Source: a virus (lineage: Duplodnaviria; Caudoviricetes). Taken from it: DNA of 64,000 nucleotides. The DNA is taken from positions 53,976 to 117,975 of IMG/VR virus record IMGVR_UViG_3300029976_000159, one strand, 5' to 3'. The position numbers and the translations under genes were made by a program. Positions 1-64,000 of this stretch are shown here, piece after piece. The number at the start of each line of letters is the position of its first letter. The first letter of the stretch is position 1. Under the pieces are notes generated by a model that did not search any database, was not told where the DNA came from, and worked only from the letters and a program-made list of their open reading frames with translations.

Positions 1-260
1 ATGCTTCTATAACCCTCGTAAGCTTTGGCTGTTAATTTTTGCTTTTTCGAGATTAATTTATTATAAACCAAAGTTTCGATGTCTGATATTTTTAATTCTT
101 TCTTATCTTCGTTCTCTTGTTCTATTTCGTTAGCTATGCTTTCTGCAATTTTAGGCTTTATTATGCCGCTGCCGTTTTTCATAGCTTTTAAAATAGCAGA
201 AGAAATTTTAGTTTTGTCAAAGTCAACTCTATTACCATTTCGTTTAATAACAGTAATCAA
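1..260 (-). CDS. nrdD: Anaerobic ribonucleoside-triphosphate reductase, N-terminal ATP-cone (runs off window edge)
   Basis: Own translation from TTG at 260 (RBS AAGGAG): MITVIKRNGNRVDFDKTKISSAILKAM...AKAYEGYRS, typical ATP-cone of class III RNR. Confidence 0.75.
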   Translation of the reverse strand, partial: MITVIKRNGNRVDFDKTKISSAILKAMKNGSGIIKPKIAESIANEIEQENEDKKELKISDIETLVYNKLISKKQKLTAKAYEGYRS

Positions 261-335
261 TATAATCTCTCCTTTATAAAATAAATATTTCGGGAGAAGT
301 GTAAGCTTCTCCCCTGTATTCTAGTAAAATAAAAG

Positions 336-905
336 TTATAAATTATTCAATTTTGCCCAAGAAAGTATTAAACCGGCATTAGAAATTAAATCTAATACAG
401 TTGCATTGTTTTTTCTTACAAGTTGTAATTGACCATCTATTTCTGCAAAATCCTCTTCATCCGCGTTAAAGCGTCTAACTATCTCGCTCGCGTCGGGCGC
501 AACCTCTCGGTCAAGTTGGCGTCGCAAACGTTCTTCGTCGGGTACCTCCAAGAGCAGAATGTCTAGAATCCGCACGTCTTGATAACTTATTAATTTCTTT
601 AAAGCTAGCGGGTTTGCAATAACAATATTAACTTTATTCTCTGCTAATTGTGCTTTTGGAATACCATAACACCAATTTTTAAAATGTGAAACTGCAATTG
701 TTTCCGTCTTATTAAATTGTTCTTCAGTCATGAAAAGATAATCAGACTCTATTTTATTACCAGCTCTCGGCGGACGGGTAGTTGCCATCTTAACTATATT
801 AATATATTCATTATTAAATAAATTAGCGCTTAATAAATCAACCGTCTTGAAGAGCAAGTCTTTTCCAGACCCGCTCTTACCCATGATTAAAATCATATTA
901 TACAT
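336..905 (-). CDS. gmk: Guanylate kinase-like nucleotide kinase
   Basis: P-loop GKSGSGKD; TTRPPR and YLF..YG motifs of guanylate kinases. Confidence 0.8.
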   Translation of the reverse strand: MYNMILIMGKSGSGKDLLFKTVDLLSANLFNNEYINIVKMATTRPPRAGNKIESDYLFMTEEQFNKTETIAVSHFKNWCYGIPKAQLAENKVNIVIANPLALKKLISYQDVRILDILLLEVPDEERLRRQLDREVAPDASEIVRRFNADEEDFAEIDGQLQLVRKNNATVLDLISNAGLILSWAKLNNL

Positions 906-908
906 AGT

Positions 909-3900
909 TTACGCCCTTTCATCTTGTAGAATTATATCCCCATTATCTAGAACTTCTTCTATTTTATATAGAGTATGACATGGAGTCGAATTATATTTTT
1001 TAGCCATAAAATTATTTCCGCGCCTTATACCTTGAATAATTAATTTACTCCCCCTGTTAAACCAAGATTTTTCAGTAATTTTTTTTGAACCATCTGCTTG
1101 AATCTCTGATATTTGTTTATCAAATAGTGCAAAATATTCTTTTCTAAATTTAACGTTTACTACTCCTTCAGTAGTTAATAAAGATATATTTGCTTTATTT
1201 TTATCTTTAGCTATACAAGTCCCGCAAATCTTATAAATTTTATATAAGATAATTGTTGAATCTCCTCGCTTATAAGTCTTTTCTACTTTTGGCTCTTCGC
1301 CTATTGTTTCAAAATTTGTAATTCCGTATTTTTCTTTATTTACAAGTGCAAGTTCATGCTCATGATAATAGAAACATAATGCTTCCATTTCCCAAGCTGA
1401 AATGGTTCCTTTTGCGTTTTTATTCCAAGCTTCTAAAAAGATTTTTGTATTTAGTTTATTTAAAATTTCTTGTTGATTGTCCTTCATCCAATCTCTAAAG
1501 ACATCCATGTAACTTTGATAAACTTTATCCCAGCTTTTTTTATTTAATATAGTACCGTCAATTATATCATCCCAACCAATAGCACAAAGAAAATTAAGCG
1601 CACGCTCATCTAAATAATAATTACTTGTGTCGTTTTCTTGTTTACAACGGTCTTTTAAATAACGGTTAAACTCAAAAACTTTTTTAGCACTTACAAAATC
1701 ATCACCTGTTGGAATTAATTGCTTTTTAATCAAAGTTGATAAATTTTGTAGATTTATCTTTTGTTTGCGGTCGCACGTATTCCATATATACCAAGCCATT
1801 GCGAATTTACGATTTGGTTCTAATGAATCGAACGCACCGCCTTTGATTAAAGATATCGCTGGCTGTTTATTAATTTTATTTCTATTAAAAAAATCTTTTA
1901 TAGAAACATAAGGGCGATTTCGTATAATCTGTTCTATTATATCTTCTCCAACATTCACTAATCCTTTTAATCCATAAATAATTTCATTATGTTTTCTATC
2001 TAATGAAAAAGAACTTTCAGCTCTGTTAATATCGGGAAGAAGAACAGCAGTTCCCATTTTTCTTGTATTGCCAATCGCTCGAGCCATCTTTTTGTAATCG
2101 GTTGCGTCTTCCGGATTAATACTACCACTGTCACTAATCAAACAGGCACAATTCCAATAAATAATTGGAAATCTATAAGCGAGATTCATTTCTTGTAGAC
2201 CGATGAGCGAGTATCCTAGTGTATGTGCACGATTGAATGCGTATCCACGCTGAATTGCGAAAGCTACGTTCCACACATATCGAGCCAGATTCTCTGAACA
2301 ATGTTTTTCTTTGACGCGCTCAAAGAACATTCGCTCGCAATCTTCGAATAATTTACCTTGTTTTTTTGCTATAGCTTTTCTTGTCATGTCTGCAAAGTCC
2401 AAGCTATTTCCACCAAGACGCTTCTCTTGTACTAACTGCATCATTCCCTCTTGGGATTCACATATCCCATCTGTGAAGGCGGGATGTTTACTCAACCATT
2501 CTATTTCTTCATAATTTAACCCCCACTGGTTCATTTCTCGATACCAAGCTTTAATGTTTTTTCTATATCTCGCCCATTTCTCAAGAGGTTGCTCAGCTCC
2601 TTTTTCAGGTGCCATAAGGCGAATAACCGAATTAAGAACAGCAAGTTCATCAACACTTTTTGGCTTGATGAGTGCTATACCTTTGATGCCACTTTCTTGC
2701 TCCATTTGAAAAAGAGAATATATCTCGTGCCGATGTAACATTTCCCACATCTTAGGATTATCGCGCTCTAAATTATAAATACCTATATACTTTTCATACG
2801 TGTTTTTAATGTTACCTTGATCTTCTATTATTCCATCTTTTAGTAACAAACTTAAACACGTTTGTATTTTATCAATTGCTTCAATGGATAACAAATCATA
2901 TTTTATAAGACTTGTTTTTTCAGCAGCGTGTAACTCATATCCAGTTACTAAGGTTCCTTCCGGGGTGCGCATTAGAGAAACTGACTCGTCAAAATCTTCA
3001 TCTACGAAAATAATACCACCCGCATGACTACCCAAACGACAAATAAGATTTTCGATTTTTTGCGCCGTTTTCCACAATTTAGGATTTTCATTCATTTCTT
3101 GAACAAATGCTTTTACTGGAAGAAACCCCTTGTTTTCATCTCCGTAATAACATTGTTTTAATGTTCTTACGTGACCTCTATCCGAGGGGATTAATGAGGA
3201 TACATACTGTGAATAATCTACATCTAGTCCTAACCCTCTCGCGGCGGTTATTAGCGCACTTTTTGTACTCTCCGTACCAAAGGTTGCTACACCAGCCATG
3301 CGCTCCTCTGTATAGCGTTCGCGCAAATACTCTAAAATACTTTCACGCTTTGCTCCACTAATGTCTATATCAACATCGACTACAGTAACTCTTGATGGAT
3401 TCAAGAATCTCCAATAGTACAATTGAGTGTTTTCACGCAAACGATTAATTTGAATTATTCCTAAAACATACAACAAAACAAACCCACCGCCAGAACCTCT
3501 AGCAGCTCCCACTATATTTCCCGATTCCCAAATATAGTCTATAATTTGTTGTAAGTTTAAAAAATAAGCTGACCAATGCGCATTATTTTTAACTGAAGAG
3601 CGCCAAGTAACATCCAAACACTCTTCTACCGCTTCGTACATTTTTTGGTTTAATAAATCACCATTTTTATTTTCTATCATTCTATCTATTATTTCCAGAG
3701 CTAATGTTTTATCTCCTTGATAATCTGAATAATAAAAAGTTTGAAGTGATGGAATGCGCGTAAACCAATCATCTAACTCTATCGTGTTACGTTCTGTTGG
3801 ATTGTGCCATTTGAGTTCTGGAATGCGCAACGGCTTTTTTAAACTATAATCCTCGCATTGACTTTTTATTTTTAATATCGCTTCATTAGCTATTGTTATT

Positions 3901-4736
3901 ACATCTTCGTTATAATGCGCAAAGTATTCTCTTATCTCTTTATCAGACATCATATAGGTTGTCGCATAAAATGCTTCAACTTCTCGTTCTCCGTTTTGAG
4001 ATTTAAGATAAATACTATGCGCCTCTGCATCTTCTTTAGTTAAATAATGAGAATCTGTGCTTACTACATAAGGAATATTTAATGCGTGAGATAAGTTAAT
4101 TAATTTATGATTGACTATATCTTGTTCATTATCTCTCTTGGCGGGCGGTTGTAACTCTAAATAGAAGTTATCTTTGCCAAAAATTGATTGTATATAATGT
4201 ATCCAATTAATTATTTTCTCTCTTGGATACTTTTCATCTAAAAGTTTAGTATCTAAAAATCCACCCAAACAAGCATTCAATGCAATAAGATGACCAGAAT
4301 CTTTTTGAACAATCTCTTCTAAATCTCGATAATAAGTTGGGACTCTTCTCATTTTATTTTTCATCCAACTTCTTTTCCAAGCTCTTGTAGATAATTGTCG
4401 CAGCTGTTTGTGACCTACAGCGTCTTTAGCCAAGAGAATAAAGTGATAATACTTATCTTCTGTCGGATCAAAATTATCTGATGTTAAATCATTTCTACAT
4501 AGATAAATTTCATTGCCTAATATTAATTTAAAATTTGGGTGAGTTTTCCTTATTTCTTCGTAATGTTCAGAAATATTCATATGACCACTTAAACACTCGT
4601 GATCTGTTATAGCGACTACTTCGTGTCCCAATTCAATGCTATAATCTATTAAATCATTTAAATGAATAATGCAATCTCTTAAACGAATATTTGAATATTC
4701 AGAGTGGTTATGCAATGAACCAGCATAATGTTGCAT
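909..4736 (-). CDS. dnaE: DNA polymerase III alpha subunit
   Basis: PHP domain (LHNHSEYS, AITDH), RGSGGG, DVDID catalytic motif, FNRAH; 1275 aa. Confidence 0.95.
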   Translation of the reverse strand: MQHYAGSLHNHSEYSNIRLRDCIIHLNDLIDYSIELGHEVVAITDHECLSGHMNISEHYEEIRKTHPNFKLILGNEIYLCRNDLTSDNFDPTEDKYYHFILLAKDAVGHKQLRQLSTRAWKRSWMKNKMRRVPTYYRDLEEIVQKDSGHLIALNACLGGFLDTKLLDEKYPREKIINWIHYIQSIFGKDNFYLELQPPAKRDNEQDIVNHKLINLSHALNIPYVVSTDSHYLTKEDAEAHSIYLKSQNGEREVEAFYATTYMMSDKEIREYFAHYNEDVITIANEAILKIKSQCEDYSLKKPLRIPELKWHNPTERNTIELDDWFTRIPSLQTFYYSDYQGDKTLALEIIDRMIENKNGDLLNQKMYEAVEECLDVTWRSSVKNNAHWSAYFLNLQQIIDYIWESGNIVGAARGSGGGFVLLYVLGIIQINRLRENTQLYYWRFLNPSRVTVVDVDIDISGAKRESILEYLRERYTEERMAGVATFGTESTKSALITAARGLGLDVDYSQYVSSLIPSDRGHVRTLKQCYYGDENKGFLPVKAFVQEMNENPKLWKTAQKIENLICRLGSHAGGIIFVDEDFDESVSLMRTPEGTLVTGYELHAAEKTSLIKYDLLSIEAIDKIQTCLSLLLKDGIIEDQGNIKNTYEKYIGIYNLERDNPKMWEMLHRHEIYSLFQMEQESGIKGIALIKPKSVDELAVLNSVIRLMAPEKGAEQPLEKWARYRKNIKAWYREMNQWGLNYEEIEWLSKHPAFTDGICESQEGMMQLVQEKRLGGNSLDFADMTRKAIAKKQGKLFEDCERMFFERVKEKHCSENLARYVWNVAFAIQRGYAFNRAHTLGYSLIGLQEMNLAYRFPIIYWNCACLISDSGSINPEDATDYKKMARAIGNTRKMGTAVLLPDINRAESSFSLDRKHNEIIYGLKGLVNVGEDIIEQIIRNRPYVSIKDFFNRNKINKQPAISLIKGGAFDSLEPNRKFAMAWYIWNTCDRKQKINLQNLSTLIKKQLIPTGDDFVSAKKVFEFNRYLKDRCKQENDTSNYYLDERALNFLCAIGWDDIIDGTILNKKSWDKVYQSYMDVFRDWMKDNQQEILNKLNTKIFLEAWNKNAKGTISAWEMEALCFYYHEHELALVNKEKYGITNFETIGEEPKVEKTYKRGDSTIILYKIYKICGTCIAKDKNKANISLLTTEGVVNVKFRKEYFALFDKQISEIQADGSKKITEKSWFNRGSKLIIQGIRRGNNFMAKKYNSTPCHTLYKIEEVLDNGDIILQDERA

Positions 4737-4865
4737 CTAAGTCGCCTCCTATTTTTATTTTCATATATATAATACCATATTTATTTAAATTATTCAACTA
4801 TAATTTTTATAAGGAAAATCTCGTCACAATCAACAAGTATTGTTCTGCTTTCAATATACCCTAAA

Positions 4866-5924
4866 TTATTCTATCTCATAAGTTATTTTACTATTATATG
4901 TAGTGATTTCCAACTTATTTTCATCGTATCCTTCCCGAGATGTATCAAAAAGTACTATAATATCATCGGGGTGAAAAGTTACAATTCCCTCTTGGAGAGA
5001 TACATACAACATATTTTTCGAAGATACTGCAGGCTTAAGCGGAATCTTCTTAAGAATGTTATTACTTCCGTATACTTTTATCTTATCTCCGTAATATCTT
5101 GATTCTGTAAGTAAATCCGCAAACGCATCTAGATCAAATACTGGACCAATTAGAGTTTTTTCTTCATAGTGTAATTTGAATAATTTCTCTGTGGTTTGAA
5201 AATCGTTTTTTCTACAAGTAGTACGTTTTACATCTTTATACCATATGACATCAAAATCTTCAGGCGCATTTTGCTCTGATATAAAAACGTAATTCTTTTT
5301 ACTAATTTTTCTAACCCAATTCCAAAAGTGAGTATAATCCATTTTTGGCTGATTACTATAACCGTATTTTTTAGTTCCTTGGTACGGTGGATCAAGATAA
5401 ATCACAGCGTCTTGGATATTCTCATCTAAGTCCCAATAATTTTGACACTTAAACTTAATTCCTTGCAAATTTGGGGCTTGCGCTTTTAGGTTATTATAAG
5501 CTTCTACGTAATAGTTGCGCCCTGGTGTATTTCGAGCGAAACCGAGCGGGAATCCACCATTACTATAACTGCCGAGAAATTCTATTGCGCCTATTTCTGC
5601 AAGCGTCATATCTGAGGGCATAACTCCATCTTTAACATAACCCTTACCTTTGTCCCATTGTTCTCTATTACCGTCTGTTGGAATTTTATCAAAATCTTCA
5701 GCTGATTGTTCCAAGAGAGCAATTAGTGTGTCACTTCTGTCATAAGCGTATTTATTTTTACATTTAATTTTATCTATTATATTACAACCACCGCAAAAAC
5801 ATTCAATATAAGTTTTTACGTTATTATCATCAATTGTCTTTTGAAGTATAGGAACAATATACTTTGCATATCTAGCCTTAGAACCCATATAAATCATTAA
5901 TTTACCCTCCTTATCCAGTGACAA
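4866..5924 (-). CDS. Dam-family (D12 class) DNA adenine methyltransferase with C-terminal extension
   Basis: YMGSK, ECFCGG and YLDPPY motifs; true start probably the ATG near 5897. Confidence 0.85.
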   Translation of the reverse strand: MSLDKEGKLMIYMGSKARYAKYIVPILQKTIDDNNVKTYIECFCGGCNIIDKIKCKNKYAYDRSDTLIALLEQSAEDFDKIPTDGNREQWDKGKGYVKDGVMPSDMTLAEIGAIEFLGSYSNGGFPLGFARNTPGRNYYVEAYNNLKAQAPNLQGIKFKCQNYWDLDENIQDAVIYLDPPYQGTKKYGYSNQPKMDYTHFWNWVRKISKKNYVFISEQNAPEDFDVIWYKDVKRTTCRKNDFQTTEKLFKLHYEEKTLIGPVFDLDAFADLLTESRYYGDKIKVYGSNNILKKIPLKPAVSSKNMLYVSLQEGIVTFHPDDIIVLFDTSREGYDENKLEITTYNSKITYEIE

Positions 5925-6553
5925 ATGGTTTCTTTAGTTTCTTTGCGCTTGTCCCATATAAACCATGCATAGGCTTGCGCAGAAGAAGCTTTAACGCTTG
6001 TATCTCCACCTTTATAACATTGGATTCTGTCCACGTATATATAGACATCTGTCGGCGGATTTTTAGATAGAATGGTATCGTATCGATTTTTTCCCTCCAA
6101 AAACTGGAGTCGTCCAAGCATAATTATCCCTTCTTGCGCCATTTCTAAGGCTCTAATCGTGAAGGGTTCTATGGTTGCGTAAGGGGGATTCATAATAATC
6201 CAATCTACCTCAGGTAAGTCGATTCCATAATTATCAGCCAAAAAATCATTTTTTTCTCCAAAATCAATAACAACTTTATTAGAAAATTTATTTTTTCTTT
6301 CTTGAAACTCTGTACTAATTAAGCGCACATTTTTTTGATTATTTCTTGAGAGATAATCCGCAATACCAGCGCTCATGTGTCCCTCGCCGGCGCAAGGTTC
6401 AAGAATTATTTTATTTGAAAAATCATAGTTTAAAACAGATAATATGTTTTCCACTTCTTCCGTTGGAGTTGCATAATAATCGAACTGATCTCTCGTTTTA
6501 TGATTTTTATCATAACTATTATATAATCCTTTGGTTGTATAATTTTCAGCCAT
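5897..6553 (-). CDS. DNA N6-adenine methyltransferase
   Basis: DYYATP, LEPCAGEG and NPPY motifs. Confidence 0.85.
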   Translation of the reverse strand: MAENYTTKGLYNSYDKNHKTRDQFDYYATPTEEVENILSVLNYDFSNKIILEPCAGEGHMSAGIADYLSRNNQKNVRLISTEFQERKNKFSNKVVIDFGEKNDFLADNYGIDLPEVDWIIMNPPYATIEPFTIRALEMAQEGIIMLGRLQFLEGKNRYDTILSKNPPTDVYIYVDRIQCYKGGDTSVKASSAQAYAWFIWDKRKETKETICHWIRRVN

Positions 6554-6788
6554 TTTCTTTACCCACCATTCTTTCTATCGCCTCATTAGCTTTTTCCTCA
6601 GCTACAGCTAATAAGACCTTTTGTATGATAAATGCTACAGTTCCCATAGTTGTAGCGTTATCTATTAAATATTTTGAAAATTTTTCACTTTCTACTACCT
6701 TTTGGACTTCATTTAAATCGACCTCTACTTCATATGCTTCATCAGTTGTCGATATTACGTTGCCAAGCGGCAAAGGCATTTCTTCCAT
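6546..6788 (-). CDS. Hypothetical protein
   Basis: ORF with RBS, overlapping the next gene in the operon. Confidence 0.6.
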   Translation of the reverse strand: MEEMPLPLGNVISTTDEAYEVEVDLNEVQKVVESEKFSKYLIDNATTMGTVAFIIQKVLLAVAEEKANEAIERMVGKENG

Positions 6789-6799
6789 ATTATTCTCCT

Positions 6800-7951
6800 T
6801 TAATAATTTCTAATTATTGTCAGCCGATCTACAGCTCTAGTAATCGCCGTATAAAGCCATCTCGCATACTCAGTACCATAGAGAGTTTCATCTAAGACCA
6901 AAACCTTAGAATATTCGCCACCCTGAGCCTTATGTACTGTAATAGCGTACGCATAATCAAACAATGTCTTAGGGTGAAAGCCTCGAGGAATCTCAGTATA
7001 GGTTTTTTTGTTAATAGTTGGCTCACCAGTTAAAAATAAATTATAGTCAGCTGATAATTTAACAAAAGTATTTTCAGGTTTTTGTAAATCGGTATTAAAA
7101 TTAATTACCATTTTTTTATTTGTATAGGGTTGTGGAGTTAAAGAAATTTTTGTTAATTGTCCTGTTAATCCATTAGTGAGAAAATCTCCAACGCCATTTT
7201 GAATTTTCCAATTGTTGCGCAAACAAATTATTTTATCTCCAACTTGAGGTTCTAGTTTACCGGGAAATTTTTGCTGGCGCACATAAGTATTAATCATATG
7301 ACGAGTTTTATTTTTTCCGCATAAAACTTGATCAGCCCATGTAAGCATACCATCTACAAAATCTTTTTTATCAAAAATTTGTACTTCTTTACCTTTCATC
7401 AAAGGTAGGGATTTTCCATTTCTTACATCCATTGATAAACGAATAATTTCACTTTCTTGCGCTTGACGCATTATTTCATCTAAAAAAATATGCGCATGAG
7501 CCAGTATTCCATTATCTTCACCAATTGGCGGTAATTGAAATGGATCACCTAAAGCAATAATCGGTATATGATGGCTTAATAATAAATTCCACAATTCCTT
7601 TGGTAACATAGAAATTTCATCTACAACTATTAATTTATAATTTCCTAAATAACGCTTTGGAGTTAATATACATTCACCGGTTTTGTGAACAAAATATACG
7701 TCGTATAATAATCTATGCGTGGTTGTTGCATTAGGATTACCTTTTGACTGTAATACTTGTGTTGCACGACCTGTATATGCCGTATAATACACATCTGTAA
7801 CTGGATCTAATCCCATAGCATCAATAATGAAATGTACTAAAGTTGTTTTGCCAGAACCTGCCAGACCAGCAATACAAGTATAGGGTTCTTTATTTTTAAA
7901 CCGTTCGAGCGCAATCTTTAATCCTTCTTCTTGTTTTTGCGTTAATACCAT
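6800..7951 (-). CDS. RecD/Dda-like SF1 helicase
   Basis: GLAGSGKT, VVDEISM, GDPFQL, YAITVHKAQG, LYTAITRA. Confidence 0.9.
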   Translation of the reverse strand: MVLTQKQEEGLKIALERFKNKEPYTCIAGLAGSGKTTLVHFIIDAMGLDPVTDVYYTAYTGRATQVLQSKGNPNATTTHRLLYDVYFVHKTGECILTPKRYLGNYKLIVVDEISMLPKELWNLLLSHHIPIIALGDPFQLPPIGEDNGILAHAHIFLDEIMRQAQESEIIRLSMDVRNGKSLPLMKGKEVQIFDKKDFVDGMLTWADQVLCGKNKTRHMINTYVRQQKFPGKLEPQVGDKIICLRNNWKIQNGVGDFLTNGLTGQLTKISLTPQPYTNKKMVINFNTDLQKPENTFVKLSADYNLFLTGEPTINKKTYTEIPRGFHPKTLFDYAYAITVHKAQGGEYSKVLVLDETLYGTEYARWLYTAITRAVDRLTIIRNY

Positions 7952-8018
7952 TAATCTCTTTTCCTCCCCTCTTATTATAATAATATCATATTTTTTTTGA
8001 AAAGTAAAATGAAGTGAA

Positions 8019-8351
8019 TTACTTCACTTCATTTTGTAATATATCCCATAAATCTTCTATTGTTTTTAATGATATGGGATTATTCTCTGCGTCTATTACC
8101 GCGCTATCACTCCAAGTTTTGTTGCCGCAATCCAACTCATATACCCAGTATGAAATCCACTCGTTTTTATCGTCCATGATTCGCTCCAAAAGCTCAAGAA
8201 CATCAGAAACAAGGTTGGGCATATAAATTCCACTTGGATAATATCTTTCATTAGATTTATTATAAAAGTGCAGTGTTTCATCTAATGCGTCTTGCAATTC
8301 AATCAAATCAACTACCCTTGTCATATATTTAATAAAATCTTCTTTGTTCAT
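8019..8351 (-). CDS. Hypothetical protein
   Basis: ORF; start moved to the ATG behind the AAGGAG RBS. Confidence 0.55.
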   Translation of the reverse strand: MNKEDFIKYMTRVVDLIELQDALDETLHFYNKSNERYYPSGIYMPNLVSDVLELLERIMDDKNEWISYWVYELDCGNKTWSDSAVIDAENNPISLKTIEDLWDILQNEVK

Positions 8352-8390
8352 GATTTTTCTCCTTTTATGTAAATTTACAATCAAAATTTC

Positions 8391-8447
8391 TTAAACCCAT
8401 TTTCGTTTTGGGTCGCGGTACTATGCGCTCGCGTACGGTCGGGGCAA
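8391..8447. repeat. GC-rich structured dispersed repeat, copy 1 (copy 2 at 48816-48871)
   Basis: TTAAACCCATTTT.GTTTTGGG..GCGGT...TCGGGGCA shared by both copies. Confidence 0.6.
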
Positions 8448-8448
8448 G

Positions 8449-9987
8449 TCAAAAGTACCAGTTCTAAACCCCCACTATCTCGTAATCTTCTATTATTATT
8501 TGAGGAGTAATAGTACCATTCCACTCGTTTTTAACACATCTCCCTACGATATTTAATCTAGGCTGACTAAATTCAGAAGTTTGTAAGCTATCATATTCCT
8601 CTTGAGAAGATTTAAACTTAATACAAGCTAGCCCATTAGGTAAAATAATTTTTAAAGTGGGGTTTCGATCGGGTGACATGAGCCGTATGGTTGACGGAAT
8701 AACGTTCTCGAACGCTAATTTAGGTTCCTCAACTCCCTGACCCCATAGATGCGATAACTGACAAATGCTTTCTAAATCTTGATAATCACCGGGAGTTATA
8801 TCTCGATATATACGGTCTACCTTGTAAGTCGGTGTAAAATCAAAATCTTCTAAATATTCTTCCGTTCTTGTTATTAATTTAGCTATACACTTATCTGGAA
8901 CGGAAACCCCAAACGCTTGCGCATGTCCCTGCGCATATCCGCCCCAGTTTTCCACTCCTATGTCCTCAAGCAATCCTCGGAAGTCGTGAAGCGCGCATCT
9001 ACTATATCCTCTTCCAGACCCTATCCACCAAACTTCTCCATTTTCATCGATTGTTTCATTTAATAGTAATGTGGGGCGTTGATACTTATTCATAAGCACA
9101 TTAGCTATTAATCCTGTTAAATTTCTATCACAACTTGTTGCTTTTGGTAATTGAACAATTAAAATTTTTTTATCTAATAAGTTATTACTCGCAATAATGT
9201 TTTCCGCAATTTCTAACCCGTGATCACGTATTTTTGTTTGTTTATTTTTAACATTTCCGCACACTCTACAAGCTTGTTCATAAAGAATTTCTGTATCCCC
9301 CAAGTGATGTCCTCTCTTGGTTGAAGGTACTTTTTCACCGCCTTTAAATTCAAGCATCGATTCAAATACCAATATTTTTTCTTGTAAAGAACCCACTCTT
9401 ATCGTTGCATTAACATAAGGTGCTATATAAAAAGCAAAACCCGTAGGAGTTATTTCATTTCCTAAAGAAAATGAATTTTTCTTACACATTTCCCTTATGT
9501 AAGGATTGTTAATATTTGCTAAACCTTTTTCTATTAATCTCTTGGTTTCGGGTGATTTCAATGACATAACATCGGCAATATTACCCAATGCCACCAAATC
9601 AAGCATACAGTCGCTATATGCAGTATGTCTTAGTTTATCTATATATTTGCAGAGTTTATATACAATGCCTACTCCAGATAAATTTTTGTTAGGATAATCA
9701 CACAGTTGATTATTTACAACACAAGCATATTCACTCACTTTTGGAGCTTCATGATGGTCAAGAATAAGAACATTAATTCCTTTTTCTTTAAGTATTTTAT
9801 GCTGTTCATAATCATTGCTTCCTGAATCCGCACAAATAAGCAGTTCTGTATCTTTTGGAATTAAATCTAAATCTATTCCATGCTGCTTACCCTCATGCAT
9901 AACATAAGTGATATTTTCGAAATTAGGAAATTGTTTATATAAATAATTAATAAGGAAGGCTGAGCTTGTAAAGCCATCTGCATCCGG
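8449..9987 (-). CDS. recJ: RecJ-like DHH ssDNA exonuclease, exon 2 (TAG at 8464 read through to ...GVQNWYF-TGA)
   Basis: Frame is open upstream of 9900 through (P)DADGFTS; ILDHH, SGVG, GSGRG, GHAQAFG motifs. Confidence 0.85.
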
Positions 9988-10236
9988 TCTTTATACCTTG
10001 GCTTTCGCCAAGGAGTAGACCATACCTTCTAACGTTTAAAACGTTAGTTCCTATTATGGTCGTTGAACGTCCCTCTGTTCTAGAGGTTTCGCTGCGTCTG
10101 GTTACCCAATCCCTAACAATGTTACCATACCTCGGTCGCTAACCTTGCCGCTGTTATGTCCCTATAACAGTTTGGTTGTTAAGGCTCTAAGGGAGTTCCC
10201 GCAGTTTAAGGAATTTTAAGTGAACCCTTAATGTTA
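9988..10236 (-). ncRNA. ORF-less group I intron in recJ
   Basis: Splits the D-x-D-A-D-G motif; P1 GUGGAU/GUUCAC with U.G at the 5' splice site; P7 GACCA/UGGUC; P9 CCUUGGC-GAAA-GCCAAGG; 3' junction uncertain by 3 nt. Confidence 0.85.
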
Positions 10237-10449
10237 ATCCACTATTAAAGTTATATTATTATTTCGCTCAATAGAATTAATTAATAAATTAGCCGCTTCA
10301 TCTATATTATCCAAAAGCTCAGGAGCTAATATATCATCATCCGTAGTATTTAAATACGGTTCTATTTCATCTAAACTAAAGCCTCTATTAATGAATACTT
10401 GCGTTAATAGACTATTCTCTTGTTTGCTATTAATTAATTCATAATGCAA
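10237..10449 (-). CDS. recJ: RecJ-like exonuclease, exon 1
   Basis: NRG..., LLDNIDEA, ITLIVD: N-terminal RecJ motifs ending at the first catalytic Asp. Confidence 0.85.
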
Positions 10450-10464
10450 TTCTTCTCCTCCTTT

Positions 10465-11571
10465 TCATAATATTATTCGTTCATTAAATAATTTTAAAAA
10501 AGTTTCCTTATCTTTGTCAAAAGGACTATCTTTATAATTTAATATCATATGTTTATCAAAAATAAAAGAAATTAGACAGTACTTTGAATATTTTTTATTT
10601 ATTTTAATTAAAGTGCGCGTTAATTTCTTAAATTCATCATCATTAATCTCCTGAAACTGTCTATCAAACGCTACACAAATTTCTTTAACTCCTAAAGCCA
10701 AGAGCAAAGAAACTTGATAGGTTGATAAATTACTACCGCAACACGCAACCGTAATATTATTTTCATCACCGAGATATTCAATACTTTTAAGTACTGATTT
10801 TTCAGCTTCGGCTACAATTGCGCATTTAACTTTTGATATATTATCTTTTGCCCAATTTAATCCATATAAATTCATTCCAAGAGGATGAGAATACAGAATA
10901 TCGTTGACTTTAATTGGGCGATATTTTCCGTATTTTTCAGCATCAGCCGCGCAAAGGGTGCGCCCGCGCAGACCGATAAAATTTCCATCTAGATCAAAGT
11001 GCGGTATTGTGATTAAATCCTCACCGGGATAAAAGCCCACTTGCCCCTTGCGCATTGTTCCTTTTGATATGCCCTCGCGCATCCAAGGTAAAATGTTTAT
11101 ATTATAATTAAATCGAGATAATATATCACTATTATATTGTTTAAAATTATATCTCTTTTTTCTGTTTGCGGTTTCATGTATCTGTTCGTAAGAGCGGAAA
11201 ATAGACCAATCCTCTAATTCATCCTCTTGGTTAAAAGCTGATACTGTACCAACTATTCCAAATCTATTGGCTATATATCTTACAGCATCGTTTAAATCCC
11301 AGTCTAAATCATGTTGTAAAGACATTACTTTAATACATAATTCAAAAATATCGAATACATCATTTTCGCAACCAGTAAAACATTTACATAATTCCGTATT
11401 AAAATAATAATAGAGTTTGCGGCTTCCTTGTCCCGGTAAATTATGACATATTGTAGTGCTTACAATTGCGTTATCGGTTACTTCAGGATCGCCGCCCCAC
11501 TCTTGAAACAATTCAAAAATATTATCTTGTGTTAATTCTTGTTTAACTTCGTCTTTATCATAATTAATCAT
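10465..11571 (-). CDS. DNA primase (Zn-binding + TOPRIM)
   Basis: ICHN..CFTGC Zn finger, IGLRGR, LYGLN, AEAEKS, AFD. Confidence 0.85.
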   Translation of the reverse strand: MINYDKDEVKQELTQDNIFELFQEWGGDPEVTDNAIVSTTICHNLPGQGSRKLYYYFNTELCKCFTGCENDVFDIFELCIKVMSLQHDLDWDLNDAVRYIANRFGIVGTVSAFNQEDELEDWSIFRSYEQIHETANRKKRYNFKQYNSDILSRFNYNINILPWMREGISKGTMRKGQVGFYPGEDLITIPHFDLDGNFIGLRGRTLCAADAEKYGKYRPIKVNDILYSHPLGMNLYGLNWAKDNISKVKCAIVAEAEKSVLKSIEYLGDENNITVACCGSNLSTYQVSLLLALGVKEICVAFDRQFQEINDDEFKKLTRTLIKINKKYSKYCLISFIFDKHMILNYKDSPFDKDKETFLKLFNERIIL

Positions 11572-11746
11572 AATTAGTGAGTCATAACTTTTCGACAGGG
11601 ATACAGAGGATTGATTTCTCTATTTACATATTCACACAAATATTTTTGATCTGTACCTTTAATCTTTTTCTTTTTCTTTATCTTTAACAATCTGCTCGTC
11701 ATTTTCGGTGACATTGTATATTCTGAATACATTTTTCATCTCTCCT

Positions 11747-13276
11747 TTAAAAAGCACTCGGTTCGTCTACAACAATTTTTAAATTTTCTATTTCTTTTAA
11801 TTCATAATCATAACCAGTACAAAACATTGGTTGTATTCTACAGGTTCCTAAATCAGCTTTGCACCAAAGGTAAACACCTTTCCATCGTCCTCGTCTATTT
11901 TTATAAATGGATATTTTAAGAGTGGGTGTATCGAAACAACCAGAGCATAGAACAGGTTCAAGAGCTACTAAATCTTCTTGCCGAACATTAAGTAATATCA
12001 TACCTACATCTATTTTATCTCCGATAGATTTTGCTCCTCGAAGAAGGTTTTGGTCTGGAGTGGCGCTTGTTTGATAATCAGCGTTTAGCTGAGTTGCCGA
12101 AAGTAAGAATATTTCCAACTGGTTACACAAATCCTTGAGGCGAATTGCCATCATGAATAATATATTATCTTCTCTGAGTTTAACTCCACCCGAGCGTTTA
12201 GTAATCTCTTCTAGAATTTTCATACTCGTATGAATATAATCATAAACAACGTAACGAATATCAAAATCTCGTACTGCTTTTTTAATTCTATTCTCTACAT
12301 CTTGTAAAGAAAAATCCGGCATTTCGTCAACGTATAAGGGGCTATCTTGTAAAATTCTCGCCGCCTCCAATACTCGTTCTTCTTCATCTCCTGTATATTT
12401 GCCATTTAATATATGTTCTTCATTTACATTAGATAAGAAAGCTAACATCATCGTTTGTACCTCACCTAAATCTTGTTCAGTAGTTATGTACAGGACTGGT
12501 TCTTTTTGTCCATTGTTTATCCATCCAAAATTTTCATCATAAATTTTATCACAAGCTATATAACAAGCATCCGCAATTAGCGATCGTGACTTTCCTGTTC
12601 CTGTAGCAGCAGAACGCAAGTAAAACTTTTTTAATCTCGCCCCTCGCGTCACTGTATTGATAAGCGGACCGTAGAGCGGAACGCCCACCTCAGGATGTCG
12701 TTTTAAATCTTGAATTAATTCAAAGATTCCTTCACCAGCGTTTACCGATTCGTCTGTGTTGTTATCTACATACTTAGAACGAATTTCATCTACTTGATTT
12801 ATTACTTTTTGCGCAAGTTCTTCCAAAGACATTGTATCCAACAGTTCTTCTTGCTTTTGGCGCTTTTTTGTGTCTAAAATATTATCAGGATCGTACAAAT
12901 AGCGCACATTTATACCATGGTTATCAAACTCACGTAATAAAGTCATTTTCTTCATGCGCCCATAATAATAATCAAAACTTGAAGAAATAGCTTTTTCCGC
13001 AATCTCCTTTATCCACTCATAACCACGATTTTGATTAAAGACTGCTTCATATTGCGGACGACTTGCTAAATAATCATGTATGTTATCTAAGTTTATCTGT
13101 TTTGCACCTAGCTCATATAACTTATATATGGAGCCAAAAGCAATTCGATGAAATTCATTAGGAAAATCATCTTCAGAGAAAAAATATTTATCTGTAAAAT
13201 CAAATAATGATGGATGATTATAAATATTTCCTATTACTTGGATAATTGCGGCTGTGTCAACATATTTTGAACCCAT
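11747..13276 (-). CDS. dnaB: DnaB-like replicative helicase
   Basis: ATGTGKS Walker A, YDYI, ATQLN, KNRRG. Confidence 0.9.
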   Translation of the reverse strand: MGSKYVDTAAIIQVIGNIYNHPSLFDFTDKYFFSEDDFPNEFHRIAFGSIYKLYELGAKQINLDNIHDYLASRPQYEAVFNQNRGYEWIKEIAEKAISSSFDYYYGRMKKMTLLREFDNHGINVRYLYDPDNILDTKKRQKQEELLDTMSLEELAQKVINQVDEIRSKYVDNNTDESVNAGEGIFELIQDLKRHPEVGVPLYGPLINTVTRGARLKKFYLRSAATGTGKSRSLIADACYIACDKIYDENFGWINNGQKEPVLYITTEQDLGEVQTMMLAFLSNVNEEHILNGKYTGDEEERVLEAARILQDSPLYVDEMPDFSLQDVENRIKKAVRDFDIRYVVYDYIHTSMKILEEITKRSGGVKLREDNILFMMAIRLKDLCNQLEIFLLSATQLNADYQTSATPDQNLLRGAKSIGDKIDVGMILLNVRQEDLVALEPVLCSGCFDTPTLKISIYKNRRGRWKGVYLWCKADLGTCRIQPMFCTGYDYELKEIENLKIVVDEPSAF

Positions 13277-13806
13277 TATCCAACCTCCTCTTTATCTAAA
13301 AATGAAAAGATATTTTTTCTTTTTTTACGTTTTCTGTGTGGTTGGTCTATGTGAACTACTTCTTCTGTTGGGACAAAACCATCTATACTTTTTCCCAGAT
13401 TAAGTTGTTGCGCTTCCCACAAAGCGTAATAATAATTGTAAGCTGCATCATAAGTATAAGGAACGATACCTATACCATCATTCGCTTTTTCTATTGGATT
13501 TTTCTTTACTTCAAAAAAATATTTAAGTGTTTTATAAATTCCTGAATATGTATATTTATAATCACGCATATAAGTTTGAATTTGCTTTTGTATTTTAGCA
13601 TTTACTGTATTTGTATTAAACAAATACTTGATATATTCTTCAAGAGTTTTTTTATCTTGTTGCTCTTTAGTTTTTTCTTCTTCAGATTTATCTGCGCATT
13701 TTTTATGTGCGTAACGTCTGTTTGCAATTTGTACGAATGGTTCTTTATCTCGATCAAAGTGCTGACCGCACACCGCGCATTTTACTGTATGCGCCATCGC
13801 TTTCAC
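13276..13806 (-). CDS. Zn-finger protein translationally coupled to the helicase (possible loader)
   Basis: CAVC...HKKC motif; overlaps dnaB start. Confidence 0.6.
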   Translation of the reverse strand: MKAMAHTVKCAVCGQHFDRDKEPFVQIANRRYAHKKCADKSEEEKTKEQQDKKTLEEYIKYLFNTNTVNAKIQKQIQTYMRDYKYTYSGIYKTLKYFFEVKKNPIEKANDGIGIVPYTYDAAYNYYYALWEAQQLNLGKSIDGFVPTEEVVHIDQPHRKRKKRKNIFSFLDKEEVG

Positions 13807-13886
13807 CTTTCTTTTTATTTATAATATCATATTTTTTATATAAAATCAAAGGGATTAACCTTTTATTAGATTAATCCCTTAATAAT

Positions 13887-14867
13887 TTATCCTATCATCG
13901 TTTTTAATTCTTCAACTATTAAATCAAGCTGTTCCACTTGATTCGGTAGAGCTTCATTTACTTTTTTGCCTTTTCCCAAATATTTATTAACTACATCTAC
14001 TATTTTAGCGCCATTGCTTTGATTGGCTTGCATAAGTTCACTAGTCAATTTTTGGAAATCGGCTTTAAGTTGTTCAAAGTCATATGTTTTTACTTTAACC
14101 GCTTCTATTGGAGCATCTGTAACAAATTTGTTGTTATGTTCTTCAGCTTCTTTGTCAATCGCTTCGGTCAAAGCTTTAGTTAAAGCATCATAGCTAAACG
14201 GTATCTCTGGTTCTATATGCTGAAAACGACTTTTGCATACTATACTATTATCATTTGATCTAAGTGTTAAAACACGTTTAGATTGTCCATCTTTCATAAC
14301 CACGTGCGCATATCCTATCAAGTCAGCCATGTTCTCTAATATTGTTTCAGCTGATTTCTGCAAAGATGGACAAATCTGTTGATATTCTTCTCCGTACTGC
14401 GGTTTTATGGTTTTTTCATTGCTATGTGAAATAAATACTATTGCGTACCCCAGTTGCGCAAGCGTACGAAAAACATCCTCAAATTCTTTTTTGTATTTAC
14501 TCCAACCGTTTGTTTTCCAACCACCATCTCCTATGCTATCAATATTAAGTTGATTACATATATATTTTTGACAGTATTCACTCATTAAATCTGCGGTATC
14601 TATAATAATCGATTGAAAATGTTGCTTAACTTCCGGTTTTTTAAGCTCTCTTAACACTTGACGCATTTCACTCCACGAAGTAATATCTTGCGCAATGATT
14701 CCCGGAATAGCGTTGTATCCTCGCTCCGCCGCAAGCAAGAGAGGCTGCGGCATATGACTACCGAATGTCGTTTTACCTACCCCGGCTGGTCCGTACAAAT
14801 ACGTAATATAACCAGCCAGGTCACGGCTAACTTTATGCGGCGCAATTTTCAATAAATCTATTGCCAT
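13887..14867 (-). CDS. AAA_24/Sak4-like P-loop ATPase (recombination)
   Basis: YGPAGVGKTT, IIIDT, FISH motifs. Confidence 0.8.
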   Translation of the reverse strand: MAIDLLKIAPHKVSRDLAGYITYLYGPAGVGKTTFGSHMPQPLLLAAERGYNAIPGIIAQDITSWSEMRQVLRELKKPEVKQHFQSIIIDTADLMSEYCQKYICNQLNIDSIGDGGWKTNGWSKYKKEFEDVFRTLAQLGYAIVFISHSNEKTIKPQYGEEYQQICPSLQKSAETILENMADLIGYAHVVMKDGQSKRVLTLRSNDNSIVCKSRFQHIEPEIPFSYDALTKALTEAIDKEAEEHNNKFVTDAPIEAVKVKTYDFEQLKADFQKLTSELMQANQSNGAKIVDVVNKYLGKGKKVNEALPNQVEQLDLIVEELKTMIG

Positions 14868-14887
14868 ATTATTTCATTATCCTTTCA

Positions 14888-15844
14888 TTAAAAATCATAT
14901 TCACCACTTGCTACACTTGTCGTAGACTTTACTATATTTGTCGGTATTGTGTTATTCTTACTTTCTTTATAATTAATTGCATCCTGCTTTTTTGTAGCCA
15001 AATACATTTCTCTATCGGACATCATTTTCTTAAGCTCCTCAACCGTCATAGTTGATTCATCATCCCATACGTACGGCTCAGAATTTGCCCAATTAATAAC
15101 AAAATCTCGTCTAGATACCGGCACTTCACGCACATAATTTGCCCCAAAGGCACTTTCCTCTTCCTGTCTGCGCACTATTGTTGTTGAAATTTGCTTGCCT
15201 CTAACCTTAGTAAATATCGGATTTCTGCTAGAAGCATCAAGGCTTTCAAAGTAATCCATTGCATCATCAGCCAGCGCGCTCAATTCAACCGGAATAAGAG
15301 TACCTCTATATCCATTAAATACCGCACCTTTAACTACCACTTTCTCCGGAATATCTCTCTCAGGATCACCCTCTCTCCTTGTGCAACTAGTTATAAGCAT
15401 ATCTACCTCAAACTTGTTGCGCTCTTTGTCGTCAGAAAATACTCCATTCACCTGATGAATAAATCCATCAACATTTCTTTTTCCAGAAACAAGTTCCCAC
15501 TGCCCATCTCTTTCAACATAATAATCATTTACTCCTATTGAAGTATCAACTCTTAATTTAAAAGCTTCATCTTTTGAACTTCCCATTATTGTTTTATATC
15601 TGCCCTCTATAATATTCAAAAGAGTTGTGTAAGTTGCATTAGGTTTACCCTTTGCTGTAGTGGGTGTAACATATGTATAATAAACCGAAACTATATTATC
15701 ACATTCATCATTTGTTGCTATATCTATCTTACCTCGAATGTACGTTGTCCCCGGATGTTTTGACTGAGATCCCGTTACTCCTTGTGTAAGCGAATGATTA
15801 TAGAGATAACCTTCTAATCTAACACTATTAATTAACTTTTTCAT
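14888..15844 (-). CDS. Putative ssDNA-binding (OB-fold) protein
   Basis: Next to the Sak4-like gene, beta-rich, acidic/aromatic C-terminus (GEYDF). Confidence 0.5.
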   Translation of the reverse strand: MKKLINSVRLEGYLYNHSLTQGVTGSQSKHPGTTYIRGKIDIATNDECDNIVSVYYTYVTPTTAKGKPNATYTTLLNIIEGRYKTIMGSSKDEAFKLRVDTSIGVNDYYVERDGQWELVSGKRNVDGFIHQVNGVFSDDKERNKFEVDMLITSCTRREGDPERDIPEKVVVKGAVFNGYRGTLIPVELSALADDAMDYFESLDASSRNPIFTKVRGKQISTTIVRRQEEESAFGANYVREVPVSRRDFVINWANSEPYVWDDESTMTVEELKKMMSDREMYLATKKQDAINYKESKNNTIPTNIVKSTTSVASGEYDF

Positions 15845-15855
15845 TTTATTCTCCT

Positions 15856-16212
15856 TTAATCAATATTAATTTCTTTACCTTTTGATGTAATACTATAAAT
15901 TACAGGATTCGTTCCCATTTTCTCTACATAACCATCAGTTACTAATTTACGTATTGCGCCAGATACGGTGCGTGAAGACACAGCTAATTCGTTTGCTATA
16001 TCTTTTGCTTGAAATAATTGTATTTCGGAATGCTCCTGCATATACTGTAAAATTAATTTACCATTATCAGTAAAAGCTTGCTTATTTTCGTTCGTACCTA
16101 TTTTTAATGCCTGTAAGTAAACTTTTGCATCTTCAGACATATTTGCTACAATATCAGGAGATGCATTCATCAACTGCTCAAGAAAATTAAGAAACGCTTC
16201 TTTTTTACCCAT
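15856..16212 (-). CDS. Winged-helix DNA-binding protein
   Basis: AKDIANELAVSSRTVSGAIRKLVTDGYV HTH. Confidence 0.75.
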   Translation of the reverse strand: MGKKEAFLNFLEQLMNASPDIVANMSEDAKVYLQALKIGTNENKQAFTDNGKLILQYMQEHSEIQLFQAKDIANELAVSSRTVSGAIRKLVTDGYVEKMGTNPVIYSITSKGKEINID

Positions 16213-16246
16213 ATTTACTTTATCCTTTCTTATTTCTTATACATAT

Positions 16247-16275
16247 ATAATATCATAAAAAATATAAAAAGTCAA
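16247..16275 (-). promoter_or_regulatory. Sigma-A-type promoter (representative of about 20 similar copies in the window)
   Basis: TTGACT-17 nt-TATTAT with extended -10 TG. Confidence 0.75.
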
Positions 16276-16943
16276 AGATGCGGAAAACGTCCACAACTTT
16301 TATCTTCTTTACAGTAACCCGCTTCCTCACATTTAGCATAAAAATAATTATTAACTATTTTATCCCATTCGAGGGAATATTTTCCAAGAGCAACAATCAA
16401 ATCAGAAAATAATTTTCTATATTCCCAATAAGCTCTTGCGCACATCCTTTGCTTAGCCATATCCATCAAATTGCGCAAATTATGTTTACAAACAACTTTA
16501 GTTTTCATTCCAAGAGGCAAAAGCAAAGCACAGTCCTCACGTGGAACTCCAGTTTTTTCTAAACTACTCATTGTAGCCTGAATGCCTATCATTGCGTTTT
16601 GATATAATTTTTCAACATCAGGATTAGATTGAATCGATTGGGGTATTACATAGTCAAAACCATCTTCATAGTTAATATATCGGGTGCTTGCTTGAAGTCT
16701 TGTTGGCGAACCCCCTATATGAGTATACCACTCCCGTATAACCCTTGCCGAATATCCTTCTAAAATCATGTATACGTCAGGATATTCAAAAGTACGTCCG
16801 TGTCCGTTATCTAAGCACGTCAATCCTCTTTTGTAATTTTTGTCGTTATCTGTTGTATTGGCATTCCAACATATTCCAGCTTCTTTACCTATTAAAGTAA
16901 TAGGATACTTAGTTGTTTCTTCTTGAATTATGACTTGCCCCAT
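16272..16943 (-). CDS. thyX: Flavin-dependent thymidylate synthase
   Basis: GH..FE, SARVIRE..TH...QASTRY, NLRNL, R.C.RA.WE. Confidence 0.85.
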   Translation of the reverse strand: MGQVIIQEETTKYPITLIGKEAGICWNANTTDNDKNYKRGLTCLDNGHGRTFEYPDVYMILEGYSARVIREWYTHIGGSPTRLQASTRYINYEDGFDYVIPQSIQSNPDVEKLYQNAMIGIQATMSSLEKTGVPREDCALLLPLGMKTKVVCKHNLRNLMDMAKQRMCARAYWEYRKLFSDLIVALGKYSLEWDKIVNNYFYAKCEEAGYCKEDKSCGRFPHL

Positions 16944-16944
16944 A

Positions 16945-17907
16945 TCAACTTCCTCCTGAAGTACTGTTATAACCAAAGCTTTGCGTTTTAAAAAAATCTA
17001 TCCAAAACTTTTCTCGTTCGTTTAAATCAGCAATTGAACATTCTTCTACAAGCTCAAAAGCAAAATTTTCAACACCATCATCTTTCATAGCCATATATAA
17101 TTTATTGCGCGAACCGCTTTCCGCTCCTAAACCTCGTTTAACGTGCGTGCGCCAGCGCCCTTTTAAATCTCTGCTCTGTCCTATATAGGATTTTAAATTG
17201 TTTAAATTAATAATTCTATAAATACCAACGCTTATATCGCCTAAAACCCTACCAACCAAATCATTAAAGGGCTTTTCATAATAAGTTTTCCAAATAACTT
17301 TATCTAAAGGTTCCTCGTTGCGCAAATGGCTCGCTACTTCACGCAGTTGTTCAATTTCTTCTAAATCGTCTTTTGGAATTAATATTTTATGAAAATCTCG
17401 AACATTTTTTTTCTCTTCTTGCTTTTTTAATATATCAATAATTATTTTCTCTTGTTCTTTTGCCTTTTGGACTTCATTTGTTATATTTTGTAATTCTTTT
17501 ATTTTAGAAGATATATTATCACTCATTTCTTTAATATCATTATGATAATCTTCTTCGTATTTCTCTTTCGCCTCTTGGTATTTTTTACTTGCGGCTTCAG
17601 CAGCTTTATCCATCTTATCATTCATTAAATCCAGACTGGTTTGTAAAGTATTCTCTGCTACTGAAACCTCGTTTAATGTTTTGGTTACTTGTTCTTGATA
17701 ATATTCTAGCTAATTTTTAGCTTCGCATATATCGCTTTGTAAATTATCTTTCTAAACTTTTAAACTATCATAGGCTGCTTGAGAATCAAATATATCTTTT
17801 TGCATACCATGTATAGTCTAAGTTTTTCTAATAATTTTATAACCTAAAATCATTAAAATACCAATAAGCATTATATTTATTCCAATTAATATGTACGTAT
17901 AAATCAT
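16945..17907 (-). CDS. Membrane-anchored coiled-coil protein with C-terminal GIY-YIG domain (320 aa, 3 in-frame TAG)
   Basis: Frame extends 94 codons upstream of 17625 with only TAG at 17818, 17752, 17710; N-terminal TM helix; GIYRI...YIGQS. Confidence 0.8.
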
Positions 17908-17947
17908 AATAATAGATTTGGGGAGAATTATATCTCCCCAAAATCAA

Positions 17948-18208
17948 TTACGCCTCTTCGAGGTCTGGATCATAATCCATTCCAGCATCTGTCAAGCGCA
18001 AGAACTTAACTGCCTTATGCGTGCCATCCGGCAACTCTATCTCAGCCGGGACTCTAACACCCAAGCCTTTGCGCTGAAGCGCACTCGTGAAGATGCCATC
18101 TACGGACTTCTTCTCTATGCCCAACTCCTCCGCAACATCAGCAGAAGTAACATTCTCACCATTAATTCTCTTCAAATACTCAAATACTCTACGACTATTA
18201 GCCTTCAT
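17948..18208 (-). CDS. Small winged-helix DNA-binding protein
   Basis: VTSADVAEELGIEKKSVDGI HTH; own promoter and terminator. Confidence 0.7.
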   Translation of the reverse strand: MKANSRRVFEYLKRINGENVTSADVAEELGIEKKSVDGIFTSALQRKGLGVRVPAEIELPDGTHKAVKFLRLTDAGMDYDPDLEEA

Positions 18209-18275
18209 TGTAAATCTCTCCTTTTTAATTTAATTTTTTATTGTATAAAGATTATAGCATAAAATTTTTTATTTG

Positions 18276-18461
18276 TCAATTCAAAAATTTTAGAATTAAT
18301 TCATCAAGGACAAACAAGTCTTCTACATCGTCAACTTTGTTAGTTAGCTTAATAATCGCTGTTTCGATTTTATTTCTTTCTCGTTTGTCGGTTGCCTTGT
18401 CTAACTGCTTTTGTAAAGCTGCGAGCTGCATCGCTATTTTCTTTAATTCATTTTTTTTCAT
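18276..18461 (-). CDS. Hypothetical protein
   Basis: ORF downstream of a promoter motif. Confidence 0.5.
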   Translation of the reverse strand: MKKNELKKIAMQLAALQKQLDKATDKRERNKIETAIIKLTNKVDDVEDLFVLDELILKFLN

Positions 18462-18520
18462 TGATTTTCCTCTTCTAATCTTTATGTATATATATTAACA
18501 AAATTTTTTTATTTTGTCAA

Positions 18521-19648
18521 TTACCAAAAAATACCTTTTATCGTACAATCTTCGGGATTTTTATCATCTCTAAATCCTTTAAAGAACGCATGACGCATTG
18601 TATGCTCCACCTTATTCAGTTCCATACACTGTATCATCACAACTTTTCCTAAATACTTATCTGGATTTTGTGAAAAATCCTCGCGTAGTTCATCTGTAAG
18701 TCCTGACGCAACTGTTCCTATTTCTTTTATTTCACCATGCTCATCATACGCACCAACTATTATAGCTGTTTTCCAGCCATAATAATAACCTTTAGTAACA
18801 GCTAATACATCATCAATTCCAAACGTATTACACAAAGTTGCATATTTACCTTGTAGTCTATTATTATCAGATACTCGAATATTATATCCCCAAGAATCTA
18901 TATCCTTGCCTGTATATTCTTTTGTGGCATCACAAAAACCCATACAAATCGCATCAAGATAATCCACTTTTTTAATTTTAAGATTAGCCCAAGCTGGTCG
19001 TTTACCGGGAGAATACGGAGCATCATTTTTCTTTAAGACCATACCCTCTTCTCCCCTATTAAGCGCAGCTGCCGTTTCTTCTTGTATATTTTCTGTATAA
19101 ATATCAGCTAATTCAATAAAATCATAGTCAGAAAGCGTATACTCATTATACAAGTTTTTTAAAATATTATATCTTTCTAGTGCGCCCTTTTCTAAAAGCA
19201 ACTCACCATTATATTTAATAATATCATGAATATAATAATGAATATACCCTTCTTCTTTCTGGCGCTGTTTAGCTTTTTCAGCCAAACAGCCCATTATACG
19301 AGTAACATCTTTAGATTCTCTATTAGGATAATATATTTCGCCCACTATTATCGTTCCTTTTGGAACTCTAAATAAAGCTTGCATTATATGTGGTACATTT
19401 GCGCTTTTTTCTGTGGGGATTCCCGTTGTTGTACTTTTATTTCTACTAAATAAATAAGTTTGACCTTCGTCCGTTTTTTCGTATTGATACCAATAACCAT
19501 CTTTCTTTAACTCAGCAAAGTAATCACCTGAATTAGCTATTTCAGCAAATTTATATTCTTTACCGTCAGGCAATTTCCAAACCTTCATTGCTTCAATACA
19601 TTCAGCACCGGGTGCGTACTTATCTATTAATTCTCTCGAAAAAGCCAT
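18521..19648 (-). CDS. ATP-dependent DNA ligase
   Basis: ELKKDG, GEIY, EGMVLK, LKIK, RHAFFKGFRDDK. Confidence 0.9.
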   Translation of the reverse strand: MAFSRELIDKYAPGAECIEAMKVWKLPDGKEYKFAEIANSGDYFAELKKDGYWYQYEKTDEGQTYLFSRNKSTTTGIPTEKSANVPHIMQALFRVPKGTIIVGEIYYPNRESKDVTRIMGCLAEKAKQRQKEEGYIHYYIHDIIKYNGELLLEKGALERYNILKNLYNEYTLSDYDFIELADIYTENIQEETAAALNRGEEGMVLKKNDAPYSPGKRPAWANLKIKKVDYLDAICMGFCDATKEYTGKDIDSWGYNIRVSDNNRLQGKYATLCNTFGIDDVLAVTKGYYYGWKTAIIVGAYDEHGEIKEIGTVASGLTDELREDFSQNPDKYLGKVVMIQCMELNKVEHTMRHAFFKGFRDDKNPEDCTIKGIFW

Positions 19649-19694
19649 TTATCTTAACCTTTCTCATATATTATACTATAAAAATTTTTTAAAA

Positions 19695-22070
19695 TCAAAT
19701 TTTACTTACAGTTTTTATTATATCATTTTTTAAAATCTGACTGCCCACGGCTGTTTTACTCATAACGGGAATATCTTGCGCCGATACGCAAATTGAGTTA
19801 TGATTACCGCAAACCAAGAGCTTATCACTATTTGATACAAGGCAAGCCGCATTAATTTGATTTTTATAACATTTTAAACCTTTTGCTGCTCTCTTCTGCA
19901 TAGTCAATTCTTTAGCATCAAGTCGTTTCGCCATCCCGTTATTTGTAAATAAAGCTAAGAAATCGCTATTATCTCTTACTGGCAAACCCGCAATTACTTC
20001 ATCATTCTTATTTAAAGTAATCCCTTTCATACCCGCCGTTTTTCTTCCAGAAGCACCAATCTCAGTTGAATTAAATTTAACTACCTGTCCTAATTTAGTT
20101 ACTAAAATTAGTGGTTCATCGCTCATTAGTACGACGCTTGCCAGAGAATCTCCGTCGCGTAAATTAATTGCATCTATTCCTGTTTTCTTTTTGGTTTTCA
20201 TATATTCGCTTAGACCTGTCTTTTTTACCACACCTTGTTTTGTGATAAATGTAATATATTTAGCTTCTGTGTCCCTATAAATCGAATATATTACTGATAC
20301 TTCTTCTGCTGGCTCTAATGAGATTAAACTGCGCACCGATTGACCCTTAGTAGTATTTGTGCCTGCTGGAATATCATTAACCAAAAGACGATACATCTTA
20401 CCTTTATTAGTAAATATCATTAGAGAGTCTATTGTATTAGTGCGCAAAACCATTGAAGTTATATCGTCTTGCGTCCTTACACCTTTACCATTGCGCTTTT
20501 GGGTACGGAATGAACTGGTCGGAATGCGCTTTATGTTGCCGCTTTCGGTTAAAACAACTACACACTTTTCAGGAACAACATTAGCGACTTCTTTTTCTTC
20601 TTTTTTAATTTTAGAAAAAACTATATTTTCTAATTTAGTGCGTCTACTATCTCCATACTTATCTCTTAAATTCTCTATCTTTTGGATTAGTAACTCATAT
20701 CGATAATTCTGATTATTTAATATTTTTTCACATTTTTTAATTATTTCTTGTTGCTTTTTTAATTCATTTACTAATTCTTGCTTATCAATTCTAGTCAATC
20801 GAGATAATTTCATATCAAGAATAGCATTTGCTTGAATTTCATCTATAGACAAGAAATTGATTAATTTATTCCTTGCATCTGCCTTATCATTTGATGATTT
20901 AATTAATTCAATTACTTGATTTATAACATCTATAGCTTTAAGCAGCCCCTCTAATATATGACTTCTTGCTTCAGCTTTGATTTTATCATATTTTGCTATT
21001 TTTATTATAATATTTTCTTGATGTTCTACATAAGCTTTTATTAAATCTTTCAGTGAACAAAGTTTGGGTGTACCATTTACAATATAATTCATATTATAAG
21101 ATACAGTAGACTGCAGACTTGTATAAGTAAAAATCATATCAAGAACCGTTTTAATATTCGCTGATTTTTTTACAGTAAAGATTAATTTATTTTGACCAAT
21201 GCTCGAAACATCATTAAAATCATCTAATACAGTTTCAAATTTATCTATATGTTTATTTATTTCTTCTTTTATTTTATCTCTATAAGTTCTATACGGAATC
21301 GTAGTAAAGATAATATCTTGTCCTTCAATTTCATAATCACCTCTTACTTTTAAAGAAACCACAGATTTGCCCGTATCGTAAGCCTCGTAAATATCCCGTT
21401 GATTAATTACCGTTCCACCCAAGGGGAAATCCGGTCCTTTTATATCTTCCATTAAATCTTTTGTTGTTACATTACCGCTTGCTTTAATGTATCGTATTAT
21501 ACCATTGCATACTTCGGTAAGATTCATAGGAAGACTCGAGTGTGACAAAGCAATACCGATAGCTTCTCTACCGTTTACAATTGCGTTTGGAAATATAGAA
21601 GGAAGTACTACAGGTTCCATATATTCTCCATTATATGTTTCTTTAGTATCTACCACATTCTTTTTATAATCGATAAACATAAGATCTGCATATTGACTAG
21701 GTTTACACTCAGTATACCTCGAAGAACTAACCATTCCGTTTGCCTCTTGCGTTCCCAACGAGCCTTGCCCAATTATAAGGGGATACCGCATTAAATACTC
21801 CTGTGACATCTTAGTTAAAACGCCATAACAAGCCTGATCTCCGTGATAGTATGCGCTAGCAAGCGTAGAACCTACTACAGCATTACACTTCTTAGTTTTC
21901 GATTTACTATTCATACCGAGGAGTTCTTCCATCGTCCATAGAATTTTTCTTTGTGATGAAAGCAAACCGTCTTCAGCCATGGGTATAGCTCGATCTGTCA
22001 ATACTTCTTCAGAATATATTAAAAAATTTGATTTTGCTTCATCTAATATATCTACATCTGTAATATTCAA
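19695..22070 (-). CDS. gyrA: Type IIA topoisomerase subunit A (GyrA/ParC)
   Basis: DRAIP..DGL, YYHGD, SSRYT catalytic Tyr, GPDFP, beta-pinwheel repeats with QKRNGKG. Confidence 0.95.
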   Translation of the reverse strand: MNITDVDILDEAKSNFLIYSEEVLTDRAIPMAEDGLLSSQRKILWTMEELLGMNSKSKTKKCNAVVGSTLASAYYHGDQACYGVLTKMSQEYLMRYPLIIGQGSLGTQEANGMVSSSRYTECKPSQYADLMFIDYKKNVVDTKETYNGEYMEPVVLPSIFPNAIVNGREAIGIALSHSSLPMNLTEVCNGIIRYIKASGNVTTKDLMEDIKGPDFPLGGTVINQRDIYEAYDTGKSVVSLKVRGDYEIEGQDIIFTTIPYRTYRDKIKEEINKHIDKFETVLDDFNDVSSIGQNKLIFTVKKSANIKTVLDMIFTYTSLQSTVSYNMNYIVNGTPKLCSLKDLIKAYVEHQENIIIKIAKYDKIKAEARSHILEGLLKAIDVINQVIELIKSSNDKADARNKLINFLSIDEIQANAILDMKLSRLTRIDKQELVNELKKQQEIIKKCEKILNNQNYRYELLIQKIENLRDKYGDSRRTKLENIVFSKIKKEEKEVANVVPEKCVVVLTESGNIKRIPTSSFRTQKRNGKGVRTQDDITSMVLRTNTIDSLMIFTNKGKMYRLLVNDIPAGTNTTKGQSVRSLISLEPAEEVSVIYSIYRDTEAKYITFITKQGVVKKTGLSEYMKTKKKTGIDAINLRDGDSLASVVLMSDEPLILVTKLGQVVKFNSTEIGASGRKTAGMKGITLNKNDEVIAGLPVRDNSDFLALFTNNGMAKRLDAKELTMQKRAAKGLKCYKNQINAACLVSNSDKLLVCGNHNSICVSAQDIPVMSKTAVGSQILKNDIIKTVSKI

Positions 22071-22085
22071 TACCTTATTCCTCCA

Positions 22086-22270
22086 TTAAGTAAAATTAAA
22101 ACCTAAATGTTCAGCATTATCATATATATATTGTTTGCGCAAATCCGCACTTGAACCTTGCAAAATATTCAATAGATTAATAGTTGCAGCAACATCGCTG
22201 ACGGTTATGCGCTTAAAACGCTGTTGCTCAAAACACACTTTATGTAAATCTATCGGATTTAATTCGCCTA
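22086..22270 (-). CDS. gyrB: GyrB exon 2
   Basis: Joined to exon 1 it restores the KG-LGE-L motif: ...AKG|LGELNPIDL...RKQYIYDNAEHLGFNFT. Confidence 0.9.
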
Positions 22271-23472
22271 CGTATTAATCCAGTATTTCTACTGGTACTG
22301 ACTATTTCTTCTATCATTTTATTGATAGTCTACCGTTTCCACCTATGTACTAATAATAGATGTACTCCCCGACAAAGGGGATAGTCGATACAGGTTTAGA
22401 GGACTTCAATCCATTGGGCTACTTCTTGTGTATCTGGTACTTTACCGGCAATTTTATCCATATTTAAATGCCTTGTTAAAGTAGTTGCTCCACAATTTGC
22501 CCATTTAGCAGCAACACTAATTGAATTAAAAATTTGTCCAGTATTTATATTTTGTACTTTTCGACCTTTATATTTTACTTCTTTAACTGCAACTGGATTA
22601 GAAATATATTTTTGAATTACACCATTATCTCTATTATATTTTTTAGCAATAGCATTAATCGTCATACCATTGTTATAATCTATAACATATTGATTAATTT
22701 CTTCTTGCAAAATAGCTCCGTCTAATGAAGATAATCCAACTTGATCTTCAGAATGTTCAACATTTTGTTTATGCCATTTTTATTTTCTGGGGTATAAACA
22801 TCAGAATGAACGGTTATCCAATTTTCATTGTTCCAAACTTTTTTAAATCCTCGTTCAGTTATTCCAGTATCTTTAAAAATTTCATATACCTTAGAGCGTC
22901 CTACGTGCATGCTATATAATTCACGAATCATCCAAACATCTTCCTCGGTTAAAATCGCTTGTGGATGATTTTCTCCTCTTAAGGCTTGACCACCAGGAGT
23001 TCTATTATATCCATTTTTATAACTGTCATAATAACTAATCCAATAGATTTCTTGTTCATTCTAATTGTCCTATTGGACATTCCTCAATAATTTCAAAATT
23101 AAAATTATCAATACCATATTTTGCTATCGCAATATCTATTCCAGTTCCTCTTTCTGGTCGATATATTGCATCATATCTATGTTGCATTTCTCTTTTTCAA
23201 TATTATTACTTTGTCCAACATAGATTTTCCCATTTAATTTGTTAGTATATTTATAAATACCAATTGACATATTTACCTCTTTTCCCACGAGATTATCGTG
23301 CTTTTATTTAAAATTTGTAAGTTTCATAATAATATAAATTTTATTCACCGAACTTTTTTCCTTAGTTCGCCCAAAAATTTTTAAATAAAAGTTTAGACTA
23401 CCTCGTTAGCTTTGCTACAGCAAAACCCCCAACAGTTATTGGGAAAAGTAGATAAGGGCTAGACTATCTCTT
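22271..23472 (-). ncRNA. Group I intron in gyrB (1202 nt) carrying a homing endonuclease remnant
   Basis: 5' splice site after U with P1 AAGGGU/GCCCUU; P10 GUCUA/UAGGC; P7 GACUA/UAGUC with S element AAGAAAUAGUC; terminal G. Confidence 0.92.
22396..23270 (-). pseudogene. GIY-YIG homing endonuclease, frameshifted three times
   Basis: MSIGIYKYTN...YVGQS, then KYGIDNFNFEIIEEC, EIYWISYYDS..GYN..GG and NUMOD-like tails fall in different frames. Confidence 0.8.
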
Positions 23473-25192
23473 ACCCTTTTGCTCTTAAAACACTCCAACC
23501 CGAAGTATTAAAATCACTATACTCTTTTTCTGTCCAAAAATATTTTTCTTCTTTTCCCTTACGGCATATATATAACGGAGTTATTGCTCGATATAATTTG
23601 CCTGCTTCCACGAGCGGGCGCATGTAAGTAAAGAAGAACGTAGTAAGTAAAAGAGCAATATCTTCACCGTCTGAATCAGCGTCTGAAGTAATAACGATTT
23701 TATCGAATTGACATTTTGAAATATCAAACGTATTACCGAAACCAGCTCCTATTACTTGAATTATATCACTCATCTCTTGGTTAGCAAGAATTTTTTCGAC
23801 AGAAGTGCGCAAAGGACTAATAATTTTTCCTCTTAACATATAAATGCTATCTCTTTGAGGATCTCTTGCTTCTACAGCTGAGGTAGCCGCACTATTTCCT
23901 TCAACCAAGAGCAAGTTTCTAGATTTAGGATCCTTCGCCGCGCAATCTATAAATTTAGTACTTAATTGCATTTTTGCTTTTAAGCCTTTTTCTTTGGGTT
24001 TTGTATTTCTTACCGCATCTTTAGCTTTACGCGCATTTTCTTTAGCTTTTCGTGCTAACAAAGCTTTTTCAACTATAACTTTAGCATCTTTTGGATTATT
24101 TTTCAACCAATTGGCAAGTTCTTCAGAAACTAATCTTTGAACTGTTCCTCTAGCTTCAGAAGATGATAACACATCTTTAGTCTGACCTGAGAATACTGGG
24201 TCAGGCATTATAAAAGATAAAACTAAAGACAGTCCTTCTTTTAATTCATCTCCACCTATGTTTCCGTCTTTATCTTTTAATAGTTTATTTTCTCTCGCAT
24301 AGCTATTAATTGTTTGCGTGAGTGCTGTGCGGAAACCAGTTAAATGCGTTCCGCCGCTATTAGGAATAGAATTTGTATATAATTTATATGTGTCTGAGTA
24401 ACTATCATTATATAACATAGCTACTTTTACACCTATCCTGTCTTCTGTTTTTTCAGCATAAAACACTGAAGTAAGTTTTGTTTTATTTTTATTTAAATCT
24501 CTTATATAATCTAAAATACCATTTTTCGATTCTATTATCTCCGTTGGTTTATCATTAAATGTAAACTCAAATCTTAAACCGGGAGATAAATATGCTAATT
24601 CCTGCAGCTGCTTGCGCAATCTATCATAATCCAACTTTGTTGTTTCTTTAAATATTTCATCATCAGGTATAAATTGAATTATCGTACCAGTTTCTATACC
24701 TTTTGGATTATTTTCTACTCCATAATCAATTAATTTACCTTTTGCAAAACGCGCCTTGGCAATTTTTTTATCTCGTGCAACAGTTACATTGAAACGTTTG
24801 CTAAGTGCGTTTGTAGCTTTTGCTCCTAAACCATTCATACCACCTGATGTATTATAACCGGTATTACCATTAACATCAAATTTTGCTCCAGTATGCAATT
24901 TTGTAAAAACATTAACTAGTGTTTCTGTACCGTCTTTCGCTTTGCCGAATGGAATGCCGCGTCCATTGTCTATTATCGTTACGCAATCATCACTAACAGC
25001 AATTTGACAAGTAGTGCAATAACCATTCAAATACTCATCAACAACATTAGAAATTATTTCTAGAGTTATATGATGAATACCATCCAAACCAACTGAGCCT
25101 ATATAAACACCCGGACGAAGACGTACTGCTTCAATACCTTCAAGTGTTTTTATATCGTTTACTCCGTAATTGTCCATATATTCACTCCTCAT
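23473..25192 (-). CDS. gyrB: Type IIA topoisomerase subunit B, exon 1
   Basis: VRLRPGVYIG, DNGRGIP, SGGMNGLG, VEGNSA, LRGK, DADSDG. Confidence 0.95.
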
Positions 25193-25207
25193 TCTTTATT
25201 TATATAT

Positions 25208-25236
25208 ATAATATCATAAAATATATTAAAAGTCAA
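25208..25236 (-). promoter_or_regulatory. Sigma-A-type promoter upstream of gyrB
   Basis: TTGACT-17-TATTAT. Confidence 0.7.
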
Positions 25237-25283
25237 AAGGCAATAAAAAAGACGGGGCTAATTTTTAATTAGCCCCTAATATT

Positions 25284-26522
25284 TTACATTTTCTCTGCTC
25301 GTTGAGCAATTCTTGATCTATGCACTTGTTGTAGTTCAACTTCACCATATAGATCAAAACCTCTAAATACTTTTGAAAGTCGTTTCATTCCATTATTATC
25401 TCCTTCAAAAGCTGTATCATCCACTTGCGCATCACAGTCACCGTCAATGATAACTATATTATCTTCACCCACTCTTTGCAAAGCGAGTTTCATTAATGAA
25501 ATATCCATATTTTGCGCTTCGGTAATATATATTCCAGCTCGCATTCCGCTAGTATCATAACCTCTTAAATCACTCAATGGCAAAAGTAAAAGTTTACCTT
25601 CGTTAATAAGCTGCTCTATAACCATCATATCACCTAATTTACTAGATAAAAAATTACCAATTTGCGAATCTAAGAGCTTCATATCTCGTATGCCGTCTTC
25701 TGCTTGAAAAAAAAAAGAATTTTTTGTTGCAACCGTATTACAAAAAATAATTATTTTATCTATAGAATGTTTCTCCAAGAGGTAGAATAAGTAGCCCAAT
25801 GAAATTAAAGATTTTCCTGAACCCGGTTTACCTTTAAGCATAGTAATTTTATTATTTAAAAGACTATCAAACGCAAACTGTTGATATATATCATCTTTAT
25901 AAGGTTTAATATTGCCTAAATAAGTTGACTTAAAATTATCACAACGCAAACCTTGATAACTATTTCCATCCCAGCGCACTTTATCTACAATTTCGCCGTT
26001 ATGTGTTATAATACCATACTGATTAACTAAAAGACGTAATCTATTAACGGTTGGCTCTTCATAAACTAAAGCGTGTTCTTCTTCATTTAATTCTATACTT
26101 ATATAACCTTTGTAATCATCCGTTTTCGTGATTACCAATTTAATACTATCTTCTCCAAAAAACAAATTAGCTATCAAAGCTAACAACCTATCGTTTGTAT
26201 AAAAAACCGTTTCATCTGGGTGTATATATGTATCATAATGAATAGCGGTGGCTAAAATGCGCATATCGTTAGTTTCTATATTATATTGATAGCGTTCACG
26301 CACTAAATCTAACATATAGCTCTCAAAAAATATAATTTCATATTTCCCTTGATTTTTATCCAAGAGGTGAATAATTTGTCTTGCTTTTGGATTTTTACTT
26401 TTTAACTTATCTAATTCCTCTAGTGTAATCGATGAAATTACTATATTTTCATCATTATTAAATAAGCTGTGGCTTTTTAGAAGTAAAGAACTCGTGTCGT
26501 AAAAATTATATGTCGTCATCAA
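25284..26522 (-). CDS. phoH: PIN-PhoH family protein (contains an adapter artefact)
   Basis: N-terminal PIN (YDTS, EELD, ND), GKPGSGKS, LRG, TEAQN, GD..QVD. Confidence 0.85.
   Translation of the reverse strand: MMTTYNFYDTSSLLLKSHSLFNNDENIVISSITLEELDKLKSKNPKARQIIHLLDKNQGKYEIIFFESYMLDLVRERYQYNIETNDMRILATAIHYDTYIHPDETVFYTNDRLLALIANLFFGEDSIKLVITKTDDYKGYISIELNEEEHALVYEEPTVNRLRLLVNQYGIITHNGEIVDKVRWDGNSYQGLRCDNFKSTYLGNIKPYKDDIYQQFAFDSLLNNKITMLKGKPGSGKSLISLGYLFYLLEKHSIDKIIIFCNTVATKNSFFFQAEDGIRDMKLLDSQIGNFLSSKLGDMMVIEQLINEGKLLLLPLSDLRGYDTSGMRAGIYITEAQNMDISLMKLALQRVGEDNIVIIDGDCDAQVDDTAFEGDNNGMKRLSKVFRGFDLYGEVELQQVHRSRIAQRAEKM
25683..25716 (+). other. Illumina P7 adapter sequence plus poly-A (sequencing/assembly artefact)
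   Basis: ATCTCGTATGCCGTCTTCTGCTTG followed by A10; translates as the known FFFQAEDGIRD peptide. Confidence 0.97.
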
Positions 26523-26745
26523 ATTCCTCCTCTAATTCTGGATCTGGTACATGAAATCCAATAGGGAATGAAACTTGCTGTTCCGCCTCATGTTGTACTT
26601 TTTCAATTTCAACGCCAACATCAGCTAAAATCTTTTGCGCTTTTATCTTTACAACTTCTAACCAAGTGATTCCTGTATCAATCAATTGACTTGCTATTGG
26701 ATAAATTAAAGCAAATAATATGCCTAATAAAAAATATTGTAACAA
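26506..26745 (-). CDS. Small membrane protein
   Basis: N-terminal hydrophobic helix, RBS. Confidence 0.6.
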   Translation of the reverse strand: MLQYFLLGILFALIYPIASQLIDTGITWLEVVKIKAQKILADVGVEIEKVQHEAEQQVSFPIGFHVPDPELEEEFDDDI

Positions 26746-26867
26746 AAGAATCTTCTCCTTTCTTAATATTCTTTAAAAAATAAGATAAATAGAATATTAA
26801 TTCTTGACCTAATAATATCATAAAAAATATGTAAAGTAAAGGAGAAAAGGAAGAAGAAACCTTAATT

Positions 26868-27453
26868 TTAAGGCTCCTCTCGAAGTTTATGTTTTATATC
26901 TTTTATTATTTGCTCCAACCGCACTGGTTTATTATTGTGAGCGTCAAGCTCTACATGATAACAGAAATGATCTTTATCAAAATTAAGAAATTTATCTTTT
27001 GTGTGTGTGACCGCATAAATTTATTACTCTTTTATAAAGAGGAAGATTCGAATCATAATTCCAAGTAAGTGTGGGGTAATGCGAAAGATACATTTTATAT
27101 TTACGCACTATACCGCGCTTATTTACAATAGAAAAATCAATATAATCAGCCCAGCCAAGAAGCTCTACATTAGGCAAATCCCCATATTTTTGCCATCGCG
27201 CGTCAGTATCATGATTACCTCTAATTATTTCAAGATTTCCATTAAGTTTTGCTATTTGTTGGATAGTTTCCTCTTGTTTACCAAACGTTAAATCTCCAAG
27301 TATATATACTATATCATCGGACTTAATAAGATTATTCCATTTCCATATTATGTCATACATATGGCTTTTGGCTGTTTTATATCCTCTTGATTCATAAAGA
27401 ATCCTCTTATAATGCATGAAATGAAGATCGCTAGTAAAAAATATCCTACTCAT
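26868..27453 (-). pseudogene. Calcineurin-like metallophosphoesterase, frameshifted at a CA repeat near 27001-27009
   Basis: SDLH, LGD, GNHD, SHYP, GHTH; the C-terminus YHVELDAHNNKPV continues in another frame. Confidence 0.75.
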
Positions 27454-27959
27454 CTTTTAGCAACCACACTGCCTTTCTCATTAATCCAAAATATTGAATA
27501 ATTATATTTGTTTATTTCTTCTTGACTTGGATAATTTAATTTTTTATACATATCTTTAATTGTCTGTGGCGGAACGTATGCTTTACCTTGCTTACGGGCA
27601 TTTCTATTAAGACAAGTTTCTAGCGGCACATTAAAATAAACTAAATTTATATCTATATTATCTTTATTTAAATGCTTAAGTAGTTTCTCTCTTGAATTAC
27701 GAGTTAAAAATGTAGCATCCACAAATATGTCGAAAATATCTTCTTCAGCTACTGCCGCATTAATATTTTCTATGAAAATTTTATATACCTGATCTTCTTT
27801 GGAGAAATAGTCTTCGCTATCACCCAATAGCTCAAATCTAATATCATTGCAAGATATTACTGTGCTTCTGCCTTCATCTGTTATATTCATTATATTTCTT
27901 ATCCATGTTGATTTTCCAGATCCCGGTATCCCACTAGTAATCCATAAATTCTTTTTCAT
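27450..27959 (-). CDS. Polynucleotide kinase-like P-loop kinase (AAA_33)
   Basis: GIPGSGKST, DAT, R...R lid motif. Confidence 0.8.
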   Translation of the reverse strand: MKKNLWITSGIPGSGKSTWIRNIMNITDEGRSTVISCNDIRFELLGDSEDYFSKEDQVYKIFIENINAAVAEEDIFDIFVDATFLTRNSREKLLKHLNKDNIDINLVYFNVPLETCLNRNARKQGKAYVPPQTIKDMYKKLNYPSQEEINKYNYSIFWINEKGSVVAKR

Positions 27960-28213
27960 ATTAATTCTCCATTGATATATTCGACACTTAATTCTGCTTC
28001 TTCTTGGAACTCACCATTTAAAAAAGCTTGTCTAAATTCATATTCTTCAATTTCATTTTTAGTTTCAATACAGTTTATATCTTGTTTGCAGAAAGGGCAG
28101 TATAATCTTTTACGATGAAACTTTTCTCTCATGTTTCCATTTTTACGCATGATTGGTACTACCACTTTTCCACATTTAATACAAAAAAAATTATGTGTTA
28201 TATATCTCGCCAT
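27956..28213 (-). CDS. Zn-ribbon protein
   Basis: CIKC...CPFC. Confidence 0.6.
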   Translation of the reverse strand: MARYITHNFFCIKCGKVVVPIMRKNGNMREKFHRKRLYCPFCKQDINCIETKNEIEEYEFRQAFLNGEFQEEAELSVEYINGELI

Positions 28214-29486
28214 TGCTTAATTCTTCCATTTCTTCTATATCGGGCATATCTGCCTCTGCTTTTATTATTCCTTCTAATCTTTTAAATGAATTATTTTTAT
28301 ACTTAAAGGCAGTAAATGTTGGGCGGTTTACAACACGTACTACAACTCCCTCTCGTATATGAGTTTTGCCTATTGGATCTGAACCGTCACAGAAACTATT
28401 AACTATTTCCATTATGTTATTTTCAAAAATTAAAGACGCTCGAGTAAAAAATAGTAATGGGACTGCTTTAACACCTATTTGTTTACATCTATATCTCATA
28501 AAATCGGGACTATATTCTAAAACATAGCCATCTTCATTTGTCATAGTCATACGATATACGTAGATTCGCGATTCACCTTTTTCTTCGTTACAACCATAAG
28601 AAAAAACAGTGGTTTCACCGTATCTTCTTATAAATTCTTCGTCTTTAAGTTTTTTATTATTTCCAATAGGCATAATAGGCTTGTGCGGTGCTATAAATCC
28701 GACTATTTCATAATAAACAGTTTCGCCTTTATGTAGTTTACCTATAAATTTTTTTTCATGTTCATATCTAAATTTATTATTTCCATAATAATCACTATTG
28801 TTATCATTAAGTATTGTGCGGCGTGTTCCTGACATATATTCGTATTCATAAATAGGTTTACCGGGTAAACCAAAAATGCGTTCCCATAATGTTCTTTTAT
28901 ATTTTTTTAATTTAGGTAAGTAACCCGTGCGTCCGCTTGTTCCGTGCATTTTAAGCGTTATTTCTAGCTTATCACCGGGGTGGATTTGCGCTAAACTGTA
29001 AACGAGTTGTTTCGTATCAACGTGTTCTTTGAAAAGCGGCGCAATGTTGATTTTTCTTTTTGTTTTATTTTTCTTTTTATTATTTATTTTAATTAAATTT
29101 TCTTTTTTATAAGGAATATATTTCCTACATATTTCATGTCCATTTAATACAGTTATATAATCTCCTACTGAAAGATTGTTAATTCCTGTATATTGTACCG
29201 AACTTAATGGCATATACAAGCCGTCCGAAAGCTCATTACGCAATTTAATAGTAGTTACATTTCGCTTATTAGAATCTAAATAACCGCCATCTTTACGTAA
29301 TAATTTATTTATTTTACAATATTCTTCTGATAATTGTCCATCTGTTGGAAAATAAATACCTATATCTCCAATTTTTACATTTAAATCAACACAAACATTA
29401 CTTTCAAAGAAAGTTGCTATTTGTAACTTGTCTGCATTAGGATGTGGTTTCAATTTTTCTACTTTAACAACAAAACCGCTATACAT
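28191..29486 (-). CDS. RNA ligase, DRB0094/Rnl5-like, with N-terminal OB domain
   Basis: HPNADKLQ N-terminus, TLKMHGTS, YEIVG, REGVV, FKYK. Confidence 0.85.
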   Translation of the reverse strand: MYSGFVVKVEKLKPHPNADKLQIATFFESNVCVDLNVKIGDIGIYFPTDGQLSEEYCKINKLLRKDGGYLDSNKRNVTTIKLRNELSDGLYMPLSSVQYTGINNLSVGDYITVLNGHEICRKYIPYKKENLIKINNKKKNKTKRKINIAPLFKEHVDTKQLVYSLAQIHPGDKLEITLKMHGTSGRTGYLPKLKKYKRTLWERIFGLPGKPIYEYEYMSGTRRTILNDNNSDYYGNNKFRYEHEKKFIGKLHKGETVYYEIVGFIAPHKPIMPIGNNKKLKDEEFIRRYGETTVFSYGCNEEKGESRIYVYRMTMTNEDGYVLEYSPDFMRYRCKQIGVKAVPLLFFTRASLIFENNIMEIVNSFCDGSDPIGKTHIREGVVVRVVNRPTFTAFKYKNNSFKRLEGIIKAEADMPDIEEMEELSNGEIYNT

Positions 29487-29537
29487 TTATTATCAACCCT
29501 TTCTTTATATATATAATAATATAAATTTTTTTAAAAA

Positions 29538-29765
29538 TCAAAATAGTAAATATTTTCTAATTTCGTTGTCTTTTGGAATAGAATCTAAAGGAATTATACC
29601 AACATTTTTATAAAATCTACAATTTTCATCAAATGGTATGTCAAGAATAGTTTCAAATTGTTTTATAATATCTTCATCCGTTGCATCGTCCGGCATGTCG
29701 ATTACAATGGAGTTATTACCTACGAATTGCGCATCAAATTCTAAATATACTTTCAAAATTTTCAC
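29538..29765 (-). CDS. Hypothetical protein
   Basis: ORF behind a promoter motif. Confidence 0.5.
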   Translation of the reverse strand: MKILKVYLEFDAQFVGNNSIVIDMPDDATDEDIIKQFETILDIPFDENCRFYKNVGIIPLDSIPKDNEIRKYLLF

Positions 29766-29863
29766 AGCCTTTCATTTGACTTTCTTACAAAAATATTATA
29801 TAATAATTTTAATGAAAAATCAAATCAACCCTTAAAAACTAAATAATAGAAAGGAGTAAGTCA

Positions 29864-30247
29864 TTGGACATTTTACAACAAATACTGTAGATCTGTTTAA
29901 TTCCGCTCTTGGGTACTTTAACTACTTTGTTGATAGCTTATATTAACACCAAGAGGACTGAATTGAAAAATTCCTCGAATAGTAAGTATCTGGATATGTT
30001 AGTTAATATTATTAATGATTGTGTGACAGCTACTAATCAAACTTATGTTGATAGCTTAAAAGAGCAGGGAAAGTTTGACCAAGAGGCGCAACAACTAGCA
30101 TTTCAGCAAACTTTAAGTGCCGTTTATGATATTCTTTCTGATGATATCATTGATTGTCTTATGGAAAGTGTGGGCGATTTAGATAAATATATATCAGAAA
30201 AAATCGAAGCTACAGTTAAAGATAAAAAAATGGAGAAAGTAGATTAA
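29864..30247 (+). CDS. Holin-like membrane protein (in-frame TAG at codon 9)
   Basis: AAGGAG RBS then TTG GAC ATT...CTG TAG ATC TGT, in frame with the ORF at 29909; N-terminal TM helix and LL-H-holin-like C-terminus. Confidence 0.6.
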
Positions 30248-30260
30248 TCTACTTTCTCCA
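30231..30260. terminator. Perfect 30-bp palindrome at the overlap of two convergent genes
   Basis: TGGAGAAAGTAGATT|AATCTACTTTCTCCA. Confidence 0.65.
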
Positions 30261-31770
30261 AAGTTATGTTACTATAACGTGGATCGTTAATTACCTCTAA
30301 GCAAAGTTCCCAACCGGTTTTGCCAGATAAAATCTGTTTAAAAATCGAAGGTGACGCTCCGCTTACGTAAGAAATTGCGCGTTCTGGGTCTACATCCGGT
30401 ATGTTATTATTTTCTGCGTTTACATTCCAGTAAACTAAAGCCGGTATTTTATAGCCATATTGCTTCCATTTGGTTGCAATATTTTCCATAAGAGTTTGTT
30501 TTTGCTCATCAAACATCCCTCTGTTTTTTGCATAGTCATAATTACCAGTAGCCATATCAAATTCCATATCAGAAATGATTATGATATTTTCAGGTATATC
30601 AGCTTGCGAACAACGATTTTTCAAAGCCGTAGTTAGCAATAGATCAAATACAGCCTCAATATTTGTGTTATCTATAAGGCATCGTTTTTCTATTCTCTGA
30701 ACTTTGTCTACAAAATCTATGCCATCTGTGGCTATGAGTTGCGGTCTACTAGCAAAAGAAATATAGTGTCCAGCAAAAGGACCGGAAGCTCGCTCTGCGC
30801 AATATATTCCAAGTGAAATTGCTACATCTATAGGTCTAATTGGAGTATTATAACTACAAGTCATAGAGCCTGAAGTGTCTACGACCGCAAGTCCATTAAA
30901 ACGGCAATCATTATTAAAGTAATCTGTTAAATTATCCCAGTACTTATTTATAACCTCTCTATCAAGGTCATCTTTACAATTAATAGCTTTTTGTACTATT
31001 TCGTAAGGATAGAGCGTTGACGCGTTTACTTTAGTAGACTTGTTTTGAATAAATTGCTTATATCTTTCTTTTGTTTTTTGGTTATTCATAAAAGCATTTT
31101 TATATTGTATTCCAGCTTTAGAAGGTAATTTGCCAAATTCTATTTCATCCCACTTATTTTGTGACATTAACCTTTCAACTACTTTTATTTTTTCACGCAG
31201 TGTTGACAGCATTTTTCTATACTCTTTTGGAGATAAGTTGAAATGTTTGCGCGTAAGGGCGGCAAGCTCTTTCGTCCGAGTGCTTGACGCGTTTTCCGAT
31301 TTTAACCATTTCCCGCAGAGTGTAAGCGGCATTCCGCCGTTTCTAACTTTTTGCATATCTCTAAAAGCAGTTACTTTTAAAATATCTAAAGCATCGGTTT
31401 CAAGAGGAGTGCCTGTTAAACAATATAAATCATCATATCTGCCATAAATTGGAACATACTTCAGAAGTTGACGCGCAACATTGGTATGCGCATTAGCTAA
31501 CCAAGTCATACATTCTCTAAAGAATCGTCTTTCGCCCGCGCCTCCTCGTGCATCGCGCAAATAGAATAAAAGGCGAGCAGCGTAAAGTGCATTTTCATCA
31601 TAGGCTTTTTTAAAAAGATAGATTACATCGTCTTTGCTTCTGGAACGATAAGCACCACCAAGAGCAAATAAGTCTAGCGTTGCATTCAAAGTGCTAGAAT
31701 GTGTCAAAGCACCATTTTCGGTATATGTATAATTAGTATTTTCTTTTAATCCTTGTAATAAATTGTTCAT
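30244..31770 (-). CDS. DUF2828 family TROVE/Ro60-like protein with vWA domain
   Basis: TENGA, RDARGGAGER, VVDTSGSM (MIDAS), IISDMEFD, YWNV. Confidence 0.85.
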   Translation of the reverse strand: MNNLLQGLKENTNYTYTENGALTHSSTLNATLDLFALGGAYRSRSKDDVIYLFKKAYDENALYAARLLFYLRDARGGAGERRFFRECMTWLANAHTNVARQLLKYVPIYGRYDDLYCLTGTPLETDALDILKVTAFRDMQKVRNGGMPLTLCGKWLKSENASSTRTKELAALTRKHFNLSPKEYRKMLSTLREKIKVVERLMSQNKWDEIEFGKLPSKAGIQYKNAFMNNQKTKERYKQFIQNKSTKVNASTLYPYEIVQKAINCKDDLDREVINKYWDNLTDYFNNDCRFNGLAVVDTSGSMTCSYNTPIRPIDVAISLGIYCAERASGPFAGHYISFASRPQLIATDGIDFVDKVQRIEKRCLIDNTNIEAVFDLLLTTALKNRCSQADIPENIIIISDMEFDMATGNYDYAKNRGMFDEQKQTLMENIATKWKQYGYKIPALVYWNVNAENNNIPDVDPERAISYVSGASPSIFKQILSGKTGWELCLEVINDPRYSNITLEKVD

Positions 31771-31802
31771 ATTTAATTATCTCCTTTTGGTTTTAAATAA
31801 AA

Positions 31803-31886
31803 TGGGTATGATGGGAGTCGAACCCACACGCTTTATTAAGCCCCAGATTTTAAGTCTGGTTTGTTTGCCAATTACAACACATACCC
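31803..31886 (-). tRNA. tRNA-Leu(UAA)
   Basis: Cloverleaf, CCAGA-CT-TAA-AA-TCTGG anticodon arm, long variable arm, GGTTCGACTCC. Confidence 0.9.
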
Positions 31887-31935
31887 GATTTCAAGGCACT
31901 TTCAATAAACTATCCAGTGCCTTTATTATGTATAT

Positions 31936-31964
31936 ATAATAACAAAAATTTTAAAAAAAATCAA
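31936..31964 (-). promoter_or_regulatory. Promoter for tRNA-Leu and DUF2828
   Basis: TTGATT-17-TATTAT. Confidence 0.6.
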
Positions 31965-31966
31965 AA

Positions 31967-33571
31967 TTAAATTACTTCTCCGTGCCACGAATTAATATGT
32001 CCAATTCGCTTATAATAAAGCCCCGACTTTACCGAATTATAAATTCCTAATGCTCTTTGAGTATTTGGCGGTAAATCAAAAGTTGCAAAATGATTATATT
32101 TTCCTGTTGTACCAAAATTACCACAATCTGCTACAACAGCATCTACGGTTCGATTGTGGTATTTTAACCTAACTAAATCCCCATAGTGCCAAACGGAATT
32201 TAGTTGCCCCTTGGGAATAGCTACATGACAACCGGGAATATTTAAATAATGAATACTGTTCCAACCAGTTACATTACCTTTATCATCAGCTGAAGTATTA
32301 CCATATACTGTACAACCGGTATTAATATATCCAGTATCATCGTCATCTTCGGGAGAGGAAAAACCTCCCAAGCCTGAGCCACTTCCTCCAGAGGCTGAAC
32401 CCACATCCCCGTTGTATCGCCAACCACCATCATAAATATAAAAGTTTAAACTGGAACTGGGTCCGCCCTTGTTTAAACCGAGTTCTCCGCCTCCAGAATA
32501 CGCAGCATTACCATTCTCATCTACAATCTGTACGTGGTGGGCTATACAGACTTGAATATCACCAGGCAACCATGGTCCATCGCCATCAAACCAAGTGAAG
32601 CCTAGGTTAGGTGGGTCTGACCAGTCTGAACCCATGCTAAATGAGGAGTACGTTCCCCCACAAGCAGTGTTCGCTCCTTTTCCACAAGCTATGCTATACA
32701 AGGTTATTGCTGCGCTAACGCATCCAGAGCAATCTAATCTAGCATAGACTTCTCCTCCGCCAGCACGCATTGTAGTGTAGAGTTGAGAGCCTGGATGTTC
32801 ATAATATATCCAGCCATTGGGTGAAGGGGCATCAGCTTTAAGATTTCTCCACATTTCATCAACTATCTCTAGCCATTTTCCACCTTCATAAATATTACAA
32901 ATATCACACTGATATGGATGATACATTAGTTTTCTTGCTTTTTCATAAAGCCCGTTTTCATTATATAAATCAGCTTTGATCAAGCTTTTGTCTGTCTGAT
33001 CCGATTGCCCCGAAATAACTAATACGGTCTTTTGACCGGGCCACCCTGCAACGGGACCGGCTTCCGTAGCATTATTACTTATTGTATTTCCATTCTCGTC
33101 TTTTAATGCTTCTCCGTTAGGGTCTCTGCTTATTGGGTCATAGAACTTTATTAATGGTTCTAGTAAGTTATTATAGTGTTTTGCGTAAATAACATCGTTA
33201 CTCGCAGCCCTAGCTTCTTCCAGTGAAGTAGAAGTAGTTGGTGAGGTTGGGGTATTATCTATTGTAATTTTCCCACCAGAGTTTTGATCCCAATCAGAAA
33301 AGATATTGTTGTCTTGCGGGTTATATTTTCCTTGTGAATAAGTGTTTTTAATAAACTCAATTAAGTCATTTTGTGATTTAGCCGATAAAGTTGAGGTAGT
33401 TTGTATAGTAGACTCTTTAGAAACTTGTGATTGAGTATAGGACTTAATATTTTTCCAATTTAACCAATCACCCTTTTCCTCGGTATTGCCATCCGGACCG
33501 TGAATAGCGAGCTAATGACCTTGCATGCAGAAACTTTGGCAGCCCGCGCACTTATTATTTTCTTCAGCCAT
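31967..33571 (-). CDS. Multidomain cell-wall hydrolase-like protein: Cys-motif N-terminus, NlpC/P60-like domain, double-psi beta-barrel (534 aa, TAG at codon 20)
   Basis: Frame open for 196 codons upstream of 32983 with one TAG (33512); CAGCQSFC, CDIC, LDCSGCVS...HHVQI, VVADCG...FDL. Confidence 0.7.
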
Positions 33572-34295
33572 TGTTCTCTCCTCCCACTATATATTGATTA
33601 TGCAAATTATCATAAACACTACCATCAGCCATTGTAGTATATAATTTGTGCGCCTCTCCGCATTCGTCTATATAAGTATTCTCATCCATTATTACCCTAA
33701 TATCATTCTCTCTCTTTTCTTCCTCTTGGGTCAAACCGCTACTAGCAATATAGTTTTCAATGTTAGCACTGTAAGTTGGAGTACTACCTTGACAACCGTT
33801 TTTCCAAAAGGTAATTAACTTTTCAAGGGTAGTTAAATTATTATATTTTTCTTCTCCATCAGTTGGCTGATTAGAAATGAAATATTTTAAAACCGGCAAA
33901 TCATCAATGGAGATATTATTAATGTAATTTGTAAACTCAGACGAAAAATCAGTAGAAGCTTGAAATTGGGTAATGTAATTATCTATTTCAGCATTTAAGT
34001 CTTCTATCAGCACTGTCCATTCTTTAGTTTTGCAATATAAATACAAAAAGACTGGTAAAAAAGAGCATTTATTATTATCCATGATATAATTTATACTATT
34101 AGTTAATGTTTCTAATGTGTATTGTAAATCAGGAATAATTGTATTTTGAAAAAGTAAGTAATTACTTACATAAATACGATAATTTAAAAAATTGCTAACT
34201 CTATTTGTATAAATATTTTTAACATCTATTAATTCTAAATTACTGAAATTCCAGTCGGGATCAGCATACTCCGTCCCCTAGATAATATAGCTCAA
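33564..34295 (-). CDS. Hypothetical protein in the radical SAM operon (TAG at codon 6)
   Basis: AAAGGA RBS, TTG at 34295, TAG at 34278, then in frame with ORF 33564-34082. Confidence 0.6.
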
Positions 34296-35469
34296 TGTTC
34301 ATCATCCTTTCCAAATATTGATATAATGCAACGCTTTTCGTTGATTTTAGTATCCCTAACGCAAGGTTATACAAAGTTTCATACCAAAAGCACATAGTGT
34401 TTGATTGTACAAAAAAATTGTTAATTGCGGCTGAAGGACATCTAACTTCTAAACATTTACTTTTATAATTACACTTTGCGCAACGCTCAGGATACTCGCA
34501 AGTAATTTTACTTAAAGTACGATATTCTTCTAGAAGTGCTTTGTGTTTATTTTGGTCGATACCATTTTTTAAATCACCTAACAAAAATTTGTTATTTTGT
34601 CCTATCTGTTCTTGACAACCATATATTAATCCTAAGGGACTAATAGCTATAGAGGTTGTACCAAGTCCGCATCTATTTATATCTCTTGTTATAAGAGTAT
34701 TATCCTCGTAAGTTCCTAAGGCTTGTATAAAAGCTCTATCTATGATTGAGCTTCTAATTGGTACAACACCAAGCAATAGACTTCCAATAAAATAAGTAAA
34801 AATTTTTTGTAATTCCTGTTCTAATGTTACTAACCCCTCTTTAGAAAAATTATGTCTTGTATCAGGAATACAAAAAAAATTATTAAAGCCCATTTTTTCT
34901 GCGTACAACACATTATCAAATAAATATTGCGCAGTTGGCTCGTATATAGTCATGCGGAAGGTCGTACTGGGAAAATTTTCCAACAGGCAAAAAATTTGCG
35001 ATTCAACTATATCAAAGCTTTCTTGCGTGTTCAAGGCGGGTCGATTGAAGTTCTATGTATAACGGTCTCCGTCCATAGATAACAAGGGCGTTATGTGGTG
35101 CTCGCGCATAAATTCAATTCGCTCTTGGTTTAGTAAAGTACCATTTGTAGTTATCCCCATTTCAATCTTATTGGGATATTTTTCTTCAATGTATTTAATT
35201 AAAGGTATAATAATATCATCCCAGCATAACATAGGTTCTCCGCCAAAAAAATTCAAAGAGGGAGAGATAATTTTTCCTTCTATTTCTTCTTTTCTTTCGG
35301 TATTGTTTATTAGAAAATCTACAGATTGTTTTGCTATATCTAAAGTCATGTAATGTGTATTTTTATTTATTACACAATATTTACAGCGTAAATTACAATC
35401 ATCTGTTACGCATAAAACCATATTAGTTGGTAAGCCGTATTCTTCTTTGTATTGTTTTATAGTCAGCAT
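34261..35469 (-). CDS. Radical SAM/SPASM-domain enzyme (402 aa, one in-frame TAG)
   Basis: CNLRCKYC, FFGGEP, TTNG, SMDG; TAG at 35053 joins two ORFs in frame; SPASM cysteines CGLG..GC..CAKC..C...CP..C. Confidence 0.9.
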
Positions 35470-35484
35470 AGTTATTTACTCCGT

Positions 35485-35826
35485 TTATACTATATTTTCT
35501 TTGTTTGCTTTATACATTGCTAGCATATCTTGAGCCTTTTTTAAAGCGTGTTCTTTATCTTTAGCCATAACCCAAATACAATCTTCATTTAATATCAAGT
35601 CGTAATCGACATATTCCTGAAAATACACGGAATTATCGTTTGGATCGTATTCAAAACCATACACGGTATCTTCGTTATTTTTACCGTCCTCGTATATTTC
35701 TATATTAGCTCGGCTATATTTTCCATCATATATATCTCGTAATTTTAGAGCTTCTTCATAGTTTGTAGTTACTGCGCAAATATGATAATCAGAAAAAATT
35801 CCTTTGGTTATTATATAAATTCTCAT
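35485..35826 (-). CDS. Hypothetical protein
   Basis: ORF from MRIYIIT with RBS and own promoter. Confidence 0.55.
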   Translation of the reverse strand: MRIYIITKGIFSDYHICAVTTNYEEALKLRDIYDGKYSRANIEIYEDGKNNEDTVYGFEYDPNDNSVYFQEYVDYDLILNEDCIWVMAKDKEHALKKAQDMLAMYKANKENIV

Positions 35827-35940
35827 TTTAATATTCTCCTTTAATACTTCGCAAATGTCTATAAACTTTAAAATTAAAACATTTTTATTATTCTTTTTTA
35901 ATTTTATCATATCATAAAAAATTTATAAAGTCAAAAAAAA

Positions 35941-35971
35941 GAAAGAGGTTAGTTAAAAACTAACCTCTTTC
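35941..35971 (-). terminator. Rho-independent terminator
   Basis: GAAAGAGGTTAGTT/AACTAACCTCTTTC stem followed by a U-run on the minus strand. Confidence 0.75.
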
Positions 35972-36907
35972 TTATCCCAACAGATGTAATCTATCTAAAA
36001 CCACAGATAACTGCGCTCGAGTGACTGGATCGTCTGGTTTAAATGTTCCGTCTGAAAATCCGGTCATAACTTCTTTTTCGGCTGCCTTTTGAATAGAAGG
36101 TTCAGCCCAATGTCCTTGTGTGTCTGTAAACTGAATCATTTTTAAAATAACCTCCATTATTTCATCAACTATGCACCATGCTTCTGTTATTGGATAAGCA
36201 AATGGAATATAACAAAAGCCGTTATTTCCATATTGTTTTCCCCAGGAATTAAGAACTATCCAATAATCATCGTCTGTCCAACCAACTATTGTCATCATGT
36301 GACCGCCATAATTAGTTAAGTCTTTTACTGGATAAATTATGTATCCTTTAGCGTCAGGAGTATATAAAGTACTAAAGATAGGAAAAGATGCTGTAACACC
36401 GCCAAGAGTGTAGATACCTCTTTTAATTTCTTCCGCTCCAGAAGCAAAGTAATAGGAGGAAACACGATAAGGATGTGCTTCTTCATCGTATTTACTTTTA
36501 TTCGTTTCGTACTTAGCGCGAGCGGTCGTAACATCATAGTAACCGGGAAACGTGTCATAATAGCACGTGCCATTCTCTTTGAGTTGCGCAAGAGCTTGAC
36601 GAGGTATCATACCTTCGCCCGAATAATCAGAGCTTTTTCTGTTACCGTAAAGATAACTCGGTGAAAAGATTCGTCTATTTTCACTTTGCTCGTATTCTGT
36701 TAGCCAGCGCAAATAAGAAAGTGAACACGCTACGCATTCCTAACTTGTCCCCTAGTCAAAAATTGGAATATCTTTGACTAGGGGGTTAATATAGCTAGAT
36801 GGAAGAGGCTACTAAGCTGCTCCCGCAATCAAATTTTTAAGTTTGTAATCTCTTTCATCTTTTGGTGATATTAAAGCTCCTGACTTATATTTATTAAAAT
36901 TAATCAT
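35972..36907 (-). CDS. Papain-like C1A cysteine peptidase with C-terminal SLH domain (311 aa, 4 in-frame TAG)
   Basis: PKDERDY...IFD*GTS*ECVA (DQG..C), GGHMM.IVGW, LNSWG, SLH motif F.PDDPVTRAQ. Confidence 0.88.
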
Positions 36908-36922
36908 TTTATTAATCCATCC

Positions 36923-37336
36923 TTAAAACTTTTGTATTAAAATTAAATAGTATTGCTGTTGTATTCCACTATTTGTTACACTCATTGGTAATCCTAAATA
37001 CGTAGATGCCGCTGGAAGATTAGTAATTAGAGTACCATCTAAATTATAAAAATCGTTAATACCAAAAATATTTATTGTCGCTCCATTATTTATTGAATAT
37101 GGCGTAGAAAAAATAATAGCTGGGGTTATTTCGTAATCATAATCAAATCCCGAATTTAATTCAAGATTGGAAGTTAAAGTACCCAAATTTTGAATTGGAA
37201 AACCAATTTGAGTAATTCCGGAAGAATTAGTGTTACAAAACAAATTTCCATATTGTGGGTCTATAGCTAGTTCTCCTTTAGTTAAAGCTCCCTTTTTAGG
37301 TACTCCATTAACTCTTTTAATTAATATTGTTGCCAT
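36923..37336 (-). CDS. Tail-fibre-associated protein
   Basis: ILIKR...LTKGELAI N-terminal motif common in phage fibre proteins. Confidence 0.5.
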   Translation of the reverse strand: MATILIKRVNGVPKKGALTKGELAIDPQYGNLFCNTNSSGITQIGFPIQNLGTLTSNLELNSGFDYDYEITPAIIFSTPYSINNGATINIFGINDFYNLDGTLITNLPAASTYLGLPMSVTNSGIQQQYYLILIQKF

Positions 37337-37341
37337 TTACA

Positions 37342-37524
37342 TTACCTCCCTGTAATACTTCCACCATCAATTATTTGTTCACTTAAATCTATATTTTGTC
37401 CTGTAACAGCTTTTATTGTTGCTTCCATTAAAATTTCAGCATCAGTAGATGCTGTAGTTACTTTATCTACTTTTGTTGACAATTTACTGGTAATACCAGT
37501 TTGATTTAATAAAATTCCATTCAT
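37342..37524 (-). CDS. Hypothetical virion protein
   Basis: ORF with RBS, ends IIDGG. Confidence 0.5.
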   Translation of the reverse strand: MNGILLNQTGITSKLSTKVDKVTTASTDAEILMEATIKAVTGQNIDLSEQIIDGGSITGR

Positions 37525-37572
37525 ATAGTTTTCTCCTTCCCGTTATTGCATTTATTTAATTAATTCCTCTTT

Positions 37573-40398
37573 TTAACTAGTTAAATTGCTTTCGGGTGTC
37601 ACAAATTCAATCCAACCGCATATATAAGTCGCTCCCGCGTTTTGCACATAGTCAGCCGTAATTTGCGAAGTGTCCACGTCGCACCCGGTGTTAGAAACCG
37701 GTGTAAGATTTATATCGTCTATCACACATGGAGTGTCTCCCGATATAATCGTTGCCCCCCACTTCAGATAAAGACAATATTCCGAGGTATTAGAGATTGT
37801 TTTGCAATAATTGCATAAATCAATCTCGTCACTGCTCGCTAGTGAATTTTTGTCATCATCTGTAAGCGTATATTTAAATGCCACCCTCCAAATCGGTGTG
37901 CCGTCCGTCCATGAACCGATTTTTTGCGGTGTTGTGGAATATGTTTTCAAGCTGTCGGTCAACTGAGGAAGACCTATCGAGCCGGCGTGAACGGTTCTTG
38001 CAACGTTGGCAGTGTTACTATAGTCGGCAGTGTTACTGCTCATTGCAATACTGTTTGCCAAAACAAAGGTGTCGTTTGTGTAAATTAGATGAAAACACCC
38101 GTAAGAAATACTGTTGTAGCTTTCAAACCCGTCCACACCGTCAAATGTAACCGTTCTGGCACCGAGATCGTTAATATTAAGAGTTATAGCTGTTTCTGCT
38201 TTTAAGTGATTCCCGTAATCGAAATAAATATAGAAGTCCATTCCTTCTTTTAAAGCCGTAACTCCGTCAATCGTAACCTCTTTTGCGTCGTTCTCCGTAG
38301 AGGATGTACAAATCCCGTAAAAACTTGTTTTATTGCCGTTTATCGCCGCTGTTATAACCTTATTTTGTACTGGATTTTCTGAGTTCTCTGACAACACCGT
38401 GTCAATTCCTGTCTTGGTTACACAGTTCGCTTTTGTTTTTATTGTAGTCGTAGTGTCTGTATTATAACCTACCTCTACATAATCTACAAAAGTATAAACC
38501 CCCGTAGGTGTAGAATGATTGCCATAGGAACCATCCGTAGAACTGCTCCATTGAATATCGTAATCCTCTGGATACATCCCATTAAAATAAAGCCATATAC
38601 GAGCGCCAAAATCGCTTTCTACTTCGTATGTATCTGTAGTAACTGTAAATTCTTCACCTGTTGCCCACGTTCCTTTTATTATATATTTAGAAAAACCATA
38701 AGTTGATTCATCACCTGCCGCATTTGTGCTTGTGTTAGTACAAGTCACTGCGAGAGTGCAACTGTTGTTTGCTATTTGCAATTTTAACTTGCTTATTTCT
38801 TGAGATATAGCTTTATTTCGCACGGGATTTTCAGACGTGCTATCTAATGTATTGTCTATTTTTATTATCTTAGCTCCACTCGACCAATCAGAAAAACTGG
38901 AGGCATCACTCGCTTTCTTTCGTTGATACGTGAAACCGTTTGAATCTATTTTTGTTTGAATAACTGTATAATTTGATGCGTCTGCATCCTGTTCTTTTTG
39001 AACAAATACAGGAATATAGCCCTAATCTTGCTAGAGCATATAAAAACCGCATTCTTTCTACTTTAATTCACTATCAGTGATATAAATACTATCTTTTATT
39101 TCACCAATAACCTCTATTTGCCCGTCTATGGTTTCGGTCGGTTGCGTAATCATTTTACATAAATAATTATATCCATAAATTAATTTGCTGTTTAAAACAT
39201 AACCCGTAGTAACATCTGTCGCTATAGTATTTTTAATTAAATATTCATCTATGTCACTAAGATCGTTTTTTAAAATAAAATATGTATCATTAGCACTCGG
39301 AATATAGTTGTTTGTATTATTAAGCTTACTTAGACTATATTCGGCAATCTTTATATTATCTGAGCCTATTGGATAATCAATCCCATCAACGCAAGCATAT
39401 AAATCTAAGCCACCCGTATTATTTTTAATACCGTAAAATATATTATCAAAACTATCAGGGGTGTCTATTATACTTATATTATCTATATAAGCTATTACAC
39501 CACCAGCCCAAGTGTATATTTCGATTCCAGTTAAATCAGCAGGATTAACATCATCTAAAAAAGCAACTGTATCCTTCTACAAAACTTCAGTTCGATTGAA
39601 ATAATCATAAATTGCATAAGTAACTTGTTTAGTTTTGAAATTACATTCTGTTTCAATATGTTTCCAACCTTCACTTTCTACCTATGTAGCATTTTGCTAA
39701 ACAGCTAAATAGCCACTACTATCAATACAACCAATAGTAAATACAATTCCTGTTGTATCATAAGTAGTGCCCGTTGATTCACCTGGTCTTTTGTTTAAAT
39801 TTGCAATACTGAATTGAGTCCTAGAACCAAAATAAATATCAAAATTTGTTTTTAATATTTGAGTATCGCTAGCTAAATTTAAACAAGAAGAATAAGCTTG
39901 TCTATAAGTATTCGAGTTACCGCTTTGGTTAATTTTTTGACAATAACTATCTATAATATTGTTATATTCTACCGTGCAAGACGTTCTATATCCAGTAACA
40001 AAAAGTGATTGTTGGTCGGTAAAATCATAAACTGCACTAGGAAGTTTATCTACAATTTTTAAAGATAATACATTATTCTAATTTAATATCTCCCAGCTAG
40101 ACCAAGAGCTAGAAGAATAAGTTCTTATATAGGCGGCATTTGAATTTGTGGCATAACAAATCTAAACTACTTCATTTTCTATTGTTCCCACGATTAAACA
40201 ACCCTCTGTTATTTTCCCCGGATAATTAGTACAATCACTATAACCGTACATTCCAATGGTTTTAACATTATCAAGGTCTTTTCCAGAAAGTATTGCAGTA
40301 GTTACCAATGAACCGTCTGACAGGATTTGATTAACTATTGTATCAATTGTCGTTTGAGATAATGTAATTGTCTGCGGCGGGTTTACTATAACTGCCAA
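37573..40398 (-). CDS. Tail fibre/receptor-binding-like protein (941 aa, 8 in-frame TAG)
   Basis: Manual translation joins ORFs 40162-40398 and 37573-38823 with no TAA/TGA; WSSW knob motif and repeated S-ENPV-NK motifs. Confidence 0.8.
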
Positions 40399-40499
40399 TT
40401 TTATTTTCCTCCTTAATAATTTAATGTTCTATATAATATCGCTAAGAAATTTTCAGTCCAAGAGGCTGAAGTAGCAGTAATGCTTTACCACATAAACTA

Positions 40500-40730
40500 T
40501 TAAGATGTGCGCCCGCCCTCAGAATCCACTTTTCGACCTAGCATAATATAGGGATCTCCAGATGATAAATCTTTTATTTTAGTGCGGCATTTGATTTTTA
40601 ACTTGTTTCTCGCATTGGCAATCATTGCATCATGCGAATATTCGCTAATTTTAATTGCGGCAATAAAACTTGAAACCCCTAAAGCTTTAGCGACATTTTC
40701 TTTTGTTTTATTATATATTTCTTTCTTCAT
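40500..40730 (-). CDS. Hypothetical basic protein
   Basis: ORF with GGAG RBS. Confidence 0.5.
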   Translation of the reverse strand: MKKEIYNKTKENVAKALGVSSFIAAIKISEYSHDAMIANARNKLKIKCRTKIKDLSSGDPYIMLGRKVDSEGGRTS

Positions 40731-40795
40731 ATAAACATCAAACTCCTGTTATATCACAAAAGTAGATTTGCGTATTGTGCAATACGTGGCATTTG

Positions 40796-41818
40796 TTAAT
40801 ATTTTAATGCTTTATAGAGAATAGCTAACAAATTACCCTTGGCAATTTCACCTTCAAAATCTGTCCATGCGTCAGGTGTCGTAACAATGCCCTTATCGCA
40901 TAAACTATCCAAATGATTGCGTCCCCAGTGGTCGGTTGTTCTGCCCTGATATTGTGCCAACATTCCGCTTGTAATTTTGTCGATTAAAGCGAGAACCAAG
41001 GCTTTTGAAATCGAGCTGTCAAGCGTGGGTATCCACTGCTCTTTGTCTGTGATTACTCCTTTGCCGCAAAGACTTATTACATGAGGCTGCGCCCAATGTA
41101 TCGCGGAATTAGCTTCATCACTTGCCCAAGTTCCACCCGTAGATTTGTCTATAAGAGCAATCGCTTGCGCTTTAGTAACTGGCGCATTGTAATCGCCCCA
41201 AATTTCTGTATTAGCAATTAATCCTTTATTTATAAAATATTCTAAATAAGTATCGTAGATATTTATGGATTTTTCTTCTTCCTAAGCAATACTCCACTTA
41301 GGTCTTCCGTAACCCAATATGCGGCTGTAGCCGAGTGTGTATGATTTCTGCGCAACCGCCCCACCGTTTGCAACTACTCCAGCTGTAGACGATGTATTTC
41401 CCTCAACTGTATAAACTTTGCCGTTCGCAACTTTTATAACTATTCCCGTATGTGTTGATTCCGCGCCTTTATAAAAGAAAATTACATCTCCAGGTTCGGG
41501 TGAAGTATGCCAAGCGCCATTATTTTTAAAGTGCTGTACTCCATAAGGGCAATACGCATAATGCCCGTAAAGCATTTTTTCCGCTTTGTCTGCACCAAAC
41601 ACATATGCAAAACAGCACGACACAAACATTGCGCACCAAGGTTGTCCCTGATAAACATTCACGCTCTCTCCGAAAAAACTACAATAATCTCTTGCAAATC
41701 TTGTATAATTCGCACTTCCAGCGTTAGCTGTAAAATCATCAAGATAGCTATTGGAACGTTTTTCCAAATAGCCCGTCCATGATTTTGCATTGTTTAACAA
41801 ATCATTGATAACACTCAT
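40796..41818 (-). CDS. Endolysin: CHAP domain plus three SLH-like cell-wall-binding repeats (340 aa, TAG in the linker)
   Basis: PWCAMFVS, HTGIV, TVEGNT, GYGRP; TAG at 41282 then in-frame repeats (HW...L..KG(V/I)). Confidence 0.88.
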
Positions 41819-41879
41819 TTATATCCTCCTTTCTTATTGTTGTAGTACTAAGATTGTATCTAATTAATTAAATATCGTT

Positions 41880-42185
41880 CTATTTTGTGTATACTGTTGT
41901 TGCGCCTTTAATGCCCGTTGCTCTTATACTTGAAAGACCAGTCTTATTATGTATATCATTTTCAGGTACTTCGAGATTTGAATTAGACAAAGTAAATTTA
42001 CTTAATTCTGAATTTGTAAAATCCTTTTTTGAATTACGTTTCTCTGCTCTTATTCGTTTTCCAGCTCTTATAATAGCTTCTTCGCTTACACAAATCATTT
42101 TCTTAATTATATCCTTTCTAAAAATCGCCTTTGGTAGCTTTATTATATCAAAAAAATTTTTACTTGTCAAGTTAGCCCTCTTCAT
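41880..42185 (-). CDS. Hypothetical basic protein
   Basis: ORF overlapping the end of the holin-like gene; ends in TAG, so likely a few codons longer. Confidence 0.45.
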   Translation of the reverse strand: MKRANLTSKNFFDIIKLPKAIFRKDIIKKMICVSEEAIIRAGKRIRAEKRNSKKDFTNSELSKFTLSNSNLEVPENDIHNKTGLSSIRATGIKGATTVYTK

Positions 42186-42444
42186 ATCTATCTTCTACCG
42201 GCAATGGTTCACGGCTTATTTTTGTTACATTTTCTGCTTTAGCTTTATTACTATAAAAAGCAATTGCGATTCCGACCGGTGCGCCGATGTAGCTGAACAG
42301 TCCGCATAAAGCGGTAGGTATATATGTAATACTTGCCTCTTGGAGCAATTGAATGATTACATATATACCAAAAAACAAGCCTATGAAGTAAGTTAGCATA
42401 ACAAGACTGAGTATTATTTTTGAAAACTCAATTTTGTGTCGCAC
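42172..42444 (-). CDS. Holin-like two-TM protein
   Basis: EFSK...two hydrophobic helices...KAKAEN; upstream of the endolysin. Confidence 0.65.
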   Translation of the reverse strand: MRHKIEFSKIILSLVMLTYFIGLFFGIYVIIQLLQEASITYIPTALCGLFSYIGAPVGIAIAFYSNKAKAENVTKISREPLPVEDRYEEG

Positions 42445-42674
42445 GTTACTTAACTCCTTTATTTATAACTTTTTTAATAGTGTGACCTTTTGGATTTTAT
42501 TTTTTCACATTTTTAGACTATCCTCATATGTTGGTATACCTAATTCCCATAAGGTATAATCGCTTATATATTTAGCGTTACATTTATTATCATCCATCAC
42601 TTCTGCTGTATCGCGCGTAAGTGTATGTATCAATCCCATATTTGATTTAATATTATCGTCTATTCCTATGCCTA

Positions 42675-42812
42675 TCATTCGCTTTTCGTCCCCGTAATCT
42701 CCTTTGCTTCTTCTTCAGTAATCCATCCCTTAGAAACCGCGTTATTTACCATTTCCGCGTTCCAAAAGCCTTTATCATAGTACCGCTTTACTTTTTCGTA
42801 TTTCGCACTCAT
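42675..42812 (-). CDS. xkdX: XkdX family protein
   Basis: MSAKYEKVKRYYDKGFW...AVSKGWITEEEAKEITG. Confidence 0.75.
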   Translation of the reverse strand: MSAKYEKVKRYYDKGFWNAEMVNNAVSKGWITEEEAKEITGTKSE

Positions 42813-42967
42813 TCCGCCGCCTCCTCTTCTGCGTTATCCTCCGTGGGAATCTCAACATCCGCCATCATTGCCACATAGTCAAGCGTGGCGGATATTTTCT
42901 CTGTTTCCGCCACGTTATTGTCTACTGCGGTTTGTACAATTCCGTTTATGCCCTTTAATCGTTTCAT
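42809..42967 (-). CDS. Small tail-associated protein
   Basis: MKRLKG...LDYVAMMADVEI; overlaps the RT stop and the xkdX start. Confidence 0.6.
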   Translation of the reverse strand: MKRLKGINGIVQTAVDNNVAETEKISATLDYVAMMADVEIPTEDNAEEEAAE

Positions 42968-44010
42968 TCCGTTGCCTCCGTCCATAAATTTTTATAAAAC
43001 CTGTCCATATGCCTTACAACCTTCCAACTGTTGCCCTTTGCGGCATGATTTTTCCATGCCCTGTACATTTCATCCGCTTTATCCTTCGTCATTTCATCGC
43101 ATTTAACCTTTCTCACGATGCGCCGAAGCTTTCGTTTTTCATCTTGAACCTTTTTCTTGTCGATAAGCATAAGAACCTTGCCTGTGTCCGTAACTCTAAA
43201 TTTAAAGCCGAGAAACTTTATGCTCTGTTTTATCGGGTATATCCTCGTTTTTCTCTCGTGTAATTTAAATCCTCTCTCGCTCAGCCATTGTTCAATTATA
43301 TTACGGCAATACTTCAAGTAATCTTTATCCTCATGAAATAATACAAAATCATCCATGTATCTGACATAGTATTTAATATGTAATTTCTCTTTTATAATAT
43401 GGTCAAGCTTATCGGGGACGGAAATCCCCACAATCTGTACCATCTGGCTTCCCGGATTAAATCCCGTGTCTCCGGCATATTGTCCGTCCAAAACCTCCGC
43501 CGCGCGTTCATACACGCACGGTCTTAACTTTTCCCGAAACGTATCTTTTGCCGTATCATGCGGCATATTAGGATAATAACCTTTTATATCAAATTGTGCT
43601 ACGTAAAATTTTAATCCATGCTTAAAATACATCTTGCGCAAAAATTCCTTAAGCCTGTTTCGCGCGAGGTCTGTGCCTTTCCCTTTTTGGCAAGCCATAT
43701 TATCATAAATAAACGATTTGCACATAGTTGGATAGATTTCGTTATCATTTAAACTCCTCTGATATACCCTATCCCTGAATGCAATGCTCAAACATTCTCG
43801 CTTTTTCGGATGCGTAATCGTAAATTTGTGCGGCTCTCTTGCCTTATATGTGCCGTCCTTAAGCTGCTTTTCAAGTTTTAATGTTTCCTCAACGGCATTT
43901 AAATGATAATGTGCCGCTGATTGTTTCCATAAAACCCCGCATTTGCATTTATCTTCGGATTCATACAAAGCTTCAAATCCTATAATATTTTCTGTATCAT
44001 TATTATTCAA
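42964..44010 (-). CDS. DGR reverse transcriptase
   Basis: KGKGTD, FDIKGYY, GSQMVQ, YVRYMDDF, FLGF. Confidence 0.95.
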   Translation of the reverse strand: MNNNDTENIIGFEALYESEDKCKCGVLWKQSAAHYHLNAVEETLKLEKQLKDGTYKAREPHKFTITHPKKRECLSIAFRDRVYQRSLNDNEIYPTMCKSFIYDNMACQKGKGTDLARNRLKEFLRKMYFKHGLKFYVAQFDIKGYYPNMPHDTAKDTFREKLRPCVYERAAEVLDGQYAGDTGFNPGSQMVQIVGISVPDKLDHIIKEKLHIKYYVRYMDDFVLFHEDKDYLKYCRNIIEQWLSERGFKLHERKTRIYPIKQSIKFLGFKFRVTDTGKVLMLIDKKKVQDEKRKLRRIVRKVKCDEMTKDKADEMYRAWKNHAAKGNSWKVVRHMDRFYKNLWTEATE

Positions 44011-44189
44011 TAGTTATCTCCTTATGTAAAGTATCTCAGGCGCGTATAGCGAAATACCGTCATTGCGCACGGTTTCCGCGTCACCATCGTATATTTAGCC
44101 GTTATTGCCAACGGTCAGGGTCGCAGACTCCTTGCTTATATTTTCTGGTGCGCCGCCTCTATAAGACGGTTTCATGCCCCGTTAAATTT

Positions 44190-44314
44190 GCAATCCGGGC
44201 GTGCGCGCCACGCATTCGTCGCGTTGTTGTTGTTGATGTTGCCGGTGGCGTTGATGTTCCACGTATTGTACGCGTTGCCGCGATTAGCGGAGCGCAAGCG
44301 CACATTGCACGATG
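44190..44314 (-). repeat. DGR template repeat (TR)
   Basis: 125-nt AAC-rich copy of VR, between avd and RT. Confidence 0.95.
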
Positions 44315-44338
44315 TTAGTCTGTAACCCAAATATTATG

Positions 44339-44752
44339 TTATGTTATTTTACTGTATCTCTTTCGGTCAGCCTCATGCCACGCTTTTAAGGCATCCCGAG
44401 TTTTTATAATTTTTTCACCCCAGAATTTCAGTCGTTTGGTTTTGAAATGAAAAACCTTTTGCGCAAGCTGAATCTGCGGAAGCATTCTGTTGCATTTCCT
44501 TATTGCCCTTCTTTGAAGCTCACGGCGCGTTATCCAGTCGCCCGCTGTCGTGACGTATACGTTGTTCGCCTCGAACGCGTCATAGAATACACTTTGCGCC
44601 GCTTCGATAATGGGTGCAGTCACGCAGTCAAAATATTCATCCTTGAATACTTTTTTATTGCGCGTGATTTTTAATGTGTATACTGCTAATTCCTGAGCCG
44701 TAAGCAAAAAGTGCAATTTCGGCTTTGCCCGCTCTCCTTCTGGTACCGCCAT
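44339..44752 (-). CDS. avd: DGR accessory variability determinant (four-helix bundle)
   Basis: Basic, helical, 137 aa, EAN...R...Q and W...D motifs; lies between VR and TR. Confidence 0.8.
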   Translation of the reverse strand: MAVPEGERAKPKLHFLLTAQELAVYTLKITRNKKVFKDEYFDCVTAPIIEAAQSVFYDAFEANNVYVTTAGDWITRRELQRRAIRKCNRMLPQIQLAQKVFHFKTKRLKFWGEKIIKTRDALKAWHEADRKRYSKIT

Positions 44753-44785
44753 ATAATATATACCTCACTTTCGTTTGTAATTCCC

Positions 44786-44813
44786 ATCCCCCGCATCCGT
44801 GGGTGCGGGGGAT
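44786..44813 (-). promoter_or_regulatory. GC-rich hairpin/cruciform downstream of VR (DGR target recognition)
   Basis: ATCCCCCGCATCC-GT-GGGTGCGGGGGAT, 17 nt past the target stop codon. Confidence 0.75.
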
Positions 44814-44830
44814 TAATAGATGTAAAAGAT

Positions 44831-47185
44831 TCACACAAAGCAAGCCGGGCGTGCGCGCCACGCATACGTCGCGCTGGAGCTGTAGATGCCGCCGGTGGCG
44901 ACGATGCCCCACGTAATGCACGCGTAGCCGCGATAAGCGGAGCGCAAGCGCACATAGCACGATGATGTCTTTGCGTTCAGAGCGTAGCTCTTAAGTTCTG
45001 CGTATGTTTGCCACTGCGCATATTTGCCTGTTCTGCCGTTTGCGGCGGCAAGCTGCTTATAGAAATCCCATGCTTCGCCCTCTATACCCGAAATCTGCGG
45101 GGTTATGTACATCTGTTCGAGCGAGGGCAAAAATACCTTGTCGTACATTACGTCTGTCACACCGCTGTCGGTAACGGTATTTGTCGAATGTTGTACCTTT
45201 ATCGGTTTCATTGCCGCAATGAAATCCTCGGAATATCCTGCCAAAAATCCCGCGTATGTGTTAAGCTGCGATGGCGCTCTGTCCCATTTGTTCTGCTTTG
45301 TCCACCATTCGCCGACTTCTGCGGAGCTGTTGAGCCACTGACGCAACGCGCTGTACTTGTATCTGTTGTAGCCCAAGAACATACGCTGATAATGATTGAC
45401 ATCGCCCGTGCCGTCCGTTGCGCCGAGGTATGTGCCTGTTGCCGTGTCCTCTGTGACCTCGGTTAATGCAACGGTTTCAGTTGCCGTAAATGTGGTAGGG
45501 GACGCGAACACCTGTATATTTGTTCCCGCAAAATCCGAGGTATCCTGATTGCCGACAAGATAAAGCTGTTCACCCTCGGTTAAGTCGTTTTCAAGTGTAA
45601 AGCTGTAATATTTGCCGTTGCACGCGTAAGCCTTCCATGAGCTTGCTGTGCATACAAGCTTGAAATAATACGTACCCGCGCTCATTCCGCCCTCAGGCAC
45701 ATCGTACATTGCCTCACGCGCGTCAAACGGCATATCAAACGGCGTACAATATGCCCATTGTAAGAACATTCCTTTTGTATCCGCCGTAACTACCGCGCCG
45801 TCGGTATCCGTGCCTGTCTGCATGGTTTCGCTGTTTGAAAAATGCACCACATTCATAGGCACGTCCGTGTATGCGGTAGTTCCGGACGAACGCACATCCG
45901 ACCAATCCTCGGCGAGTTGGTCGCCAATGGAGAATGCTTTTGAGGCTTCTCCCGCGTCTGTAAGTTTTGAAATTGCTGCCCAAGAATTAAGCACACCGAT
46001 TGATGCTGCCAAAGCATTTACGCTAGTTGTTAAATCATTAATCTTTGCAGTTATTACTTGATTTTCTACTGGATTAGATGATTCATCCAAAAGCTCGGAA
46101 TCTACGATAGTTTTATTTGCGCCTTCCTCTATGCCATCAAGCTTTATCTTTTCCGCTGTGGTGTAACTTGCTGTCGTAGCGTCAAGGACGCTCTTGTTGC
46201 TGTGCGTGTGCGCCGATGCCGCAACCTCGTTTATCGCTCCCACAAGGGTTGCTGTTTCCGTTGTCGTAAGACTTGACATTGTTCCAATATCATGCGCTGC
46301 TTCACCCGCGTATGTTACGGCATTGTTCCATGAATTAACATCATCCATGGTAATACCTTTCGATTCGTCTCCGTAGATTACTGTGAACTCTGTCGCTTCA
46401 ATACTTCCGGGGAAAGACATTCCGGTTGCTGTCCCGCCGATTGCGTCCAGAACCGTCTTGTTGTCGTGCGTGTGCGCCTTATCGTATGCGATTTTGCCGT
46501 AATCGCCCCTGAATGCTGTTGAGGATGTTTCACCTAAAGCAAGCGATTCCGAAATTTCTACAAGTGTAGAACCCGACCATCTATATGTTTTGTTGGTATC
46601 AAGGTCAACATATATCTTTCCTGTTTCACCATCTATTTCTGTTGTATGTGCGCTGTCACTATATATTTTATCATTTGAAATATATCCTTCTACAACATCA
46701 TCCACGTAAGATGGTAATTGTGACGAGGGGACTTTGCCAGCAGCATCAAGTTCTGCTATACCGTTAGCTGTACCTTTATCACTGGCGGGAACAGCTTCAA
46801 CGTCTAAATAAGTCAATGTTATATCTTGGTCAAGAGTATAATCGTTTATTTTGCGACTTTTTTCAACAAGCGTTTCTAAGTCCATAGCTTGCTTAGTTGC
46901 AAGCGTTTCAATTTCAGATGCGTTATCATTAACTTGTTCCTGCAAATTACTTATATTATTGTCAACTGCTTCTGTAACTCCAACCCATTTGGAATTTTGT
47001 AATACGTATAATAACTGTGTGTCTTTAGCATAAACTATCATACCCTCATACGCACCATTTTCATCTATAAGCGCAGTTAAATCATCAGTTGTATCAACTA
47101 CTGCTCTTACATCCAACGGGGTTTTAGCCTAAAGTTTAAATCCAGAAGCAACGTTAATTCCTGTCATATTGTCAAATATTGCCAT
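44831..47185 (-). CDS. DGR target: tail fibre/receptor-binding protein with C-terminal CLec-like variable domain (784 aa, TAG at codon 19)
   Basis: MAIFDNMTGINVASGFKL*AKTPLDVR; GKVPSSQLPSYVDDV and HTH.NK fibre motifs; SALRQWLN, DKVFLPS, LRSA...RPA C-terminus containing VR. Confidence 0.88.
44840..44964 (-). repeat. DGR variable repeat (VR)
   Basis: Aligns to TR without gaps; 18 mismatches, all at TR adenines. Confidence 0.95.
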
Positions 47186-47206
47186 AATTTTCACCATCCT
47201 TCCATA

Positions 47207-48034
47207 TCAATGAGCGAATTTCATGTTAAACGCCGTAACGGTTGTCGCGTCCGAAACGTACACATAGTAATTCTGCGCCGTGCCGTCAAGTCCGGTAATT
47301 GAAACGGTAGACTGTGTAAACGTATCTGTGACATTGAATCCGTTCGGGTCTGTAATGGTCTTGATAACTCCGTTCGAAGCGGGTGTCGCAAATACCATCT
47401 TTTGGTTTGAAGCCGTGTAAGAGATGGTCTTTGTTCCCTTCGATTCAATCTTCTTGGTCAAAGCTTTAACCGCCGCCGCGTCTGCCGTGGCGTCCGCCGC
47501 AATGACACCGTAATAATACGGATAAACAAACGTAAATGTTCCGGTGTTCGCGCTTGTCACCTTGCCGTCCGAATCTGTAACCTTTGCCGTGAAGTTTTGG
47601 TTTGCCGAAACGGAGGTGGAAACGGTAAAAGTAAACGTTGCCGAGCCGTTTGAGTTAAGCGTTGACAAATCCGTGCCGGACTTAGATCCCAAAGAGGTAG
47701 AGCCGCTGAAAATCTCCACCTTTGTAATGGACGCGCTTTTCTTTGTGACGGAAACGGAAATCGAAGTAACCGTTTGAGCGTTGCCCTTTTCGTAAGTGCC
47801 GCCGTTTGCGGGTGAAACAACCTTTGCCGTCACCACAGGCGCAACCCACGGATACAGAATTTTTGTCAGCATTTCCGTAACGGGAACATCGGTAAAGGTA
47901 GCCCCTGCCGCAATACCGCCGTGCGCGCTGACAACGGGTGTCGAGTTTGTGTACTACGTAGCATTCTCTATTTCTGTTTTTATTTTTTCTATCGCTCGTT
48001 TTAAATTTCCAAGAGTCAAAAGTTTATATGCCAA
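47207..48034 (-). CDS. Ig-like-domain virion protein (275 aa, TAG at codon 27)
   Basis: TTG at 48034 with RBS, TAG at 47954, in frame with ORF 47207-47872; Thr/Ser-rich beta-strand pattern. Confidence 0.7.
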
Positions 48035-48052
48035 TTTATATCATCTCCTTTA

Positions 48053-48727
48053 TTAACCAAATACTTCTGTAAGCATTTCATCAACCTCAGTTTCTGTAGC
48101 TACAGAATCTTCACTTATTTTCGCGCTCATCTAATGATTACTATCAAGCGATAATAAAACATCAGCATCTTCTTCATTATACACGGTAACGTATTCAATT
48201 AATGAACCTACATTGATATACACCGGAGTTGCATTTGTATCATTTAGTACTAAACGTAAATAAGTACCAGCCGCAAGTCCTTCAACTTCACCAGCTTCTA
48301 ATTCAACAACCGAACCCTCCTATAACATCATGTCTTTTGGAATATTTATAATTCCAATGGTATTATTACCCTGTTTAAGCGTATAATCTAACGAACCATC
48401 CTCATGTTCTAATTCTATGGCGCTATTGGCTTCAAGACTACTTAAATCTACTGTGATACTTGGAACATCTGTTGAACTAAACGTTAATACCAAGTTATTA
48501 TTTTCATCTATATAACCACTTGCTATATGAACATTGGAACCTCCTACTGAAATCATTTGCCAAGACTTATTACCATCTAACATATATGTTTCTGAAGTAG
48601 AAATAACAAATGCGGTGCTACCTGTTTCGCAATTGGTAGGTAAAGTATCTACATCCGCTCTACGATCTACAACATATTGTTTAACGTTATATAAAGTCTA
48701 ACTGGCAAAATTAGTTAAATTCATCAT
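48053..48727 (-). CDS. Virion protein (224 aa, 3 in-frame TAG)
   Basis: ATG at 48727 with RBS; TAG at codon 10, at 48320 and near 48131; IPKDMML*EGSVV motif. Confidence 0.7.
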
Positions 48728-48815
48728 TTTGTCAAAACTCCTTTTCATCAAAATAATTCTCTACTAATTTTAAAATCTTGTTTATGTAAACTATCAAATA
48801 TTGCCCAAAAATTAG

Positions 48816-48871
48816 TTAAACCCATTTTTGTTTTGGGGTTGCGGTCTTGCCGAGCGCAAACGCTCGGGGCA
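48816..48871. repeat. GC-rich structured dispersed repeat, copy 2
   Basis: Aligns with 8391-8447; internal hairpin CCGAGCG/CGCTCGG. Confidence 0.6.
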
Positions 48872-48885
48872 GAAAATAACAAAAA

Positions 48886-48915
48886 TAGGGAGAACAAATA
48901 GTTTTGTTCTCCCTA
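48886..48915 (-). terminator. Rho-independent terminator after the suppressor tRNA
   Basis: TAGGGAGAACAAA/TTTGTTCTCCCTA stem followed by a U-run. Confidence 0.75.
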
Positions 48916-48927
48916 GAAATCTCGCAA

Positions 48928-48999
48928 CGGGGGACCAGAGGTTCGAACTCTGACGATGAGGGTTAGAGCCTCATGTGCTACCAATTACACCAATCCCCT
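48928..48999 (-). tRNA. Amber suppressor tRNA (anticodon CUA), Gln-like
   Basis: AGGGGATTGGTGTAATTGGTAGCACA-TGAGG-CT-CTA-AC-CCTCA-TCGTCAGAGTTCGAACCTCTGGTCCCCCG; G2-C71, G3-C70, G73, unpaired 1-72. Confidence 0.93.
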
Positions 49000-49131
49000 G
49001 CAGGAACAAGGCGCGATGGCTCTGACACTAAACGGTTTGTAGCGTACCGGTTGGTACCCGTTAAAAGACTTCTGTTAAATCTTCTTGCATATAACTTAAA
49101 AATATTTTGCTGATTTCGCGCCTTTATAAAA

Positions 49132-49347
49132 TTATATCACATATTTATTAATACTTGAATAAATATCATCTTCACACTCACACCAAATTTCTGACCATTC
49201 AAGCGAATATAACATACCCATAATAGATCTACCGCTCACGCAATGACCGCTTCCATCTTTAATCATAATGGGCTTTTGGATTGAATTTGCAATATCTACA
49301 AAGTTCTGAATATCACTTATTGTATCGAGTCTTATTTTTGCTTTCAT
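49132..49347 (-). CDS. HPr/Crh-like protein
   Basis: VSGRSIMGML matches the Ser46 motif of PTS HPr; His15 region absent. Confidence 0.7.
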   Translation of the reverse strand: MKAKIRLDTISDIQNFVDIANSIQKPIMIKDGSGHCVSGRSIMGMLYSLEWSEIWCECEDDIYSSINKYVI

Positions 49348-49371
49348 ATTTTTTATCCTTTCTATACTAAT

Positions 49372-49400
49372 ATTATAACAAAAAAATTTTTTAAAGTCAA
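49372..49400 (-). promoter_or_regulatory. Consensus promoter driving the HPr-like gene and the suppressor tRNA
   Basis: TTGACT-17-TATAAT with TG extension. Confidence 0.8.
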
Positions 49401-49563
49401 GGAAGTTTTCGGAGTTTTCTTAAAATTTTTCTCATAACCCCACAATTAACAATCGTATTCCCTCTTGCTTCTAATTTTTTTAAACGATTTTCTAGTTTCA
49501 ATTTTTCCATCAAAATTCTCCTTTTAATACCTTTAGCAGAAATTACGAGATTTAAACTCGTAT

Positions 49564-49640
49564 TGGTCGGGGTGACTGGATTTAAACCAGCGGCATTCCG
49601 GTCCCAAACCGGATGCTCTATCCAACTGAGCTACACCCCG
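49564..49640 (-). tRNA. tRNA-Pro(UGG), atypical T-loop
   Basis: CGGGGTG...TCCGG-TT-TGG-GA-CCGGA...CACCCCGACCA; T-loop TTTAAAT. Confidence 0.85.
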
Positions 49641-49694
49641 AAATTCACTAGACACACACAAACCATAAATTACTATTGCTGTAAGTGTCTAAAA

Positions 49695-49767
49695 CTGGGA
49701 TAGTAGGACTCGAACCTACGAGTGTCGGAATCAAAATCCGATGCCTTACCGACTTGGCTATATCCCA
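49695..49767 (-). tRNA. tRNA-Gln(UUG)
   Basis: TGGGATATAGCCAAG...TCGGA-TT-TTG-AT-TCCGA...GGTTCGAGTCC...TATCCCAG. Confidence 0.93.
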
Positions 49768-50011
49768 AAATAAAAGAATTATTAAAGTTCTTTTAATTAA
49801 TTATTTCTTTAAATAAATTAAATTGCCCCGTTAATTGTGTTATTTTATCTTTTGTGTATCAAAACTTTTTTCTTTATTGTTCTTGCGCTTTTATATTTTT
49901 TCTAATAGCAGTTTCATTTCTTTGCTGGTAAAATTTTTAGTTATCTTAACTTTCAAATATATAATATCAAAAAATTTTTATTTTTTCAACTTTTATTTTT
50001 CATTATATAAT

Positions 50012-50248
50012 TTAATGTCGCACAACATCCTTATCAATTTCTTTTACGTCTAATACCATATCAAGATAATCTTCAAACGGATAGCTGACTTCGCTTATCA
50101 AACGCATTTCAATCATTTCATTATACCTATTAGAAATAAAATCTAAAGCGTTCTGTTCAGTCGAAAACGCTCTAACGTTTTCTCCAGTATCCCAAACTAG
50201 CCAAACTTTACTCATAGTTGTCTCCTTCTTTTTATATATTTCAATCAA
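50012..50248 (-). CDS. Hypothetical protein
   Basis: ORF behind a promoter motif; likely starts at MSKVW. Confidence 0.5.
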   Translation of the reverse strand: MIEIYKKKETTMSKVWLVWDTGENVRAFSTEQNALDFISNRYNEMIEMRLISEVSYPFEDYLDMVLDVKEIDKDVVRH

Positions 50249-50342
50249 AGCTTTTATAAAAACCTTAAAGCATTTTTATAAATACGTTATTATTTATTAC
50301 ATATATATAATATAATAAAAATTTTAAAAAATCAAAATATCT

Positions 50343-50597
50343 TTATAAACCTAGCTGTTTTATTAAATCGTCAATTTCTTGTCTTTCTTCTTTGGTAATA
50401 ACAGGATTAGAAACCTCACTATTATTGTTGACGAAAAAAGTTTTAGGACAGGTTAATGAAATTGCTATCTGAACCTTTTCATTGCCATCTAAAGCATTAA
50501 TATACCATTTTTTACCATCAGTTCCCGCGTAATCAGTTCCAAAAGCAGAAATGATAGTATTAATCACTTTTTCCTTCGCTATTTGACCTCTTGCCAT
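50343..50597 (-). CDS. Hypothetical protein
   Basis: ORF with RBS, last gene of the operon. Confidence 0.6.
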   Translation of the reverse strand: MARGQIAKEKVINTIISAFGTDYAGTDGKKWYINALDGNEKVQIAISLTCPKTFFVNNNSEVSNPVITKEERQEIDDLIKQLGL

Positions 50598-51750
50598 TTA
50601 ATTCTTCCTCTCTTTTTTCAGCGCAATCATCACATAATATTTGTTCAGGATGCTTTATGTTCTTAGTGCCGCAGCGCAAGCATCGAACAGGTGCGCCCAC
50701 CTCTACTTTATCTAAAAAACCCCAATATTTTAAATCTATTATATAAGATGGAGTGTATCTTGCTGTTGAATACAATACATCATTATAATTAAGCGAGAAC
50801 GCAACTGGGATTACAGCTTCGGTAATAGGAATTAGTGACTTACCTCCACGAAGAACATACGGTTCGTACAATGTGTAATTATTTATTTCCTCTACCACTT
50901 TCATTTCTGGAGATAAACTATATCCATCCATTATTTTTAATCGATTAATTAATTGCGCAACTTTATTTTTAGCTCTTGTTATTTCAAAAGGGTATTGTCT
51001 ACCAAAAAACATATAATATTTGCCGTGCGTATGTTCCACAGTACTAAAGTGTAGAAGCATTCGCCATTTCTTTGAGTTCCACGGAACATCCACAGGGAAA
51101 TGAGGTAATTTATATTCACCATCGGATTTAATATAAGCTATTACGGTTGATTTATCTATCATATAGCTTAAATTACCCGCCCTGTAAGAACCATCTAAAG
51201 CATGACAAGAGCGCCATTTATGCGTATTCTCGCTTAGAGATAAGTAGTCCAACGGATGAACAGATAAGCATAATTTTCCTTTGAGTTTATTCTTTTGGAC
51301 AATTTCGCTTGCTTTCGTCTGTATATCATCTATTATTTTTTTATTATCAGTAATAAATTTTAAAGACTTTAGTAGTTTTGTCCCCTTTGGAATAGTTATA
51401 TTTTTTGTTGTTTTGTAATCTTCATCTAATCTATTATCAAAAAGATTATTTGGATGTGCCCAAAATAGGCGATATATATCTTCAATATTGGCGCGACTTT
51501 CCGCGCAATTACCCAAATAATTATCCAACCAAGCCATAAAATTAGGAAATAAACTTTTCTTGTCAGCGGGAGTTAATTCAAATTGATATTCTTGCGCAGT
51601 TTCATATATTAACTTACCATCAAAGTGATTAATATATTGAAGTTTATTTTTATACCAAGAGTCAAAGAGCTGGTCAACATTTAATTTATCAATATTTTGT
51701 GAATGCTCTAATACTTTAATAAATTGCGCTTTTAGCTCTTCTAAATTCAT
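50560..51750 (-). CDS. Uncharacterised protein with LCLS(V/I)HPLDY...WxSC motif and Zn ribbon (paralogue of 53514-55133)
   Basis: Shared motifs LCLSVHPLDY, W.SC, G.Y..G, KKWR, YP, CxxC. Confidence 0.7.
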   Translation of the reverse strand: MNLEELKAQFIKVLEHSQNIDKLNVDQLFDSWYKNKLQYINHFDGKLIYETAQEYQFELTPADKKSLFPNFMAWLDNYLGNCAESRANIEDIYRLFWAHPNNLFDNRLDEDYKTTKNITIPKGTKLLKSLKFITDNKKIIDDIQTKASEIVQKNKLKGKLCLSVHPLDYLSLSENTHKWRSCHALDGSYRAGNLSYMIDKSTVIAYIKSDGEYKLPHFPVDVPWNSKKWRMLLHFSTVEHTHGKYYMFFGRQYPFEITRAKNKVAQLINRLKIMDGYSLSPEMKVVEEINNYTLYEPYVLRGGKSLIPITEAVIPVAFSLNYNDVLYSTARYTPSYIIDLKYWGFLDKVEVGAPVRCLRCGTKNIKHPEQILCDDCAEKREEELNGKRSNSEGKSD

Positions 51751-52715
51751 AATTCTCTAAACTCCTTCTTTTGACACGCTGGGCAATATACAGTTTTTTT
51801 ATTTTTTATTACAAATGGCTGACCGCAATATTTACACCAATTGGCATATTCCTCTAAACAATCAATACATAGTGGAACCATTTCAAACCTATTCGTTTCA
51901 ACTTCCACCAAAGTTGAAACTATTTCTTCTTTTGGAACAAAAGTATCACAAGCATAACATTTACTCGCAAAACCAGTTGGAAAATCTAAATAATTTTCTT
52001 TTGGTACAAAAACAAAGGTTGGGATATTCTTATTTTCTTGCGTCAACATTTCTTTTACTTTATCAATCGTATCCAAAAGGTAAGTGGAATGTAATAATTC
52101 AGTTTTTGTATGTTCGTAATAATATCCAATAGACAAATTAACTCCCGCAATTCCCCAAGCTTCAGTTAAAAATACTATATCAGTAAATGTTCCTAAGGCA
52201 GTACTAAAACCAAACGATTCTATGTATTCTATAAAAGATTGATTATCACAACTATAAAACACGCAATCTTCTTTCCCACATCTATCCAATTCAATAAAAT
52301 ATCTTATATCTTTAAAAGGACAAGATAAAAAATCATTGGTTATCTTTATCGCTCCTTCTCCTCCAGTTTCTTCATCCGTAGTAAAGATAACGTGCGGGCG
52401 CAAACCACTTTCAATAATTTTTAATATTGCGTAAACACCCGCTCTATCATCAGCACCTAACCCCTGCGGACTCCAAATAACATCTTCCTCTCGATCAAAA
52501 AAGATACCGTGCGGCTTCATCGTATGAACCGTATCTAAATGCGCAACTAAACAAACCGGAATAGTTCCAGAAGCACAAATATATTGGGTGGTGCTGATGA
52601 CATTATTATTTCCATATATCCTTTTTAAATATTTAGACAATATCTTTATTAAATCTTTTTGTCTTAATTTGACAATAGATTTAAAATATTTAAATTCTTG
52701 TTCTGAAAATCTCAC
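51747..52715 (-). CDS. M20/M28 zinc peptidase with C-terminal Zn ribbons
   Basis: AHLDTV, GADDRAG, TTDEETG, ELD, EH. Confidence 0.85.
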   Translation of the reverse strand: MRFSEQEFKYFKSIVKLRQKDLIKILSKYLKRIYGNNNVISTTQYICASGTIPVCLVAHLDTVHTMKPHGIFFDREEDVIWSPQGLGADDRAGVYAILKIIESGLRPHVIFTTDEETGGEGAIKITNDFLSCPFKDIRYFIELDRCGKEDCVFYSCDNQSFIEYIESFGFSTALGTFTDIVFLTEAWGIAGVNLSIGYYYEHTKTELLHSTYLLDTIDKVKEMLTQENKNIPTFVFVPKENYLDFPTGFASKCYACDTFVPKEEIVSTLVEVETNRFEMVPLCIDCLEEYANWCKYCGQPFVIKNKKTVYCPACQKKEFREL

Positions 52716-53479
52716 TTTTTCATTCCTTTTTCAGTTATTGTTTGCGCGAGTTCGATTGACCGTTCACATAGACGACATCTTCCATTCGTCGCGCATTTTT
52801 GCTTACAATTTAGTCTAGCCTGCGCTATGTCCTCAGGTATCGCTCCACCCATTATATGAGTGTCAAAATATTTAAATAGAACTGCGCAATCCTCAATCCA
52901 TTTTTTATCATTTTTATAAACTTCTATTAATCTATTTAATTGTATATTGTTTATATATGTAAATTCAATCATATAAATTAATTTTTCATATAAATACATA
53001 TGTTGTGGTAATATCCAACAGCCCGTAATTCCATTAGCTCTTGGAATATAACTCTGGTAACACTGATTAGGTATAACACGCACCTTAATTCCACAAGAAT
53101 TAACTTTTTCTAAATCAAAAAACAAAGGCGCATCTACCAATACTTGGGAAGCCCCAAGTTCAATTAATCCCTCTAAATCATAATATGTCTGAATAGGATA
53201 TTTCCAAAACCATTTTAAACCATTTTTATTATATTTAGACGTTTCTGTTAATATAGTTAATTCTATTGTTAAATCCACTCTCTCATTTATTTCTTTTAAT
53301 ATATTAAAATTAATTTTATCAACTCTATCATCTATAGTAATTACAAATAGTTTGTCGGGGTATTGATTTAAATATTCCTATATTTCAGATATTTTCTTAT
53401 AAGGAATTTTAATTTCGTCACTCTTTTTTAATATCTCAATTCCCGCTCCTGCGGGAGAAGAATATTTCATATTTATCAT
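52712..53479 (-). CDS. Peptidase U32-like protein with C-terminal Cys cluster (one in-frame TAG)
   Basis: Frame extends 67 codons upstream of 53278 with a TAG at 53378; RVIPN, WILP, R.NC.QKC....C..C. Confidence 0.6.
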
Positions 53480-53513
53480 TTCTCCTTCTATTATATTATA
53501 ATAAAAATTTTTA

Positions 53514-55133
53514 TTAATTGCAAAATCTGCGCAAATATCTAGGACGTTCTTGATCGTTTAAACAACCGTAATTTACCGAATATATCATATTCCACTTATC
53601 CCAAGCTTCCTCTGGAATATTTTTAATTTCAATGCTAGTGGAATCAGATTCATCTATACCTAAATCATCGCAAAAAGTTTCTACATCTGAAAGTAAGATA
53701 TATAAATCACCCAATTCAGCACCATTAGACACAACTGTAAAGGTTATTACATCATCTAAAAATACCGTATCCTGATGACGTGATTCTATACAAGTTAATG
53801 TTGAGAAACAATCTTCGCAAAGAATCTCACCGTCTATTCCATAACGTTCCCAATCATTATGAATTATTGTGCCGCAATGCTCACAACGTTCTAAAATGCC
53901 TTCGCAGTCAGCACAGCACAACCTCGATGCTTCTTGAGAATTATTGTCCTCAAGAGTGTCGTGATCTGTTGTGCCGCAACACATACATTGTGCCGGACCG
54001 GAATAATTATAAAAAATGTGGTTTGGTTTATCATAGCGGTTTGTAGAAATCTTAAATGCCCTATCTTTTTTACTTGTTATAAAGGCTCCAGTGTCTATGA
54101 ACAATTTATGTTGCATAGTTGTATAATCATTATACATAAAGTCTGTAATCGGAAGAATAATATTATTTATATATTCTATATGTCCGTCACGAAGTGAATA
54201 ATACGGCATAGTCCAATGATACCCTTTTTTTTCACCAAGCTCACGCAACCAATTAAAACACATATTATTCAAAACATCCGATTGATATGGATAACCTTTT
54301 ACATTTGTAATAAAAGCAGAATTAATTATAAATAATGAACGCCATTTTTTGTTATTCCAATCTATTACATCGTGGAAATCTTCTTTATCAGATTTTAAAT
54401 AAGCCACAATTACAGAAGGCGAGTTCATCATTTCTACAGTGCCAAGTCGATAACTACCAGCATATTTCCAGTTCATACACGAATCCCAACCACTTGCGTT
54501 GTCACTCATGGTCATATAATCAAGAGGATGAATAGACAGGCAGAGAGTACCCTTAAATGTTGCTGTATTGCTAATCATAGACTGCGCTAAGCGCAATTCC
54601 TCAAACCCTGTAATATCGTCATACATCGCTGCAATTTTCTGACACAATTTCATCGCTTTCATACCCGGGGTTACAATTATATCTTTATGTCCTTCGGGTG
54701 CGTGCAATAGTACAGGCTCATCAATATCAATGCGGTTAGCTATTAACGCTCTATAATCAAGCGCTCTTGCTACCGAGGAATGTGACCAACCGAGTCCTCG
54801 TTTAATTTCATCTGGAGCTAGTTCCATTTTAATAATTTTAAGTTTTATCTGCTCTAGTACGTGATATAAAGCATAGTCGTTTGTTAGTTTTTTCTCTAAA
54901 GAATAAATTAGCTCATTTTCATCGGCTTTATATTCTATATGTTTTTCTAAAATAAGACTATCTTTAAAAATTTTTCCTAAAACCTCAGCTTCTTTTTCTT
55001 CCTCCCAAGGTTCCAAGAGATCAAAAACTTTAACCCATTTATCATCTGATATAGTTTCATCAGAGGCATAAGCTTTTCTCCAAGCGTCTATTTTGTTCAA
55101 ATCTTCTTGAGATATTAAATTTCTCAGTCCCAT
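53514..55133 (-). CDS. Uncharacterised protein with LCLSIHPLDY...WxSC motif and Zn ribbons
   Basis: Paralogue of 50560-51750; four CxxC pairs. Confidence 0.7.
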   Translation of the reverse strand: MGLRNLISQEDLNKIDAWRKAYASDETISDDKWVKVFDLLEPWEEEKEAEVLGKIFKDSLILEKHIEYKADENELIYSLEKKLTNDYALYHVLEQIKLKIIKMELAPDEIKRGLGWSHSSVARALDYRALIANRIDIDEPVLLHAPEGHKDIIVTPGMKAMKLCQKIAAMYDDITGFEELRLAQSMISNTATFKGTLCLSIHPLDYMTMSDNASGWDSCMNWKYAGSYRLGTVEMMNSPSVIVAYLKSDKEDFHDVIDWNNKKWRSLFIINSAFITNVKGYPYQSDVLNNMCFNWLRELGEKKGYHWTMPYYSLRDGHIEYINNIILPITDFMYNDYTTMQHKLFIDTGAFITSKKDRAFKISTNRYDKPNHIFYNYSGPAQCMCCGTTDHDTLEDNNSQEASRLCCADCEGILERCEHCGTIIHNDWERYGIDGEILCEDCFSTLTCIESRHQDTVFLDDVITFTVVSNGAELGDLYILLSDVETFCDDLGIDESDSTSIEIKNIPEEAWDKWNMIYSVNYGCLNDQERPRYLRRFCN

Positions 55134-55140
55134 TTTATAC

Positions 55141-55881
55141 CTACTTTCTTACACAACGAGTTAATACAGTTACATTCTCTCCATTTTCTTCTATATGTTT
55201 CTTAATGGTTGCGCGAATAGCTATCCGGTCTCCTACCTTAAGCTGATGTCCGGTTGTCGACGAACTAAACCATTTAAAAATATTTTTTTTGTTATCTATC
55301 ATATATATTATTTTAGAGTCTGGGAAACGACTTTGAATTTTTGTAGAGCTGGTTATGGTTACTTCTAAATCAAGCCTATCACCCACATTTCCAAGAGGCA
55401 ATGATGATGAGTGCTCCGTGCGCACTTTATCTACTGCTCTTTTGGTTTCTTCTTCGGATTTTAAAGTATTTTCATCAACACATATATCATCCCAATATAA
55501 TTTATACTGTTTAATTGCGTTAGGTATATCATTTGGAATTTCTCTTTCGCTAATTATATACCACCCCCATCGACAATGCCAGCGAGCAATCGATTGAGAA
55601 AACCATTCCTGATAAGTTTTGTTATCATTGCGTGAAAAGATAGTTATGTAGCCTTTATCGAAACCCAAAACGCTTTTTAAGCTTCTAAATCTTTTTGGTT
55701 GACTTTTAGAAAATTTTGTGTTATTATATATTTTGTTAAATTCCTTCTCACTATACCATCTTACAGGTTTAATAACACCAGTCTTGGGGTTGCGCACGCG
55801 CACATAAGACTTATTCGAGGAAATAAAAGGTTTTTCTAGCATTTCCCAGTTTGTATAGCTTTTGGCTACCATTAAGACCAC
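55141..55881 (-). CDS. Hypothetical protein with C-terminal OB-fold-like domain
   Basis: GNVGDRL...ATIKKH...TVLTR pattern. Confidence 0.55.
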   Translation of the reverse strand: MVLMVAKSYTNWEMLEKPFISSNKSYVRVRNPKTGVIKPVRWYSEKEFNKIYNNTKFSKSQPKRFRSLKSVLGFDKGYITIFSRNDNKTYQEWFSQSIARWHCRWGWYIISEREIPNDIPNAIKQYKLYWDDICVDENTLKSEEETKRAVDKVRTEHSSSLPLGNVGDRLDLEVTITSSTKIQSRFPDSKIIYMIDNKKNIFKWFSSSTTGHQLKVGDRIAIRATIKKHIEENGENVTVLTRCVRK

Positions 55882-56022
55882 TCCTTCATCAAATACTCCT
55901 CTTCAGTGGCATTGGTTTCTATCAGATCGTACTGCTCGCGCTGCACTTCCTCTTCATTCGCCAATCTAGACTTAAAACTTTCTAAGTTGCGCCAGCGCAT
56001 TTCATTGTAAGTCATACTTTTC

Positions 56023-56073
56023 TCACCCTTTCTTTATATATATAATAATATATTTTTTAAAAAAAATCAAAAA
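56023..56073 (-). repeat. Promoter-RBS cassette repeat, copy 1 (51 bp)
   Basis: Identical to the core of 58595-58654 and 58845-58904. Confidence 0.85.
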
Positions 56074-56116
56074 AGTTTTTAAAAAGCAGAAAGGCGCAAC
56101 TAAGTGCGCCTAAAAA

Positions 56117-56476
56117 TCAATATTCAATAAGTGTAATATTTAATATTTCATCAGCATTTGGATGATAAAAGTTAGGATGTTCTATTATTTGCTGTTTATA
56201 TTTTATTAAAGTTTGATTATAATGTAATACTTGTTGTAAAGCTAATATAGAATTATAATCATCATTTTTCATGTTTTGATACTGTTCTTCTAGTGTTATT
56301 CGATTTTTTATTAAATATTTAGAAACGCTATTATCGCTAATAACAACAAGACCTATGGATATTAAGCCAGTCATACCTATTCCAAATAAGACTTTCCCCA
56401 ATTGTTCCCGCTCTCGAAAAGCAAATATTACTCCAAAAGCGAGAAGAACGACACAAATTACTATTAACACAACCAT
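56117..56476 (-). CDS. Small two-TM protein family member with soluble tail
   Basis: FGVIFAFREREQ motif. Confidence 0.65.
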   Translation of the reverse strand: MVVLIVICVVLLAFGVIFAFREREQLGKVLFGIGMTGLISIGLVVISDNSVSKYLIKNRITLEEQYQNMKNDDYNSILALQQVLHYNQTLIKYKQQIIEHPNFYHPNADEILNITLIEY

Positions 56477-56480
56477 TGTA

Positions 56481-56669
56481 TTACATATTTAAATAAGCGA
56501 TTTTTATATAGCTGAGCAAAACATATGTAAATACAAATGCTAAGCAAGCCATACCTATTCCAAATGAAATTTTTCCCGCACGCATTCGATTCTTATAAGC
56601 AAATATTACTCCAAAAGCGAGAAGAGCAACACAAATTACAGACAGTATATCTATTATTATACTCATCAT
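56481..56669 (-). CDS. Small two-TM protein family member
   Basis: Start reassigned to MMSII behind an RBS; FGVIFAYKNR motif. Confidence 0.6.
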   Translation of the reverse strand: MMSIIIDILSVICVALLAFGVIFAYKNRMRAGKISFGIGMACLAFVFTYVLLSYIKIAYLNM

Positions 56670-56719
56670 ATTATGTTCACCTCTTTTTATATTAGTTGCA
56701 TTTAAGTTATAATTTTTTA

Positions 56720-56905
56720 TTAAATATTTGCAAGCATAATTTTTATTAAGAAGCAAGCGAAAAATGTGCATATAAATATTACACCAGTCACACCTATTCC
56801 CACCAAAATTACTCCTGCTTGCTCCCGCTCTCGAAAAGCAAATACAATTCCAAGAACAACAAGAGCAATGCAAATTACAAACAGTATAAATATTATATTA
56901 ATCAT
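56720..56905 (-). CDS. Small two-TM protein family member
   Basis: LGIVFAFREREQ motif. Confidence 0.6.
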   Translation of the reverse strand: MINIIFILFVICIALVVLGIVFAFREREQAGVILVGIGVTGVIFICTFFACFLIKIMLANI

Positions 56906-57129
56906 ATTATGTTTCCTTCTTTTATACTAGCAGTTGCGCTTGTTGGTACAATACAGAAACCATTTGCGGTTAAAGGTTCAATTGTTATTGAATTAATTTC
57001 GTCTGTATCATAATAGCTTTCTACATATTGCATAACGCTTACGTAGTTTTTGGCTCTACAAACAGCGCACTCATTAATTAATTTATCATAATCTTGTATT
57101 TTTATAGTAATAAGATAATACATAATCAA
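56902..57129 (-). CDS. Hypothetical protein
   Basis: ORF overlapping the next gene. Confidence 0.5.
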   Translation of the reverse strand: MIMYYLITIKIQDYDKLINECAVCRAKNYVSVMQYVESYYDTDEINSITIEPLTANGFCIVPTSATASIKEGNII

Positions 57130-57181
57130 GTTCTCTCTTCTAATTAGGGGAAGGATAGAGGGTCTAATGACCCTCTATCAC

Positions 57182-57520
57182 TTAAAACATTTTAGTAACA
57201 TTAAACAAGTCAGATATGTTTTTAAGCTCTTTGTCTATTTTATCAAAGAGTTCGTCAGAGTCTGAATCAGCTACTAATTGTACACTATCCATAATTTCTA
57301 TGAATATCTCAGGATCACACAAAATAGCCATTACCTGATTTACGGGAGCTGTCTCGCCGTAATGAGTTTTGTACAAAGCTTTAAGGTTTTCCAATATGGG
57401 CTTAAGGGCAGACTTGAACGCTGCGTTCTTTGCATTTTGTTCATTTTCTTCCTTAAGCTGCTCGCGCAGTTTAGCTAATTCAGCTTCCTTAGCTTTAATT
57501 GCTTCCTCAAGTTTATTCAT
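57182..57520 (-). CDS. Coiled-coil hypothetical protein
   Basis: Own promoter, RBS and terminator hairpin. Confidence 0.6.
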   Translation of the reverse strand: MNKLEEAIKAKEAELAKLREQLKEENEQNAKNAAFKSALKPILENLKALYKTHYGETAPVNQVMAILCDPEIFIEIMDSVQLVADSDSDELFDKIDKELKNISDLFNVTKMF

Positions 57521-57600
57521 TTTACTTCAATCCTTTCTTTTTATATTTCATAAATATAATAACAAAAATTTTTTATTTTGTCAATTGTTGTTTTAAGAAA

Positions 57601-57954
57601 TCAGCTATTATTAGACATATTTTCTGATATTGTCCTCAATATCCAAGGACTATCCCAGAGATTAGATATAACAGTAAAATTAATCTCGCATTTTGTCAGG
57701 GGTATTGTTGTTTTATCTGTTCCAAGAGTTTGAATGTAGAAGAAGTCGTCATCTTCCTCGTACAAAACTATTCCCCACAGTGAGTGATATTTTATTATAT
57801 CACCTTCAAAAACTCGTCTATAATTGGTAAATCGAGATGCGGTTTCTGGTTGTACAAAATAAACCTTATTGCTTGTTAATATTTCTACTCCGTCCCGAAG
57901 GGAGCCTTCTACCCATTCGTCACTATTAATTTTTTTAGCCCTATACAACTCCAT
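57601..57954 (-). CDS. YopX family protein
   Basis: YRAK...WVEG...PET...FEGDII...VISN. Confidence 0.7.
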   Translation of the reverse strand: MELYRAKKINSDEWVEGSLRDGVEILTSNKVYFVQPETASRFTNYRRVFEGDIIKYHSLWGIVLYEEDDDFFYIQTLGTDKTTIPLTKCEINFTVISNLWDSPWILRTISENMSNNS

Positions 57955-57988
57955 CTTTATTTTGCCTTTCTATTTATAATAATGGATG

Positions 57989-58249
57989 TTAGTTCTCTCC
58001 TATCTTATGCGTGAAGCACCAATATAAATCATTACCAAATTTATCTATTGCTTCGTTTGCTTTTCTGCAAGTTGTAAACATAGTAACACCGGGCTGCTTA
58101 TAATCTACCCAACTCGCAACGGGATAATTAGTGCCGTGCTGTGCAATTATTATCCAGCCGCCGGTATCACCATCAATTGGTTTATCGTGCTCACTCTGCC
58201 AAACGCGTAAACTTTCCAATAAATTGTACATTTTAAACAAATCTTTCAT
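57989..58249 (-). CDS. Hypothetical protein
   Basis: ORF with RBS. Confidence 0.5.
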   Translation of the reverse strand: MKDLFKMYNLLESLRVWQSEHDKPIDGDTGGWIIIAQHGTNYPVASWVDYKQPGVTMFTTCRKANEAIDKFGNDLYWCFTHKIGEN

Positions 58250-58358
58250 TAATAAACTCCTTAATTAATAATACTTATTAAAATTTTACTTATAATGATT
58301 ATAGTACATAACACATTAACATTTGAACGATTTATTGTTTGTGCTTTATTAAATATTC

Positions 58359-58514
58359 TTATGCCAAAAGGCACCAACTACATGCCAGCAGAAGTGTTAA
58401 ACCAGTTAAACATACTCCAGCAAAAATTTCTGCCAATCGATCTTGATAGTGAAAACCAAGTATAACTGCGAGAACAACGATAGTGACATATATTGTCATT
58501 AATATAAGTATCAT
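58359..58514 (-). CDS. Small two-TM protein family member (51 aa)
   Basis: Own translation: MILILMTIYVTIVVLAVILGFHYQDRLAEIFAGVCLTGL... Confidence 0.5.
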   Translation of the reverse strand: MILILMTIYVTIVVLAVILGFHYQDRLAEIFAGVCLTGLTLLLACSWCLLA

Positions 58515-58594
58515 ATTACATCTATCTCCTTTATATTATTCCGTAAAAGCAATAAAAGCGAAATACATTACTATTAATATAAGTATTACATAAA

Positions 58595-58654
58595 TCATAT
58601 TCATCACCCTTTCTTTATATATATAATAATATATTTTTTAAAAAAAATCAAAAA
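58595..58654 (-). repeat. Promoter-RBS-start cassette repeat, copy 2 (60 bp)
   Basis: Identical to 58845-58904; TTGATT-17-TATTAT, AAAGGGTG RBS, ATGAATATG. Confidence 0.85.
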
Positions 58655-58689
58655 AATTTTTTTAGAATGCGCTTACTGCTCGTATATTC

Positions 58690-58854
58690 TTATACCAAGA
58701 AAAACCAGATATAGGCATATGTAAGTATTACACTAACCAAACTTATTCCGCTCAAAGCTATTCCCAGTCGTTCTCGACCTCGTAAAGCAAATATAACTCC
58801 AAGAGCAATACAAATCATTATTATTATCATCATCAAAATAAGTGTCATATTCAT
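58690..58854 (-). CDS. Small two-TM protein family member
   Basis: Own translation: ...CIALGVIFALRGRERLGIALSGI... Confidence 0.55.
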   Translation of the reverse strand: MNMTLILMMIIIMICIALGVIFALRGRERLGIALSGISLVSVILTYAYIWFFLV

Positions 58855-58904
58855 CACCCTTTCTTTATATATATAATAATATATTTTTTAAAAAAAATCA
58901 AAAA
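58845..58904 (-). repeat. Promoter-RBS-start cassette repeat, copy 3 (60 bp)
   Basis: Identical to 58595-58654. Confidence 0.85.
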
Positions 58905-58938
58905 TCCTCTTGATAATTAAACCAAGAGGATAATGAAT

Positions 58939-59676
58939 TTATTCAAAATAGTTAAAACTCGGCATAGGTTCTAATTTAAATTTGTTCTTTTCGTGCGCCG
59001 TCTGGAAGGTTTTCACTTTAGACGGGTTAGTCGGCACTACACCTTCACGCAACCAAGAGTCAAGTTCAAGGTAAGTAAAGCCGAGGTTGTCTTCATCGGT
59101 TTTCCCGCACAAGCCGTCTGAGGGAGCTTTATCTACTAAATGTGCGGGAAGCCCCAGACATCTTCCTATAGCTTTTACCTCTTGGACGGTAAAATGCGCG
59201 AGTGGGGAAAAATCCCCAACAGCGTCGCCGTACCTAGTTGAATAGCCTATGTAATCTTCGGAATAATTACAAGTATTGGCTACTCGCCCATTATTAGATT
59301 GCGAAACCGCGTAGAGCGCTGCCATGCGCAAACGCGCGGGAAGGTTTATATAAGTCTGCCGTGACGGATCATCAATTTGTTTCATAATGCTAGTTACAGC
59401 TGTATTTATATTAACAGTTACCAATGAAATGTGTAGAAATTCCGCAATATCTTTAACATCATTTATATCATTCTGGTATCCATTCGGCAACGAAACTCCA
59501 ATTACCCTATCTTTACCAAGGGCTTTGACGCAAAGTGCGGCAACTACAGAGCTATCTTTTCCGCCAGAGATACCTATAATTGCGTTGCAGCCTTCTCCAT
59601 TCTCCTTGAACCATTCTCTTATCCAAGTCACGCATTTCTCAGTGGCAGTTTCTGCGTTAAAATTATATTGTTTCAT
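58939..59676 (-). CDS. nadE: NH3-dependent NAD+ synthetase
   Basis: GISGGKDS, N..ARLRM, GYSTRYGD, KAPSDGL, TDED.LG. Confidence 0.93.
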   Translation of the reverse strand: MKQYNFNAETATEKCVTWIREWFKENGEGCNAIIGISGGKDSSVVAALCVKALGKDRVIGVSLPNGYQNDINDVKDIAEFLHISLVTVNINTAVTSIMKQIDDPSRQTYINLPARLRMAALYAVSQSNNGRVANTCNYSEDYIGYSTRYGDAVGDFSPLAHFTVQEVKAIGRCLGLPAHLVDKAPSDGLCGKTDEDNLGFTYLELDSWLREGVVPTNPSKVKTFQTAHEKNKFKLEPMPSFNYFE

Positions 59677-61123
59677 TTAACCTCTCTCTTATAGTTTCAA
59701 AACTTTCTTCTTTGACCAATTCTCCATCTACAAAGACAGTTTCCAAAAGAGTGTCAGACATATCACAAAGGTGGGTGTATCCGTCTTGTGCACATAATTT
59801 TCCGTTTTCGTTTTTGTACACGCGCACGCATCCCTTGTGCGACTTTTTCAGGTGCGAAGTATCAGTTTTCGGGTCTTTGTAAAGCGCGTAGGGGTGTCTG
59901 TTAATTATTGCGTAAGTAGCCTTCATCGCAATTCCGTAGGTATCACGAGTATAAACGACCATACCGTTCTCGTCCAGATGAGCGGCGAAGCTAAACGCGC
60001 CAATCCCAAAGAAGATGTTGTTAGCCGCAAAACCATCTTGTTCCAGCTGTTTATAGATTTCTTTTACTCGTCCGAGGGTACAACCATCTCCGTAAATAAC
60101 TTTTATGTGTGAGTCGAGGAGCTTATAACCTTTAGAGTTAGTTGTTCCACCGAATGTGTCCCACAAAGATTTAATTGTTTTTATTGAAATATCTATTATG
60201 TCACCGCTGTCCGGTCGGATGAGCAGCGTACCATTATGCGCAAGAATTTCTTCTTTACAAGCCGGCAATATGTTATTAATCATATTCCAATAGTCGTAAG
60301 TATCAGAAACCATTGAGAATGAAGTATTAGGGTAAAGTTCGGTAAGTGCGCGTTTAACGAAGGAGATTTCATCTCCGTCTATGGCAAAATTAGCGCTCAT
60401 TACGCTATGTTCGGTTGAAACTGCGCCAATGCCCACTTTATCGGGGAGGCTAACATAGTTATCCTCTATCCAACAGAGAGAAGGAATTGTGGATGTTTTG
60501 TTAAAAGACAGGAGCCAAGATGCGCTTGCTTTGCAAGCCTCCTCGAGGCAAGACATACCTCTCATTCCAAAATCTGACATAGCCATTGCGGGTTTAGCAT
60601 CATCGACCGTTTTTTCATAGTATTCGTTCGCTATAGCTCTATATTCTGATGCCATAGTCGCGTGTGCGCACGGTTTCCAAAGCTCCATCTGAAGGATACA
60701 CTCTATCCACTGAACAACCCAAGCAAATTGGGTGTTGAGCGCGAATATTTCTATACAAGGAACGCCCATGGGTACTTTTGTTCCTTCGGGGATTGCGCGG
60801 ATAAGAATGGGCAAATGTCCGAGGTCATAAAGCGCCATTACGCGATCTTTTTCAACATTATTGATGTCTATGTGATGGCTCATAACGCGCACATACTCTT
60901 TTTCTACCTGTTCTCTTGGAAGCCTAAAGAAATTTTCGTTAAACATTTTTACAAGATATTTCTTAATGAATGCCTGTAGACCGAAGAATACCATTTCATC
61001 GGTAGCTAACATAGATCTACGAGGAACCCAATAGGAAACAAGTTGGGTAGTACCTTCGGGGTACATTCTTGGATGACATTGCTTATAAGTATCAGAACAC
61101 AGCATAGCAAGAATATTATTCAT
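59663..61123 (-). CDS. NAMPT/NadV-fold phosphoribosyl- (or ADP-ribosyl-) transferase
   Basis: DTYKQCH, DFGMRG, STEHSVM, VSDTYD, IRPDSGD, IYGDG, TRDT, KDPKTD..KKS.KG. Confidence 0.9.
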   Translation of the reverse strand: MNNILAMLCSDTYKQCHPRMYPEGTTQLVSYWVPRRSMLATDEMVFFGLQAFIKKYLVKMFNENFFRLPREQVEKEYVRVMSHHIDINNVEKDRVMALYDLGHLPILIRAIPEGTKVPMGVPCIEIFALNTQFAWVVQWIECILQMELWKPCAHATMASEYRAIANEYYEKTVDDAKPAMAMSDFGMRGMSCLEEACKASASWLLSFNKTSTIPSLCWIEDNYVSLPDKVGIGAVSTEHSVMSANFAIDGDEISFVKRALTELYPNTSFSMVSDTYDYWNMINNILPACKEEILAHNGTLLIRPDSGDIIDISIKTIKSLWDTFGGTTNSKGYKLLDSHIKVIYGDGCTLGRVKEIYKQLEQDGFAANNIFFGIGAFSFAAHLDENGMVVYTRDTYGIAMKATYAIINRHPYALYKDPKTDTSHLKKSHKGCVRVYKNENGKLCAQDGYTHLCDMSDTLLETVFVDGELVKEESFETIRERLNETI

Positions 61124-61127
61124 ATTT

Positions 61128-61922
61128 TTAATCCTTTCTATTATCTACTCTAAATGTTTGAACAAATGTTACGTAATCTTCTCTATTGGCGGTGAAGATG
61201 GAGTCGGTAGTGTAGATGTGTGCGATGGGTTTTTCCTGCCAAAGTTTTCCTTTAGTTACAGCATTTTCAAGATGATCTACATAAAGATAAATATTGCGAG
61301 CGCCAAGCTTTTTAAGTTTTTCGGCAGCGTAATAAAAAGTTCCACCATAGCTACATATATCATCTATAATGAGAATATCTCGGTTAGCAATCGATTCCTT
61401 GCCCTCTATTACCTCGTACGAGGTTATCCGCCCGTCGCGCCAGTTTCTCTTTTTCATGCCTGTCGCGTAAGGTTGACCAAAAAGATCGGAATAGCGTTTT
61501 CTTGCTCCTTCATCAGGGAAGAAAAGTAATGCGTCTTTGTGCTCGCGCACTATTTCGGTTGCATAGGTTGGAAAGACTTCTACTCTATCTAAGAGCGCAG
61601 TTGAAACATTAGAGTGTGGGTTCAGCACACATACTTTGTCGAAATGAAGAGAATTTATTATTTTCGCGAAGTATTTAAGAGTAAATACTTCGTCTAGATT
61701 TTGCGTGCGGTCAAACCTTGCATTCGGTATATACGGCATAGTAAGCGTTATTCTGGTCGTAGGTGACTTTTCGCGCATATGTTGCACTATTGAATAGAGA
61801 AGGAAGATTTCTGAATCTTGGTCATAGCACCATGTTATATCGCCTATGCTGTCAATTTTTACGTTATGGGTATTATCTGGAAATTGTTCTTGCTTGATTA
61901 TGACACCGTTTACCTTAATCAT
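61128..61922 (-). CDS. PRPP-synthetase-like pyrophosphokinase (Prs/Adps-like)
   Basis: FPD, MPYIPNARFDR, NPHS, FPDEGA, IIDDICSYGGTF. Confidence 0.88.
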   Translation of the reverse strand: MIKVNGVIIKQEQFPDNTHNVKIDSIGDITWCYDQDSEIFLLYSIVQHMREKSPTTRITLTMPYIPNARFDRTQNLDEVFTLKYFAKIINSLHFDKVCVLNPHSNVSTALLDRVEVFPTYATEIVREHKDALLFFPDEGARKRYSDLFGQPYATGMKKRNWRDGRITSYEVIEGKESIANRDILIIDDICSYGGTFYYAAEKLKKLGARNIYLYVDHLENAVTKGKLWQEKPIAHIYTTDSIFTANREDYVTFVQTFRVDNRKD

Positions 61923-62452
61923 ACTATTTCTTTACTCCTTGTAATAAATATTTGATTGTTGCGGAGTAGAATCCGCGACGCTTCTTGCGCTTGTGGCGAT
62001 GTTGCCGAGGAAGCATCTTCTATAAAATAAATGGGGATATTAGGAAAACTTGCTCGCAATATAAGTGCATTACTTATTACGCATATATCGGTACAAAGCC
62101 CCGCAATGTAGATAGCCTCCGTCCATGGGTTAATTTCCCCACTCCATTCTGTATATCCAAAAGTATGTTTGATGATGGGAAAACTGTGTCCCGCAAGGGC
62201 GCTCCAGATTGAGGGTTCAAGTTCGTAACCCTTTGTTCCTTTTATGCAGTGTTCTACCGGAAGGATTTTACCCTCAAGAGTTGAAAGGTAGTCATCTTTG
62301 TGTTGATCAAGCGTGTAGAATATCATGTCGCCGTTTTCATAGAACTTTTTAATGGTTTCGCGCATTACTGGAACTATAGCTTGCGCGTTCTCTGAACCTA
62401 GAGCGCCGGTTATAAAATCGTTTTGCATATCAACTACTATTAAAGTTTTCAT
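61919..62452 (-). CDS. pncA: Nicotinamidase (isochorismatase family)
   Basis: VVDMQNDF, D.H, HC..GT.G, K.TFG, GLCTDICV. Confidence 0.88.
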   Translation of the reverse strand: MKTLIVVDMQNDFITGALGSENAQAIVPVMRETIKKFYENGDMIFYTLDQHKDDYLSTLEGKILPVEHCIKGTKGYELEPSIWSALAGHSFPIIKHTFGYTEWSGEINPWTEAIYIAGLCTDICVISNALILRASFPNIPIYFIEDASSATSPQAQEASRILLRNNQIFITRSKEIV

Positions 62453-62490
62453 GGTATTTACTTTACCTTTCTTATTTAATTTATATATAT

Positions 62491-62519
62491 ATTATAATAT
62501 TTTTTTATAAAAAAATCAA
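62491..62519 (-). promoter_or_regulatory. Promoter of the NAD operon
   Basis: TTGATT-17-TATAAT. Confidence 0.7.
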
Positions 62520-62588
62520 AAATTTTCGGACATTTTAGGAAAAAAATATTATTTTGGAATTTAAGATTTTTGAAAGGATGTGAGAATA

Positions 62589-62732
62589 ATGAAAAATGAT
62601 GTTAGTATTACTTTTACTTGCGCCAAGAGTGAAAAAGAAAAGTTGTAGGAAATTGCGCAAAAGGAGAGTAGAAATATGAATTAGATTATGCGCTTGTTAC
62701 TTAGAAAGTATTTGCAGAAATATAGCGTCTAA
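62589..62732 (+). CDS. Ribbon-helix-helix DNA-binding protein (47 aa, 2 in-frame TAG)
   Basis: MKNDVSITFTCAKSEKEKL*EIAQKESRNMN*IMRLLLRKYL: RHH pattern. Confidence 0.65.
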
Positions 62733-62742
62733 AATTTTAACA
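62723..62742. repeat. 20-bp inverted repeat, left copy
   Basis: TAGCGTCTAAAATTTTAACA; exact reverse complement at 63355-63374. Confidence 0.85.
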
Positions 62743-62772
62743 GGTTTTTTTAACACTTCTATATAAAAGGTG

Positions 62773-63360
62773 GTGAAAATAATAAAAAATTCAAGACAAA
62801 TACCCAAGAGCAAAGAGATTTGCGCTGATAAGAAATATTCTGATGTGTTGTATGCGTACTTGTAGTAGATTTCAAGTTTTTAGCCAGCGGAAGGAGTTCG
62901 TTATGTAAAAAAGAAATAGGTTAATTTTAGTTAGCTTGGGCGCAAATTTGGGTTATCAAGATAGACAACTTCTACAAGATTTAAAAATTTAATTAATATG
63001 GGTTTTATTGTAGAAAATAAGGAAAAAGGTTGGTATGAATTAACGCTTTTGGAAAAAGATATAGCTATGTTGATTCCTTACGAAACCTTAACCTTGTTAG
63101 TGGATACACTTAGCGCAAATACTATTAGTACTTATGTTTATTTATTTAAAAGGTATTATGCAAATTGTTAGAAAAGTTTTTTATTTACTCTTAGTTAGAT
63201 TAAAATGTTTTTAGGACTTTGCGCAACTACTAGAAGTAATGATGAAATTATTACTAATATTTTATTTGTATTAAAAAAAATTGGTTTAATTGATGTTGAG
63301 CTGAAAATAATTGATAATAAAACTATGTATGAATTAAAAGAAGTTAGGGTGAAGTGTTAA
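62773..63360 (+). CDS. Tandem winged-helix protein, replication-initiator-like (195 aa, 8 in-frame TAG)
   Basis: Absent from the standard-code ORF track; S*LGRKFGLSR*TTSTRFKNLINMGFI HTH and a second wHTH LKKIGLI. Confidence 0.75.
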
Positions 63361-63374
63361 AATTTTAGACGCTA
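63355..63374. repeat. 20-bp inverted repeat, right copy
   Basis: TGTTAAAATTTTAGACGCTA. Confidence 0.85.
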
Positions 63375-63442
63375 CCTGTTAAAAAAATAGTAACCATATA
63401 AATAGTATTTAAATAGGGGCTTTGCTGAAGAACTTTAAAAAC

Positions 63443-63572
63443 GTTTTTATTCACAGTACGTTTCGCAAAAGCTAACGCTTTTGCTCACTATGTGAATAAA
63501 AACTTAAGGCGCTTTTAATTTGGACTTTTAACGCCCAAAGCTAGCGCTTTAGGCTAAGTCCAAATTAAAAGC
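63443..63572. other. Two adjacent long hairpins with a shared apical motif
   Basis: 63443-63503 and 63511-63572, both capped by AAAGC-TA(A/G)C-GCTTT. Confidence 0.7.
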
Positions 63573-63587
63573 TTTGCGGGAAGGAGA

Positions 63588-63881
63588 GTGATGAAAATGA
63601 AATTGAGATTGGGGCGCATGACTACTGAAGAAATGGCGAATTGGTTTGGTGTTACTGTTACAACTTATTATTCAAGAAGGAAAAAGCGCATGGAAGAGTT
63701 AAAAGAATATTGCGATTTTGAAGAATATATAGGCGGTCTTATTATAAAAGAGATTTATAAAGATACTTACGAGAAAAAAGTAGTTAAGAAAGAAGAAAAA
63801 AAGAAGAAGGAAAAGAAAAAGAAGAAAAAGAAGAAGAAAGTACATCCCTTAGATAGAAGTTCTTGGTTAAATTATATATAA
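63588..63881 (+). CDS. Small HTH-like protein with Lys-rich tail
   Basis: MTTEEMANWFGV; AAGGAG RBS. Confidence 0.55.
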   Translation: MMKMKLRLGRMTTEEMANWFGVTVTTYYSRRKKRMEELKEYCDFEEYIGGLIIKEIYKDTYEKKVVKKEEKKKKEKKKKKKKKKVHPLDRSSWLNYI

Positions 63882-64000
63882 AATAAATAAAATGATATAT
63901 AAAATAAATAAAATGATATATAAAATAAATAAAATGATATATAAAATAAATAAAATGATATATAAAATAAATAAAATGATATATAAAATAAATAAAATGA
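63874..64000. repeat. Tandem repeat, 21-bp unit, at least 6 perfect copies (runs off window)
   Basis: (ATATATAAAATAAATAAAATG)n. Confidence 0.92.

Follow-up and report, generated by a model that had tools for sequence, protein, structure and literature searches.

Code-15 phages of the gut encode suppressor tRNAs, keep their replication genes in the standard code and recode structural, lysis and homing endonuclease genes; it has also been proposed that recoding times late and lytic functions, with a code-change module situated upstream of the lysis cassette (Borges et al., bioRxiv 10.1101/2021.08.26.457843). Code 15 has been confirmed by metaproteomics in crAss-like phages (PMC9523058). The clade that comprises phAss-1, EF1, PMBT10 and metagenomic relatives, some of which are recoded with a tRNA-Sup-CTA and encode no aminoacyl-tRNA synthetase (aaRS), has been described by Babkin et al. 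2023 (PMC10607447), and theta (minimal HDV-like) ribozymes are reported beside phage suppressor tRNAs (Kienbeck et al., bioRxiv 10.1101/2023.06.13.544163). The kind of recoding considered here, the gate hypothesis and the phage group itself are, in this sense, all already published (Borges 2021; Babkin 2023).

The window, i.e. the whole stretch of 64,000 nucleotides that was analysed, corresponds to bases 53976-117975 of one 117,975-bp virus record and is thus the right 64 kb of a 118-kb genome of low GC content (34%), which is classed as linear in IMG/VR and estimated by CheckV to be ~70% complete. Two convergent arms make up the genome. The plus-strand arm (genome 183-48689), which lies wholly outside the window, is the virion arm and encodes a sigma-like regulator, terminase, portal, structural proteins, proteins of 2974 and 2640 residues and tail proteins; the minus-strand arm, which occupies the window, is the replication arm and encodes DnaE, DnaB, helicases, RecJ, ligase, GyrA/GyrB, PhoH, an RNA ligase, NrdD, RuvC and an NAD operon. 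DnaE has 37% identity to its counterparts in SPbeta-like Bacillus phages, and the portal has 41.5% identity to that of phAss-1 and 29% to those of EF1-like phages; the Enterococcus phages EF1 and H1 and the human-gut phage phAss-1 are also among the relatives. The phage is siphovirus-like and belongs with SPbeta, Enterococcus phage EF1 and phAss-1 in a group that has Bacillota as hosts, here probably Clostridia. The metagenome-assembled genome (MAG) bins that hold relatives are those of Clostridia, Bacilli and Erysipelotrichaceae, together with clear mis-bins; bins of Bacteroidales and Treponema are found among them too, and hosts can therefore not be assigned reliably in this way.

The resemblance to the code-15 phages of Borges et al. 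extends to the presence of TAG in structural, lysis and homing endonuclease genes, standard-code replication, a phage-borne suppressor, the lack, in most cases, of a phage aaRS and the position of the code-change element upstream of a lysis-related block. The present phage differs in being a DnaE-type, SPbeta/EF1-like siphovirus of Bacillota, rather than a member of the crAss, Lak or gem-named clades, in having no RF2 or aaRS module and in that its tRNA forms its own promoter-terminator unit; a Jade-type code-change module, i.e. RF2/RF1 and the matching aaRS beside the suppressor, was not found in the ~70%-complete record or in five relatives. The likeness to phAss-1 includes TAG in the TerL, portal and tape-measure genes, a tRNA-Sup(CUA), the absence of an aaRS and a predicted Clostridia host, and one phAss-1 suppressor is likewise unpaired at 1:72 (U.C). 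The two belong, however, to different genera (~40% protein identity); phAss-1 has 36 tRNAs with three suppressors, whereas the ~70%-complete record studied here has four with one suppressor, and it has a diversity-generating retroelement (DGR) and the NAD operon in addition. A DnaE-type Bacillota phage joins the set of recoded phages. Within the clade, phages that keep the standard code are 50-70% identical in protein sequence to others that have recoded TAG or TGA, and the clade is for this reason well suited to studies on the onset of recoding.

The preliminary description, made from the sequence of the window, proposed that TAG encodes glutamine, and named an absence of gain in coding density under table 15, or TAG positions that do not align with Gln in homologues, as results that would speak against this; neither was observed, every test run supports the proposal, and the phage almost certainly uses genetic code 15. 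With respect to coding density, ORFs of 150 aa or longer take up 52% of the genome with table 11 (0.516) and 84% with TAG as Q (0.844), compared with 0.523 when TGA is read as W. Portal, TerL, NrdD and RuvC are intact only when TAG is read through, and table 11 fragments about one-third of the coding sequence, all virion genes included, so that table 15 is needed for annotation. Pseudogenisation and assembly error were also weighed as reasons for the broken ORFs, and both were rejected: TAG is the sole interrupter, the frames run on and homologues cross the breaks.

The TAG codons also align with Gln in homologues. In an alignment of 120 full-length homologues of TerL (~70% identity), four of its ten in-frame TAGs fall at invariant or nearly invariant Gln columns, the remaining six columns being polar (R, K, T/D/Q, D, N and D). 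A Codetta-like test, in which all proteins were compared by tblastn with 47 related IMG/VR loci, yielded 49 TAG columns, at which the share of Gln (38%) is close to that at the genome's own CAA/CAG columns (40.5%); Q also has the best log-likelihood (-103.8), the runner-up residue scoring -145.5, ~42 units lower. In the sigma-like gene, TAGs again lie at Q-conserved columns, and in NrdD the conserved motif SQIIA...SSQYGG of an enzyme of known structure (PDB 9d3x) has its Gln opposite TAG209. A further case is provided by a hydrolase gene within the window:

35972-36907, minus strand, papain-family/SLH cell-wall hydrolase (Pfam) with 4 TAG, of which TAG codon 52 corresponds to the Gln of a D-Q-G...C motif

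The sequence around TAG52 of the hydrolase reads 'FD-Q-G-T-S-Q-E-C-V-A-C-S', and this residue is the oxyanion-hole Gln of the papain family, six residues before the catalytic Cys.

The record carries four tRNAs, one of them a suppressor, and ARAGORN places all four on the minus strand of the window. Given in the direction of transcription, the features around the suppressor gene are as follows:

49695-49767, minus strand, tRNA-Gln(UUG) (ARAGORN and Rfam), just upstream of the suppressor unit

49567-49640, minus strand, tRNA-Pro(UGG) (ARAGORN and Rfam), just upstream of the suppressor unit

49372-49400, minus strand, promoter TTGACT-17-TGnTATAAT, near-consensus sigma-A type (11/12 plus TG)

49132-49347, minus strand, 71-aa ORF, TAG-free, between promoter and tRNA in the same transcription unit

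49131-49159, minus strand, weaker candidate promoter TTCAAG-17-TGATATAAT with extended -10, taken from the sequence and below the promoter-scan threshold

49001-49131, minus strand, leader of 130 nt from the small ORF to the tRNA, moderately structured (fold z -2.4) and without an Rfam match

48928-48999, minus strand, suppressor tRNA with anticodon CUA (Rfam tRNA, 49.1 bits; ARAGORN, 48927-49000; fold)

48886-48915, minus strand, intrinsic terminator, a 13-bp stem followed by a U-tract, beginning 13 nt past G73

31967-48727, minus strand, recoded island directly after the suppressor tRNA, with TAG in 9/17 genes

The tRNA with a CUA anticodon recorded in the preliminary description is real, being found by both ARAGORN and Rfam, the latter with the coordinates given there. 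Its cloverleaf is canonical, with G2-C71, G3-C70, G4-C69, G5-C68, G10 and G73, an anticodon loop CUCUAAC and a T-loop TTCGAA; A1 and C72 are unpaired in the fold, in agreement with the mismatch noted there, and CCA is not encoded. The consensus promoter from which it was said to be transcribed is likewise present, but it is 372 nt upstream of the tRNA with the 71-aa ORF in between, for which a family match was sought and not found; the weaker candidate promoter overlaps the stop codon of this ORF. The region 48820-48926, which holds the terminator, folds with -39.6 kcal/mol (z -5.4). Relative G004 shows the same layout without the ORF, i.e. TTGACA-17-TGTTATAAT, 45 nt, tRNA(CUA), terminator and next promoter. 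The suppressor tRNA is therefore best described as a predicted independent promoter-terminator unit, which would be neither the leader of the downstream operon nor transcribed late. As in the theta-ribozyme cases, the suppressor tRNA of a recoded gut phage needs removal of its 3' trailer, but no Rfam ribozyme family matched beside it, the terminator hairpin being 13 nt after G73. An Rfam E-value scan detected no riboswitch, T-box or ribozyme around the tRNA, and over 48600-49900 with E up to 5 the sole ribozyme match was a chance-level twister elsewhere.

What follows the tRNA is not the virion module, as had been thought, but an island of tail-fibre/DGR and cell-wall-hydrolase genes; the main virion module, with portal, terminase and the giant proteins, belongs to the plus-strand arm, which the window does not include. 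The island encodes two tail-fibre-like proteins, a DGR target, a CHAP hydrolase, a 941-aa protein with 8 TAG, the papain-SLH hydrolase, a radical SAM gene and an NlpC/P60-like gene, and the TAG-bearing CHAP lysin gene is preceded by a host-type consensus promoter. For the gene on the other side of the tRNA (50560-51750), close relatives were not found in viral contigs.

In a BLAST search of 201 Clostridia genomes, the suppressor matched best to a tRNA(CUA) carried by the contig of a related phage, and the next five matches were all cellular tRNA-Gln(CUG), the D-arm GGUGUAAU(U)GGUAGCAC being common to the suppressor and Clostridial tRNA-Gln(CUG). On the showing of this similarity, the tRNA(CUA) descends from a Clostridial-type tRNA-Gln(CUG) by change of G36 to A. 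Homologous suppressors are present in relatives G006, G007, G213 and G004 and in phAss-1; they came to light via Clostridia genomes and MAGs, an exact-pattern search for the tRNA among viral contigs and a BLAST search against five relatives having given no match. Bacterial tRNA-Gln identity comprises G73, G2-C71, G3-C70, a weak 1-72 pair (U1-A72), G10, U35, G36, A37 and U38 (PMC9976931). The Gln-like identity elements that had been ascribed to the suppressor are there in part: the acceptor elements G73, G2-C71 and G3-C70 are present, as are G10, U35 and A37, but 1:72 is A.C, without a pair, position 38 is C and position 36 is A, the last being required for reading UAG. The anticodon-loop set is thus incomplete, as befits a Gln-derived suppressor rather than a normal tRNA-Gln.

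The A1.C72 mismatch had been presented as a puzzle concerning the charging enzyme, and it is less of one in the context of the clade, in which a weak 1:72 is usual; ten clade suppressors have A.C, U.C (twice), U.U (twice), G.U, U-A (twice) or A-U at this position, and never G-C, while one cellular tRNA-Gln(CUG) has U.U. GlnRS unstacks the 1-72 pair in its complex with tRNA, and first-pair mutations of other amber suppressors lead to mischarging with Gln. E. coli amber suppressors read by GlnRS include supE, a tRNA-Gln with CUA, and su7, a tRNA-Trp with CUA that is charged with Gln. The phage tRNA resembles these and the tRNA-Gln identity set in carrying CUA on a Gln-type body with U35, G73, G2-C71, G3-C70, G10 and a weak 1-72; it differs in that its 1:72 is a true mismatch, A.C rather than U-A, in having C38 for U38 and, compared with laboratory suppressors, in being a natural phage gene that serves hundreds of sense positions. 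Since a weak or open 1:72 is an acceptor feature of the Gln type, the mismatch favours GlnRS, and we consider that the tRNA is probably charged by the GlnRS of the host. Among the MAGs that contain contigs of related phages, those of Lachnospiraceae and Acutalibacteraceae have GlnRS above the cut-off. The search of the rest of the record for RF2 or GlnRS that had been suggested was run, and neither was found: RF1/RF2 and GlnRS/GluRS (PF00472, PF03462 and PF00749) were detected neither in the ~70%-complete record, in the missing part of which code-change genes could lie, nor in five relatives, three of them 100% complete. A glnS gene on G006:C195 was considered as a phage-encoded GlnRS and rejected, being on a separate 65.7-kb contig that is not the related phage contig. 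In G003 and G005, which are complete and heavily recoded, no tRNA(CUA) was detectable, so that a phage suppressor may not be the sole route of decoding.

Other origins and charging routes have to be set against this. On identity elements alone, Trp fits about as well as Gln: A1, G2-G5, G73, C34 and A36 agree with the bacterial Trp identity set (PMC9976931), and among the phAss-1 tRNAs the top pairwise score is with Trp(CCA) (50/72). The suppressor might on this basis be a tRNA-Trp derivative (CCA to CUA), charged with Trp or, like su7 of E. coli, with Gln. G9 stands in place of the Trp element A9, however, and U35 and C72 also depart from the Trp set; in its D-arm and anticodon stem the tRNA agrees with Clostridial tRNA-Gln(CUG), and the top cellular matches are all Gln(CUG) with none to Trp. 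It is this ancestry that settles the Gln origin, while the alignment of the TAG columns, from which W is absent and in which Q leads by ~42 log-likelihood units, excludes Trp as the meaning of the codon; we regard derivation from tRNA-Trp as very unlikely. Indirect charging, in which a non-discriminating GluRS would act before GatCAB in a host that, like Bacilli, lacks GlnRS, is somewhat less remote but still improbable. Some of the bins that carry relatives are indeed Bacilli or Erysipelotrichaceae, in which GlnRS is absent, and Bacillus and Enterococcus phages belong to the wider group; the known Bacillus and Enterococcus relatives, however, are not recoded, amidotransferases and GluRS2-type enzymes need U1-A72 (PMC9976931) where the phage tRNA has A1.C72, and with C34 the tRNA is without the modified U34 that is used by B. 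subtilis GluRS. ARAGORN prints 'tRNA-Pyl' for the CUA anticodon, but it does so for all nine other tRNA(CUA) genes of phAss-1 and related contigs, the label reflecting the anticodon only. A tRNA-Pyl would have a short D-loop, a 6-bp anticodon stem and no consensus G18G19 or T-loop, and would go with pylS; the canonical cloverleaf (G18G19, TTCGAA T-loop, 8-nt D-loop and 5-bp anticodon stem) and the Gln-aligned TAG columns leave a pyrrolysine tRNA with next to no likelihood, and it was rejected.

TAG use, counted with start codons picked by Shine-Dalgarno (SD) score, is bimodal between the two arms. On the virion arm, 30/31 genes contain TAG (232 TAGs, 32% of Gln-type codons); on the minus arm it is found in 19/72 genes (46 TAGs, 6.9% of Gln-type codons). 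The figure of about 13 window genes with in-frame TAG given in the preliminary description compares with our count of 15-17 minus-strand genes, and its statement that dnaE, dnaB, gyrAB, ligase and the NAD operon are free of TAG was borne out, DnaE, DnaB, GyrA, GyrB, ligase and the four NAD genes having zero TAG and ending in TAA or TGA. The TAG-bearing genes of the minus arm are those for RuvC (8), two homing endonucleases (6 and 3) and NrdD (1) and the block after the tRNA, where the proportion of genes with TAG is 9/17 versus 9/54 elsewhere on the arm (Fisher p=0.008). The extremes of the arm are exemplified by:

909-4736, minus strand, DnaE-type polymerase, 1275 codons without TAG, an example of the TAG-free replication genes

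22662-23288, minus strand, free-standing homing endonuclease between gyrA and gyrB, 6 TAG, the top TAG density of the minus arm

Early TAGs exist, but the recoding is without general 5' clustering. The 232 TAGs of the virion arm are evenly spread along genes (KS p=0.22), their density per 1000 codons being 16.1 up to codon 30 and 15.3 beyond it, whereas the minus arm shows a modest 5' skew (mean relative position 0.38, KS p=0.0025, n=46), the median first TAG being at codon 34 against 86 expected. The observation that TAGs are often near the start holds for five genes, several of the other listed cases being over-long ORFs. The genuine early TAGs are at codon ~10 in 48053-48727, 27 in 47207-48034, 19 in the DGR target, 34 in 52712-53479 and 20 in 31967-33571, and the first three genes after the tRNA all have one (~codon 10, 27 and 19). 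The 'codon 30' TAG of PhoH, by comparison, lies inside the SD sequence TAGAGGAGG, five to eight nt before TTG-ATG, and those at codon 10 of 50560-51786, codon 7 of 59663-61165 and codon 6 of 31967-33685 are ahead of the likely start, each being followed by an ATG with a strong SD. The further proposal that 5'-clustered TAGs block synthesis of virion and lysis proteins is weak: the minus arm has its modest skew, but there is no clustering on the virion arm and the signal in the window is partly a start-codon artefact.

The split that underlies the proposed early/late gate, in which replication genes are free of TAG while virion, lysis and homing endonuclease genes carry it, is real and fits such a gate. 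Because the replication, nucleotide and NAD genes are free of TAG, they should be translatable in an unmodified cell; besides the virion genes, TAG is carried by the cell-wall hydrolase, tail-fibre-like, RuvC and homing endonuclease genes. In the mechanism that we propose, the suppressor would come from a short transcript of its own, which starts at the host-type promoter, runs through the 71-aa ORF, the leader and the tRNA and stops at the terminator; host enzymes would trim the 3' end and add CCA, and host GlnRS would charge the tRNA, the unpaired A1.C72 mimicking the weak 1-72 pair that the enzyme must open. TAG-bearing genes would then give full-length products only once the charged suppressor outcompetes RF1, the outcome being a translational delay and a safety catch on late and lytic functions. 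Given the host-type consensus promoter, the tRNA is probably made from the start of infection, and from this we infer that any delay would arise as the tRNA accumulates, matures (by processing of its 3' end and addition of CCA) and competes with RF1, rather than by late transcription. As an overall explanation, the combination of code 15, a Gln-derived suppressor, charging by host GlnRS and a translational gate seems to us somewhat better than an even bet.

Whether the gate has been selected as a temporal device is, in our judgement, evenly poised. The recoding could be real and the early/late pattern passive, early genes, whose translation comes ahead of any suppression, being intolerant of TAG and later genes gaining CAG-to-TAG changes neutrally under AT pressure. 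The low GC content (34%) suits this explanation, as do the even spread of TAGs along virion-arm genes, their occurrence at conserved and variable Gln or polar columns alike and the variation in TAG number per orthologue among close relatives (0 to 12 in the sigma-like gene). It accounts less readily for the homing endonucleases, which sit amid early genes and are the TAG-densest of their arm, or for TAG-bearing lysin and regulator genes behind host-type consensus promoters, and convergent over-recoding of lysis genes is reported in other clades (Borges et al., bioRxiv 10.1101/2021.08.26.457843). We hold a wholly passive origin to be the less likely case, though one with an appreciable chance.

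A possible link between the gate and transcription is offered by the sigma-like gene (genome 2085-3146, outside the window), which heads the large genes of the virion arm and has PHROG 5767 'sigma factor' as its match (E 3e-43). The protein has no Pfam, NCBIfam or PDB sequence match, and its AlphaFold model (pLDDT 73.6) gave no match to the PDB by Foldseek; with VIA-align, residues ~200-299 of the model align to region 4 of many sigma factors with Z of only 6-7.5, so that the likeness of residues 200-299 to sigma region 4 is suggestive only. A perfect TTGACA-17-TGnTATAAT promoter precedes the gene and is kept in 12/16 relatives; elsewhere the virion arm has few strong promoters of host type. 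When upstream regions were compared by k-mers, no late-promoter motif beyond Shine-Dalgarno emerged. In relatives that have recoded TAG, the gene has this codon where Gln is conserved, and in three that have recoded TGA it has TGA where Trp is conserved. It may be, and we put this forward as a hypothesis that is more likely wrong than right, that the code switch stands above a transcription switch: host RNA polymerase would make both the suppressor unit and the sigma-like regulator, late transcription would be licensed by a functional suppressor, and the unpaired 1:72 of the clade suppressors would have evolved to compensate for the lost contact between G36 and GlnRS. If true, a recoded, host-transcribed late regulator would couple the code switch to late transcription, and an unpaired 1:72 would perhaps improve a Gln-derived amber suppressor as a substrate of GlnRS. 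Neither the 1:72 lead nor the regulator lead alters the published general picture.

With respect to termination, the 120 gene calls all have TAA or TGA as their stop, but by construction of the calling; in standard-code relatives TAG makes up about 7-14% of stops. In two early genes (8449-9900 and 55135-55881), a TAG occurs just before the TGA/TAA, 4 and 1 codons ahead, respectively, and these TAGs could be true stops with a back-up.

Three related viral loci, L027, L028 and L037, represent sister lineages (50-53% identity in the sigma-like protein and 63-64% in TerL) in which the sigma-like gene carries in-frame TGA at columns with conserved Trp, and their coding density rises when TGA is read as Trp. 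The clade therefore comprises standard-code, TAG-recoded and TGA-recoded members. Strong TAG recoding is seen in two complete related phage genomes, G003 (142,602 bp, DTR) and G005 (173,969 bp), where coding coverage increases from 0.44 to 0.77 and from 0.29 to 0.68, respectively, when TAG is read as sense. Although both are heavily TAG-recoded, ARAGORN found no tRNA(CUA) in either of these complete genomes.

In the phage studied here, the gene for the sigma-like regulator, which lies outside the window (L001:2028-3146 in genome coordinates), contains 3 TAGs and is preceded by a perfect host-type promoter that is kept in 12 of 16 relatives; the regulator may link the code switch to late transcription. 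Within the window, TAG-bearing homing endonuclease genes, comparable to the recoded intron endonuclease in Borges et al. (bioRxiv 10.1101/2021.08.26.457843), are both surrounded by replication genes without TAG:

22662-23288, minus strand: homing endonuclease gene with 6 TAGs, between gyrA and gyrB
16945-17907, minus strand: homing endonuclease gene with 3 TAGs, among TAG-free replication genes

Two early-type genes on the minus strand, a RecJ-like one (8449-9900) and another at 55135-55881, carry a TAG close to their terminal TGA/TAA, at a distance of 4 codons and 1 codon, respectively. Such near-terminal TAGs could be genuine stops, in which case the following TGA/TAA would act as a back-up when TAG is suppressed; the number of such genes, two, is not above chance.

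The suppressor tRNA is separated from the 71-aa ORF by a 130-nt leader (49001-49131, minus strand). A long-range helix of 9 bp closes this leader (fold z -2.4), which matched no known RNA family. A below-threshold match to Rfam YrlA (Y RNA-like) over the tRNA-Gln/Pro pair (49584-49744) probably reflects mere tRNA-likeness. A DUF2828/DUF7788 gene adjoins both an RNA ligase gene and tRNA-Leu(UAA), an arrangement that may be an RNA-repair module (28191-31886, minus strand):

30244-31770, minus strand: DUF2828/DUF7788 protein
28191-29486, minus strand: RNA ligase

The contig ends within a 21-bp tandem repeat (63869-64000; 6.3 copies, 99% matches), consistent with an assembly break; the record is incomplete.

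A complete diversity-generating retroelement occupies 42964-47197 (minus strand), a region with 47% GC compared with 33% elsewhere:

42964-44010, minus strand: reverse transcriptase
44190-44314, minus strand: template repeat (TR)
44339-44752, minus strand: accessory-like gene, 137 aa
44840-44964, minus strand: variable repeat (VR), at the C terminus of a 784-aa DUF6273 protein

All differences between TR and VR (18/18) fall at template adenines.

Follow-up and report, generated by a model that had tools for sequence, protein, structure and literature searches.

A phage operon that may encode a nicotinate-type version of the NARP1 pathway for rebuilding NAD+

Depletion of NAD+ is among the commonest outcomes of anti-phage defence (Thoeris, DSR, SIR2-HerA, short Argonautes, Kongming), and three phage routes for rebuilding NAD+ have been described so far. 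NARP1, which pairs Adps with Namat, is represented by systems from the phages SPbetaL1, Bas63 and ICP1 and from Paenibacillus foliorum (bioRxiv 10.1101/2024.02.11.579819; PMC12774641; PMC13586617). NARP2 consists of NadV and NatV, from Vibrio phage KVP40, and NARP3 of a PnuC-like and a NadR-like protein (PMC13464706). An extended form, NARP1-AP, adds to NARP1 the Macro-domain phosphatase Adpp, which converts ADPR-1P to ADPR (bioRxiv 10.64898/2026.01.28.702374).

We analyzed a window of 64,000 nucleotides (positions 53,976–117,975) from the IMG/VR record IMGVR_UViG_3300029976_000159, a Caudoviricetes record from a gut-type phage, 117,975 bases long and ~70% complete. Four minus-strand genes, co-oriented and tightly packed, occupy positions 58939–62452 of the window. 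In operon order, they encode a PncA-like nicotinamidase (P0003; 61919–62452, 177 aa; Pfam Isochorismatase, 7e-19), an Adps-like PRS-fold pyrophosphokinase (P0002; 61128–61922, 264 aa; phrog_619, 1e-64), a Namat-like transferase of a non-Asp, putatively nicotinate-type clade (P0001; 59663–61123, 486 aa; phrog_448, 1e-155) and a single-domain, NH3-type NAD synthetase, NadE (P0004; 58939–59676, 245 aa; Pfam NAD_synthase, 4e-49). The first two genes overlap by 4 bases, a 4-base gap separates the second from the third, and the last two overlap by 14 bases. A promoter-like site (TTGATT, 17 nt, TATAAT; 62491–62519, minus strand) lies ~40 nt upstream of the nicotinamidase gene, and a terminator-like hairpin with an 11-bp stem and a T run (58904–58931, minus strand) lies directly 3' of the NadE stop codon. 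Both are consensus matches only; the promoter-like site matches 10 of 12 positions, and such sites number 26 regionally versus 17.2 ± 4.3 in shuffled sequences. An earlier note, made from sequence alone, had described a four-gene, TAG-free operon behind a single promoter. The operon and its coordinates were confirmed, all four frames being open under translation table 11 and therefore free of in-frame TAG, while the promoter rests on the consensus match alone. The same phage encodes a tRNA with a CTA anticodon, and several of its other genes become longer when TAG is read as a residue.

The closest solved relative of P0003 is 1ILW, the pyrazinamidase/nicotinamidase of Pyrococcus horikoshii (1e-13). 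Residues Asp8, Asp49, His51, His68 (in the motif EHCIKGT) and Cys124 (in the motif DICV) align to those of 1ILW, and Lys95 lines up only by our reading of a gapped stretch. In this family, these residues form the Asp-Lys-Cys catalytic triad and the Asp/His/His metal site; together with the isochorismatase fold, the alignment thus meets the criterion for PncA. The NCBIfam PncA equivalog model scores only 29 bits against a cut-off of 174, and because this is far short, nicotinamide as the substrate of P0003 is inferred.

The kinase P0002 resembles a tested Adps far more closely than it does any PRPP synthetase. It shares 33% identity with SPbetaL1 Adps (E 9e-43) and matches solved PRPP synthetases at 1.7e-13 at best. 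Its family matches are ribose-phosphate diphosphokinase-like, with all NCBIfam PRPP synthetase models falling under their curated cut-offs. Ten residues named in the structure paper on ICP1 Adps (PMC13586617), F18, R87, H121, D161, K185, D212, D213, I214, C215 and F221, are all kept in P0002; Cys215 and Phe221 belong to the remodelled donor (PP) loop. The catalytic Lys185, Asp212/Asp213 and the donor-loop Cys215 and Phe221 correspond to K157, D187, D188, C190 and F196 of P0002. The same residues are conserved in 68–69 of the 69 Adps-like proteins linked to non-Asp transferases. Most of the conserved residues are common to PRPP synthetases too, and ICP1 Phe92 is not conserved even within tested Adps. 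At 264 aa, P0002 also compares with 272–293 aa for Adps and ~315 aa for bacterial PRPP synthetases, a comparison of length only, without structural comparison of the C-terminal alpha11-alpha12 module. Thus, P0002 fits Adps by sequence and by its catalytic and donor-loop residues; ADP-ribose as the acceptor is inferred, in the absence of an enzyme assay.

P0001 matches the Pfam families NAPRTase and NAMPT_N. Among solved proteins, Namat (9W5X/9W5W) comes closest both in sequence (E 1.9e-112, against 1e-55 for human NAMPT) and in fold, and identity to SPbetaL1 Namat is ~41%. An AlphaFold2 model (pLDDT 92.6) superimposes on Namat with a TM score of 0.92. The protein scores over the cut-off of NCBIfam NF006629, named nicotinate phosphoribosyltransferase. 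We rejected a PncB-type nicotinate phosphoribosyltransferase as its identity, with NF009131, NF006696 and TIGR01513 giving 24–32 bits against cut-offs of 297–503. The Namat-defining core (catalytic His, Arg306, Phe189, Asp13' and Tyr15') is kept in P0001, and the residues F185, R188, R303, H239, D11 and Y13 are invariant across the non-Asp alignment.

In a transferase tree rooted on T4-like NadV, all 70 non-Asp sequences (Ser, Ala or Val), P0001 among them, form a single clade (support 1.0) that is sister to the clade containing the tested SPbetaL1 Namat (support 0.995). Deeper branches hold the Namat-like protein of ICP1, a phage with a tested partner Adps, and that of EC6, a phage of the same genus as Bas63. 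Given this arrangement, the ancestor most likely used ADPR-pyrophosphate (ADPR-PP). The phylogenetic check against Adps and Namat proposed in the earlier note therefore places the transferase inside the Namat radiation, and the kinase, by sequence comparison, nearest to tested Adps.

The substitution that sets this clade apart lies in the pyridine pocket. The motif FNKTST of P0001 (60488–60505, minus strand) lines up with FTGTDT in the solved Namat, which places Ser211 (codon 60491–60493, minus strand) at the position of Namat Asp215 and of human NAMPT Asp219, the latter as the earlier note had claimed. Asp215 of Namat hydrogen-bonds the nicotinamide amide, and D215A cuts activity ~8-fold (PMC12774641). 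According to reviews that cite Khan et al. 2006, Asp219 determines the substrate specificity of NAMPT, D219S switches its substrate affinity, and D219A leaves it inactive. Serine occupies this position in 68 of 68 IMG/VR relatives with a blastp match covering the motif. A second change is found at Ser236 (codon 60416–60418, minus strand), the position of the nicotinamide-contact residue Ala242 of Namat. Of 137 Asp-type sequences, 99% have Ala there, whereas 67 of the 70 non-Asp sequences have Ser. Seven nicotinamide contacts are listed for Namat (PMC12774641); five are invariant in the non-Asp clade, and the other two, Asp215 and Ala242, are replaced throughout it. Thus, the Asp-to-Ser change is part of a clade-wide remodelling of two amide-touching residues. 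Because both are replaced in P0001, we do not class it as a nicotinamide transferase; the substrate itself is inferred.

The adenine clamp is altered in P0001 and its own subclade. The Namat clamp follows the pattern GS-X-phi-X-phi-X-phi-TRD with an aromatic X at positions 3 and 7, which is intact in deep non-Asp members including that of phAss-1. By alignment and AlphaFold2 model, the selectivity-clamp helix region of P0001 (59942–60001, minus strand) reads GAFSF, a 9-residue insertion, then TRD. The aromatic at position 3 is kept as Phe377 (Namat Phe392), and 69 of the 70 non-Asp sequences keep it; HdNadV, which forms NMN, has Gln at this position, and human NAMPT and RB16 have Gly. Position 5 of P0001 is Phe379. 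The insertion before TRD, modelled as a beta-hairpin (pLDDT ~83–85), replaces the second stacking aromatic in this subclade and leaves position 7 unalignable. Additionally, the third residue of the clamp loop is Met38 in P0001 and its subclade, where SPbetaL1 has the stacking Arg40; the criterion of a stacking Arg, Lys or Tyr is not met, and Arg is present in 50 of 70 non-Asp sequences. The clamp matters for the use of ADPR-PP and not of PRPP, and Namat can also use PRPP in vitro (PMC12774641).

P0004 is a member of the NH3-dependent NAD synthetase family, scoring 167 bits against a TIGR00552 cut-off of 64, with the SGGxDS motif and a single synthetase domain. That its substrate is NaAD rather than NaMN is inferred. 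Its best solved relative is the archaeal-type NadE of P. horikoshii (2E18, 1e-34), followed by Francisella NadE (3FIU, 1.8e-31). Francisella NadE is an NMN synthetase, and the tested archaeal NadE uses NaAD and lacks NMN synthetase activity (PMC3376133). At the specificity determinants of the Francisella enzyme, Tyr27, Gln133 and Arg236, our reading of the alignment gives Gly27, Gln126 and Thr226 in P0004, with only Gln identical.

The earlier note had proposed a route needing no NadD, to be refuted by a nadD or nadR gene elsewhere in the phage. We found no PF01467 NMN/NaMN adenylyltransferase in the whole 117,975-base record (~70% complete). Likewise, no adenylyltransferase was found in the records of six relatives (complete or at least 90% complete) or in the phAss-1 genome, all of which have NadE. 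The claim holds only in part: 17 of the 69 Ser-type loci, from a single sublineage of close relatives, have a gene for a NadM-like, archaeal-type adenylyltransferase immediately behind NadE, and so do two complete genomes. A NadE that is always present beside an adenylyltransferase that is mostly absent fits a route in which NaAD to NAD+ is the sole finishing step. The absence of a phage NadD proves little, since every host is expected to have one.

Linkage to PncA and NadE is restricted to the non-Asp transferase clade in the loci examined. None of 37 Asp-type loci (flanks up to 8 kb, shorter at contig ends) carries PncA or NadE, and 70 of 84 non-Asp phage loci carry both, the rest lying mostly at contig ends. 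NadE is also present beside all five deep-branching non-Asp members whose contigs extended far enough. Outside this setting NadE is rare in phages, occurring in 52 of 50,697 records versus 2,042 records with a NAMPT-fold gene. The Adps-like gene, which ends 4 bases before the start of P0001, is paired with the transferase in 117 of 123 loci. Because the Asp was lost once in the transferase tree, the PncA/NadE linkage represents one retained evolutionary event and not many independent ones. Close relatives carry additional NAD- or ADP-ribose-handling genes in their islands: 29 of 72 have Tpt1, 16 a YAcAr SLOG protein and 15 NADAR. As the earlier note had suspected, similar clusters exist in host chromosomes, with the full four-gene set at 65 of 80 bacterial loci (at least 65, in gut bacterial genomes). 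The cluster is common in bacterial chromosomes and so is not phage-specific. Its frequency in bacterial assemblies, where prophages are not excluded, suggests a housekeeping role in ADP-ribose recycling, perhaps borrowed by phages. The gene next to one bacterial copy weakly matches an NrtR-type winged helix.

On balance, we favour reading the operon as a nicotinate-type (deamidated) version of NARP1 that rebuilds NAD+, though all substrates, all products and its use against defence are inferred. Nicotinamide freed by NAD+-cleaving defence enzymes would be converted to nicotinate by PncA, and the Adps-like kinase would convert ADP-ribose and ATP to ADPR-PP. The Namat-like transferase, with its remodelled amide corner (Ser211, Ser236), would then join nicotinate and ADPR-PP directly into NaAD, which NadE, using ATP and ammonia, would amidate to NAD+. 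What the analysis shows directly is which families the genes belong to, that two pocket residues are substituted, where the transferase falls in the tree, and that this transferase type is strictly linked to PncA and NadE. A bolder reading, to which we lean with modest confidence, is that P0001 is a one-step nicotinate ADPR-transferase in a self-contained four-enzyme route from both NADase products to NAD+, bypassing NaMN and NadD and widespread in gut Clostridia and their phages; here too activity is inferred. No member of the non-Asp clade has been assayed, and we found no description of the reaction of nicotinate with ADPR-PP to NaAD, or of such a pathway, in the searchable literature. The nicotinate-based NARP1 variant proposed in the earlier note is thus supported in every computationally testable part, with activity not shown. 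Its suggestion that NADases spare deamidated NaAD finds no support in the present data, and the alternative it raised, Preiss-Handler salvage using host NadD, is not excluded.

That alternative is the main rival and remains possible. In it, PncA makes nicotinate, the PRS-like enzyme makes PRPP, the NAMPT-fold enzyme makes NaMN, host NadD (or a phage NadM-like enzyme in some relatives) converts this to NaAD, and NadE completes the route. Apart from NadD, the gene set covers that pathway, and the NadM-like gene following NadE in some relatives would complete a PRPP-based route, archaeal NadM accepting NaMN as well as NMN (PMC3376133). The PRPP activity of Namat in vitro, the altered clamp of the P0001 subclade and the NF006629 name also favour it. 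Against it, the kinase groups with tested Adps and away from PRPP synthetases, and the transferase clade falls within the NARP1 Namats, retaining the adenine-stacking aromatic that is missing from true Nampts. NadE is obligatory in the module, yet most complete relatives lack an adenylyltransferase; hosts already have a PRPP synthetase; and the relatives' islands carry ADP-ribose-linked genes. Because no activity is shown, a PRPP route through host NadD cannot be excluded.

A plain NARP1 in which the transferase still uses nicotinamide to make NAD+, with PncA and NadE as unrelated add-ons feeding host salvage, appears very unlikely. Ser or Ala alone does not rule out nicotinamide binding, and several NAD genes are often found together in a single phage island. 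However, Namat D215A is much less active and NAMPT D219A is listed as inactive, both amide-contact residues changed together across the clade, PncA would destroy the transferase's own substrate, and the PncA/NadE linkage is all-or-none across the family. Equally improbable is a Francisella-like amidated detour (NaMN from the transferase, NMN from NadE acting as NMN synthetase, NAD+ from an NMN adenylyltransferase), for which 3FIU as second-best solved relative and the NadM-like neighbour in some relatives speak, but against which stand the archaeal-type best relative 2E18, whose tested archaeal counterpart uses NaAD and lacks NMN synthetase activity, the lack of a detected NMN adenylyltransferase in the phage record and most complete relatives, and the single match among the three specificity residues.

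If the nicotinate-type NARP1 reading is true, it would be a fourth phage route for rebuilding NAD+ and would introduce a new NAD reaction, the direct making of NaAD without a mononucleotide. It would also explain the loss of the substrate-binding Asp in a large branch of the Namat family, and, in gut Lachnospiraceae and Oscillospiraceae and in their phages, would reassign hundreds of genes now annotated as PRPP synthetase or as nicotinate or nicotinamide phosphoribosyltransferase.

Among described loci, the cluster of phAss-1 (OQ749652; PMC10607447) has an identical gene set and order. Its annotations are gene-level names only (nicotinamidase, ribose-phosphate pyrophosphokinase, nicotinamide phosphoribosyltransferase and an unnamed NadE homologue), and a term search of that paper found no discussion of an NAD pathway. 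Unlike P0001, the phAss-1 transferase has Ala at the Asp site and an unmodified Namat clamp motif. NARP2 and NARP3 share with the proposed function of the present operon the phage-encoded restoration of NAD+ after defence-driven depletion, but need an NMN adenylyltransferase, pass through amidated intermediates and lack PncA, NadE and a PRS-fold kinase. NARP1-AP is likewise an extended NARP1 operon whose accessory enzyme widens the usable substrates; its Adpp acts on the ADP-ribose side, whereas the present additions act on the pyridine side, and no Macro domain was found in the phage record. Like Preiss-Handler salvage (PncA, PncB, NadD, NadE), the proposed route starts with nicotinamide deamidation, takes nicotinate as its pyridine substrate and ends with NadE amidating NaAD. 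Unlike it, the operon has neither a PncB-family enzyme nor NadD, and the mononucleotide and adenylylation steps would be skipped because the predicted ribosyl donor is ADPR-PP. The closest match remains NARP1 itself. Both place a PRS-fold kinase beside a NAMPT-fold transferase in identical order, and they have in common the fold of the transferase, the catalytic core, the catalytic Lys and donor loop of Adps, and an aromatic at position 3 of the clamp. The operon differs in the replacement of Asp215 and Ala242 by Ser, the clamp-helix insertion and the loop change of Arg40 to Met, in having PncA and NadE as obligatory partners, and in a predicted transferase product that is NaAD and not NAD+.

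The NAD operon comprises four minus-strand ORFs between 58939 and 62452: an isochorismatase-family nicotinamidase (PncA-like; 61919-62452), a ribose-phosphate diphosphokinase-family ORF for which every model scored below its curated cut-off (61128-61922), a transferase with NAPRTase and NAMPT_N matches (59663-61123), and the NAD synthase NadE, above cut-off (58939-59676). In gene order, the first two ORFs overlap by 4 bases, 4 bases separate the second from the third, and the last two overlap by 14 bases. The four-gene operon proposed in the earlier note thus held, as four minus-strand ORFs with family matches. For the single promoter it placed in front, there is a promoter-like site that precedes the first gene by ~40 nt; this site and a hairpin with a T run downstream of the last gene are consensus matches only. 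In the Pfam search, neither the ORF upstream of PncA nor six of the seven genes downstream of NadE gave any match, and the seventh (56481-56873) gave sub-threshold DUF matches only.

The source record is linear, 117,975 bases long and about 70% complete, and the window is its last 64 kb; searching the phage collection for near-identical DNA returned no match. Window genes typical of phage replication encode a DNA polymerase, topoisomerase II subunits, a DnaB-like helicase, a RecJ-like nuclease and an RNA ligase. A minus-strand tRNA with anticodon CTA, named tRNA-Pyl by ARAGORN, lies at 48927-49000. Additionally, reading TAG as a residue (1-8 in-frame TAG) lengthens genes such as 37573-40398, 31967-33685 and 35972-36907, so the phage resembles TAG-recoded gut phages such as phAss-1. 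The pattern is consistent with partial TAG recoding, as inferred from sequence; all four NAD operon genes are free of in-frame TAG. GC skew is +0.245 at 62500-64000, where only short plus-strand ORFs occur, and negative elsewhere in the window, indicating that the operon begins at a strand-switch region near the contig end. The stretch at 44001-48000 has a G+C of 44-49% versus ~33% elsewhere, and spans a protein of 761 aa whose matches are to Hoc-like/Ig-type head decoration and to tail-fibre-like proteins.

For the nicotinamidase (P0003), the best alignment was to the nicotinamidase/pyrazinamidase of Pyrococcus horikoshii (1e-13). Residues Asp8, Asp49, His51, His68 and Cys124 match those of that enzyme, and Lys95 was assigned by reading a gapped stretch; we take these six to be the family catalytic triad and metal site. 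The kinase (P0002) is 33% identical to SPbetaL1 Adps (E 9e-43), an enzyme demonstrated to make ADPR-PP, while solved PRPP synthetases matched at 1.7e-13 or weaker in a PDB set searched without Adps structures. In an alignment with ICP1 Adps (structures in PMC13586617), P0002 keeps F18, R87, H121, D161, K185, D212, D213, I214, C215 and F221. Many of these are common to PRPP synthetases too; Cys215 and Phe221 lie within the donor loop, which is remodelled in Adps (PMC13586617). Equating P0002 Phe80 with ICP1 Adps Phe92, a discriminator from PRPP synthetases, was dropped: the ICP1 alignment maps Phe92 to Gln74, and even the SPbetaL1 and EC6 proteins lack Phe92. Lastly, NadE (P0004) has a single domain, and among solved structures the archaeal-type P. 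horikoshii enzyme is its closest relative.

The transferase (P0001) matched Namat best in sequence (1.9e-112), followed by HdNadV (5e-92) and human NAMPT (about 1e-55). Its AlphaFold model (mean pLDDT 92.6) is closest to Namat in fold as well (TM 0.92 to 9W5X). The minus-strand motif FNKTST (60488-60505) aligns to FTGTDT of the solved Namat, and therefore Ser211 stands at Namat Asp215, confirming the serine reported earlier at the human D219 position. When 137 Asp-type and 70 non-Asp transferases were compared, only seven alignment columns switched cleanly between the two groups, and two of these, Asp215 and Ala242, are nicotinamide contacts listed in PMC12774641. Asp215 is replaced by Ser or Ala, and Ala242 by Ser in 67 of the 70 non-Asp sequences (Ser236 in P0001); the remaining five nicotinamide contacts and the catalytic His are invariant. 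Reviews citing Khan et al. 2006 attribute the substrate specificity of NAMPT to Asp219, with a switch in substrate affinity for D219S and complete loss of activity for D219A; Namat D215A shows an 8-fold loss (PMC12774641). Together, the two clade-wide replacements and the mutant literature indicate that change is concentrated on the amide-reading corner of the pocket. Such a change would be required for a switch to the nicotinate carboxylate, an inference from sequence and the cited mutants, with no assay of the non-Asp clade. Lys209 of FNKTST as carboxylate partner was dropped as a general feature, the position being K, N, S, P, A or L across the clade.

For comparison we collected 69 IMG/VR loci related to P0001, 52 loci related to SPbetaL1 Namat, two GenBank phage loci and, from 1.8 billion proteins clustered at 50% identity, the 150 nearest representatives; the last carry Asp (99), Ala (29), Ser (18), Val (1) or Glu (1) at the Asp215 position. 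With the NadV-like protein of phage RB16 as root, all 70 non-Asp sequences fell in one clade (support 1.0), sister (0.995) to an Asp clade holding SPbetaL1 Namat, and the ICP1 and EC6 (Felixounavirus) proteins branched deeper. Thus, the non-Asp branch arose once, within the radiation of Adps-paired Namats, and several independent losses of Asp are ruled out. Many transferase homologues among these representatives (P0006, P0007, P0026, P0062 and others) span 570-1100 aa, with the match broken into two to four stretches, which suggests frequent inteins or homing-endonuclease insertions in the gene family; in homologue P0086, an N-terminal extension before the transferase part has sub-threshold HNH and AP2 matches.

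No PncA or NadE homologue was found near an Asp-type transferase at any of 37 loci (flanks up to 8 kb, shorter at contig ends). Both genes were present at 58 of 72 Ser-type loci, the rest lying mostly at contig ends, and at 12/12 Ala-type phage loci, including the complete phAss-1 genome. Deep-branching non-Asp representatives have the same gene set on contigs from unrelated samples; for another, P0036, the contig is too short to inform on neighbourhood. Because the loss of Asp defines a single clade, this linkage does not amount to convergence repeated many times. Phages otherwise seldom carry NadE (52/50,697 records). One deep-branching copy is bacterial (contig L125) and adjoins a chemotaxis receptor gene; beside it, L125:128-958 weakly matches the winged-helix domain of NrtR, an ADP-ribose-responsive regulator of NAD genes. 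When one genome was scanned for each prokaryotic species, at least 588 relatives were found. The best 80 come mostly from gut Clostridia, Lachnospiraceae and Oscillospiraceae among them; each has FLNTAT, FVNTAT or FLNTAS as its motif, and 65 of them have the complete PncA-Adps-transferase-NadE array, bearing out the suspicion that such clusters exist in host chromosomes.

The studied phage carries the minimal four-gene form of the module, and searches of its record for NADAR, Macro and Tpt1 found none. The expanded islands of close relatives (e.g. L001:7960-11103 and L001:12456-13031) hold Tpt1/KptA (29/72 loci), YAcAr SLOG (16), NADAR (15) and, in 28 islands, an adenylosuccinate-synthetase-like gene. 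Between the transferase and NadE genes, 16 Ser-type relatives, phAss-1 and one deep-branching contig have a conserved gene of ~135-150 aa (L013:7412-7867, L071:8576-8995, L130:2399-2818, all outside the window). It had no Pfam or PDB match; a language-model look-up returned viral clusters named 'Hydrolase family protein' and, lower, 'HAD-like domain containing protein' (0.94-0.96), so that it may serve the module as an accessory phosphatase.

Several lines favour ADPR-PP over PRPP as ribosyl donor. The kinase clusters with Adps, the transferase clade lies inside the Namats, and islands of close relatives contain inserted genes for NAD- or ADP-ribose-handling proteins. Additionally, 69/70 non-Asp sequences keep an aromatic residue at clamp position 3 (Phe392 in Namat), where HdNadV has Gln and both human NAMPT and RB16 have Gly, and deep members, including phAss-1, keep the whole Namat clamp motif. 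Counting against this donor, in the studied phage's subclade a 9-residue insertion (a beta-hairpin in the model) replaces the second stacking aromatic and clamp-loop Arg40 is Met, and Namat itself can use PRPP in vitro (PMC12774641).

We favour, with moderate confidence, a direct route in which the transferase would join nicotinate and ADPR-PP to NaAD and NadE would then complete NAD+; substrates and products are inferred, without assay. Two inferences speak for it: NadE is obligatory in the module whereas the adenylyltransferase is optional, and that optional enzyme is of the NMN-preferring type, not NadD. On the ADENYLYLTRANSFERASE question, no PF01467 adenylyltransferase gene was found in this ~70% complete record, in six relatives' records (complete or >=90% complete) or in phAss-1. 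The absence claimed by the earlier note therefore held for the record, but its 'no NadD' argument is weakened by NadM-like genes in relatives: a 191-aa NadM/archaeal-type adenylyltransferase directly follows NadE in one Ser-type sublineage (17/69 loci, including two complete genomes), and one Ala-type genome has a NadM-like gene away from NadE. These genes keep alive the strongest rival, PRPP-based Preiss-Handler salvage via an adenylyltransferase/NadD, which remains possible but less likely given the same obligatory NadE and optional, NMN-preferring enzyme. A Francisella-like NMN synthetase route via NadE is an unlikely minor rival, weighed in part on background specificity residues of the Francisella enzyme. 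Equally minor and unlikely is a transferase still using nicotinamide, with PncA and NadE as unrelated add-ons; the two replaced nicotinamide contacts stand against it. Under the direct NaAD route, the nicotinate detour might speculatively pay by trapping charged nicotinate in the cell or by an extra ATP-driven pull from NadE; nothing found bore on the earlier note's idea that NADases spare NaAD.

We found no description of a nicotinate-based NARP1 variant in the literature searched, including the NARP1, RyR and aRES preprints. The described phage routes, NARP1, NARP2, NARP3 and NARP1-AP, all lack PncA and NadE, and the phAss-1 annotation goes no further than the gene names nicotinamidase, ribose-phosphate pyrophosphokinase and nicotinamide phosphoribosyltransferase.
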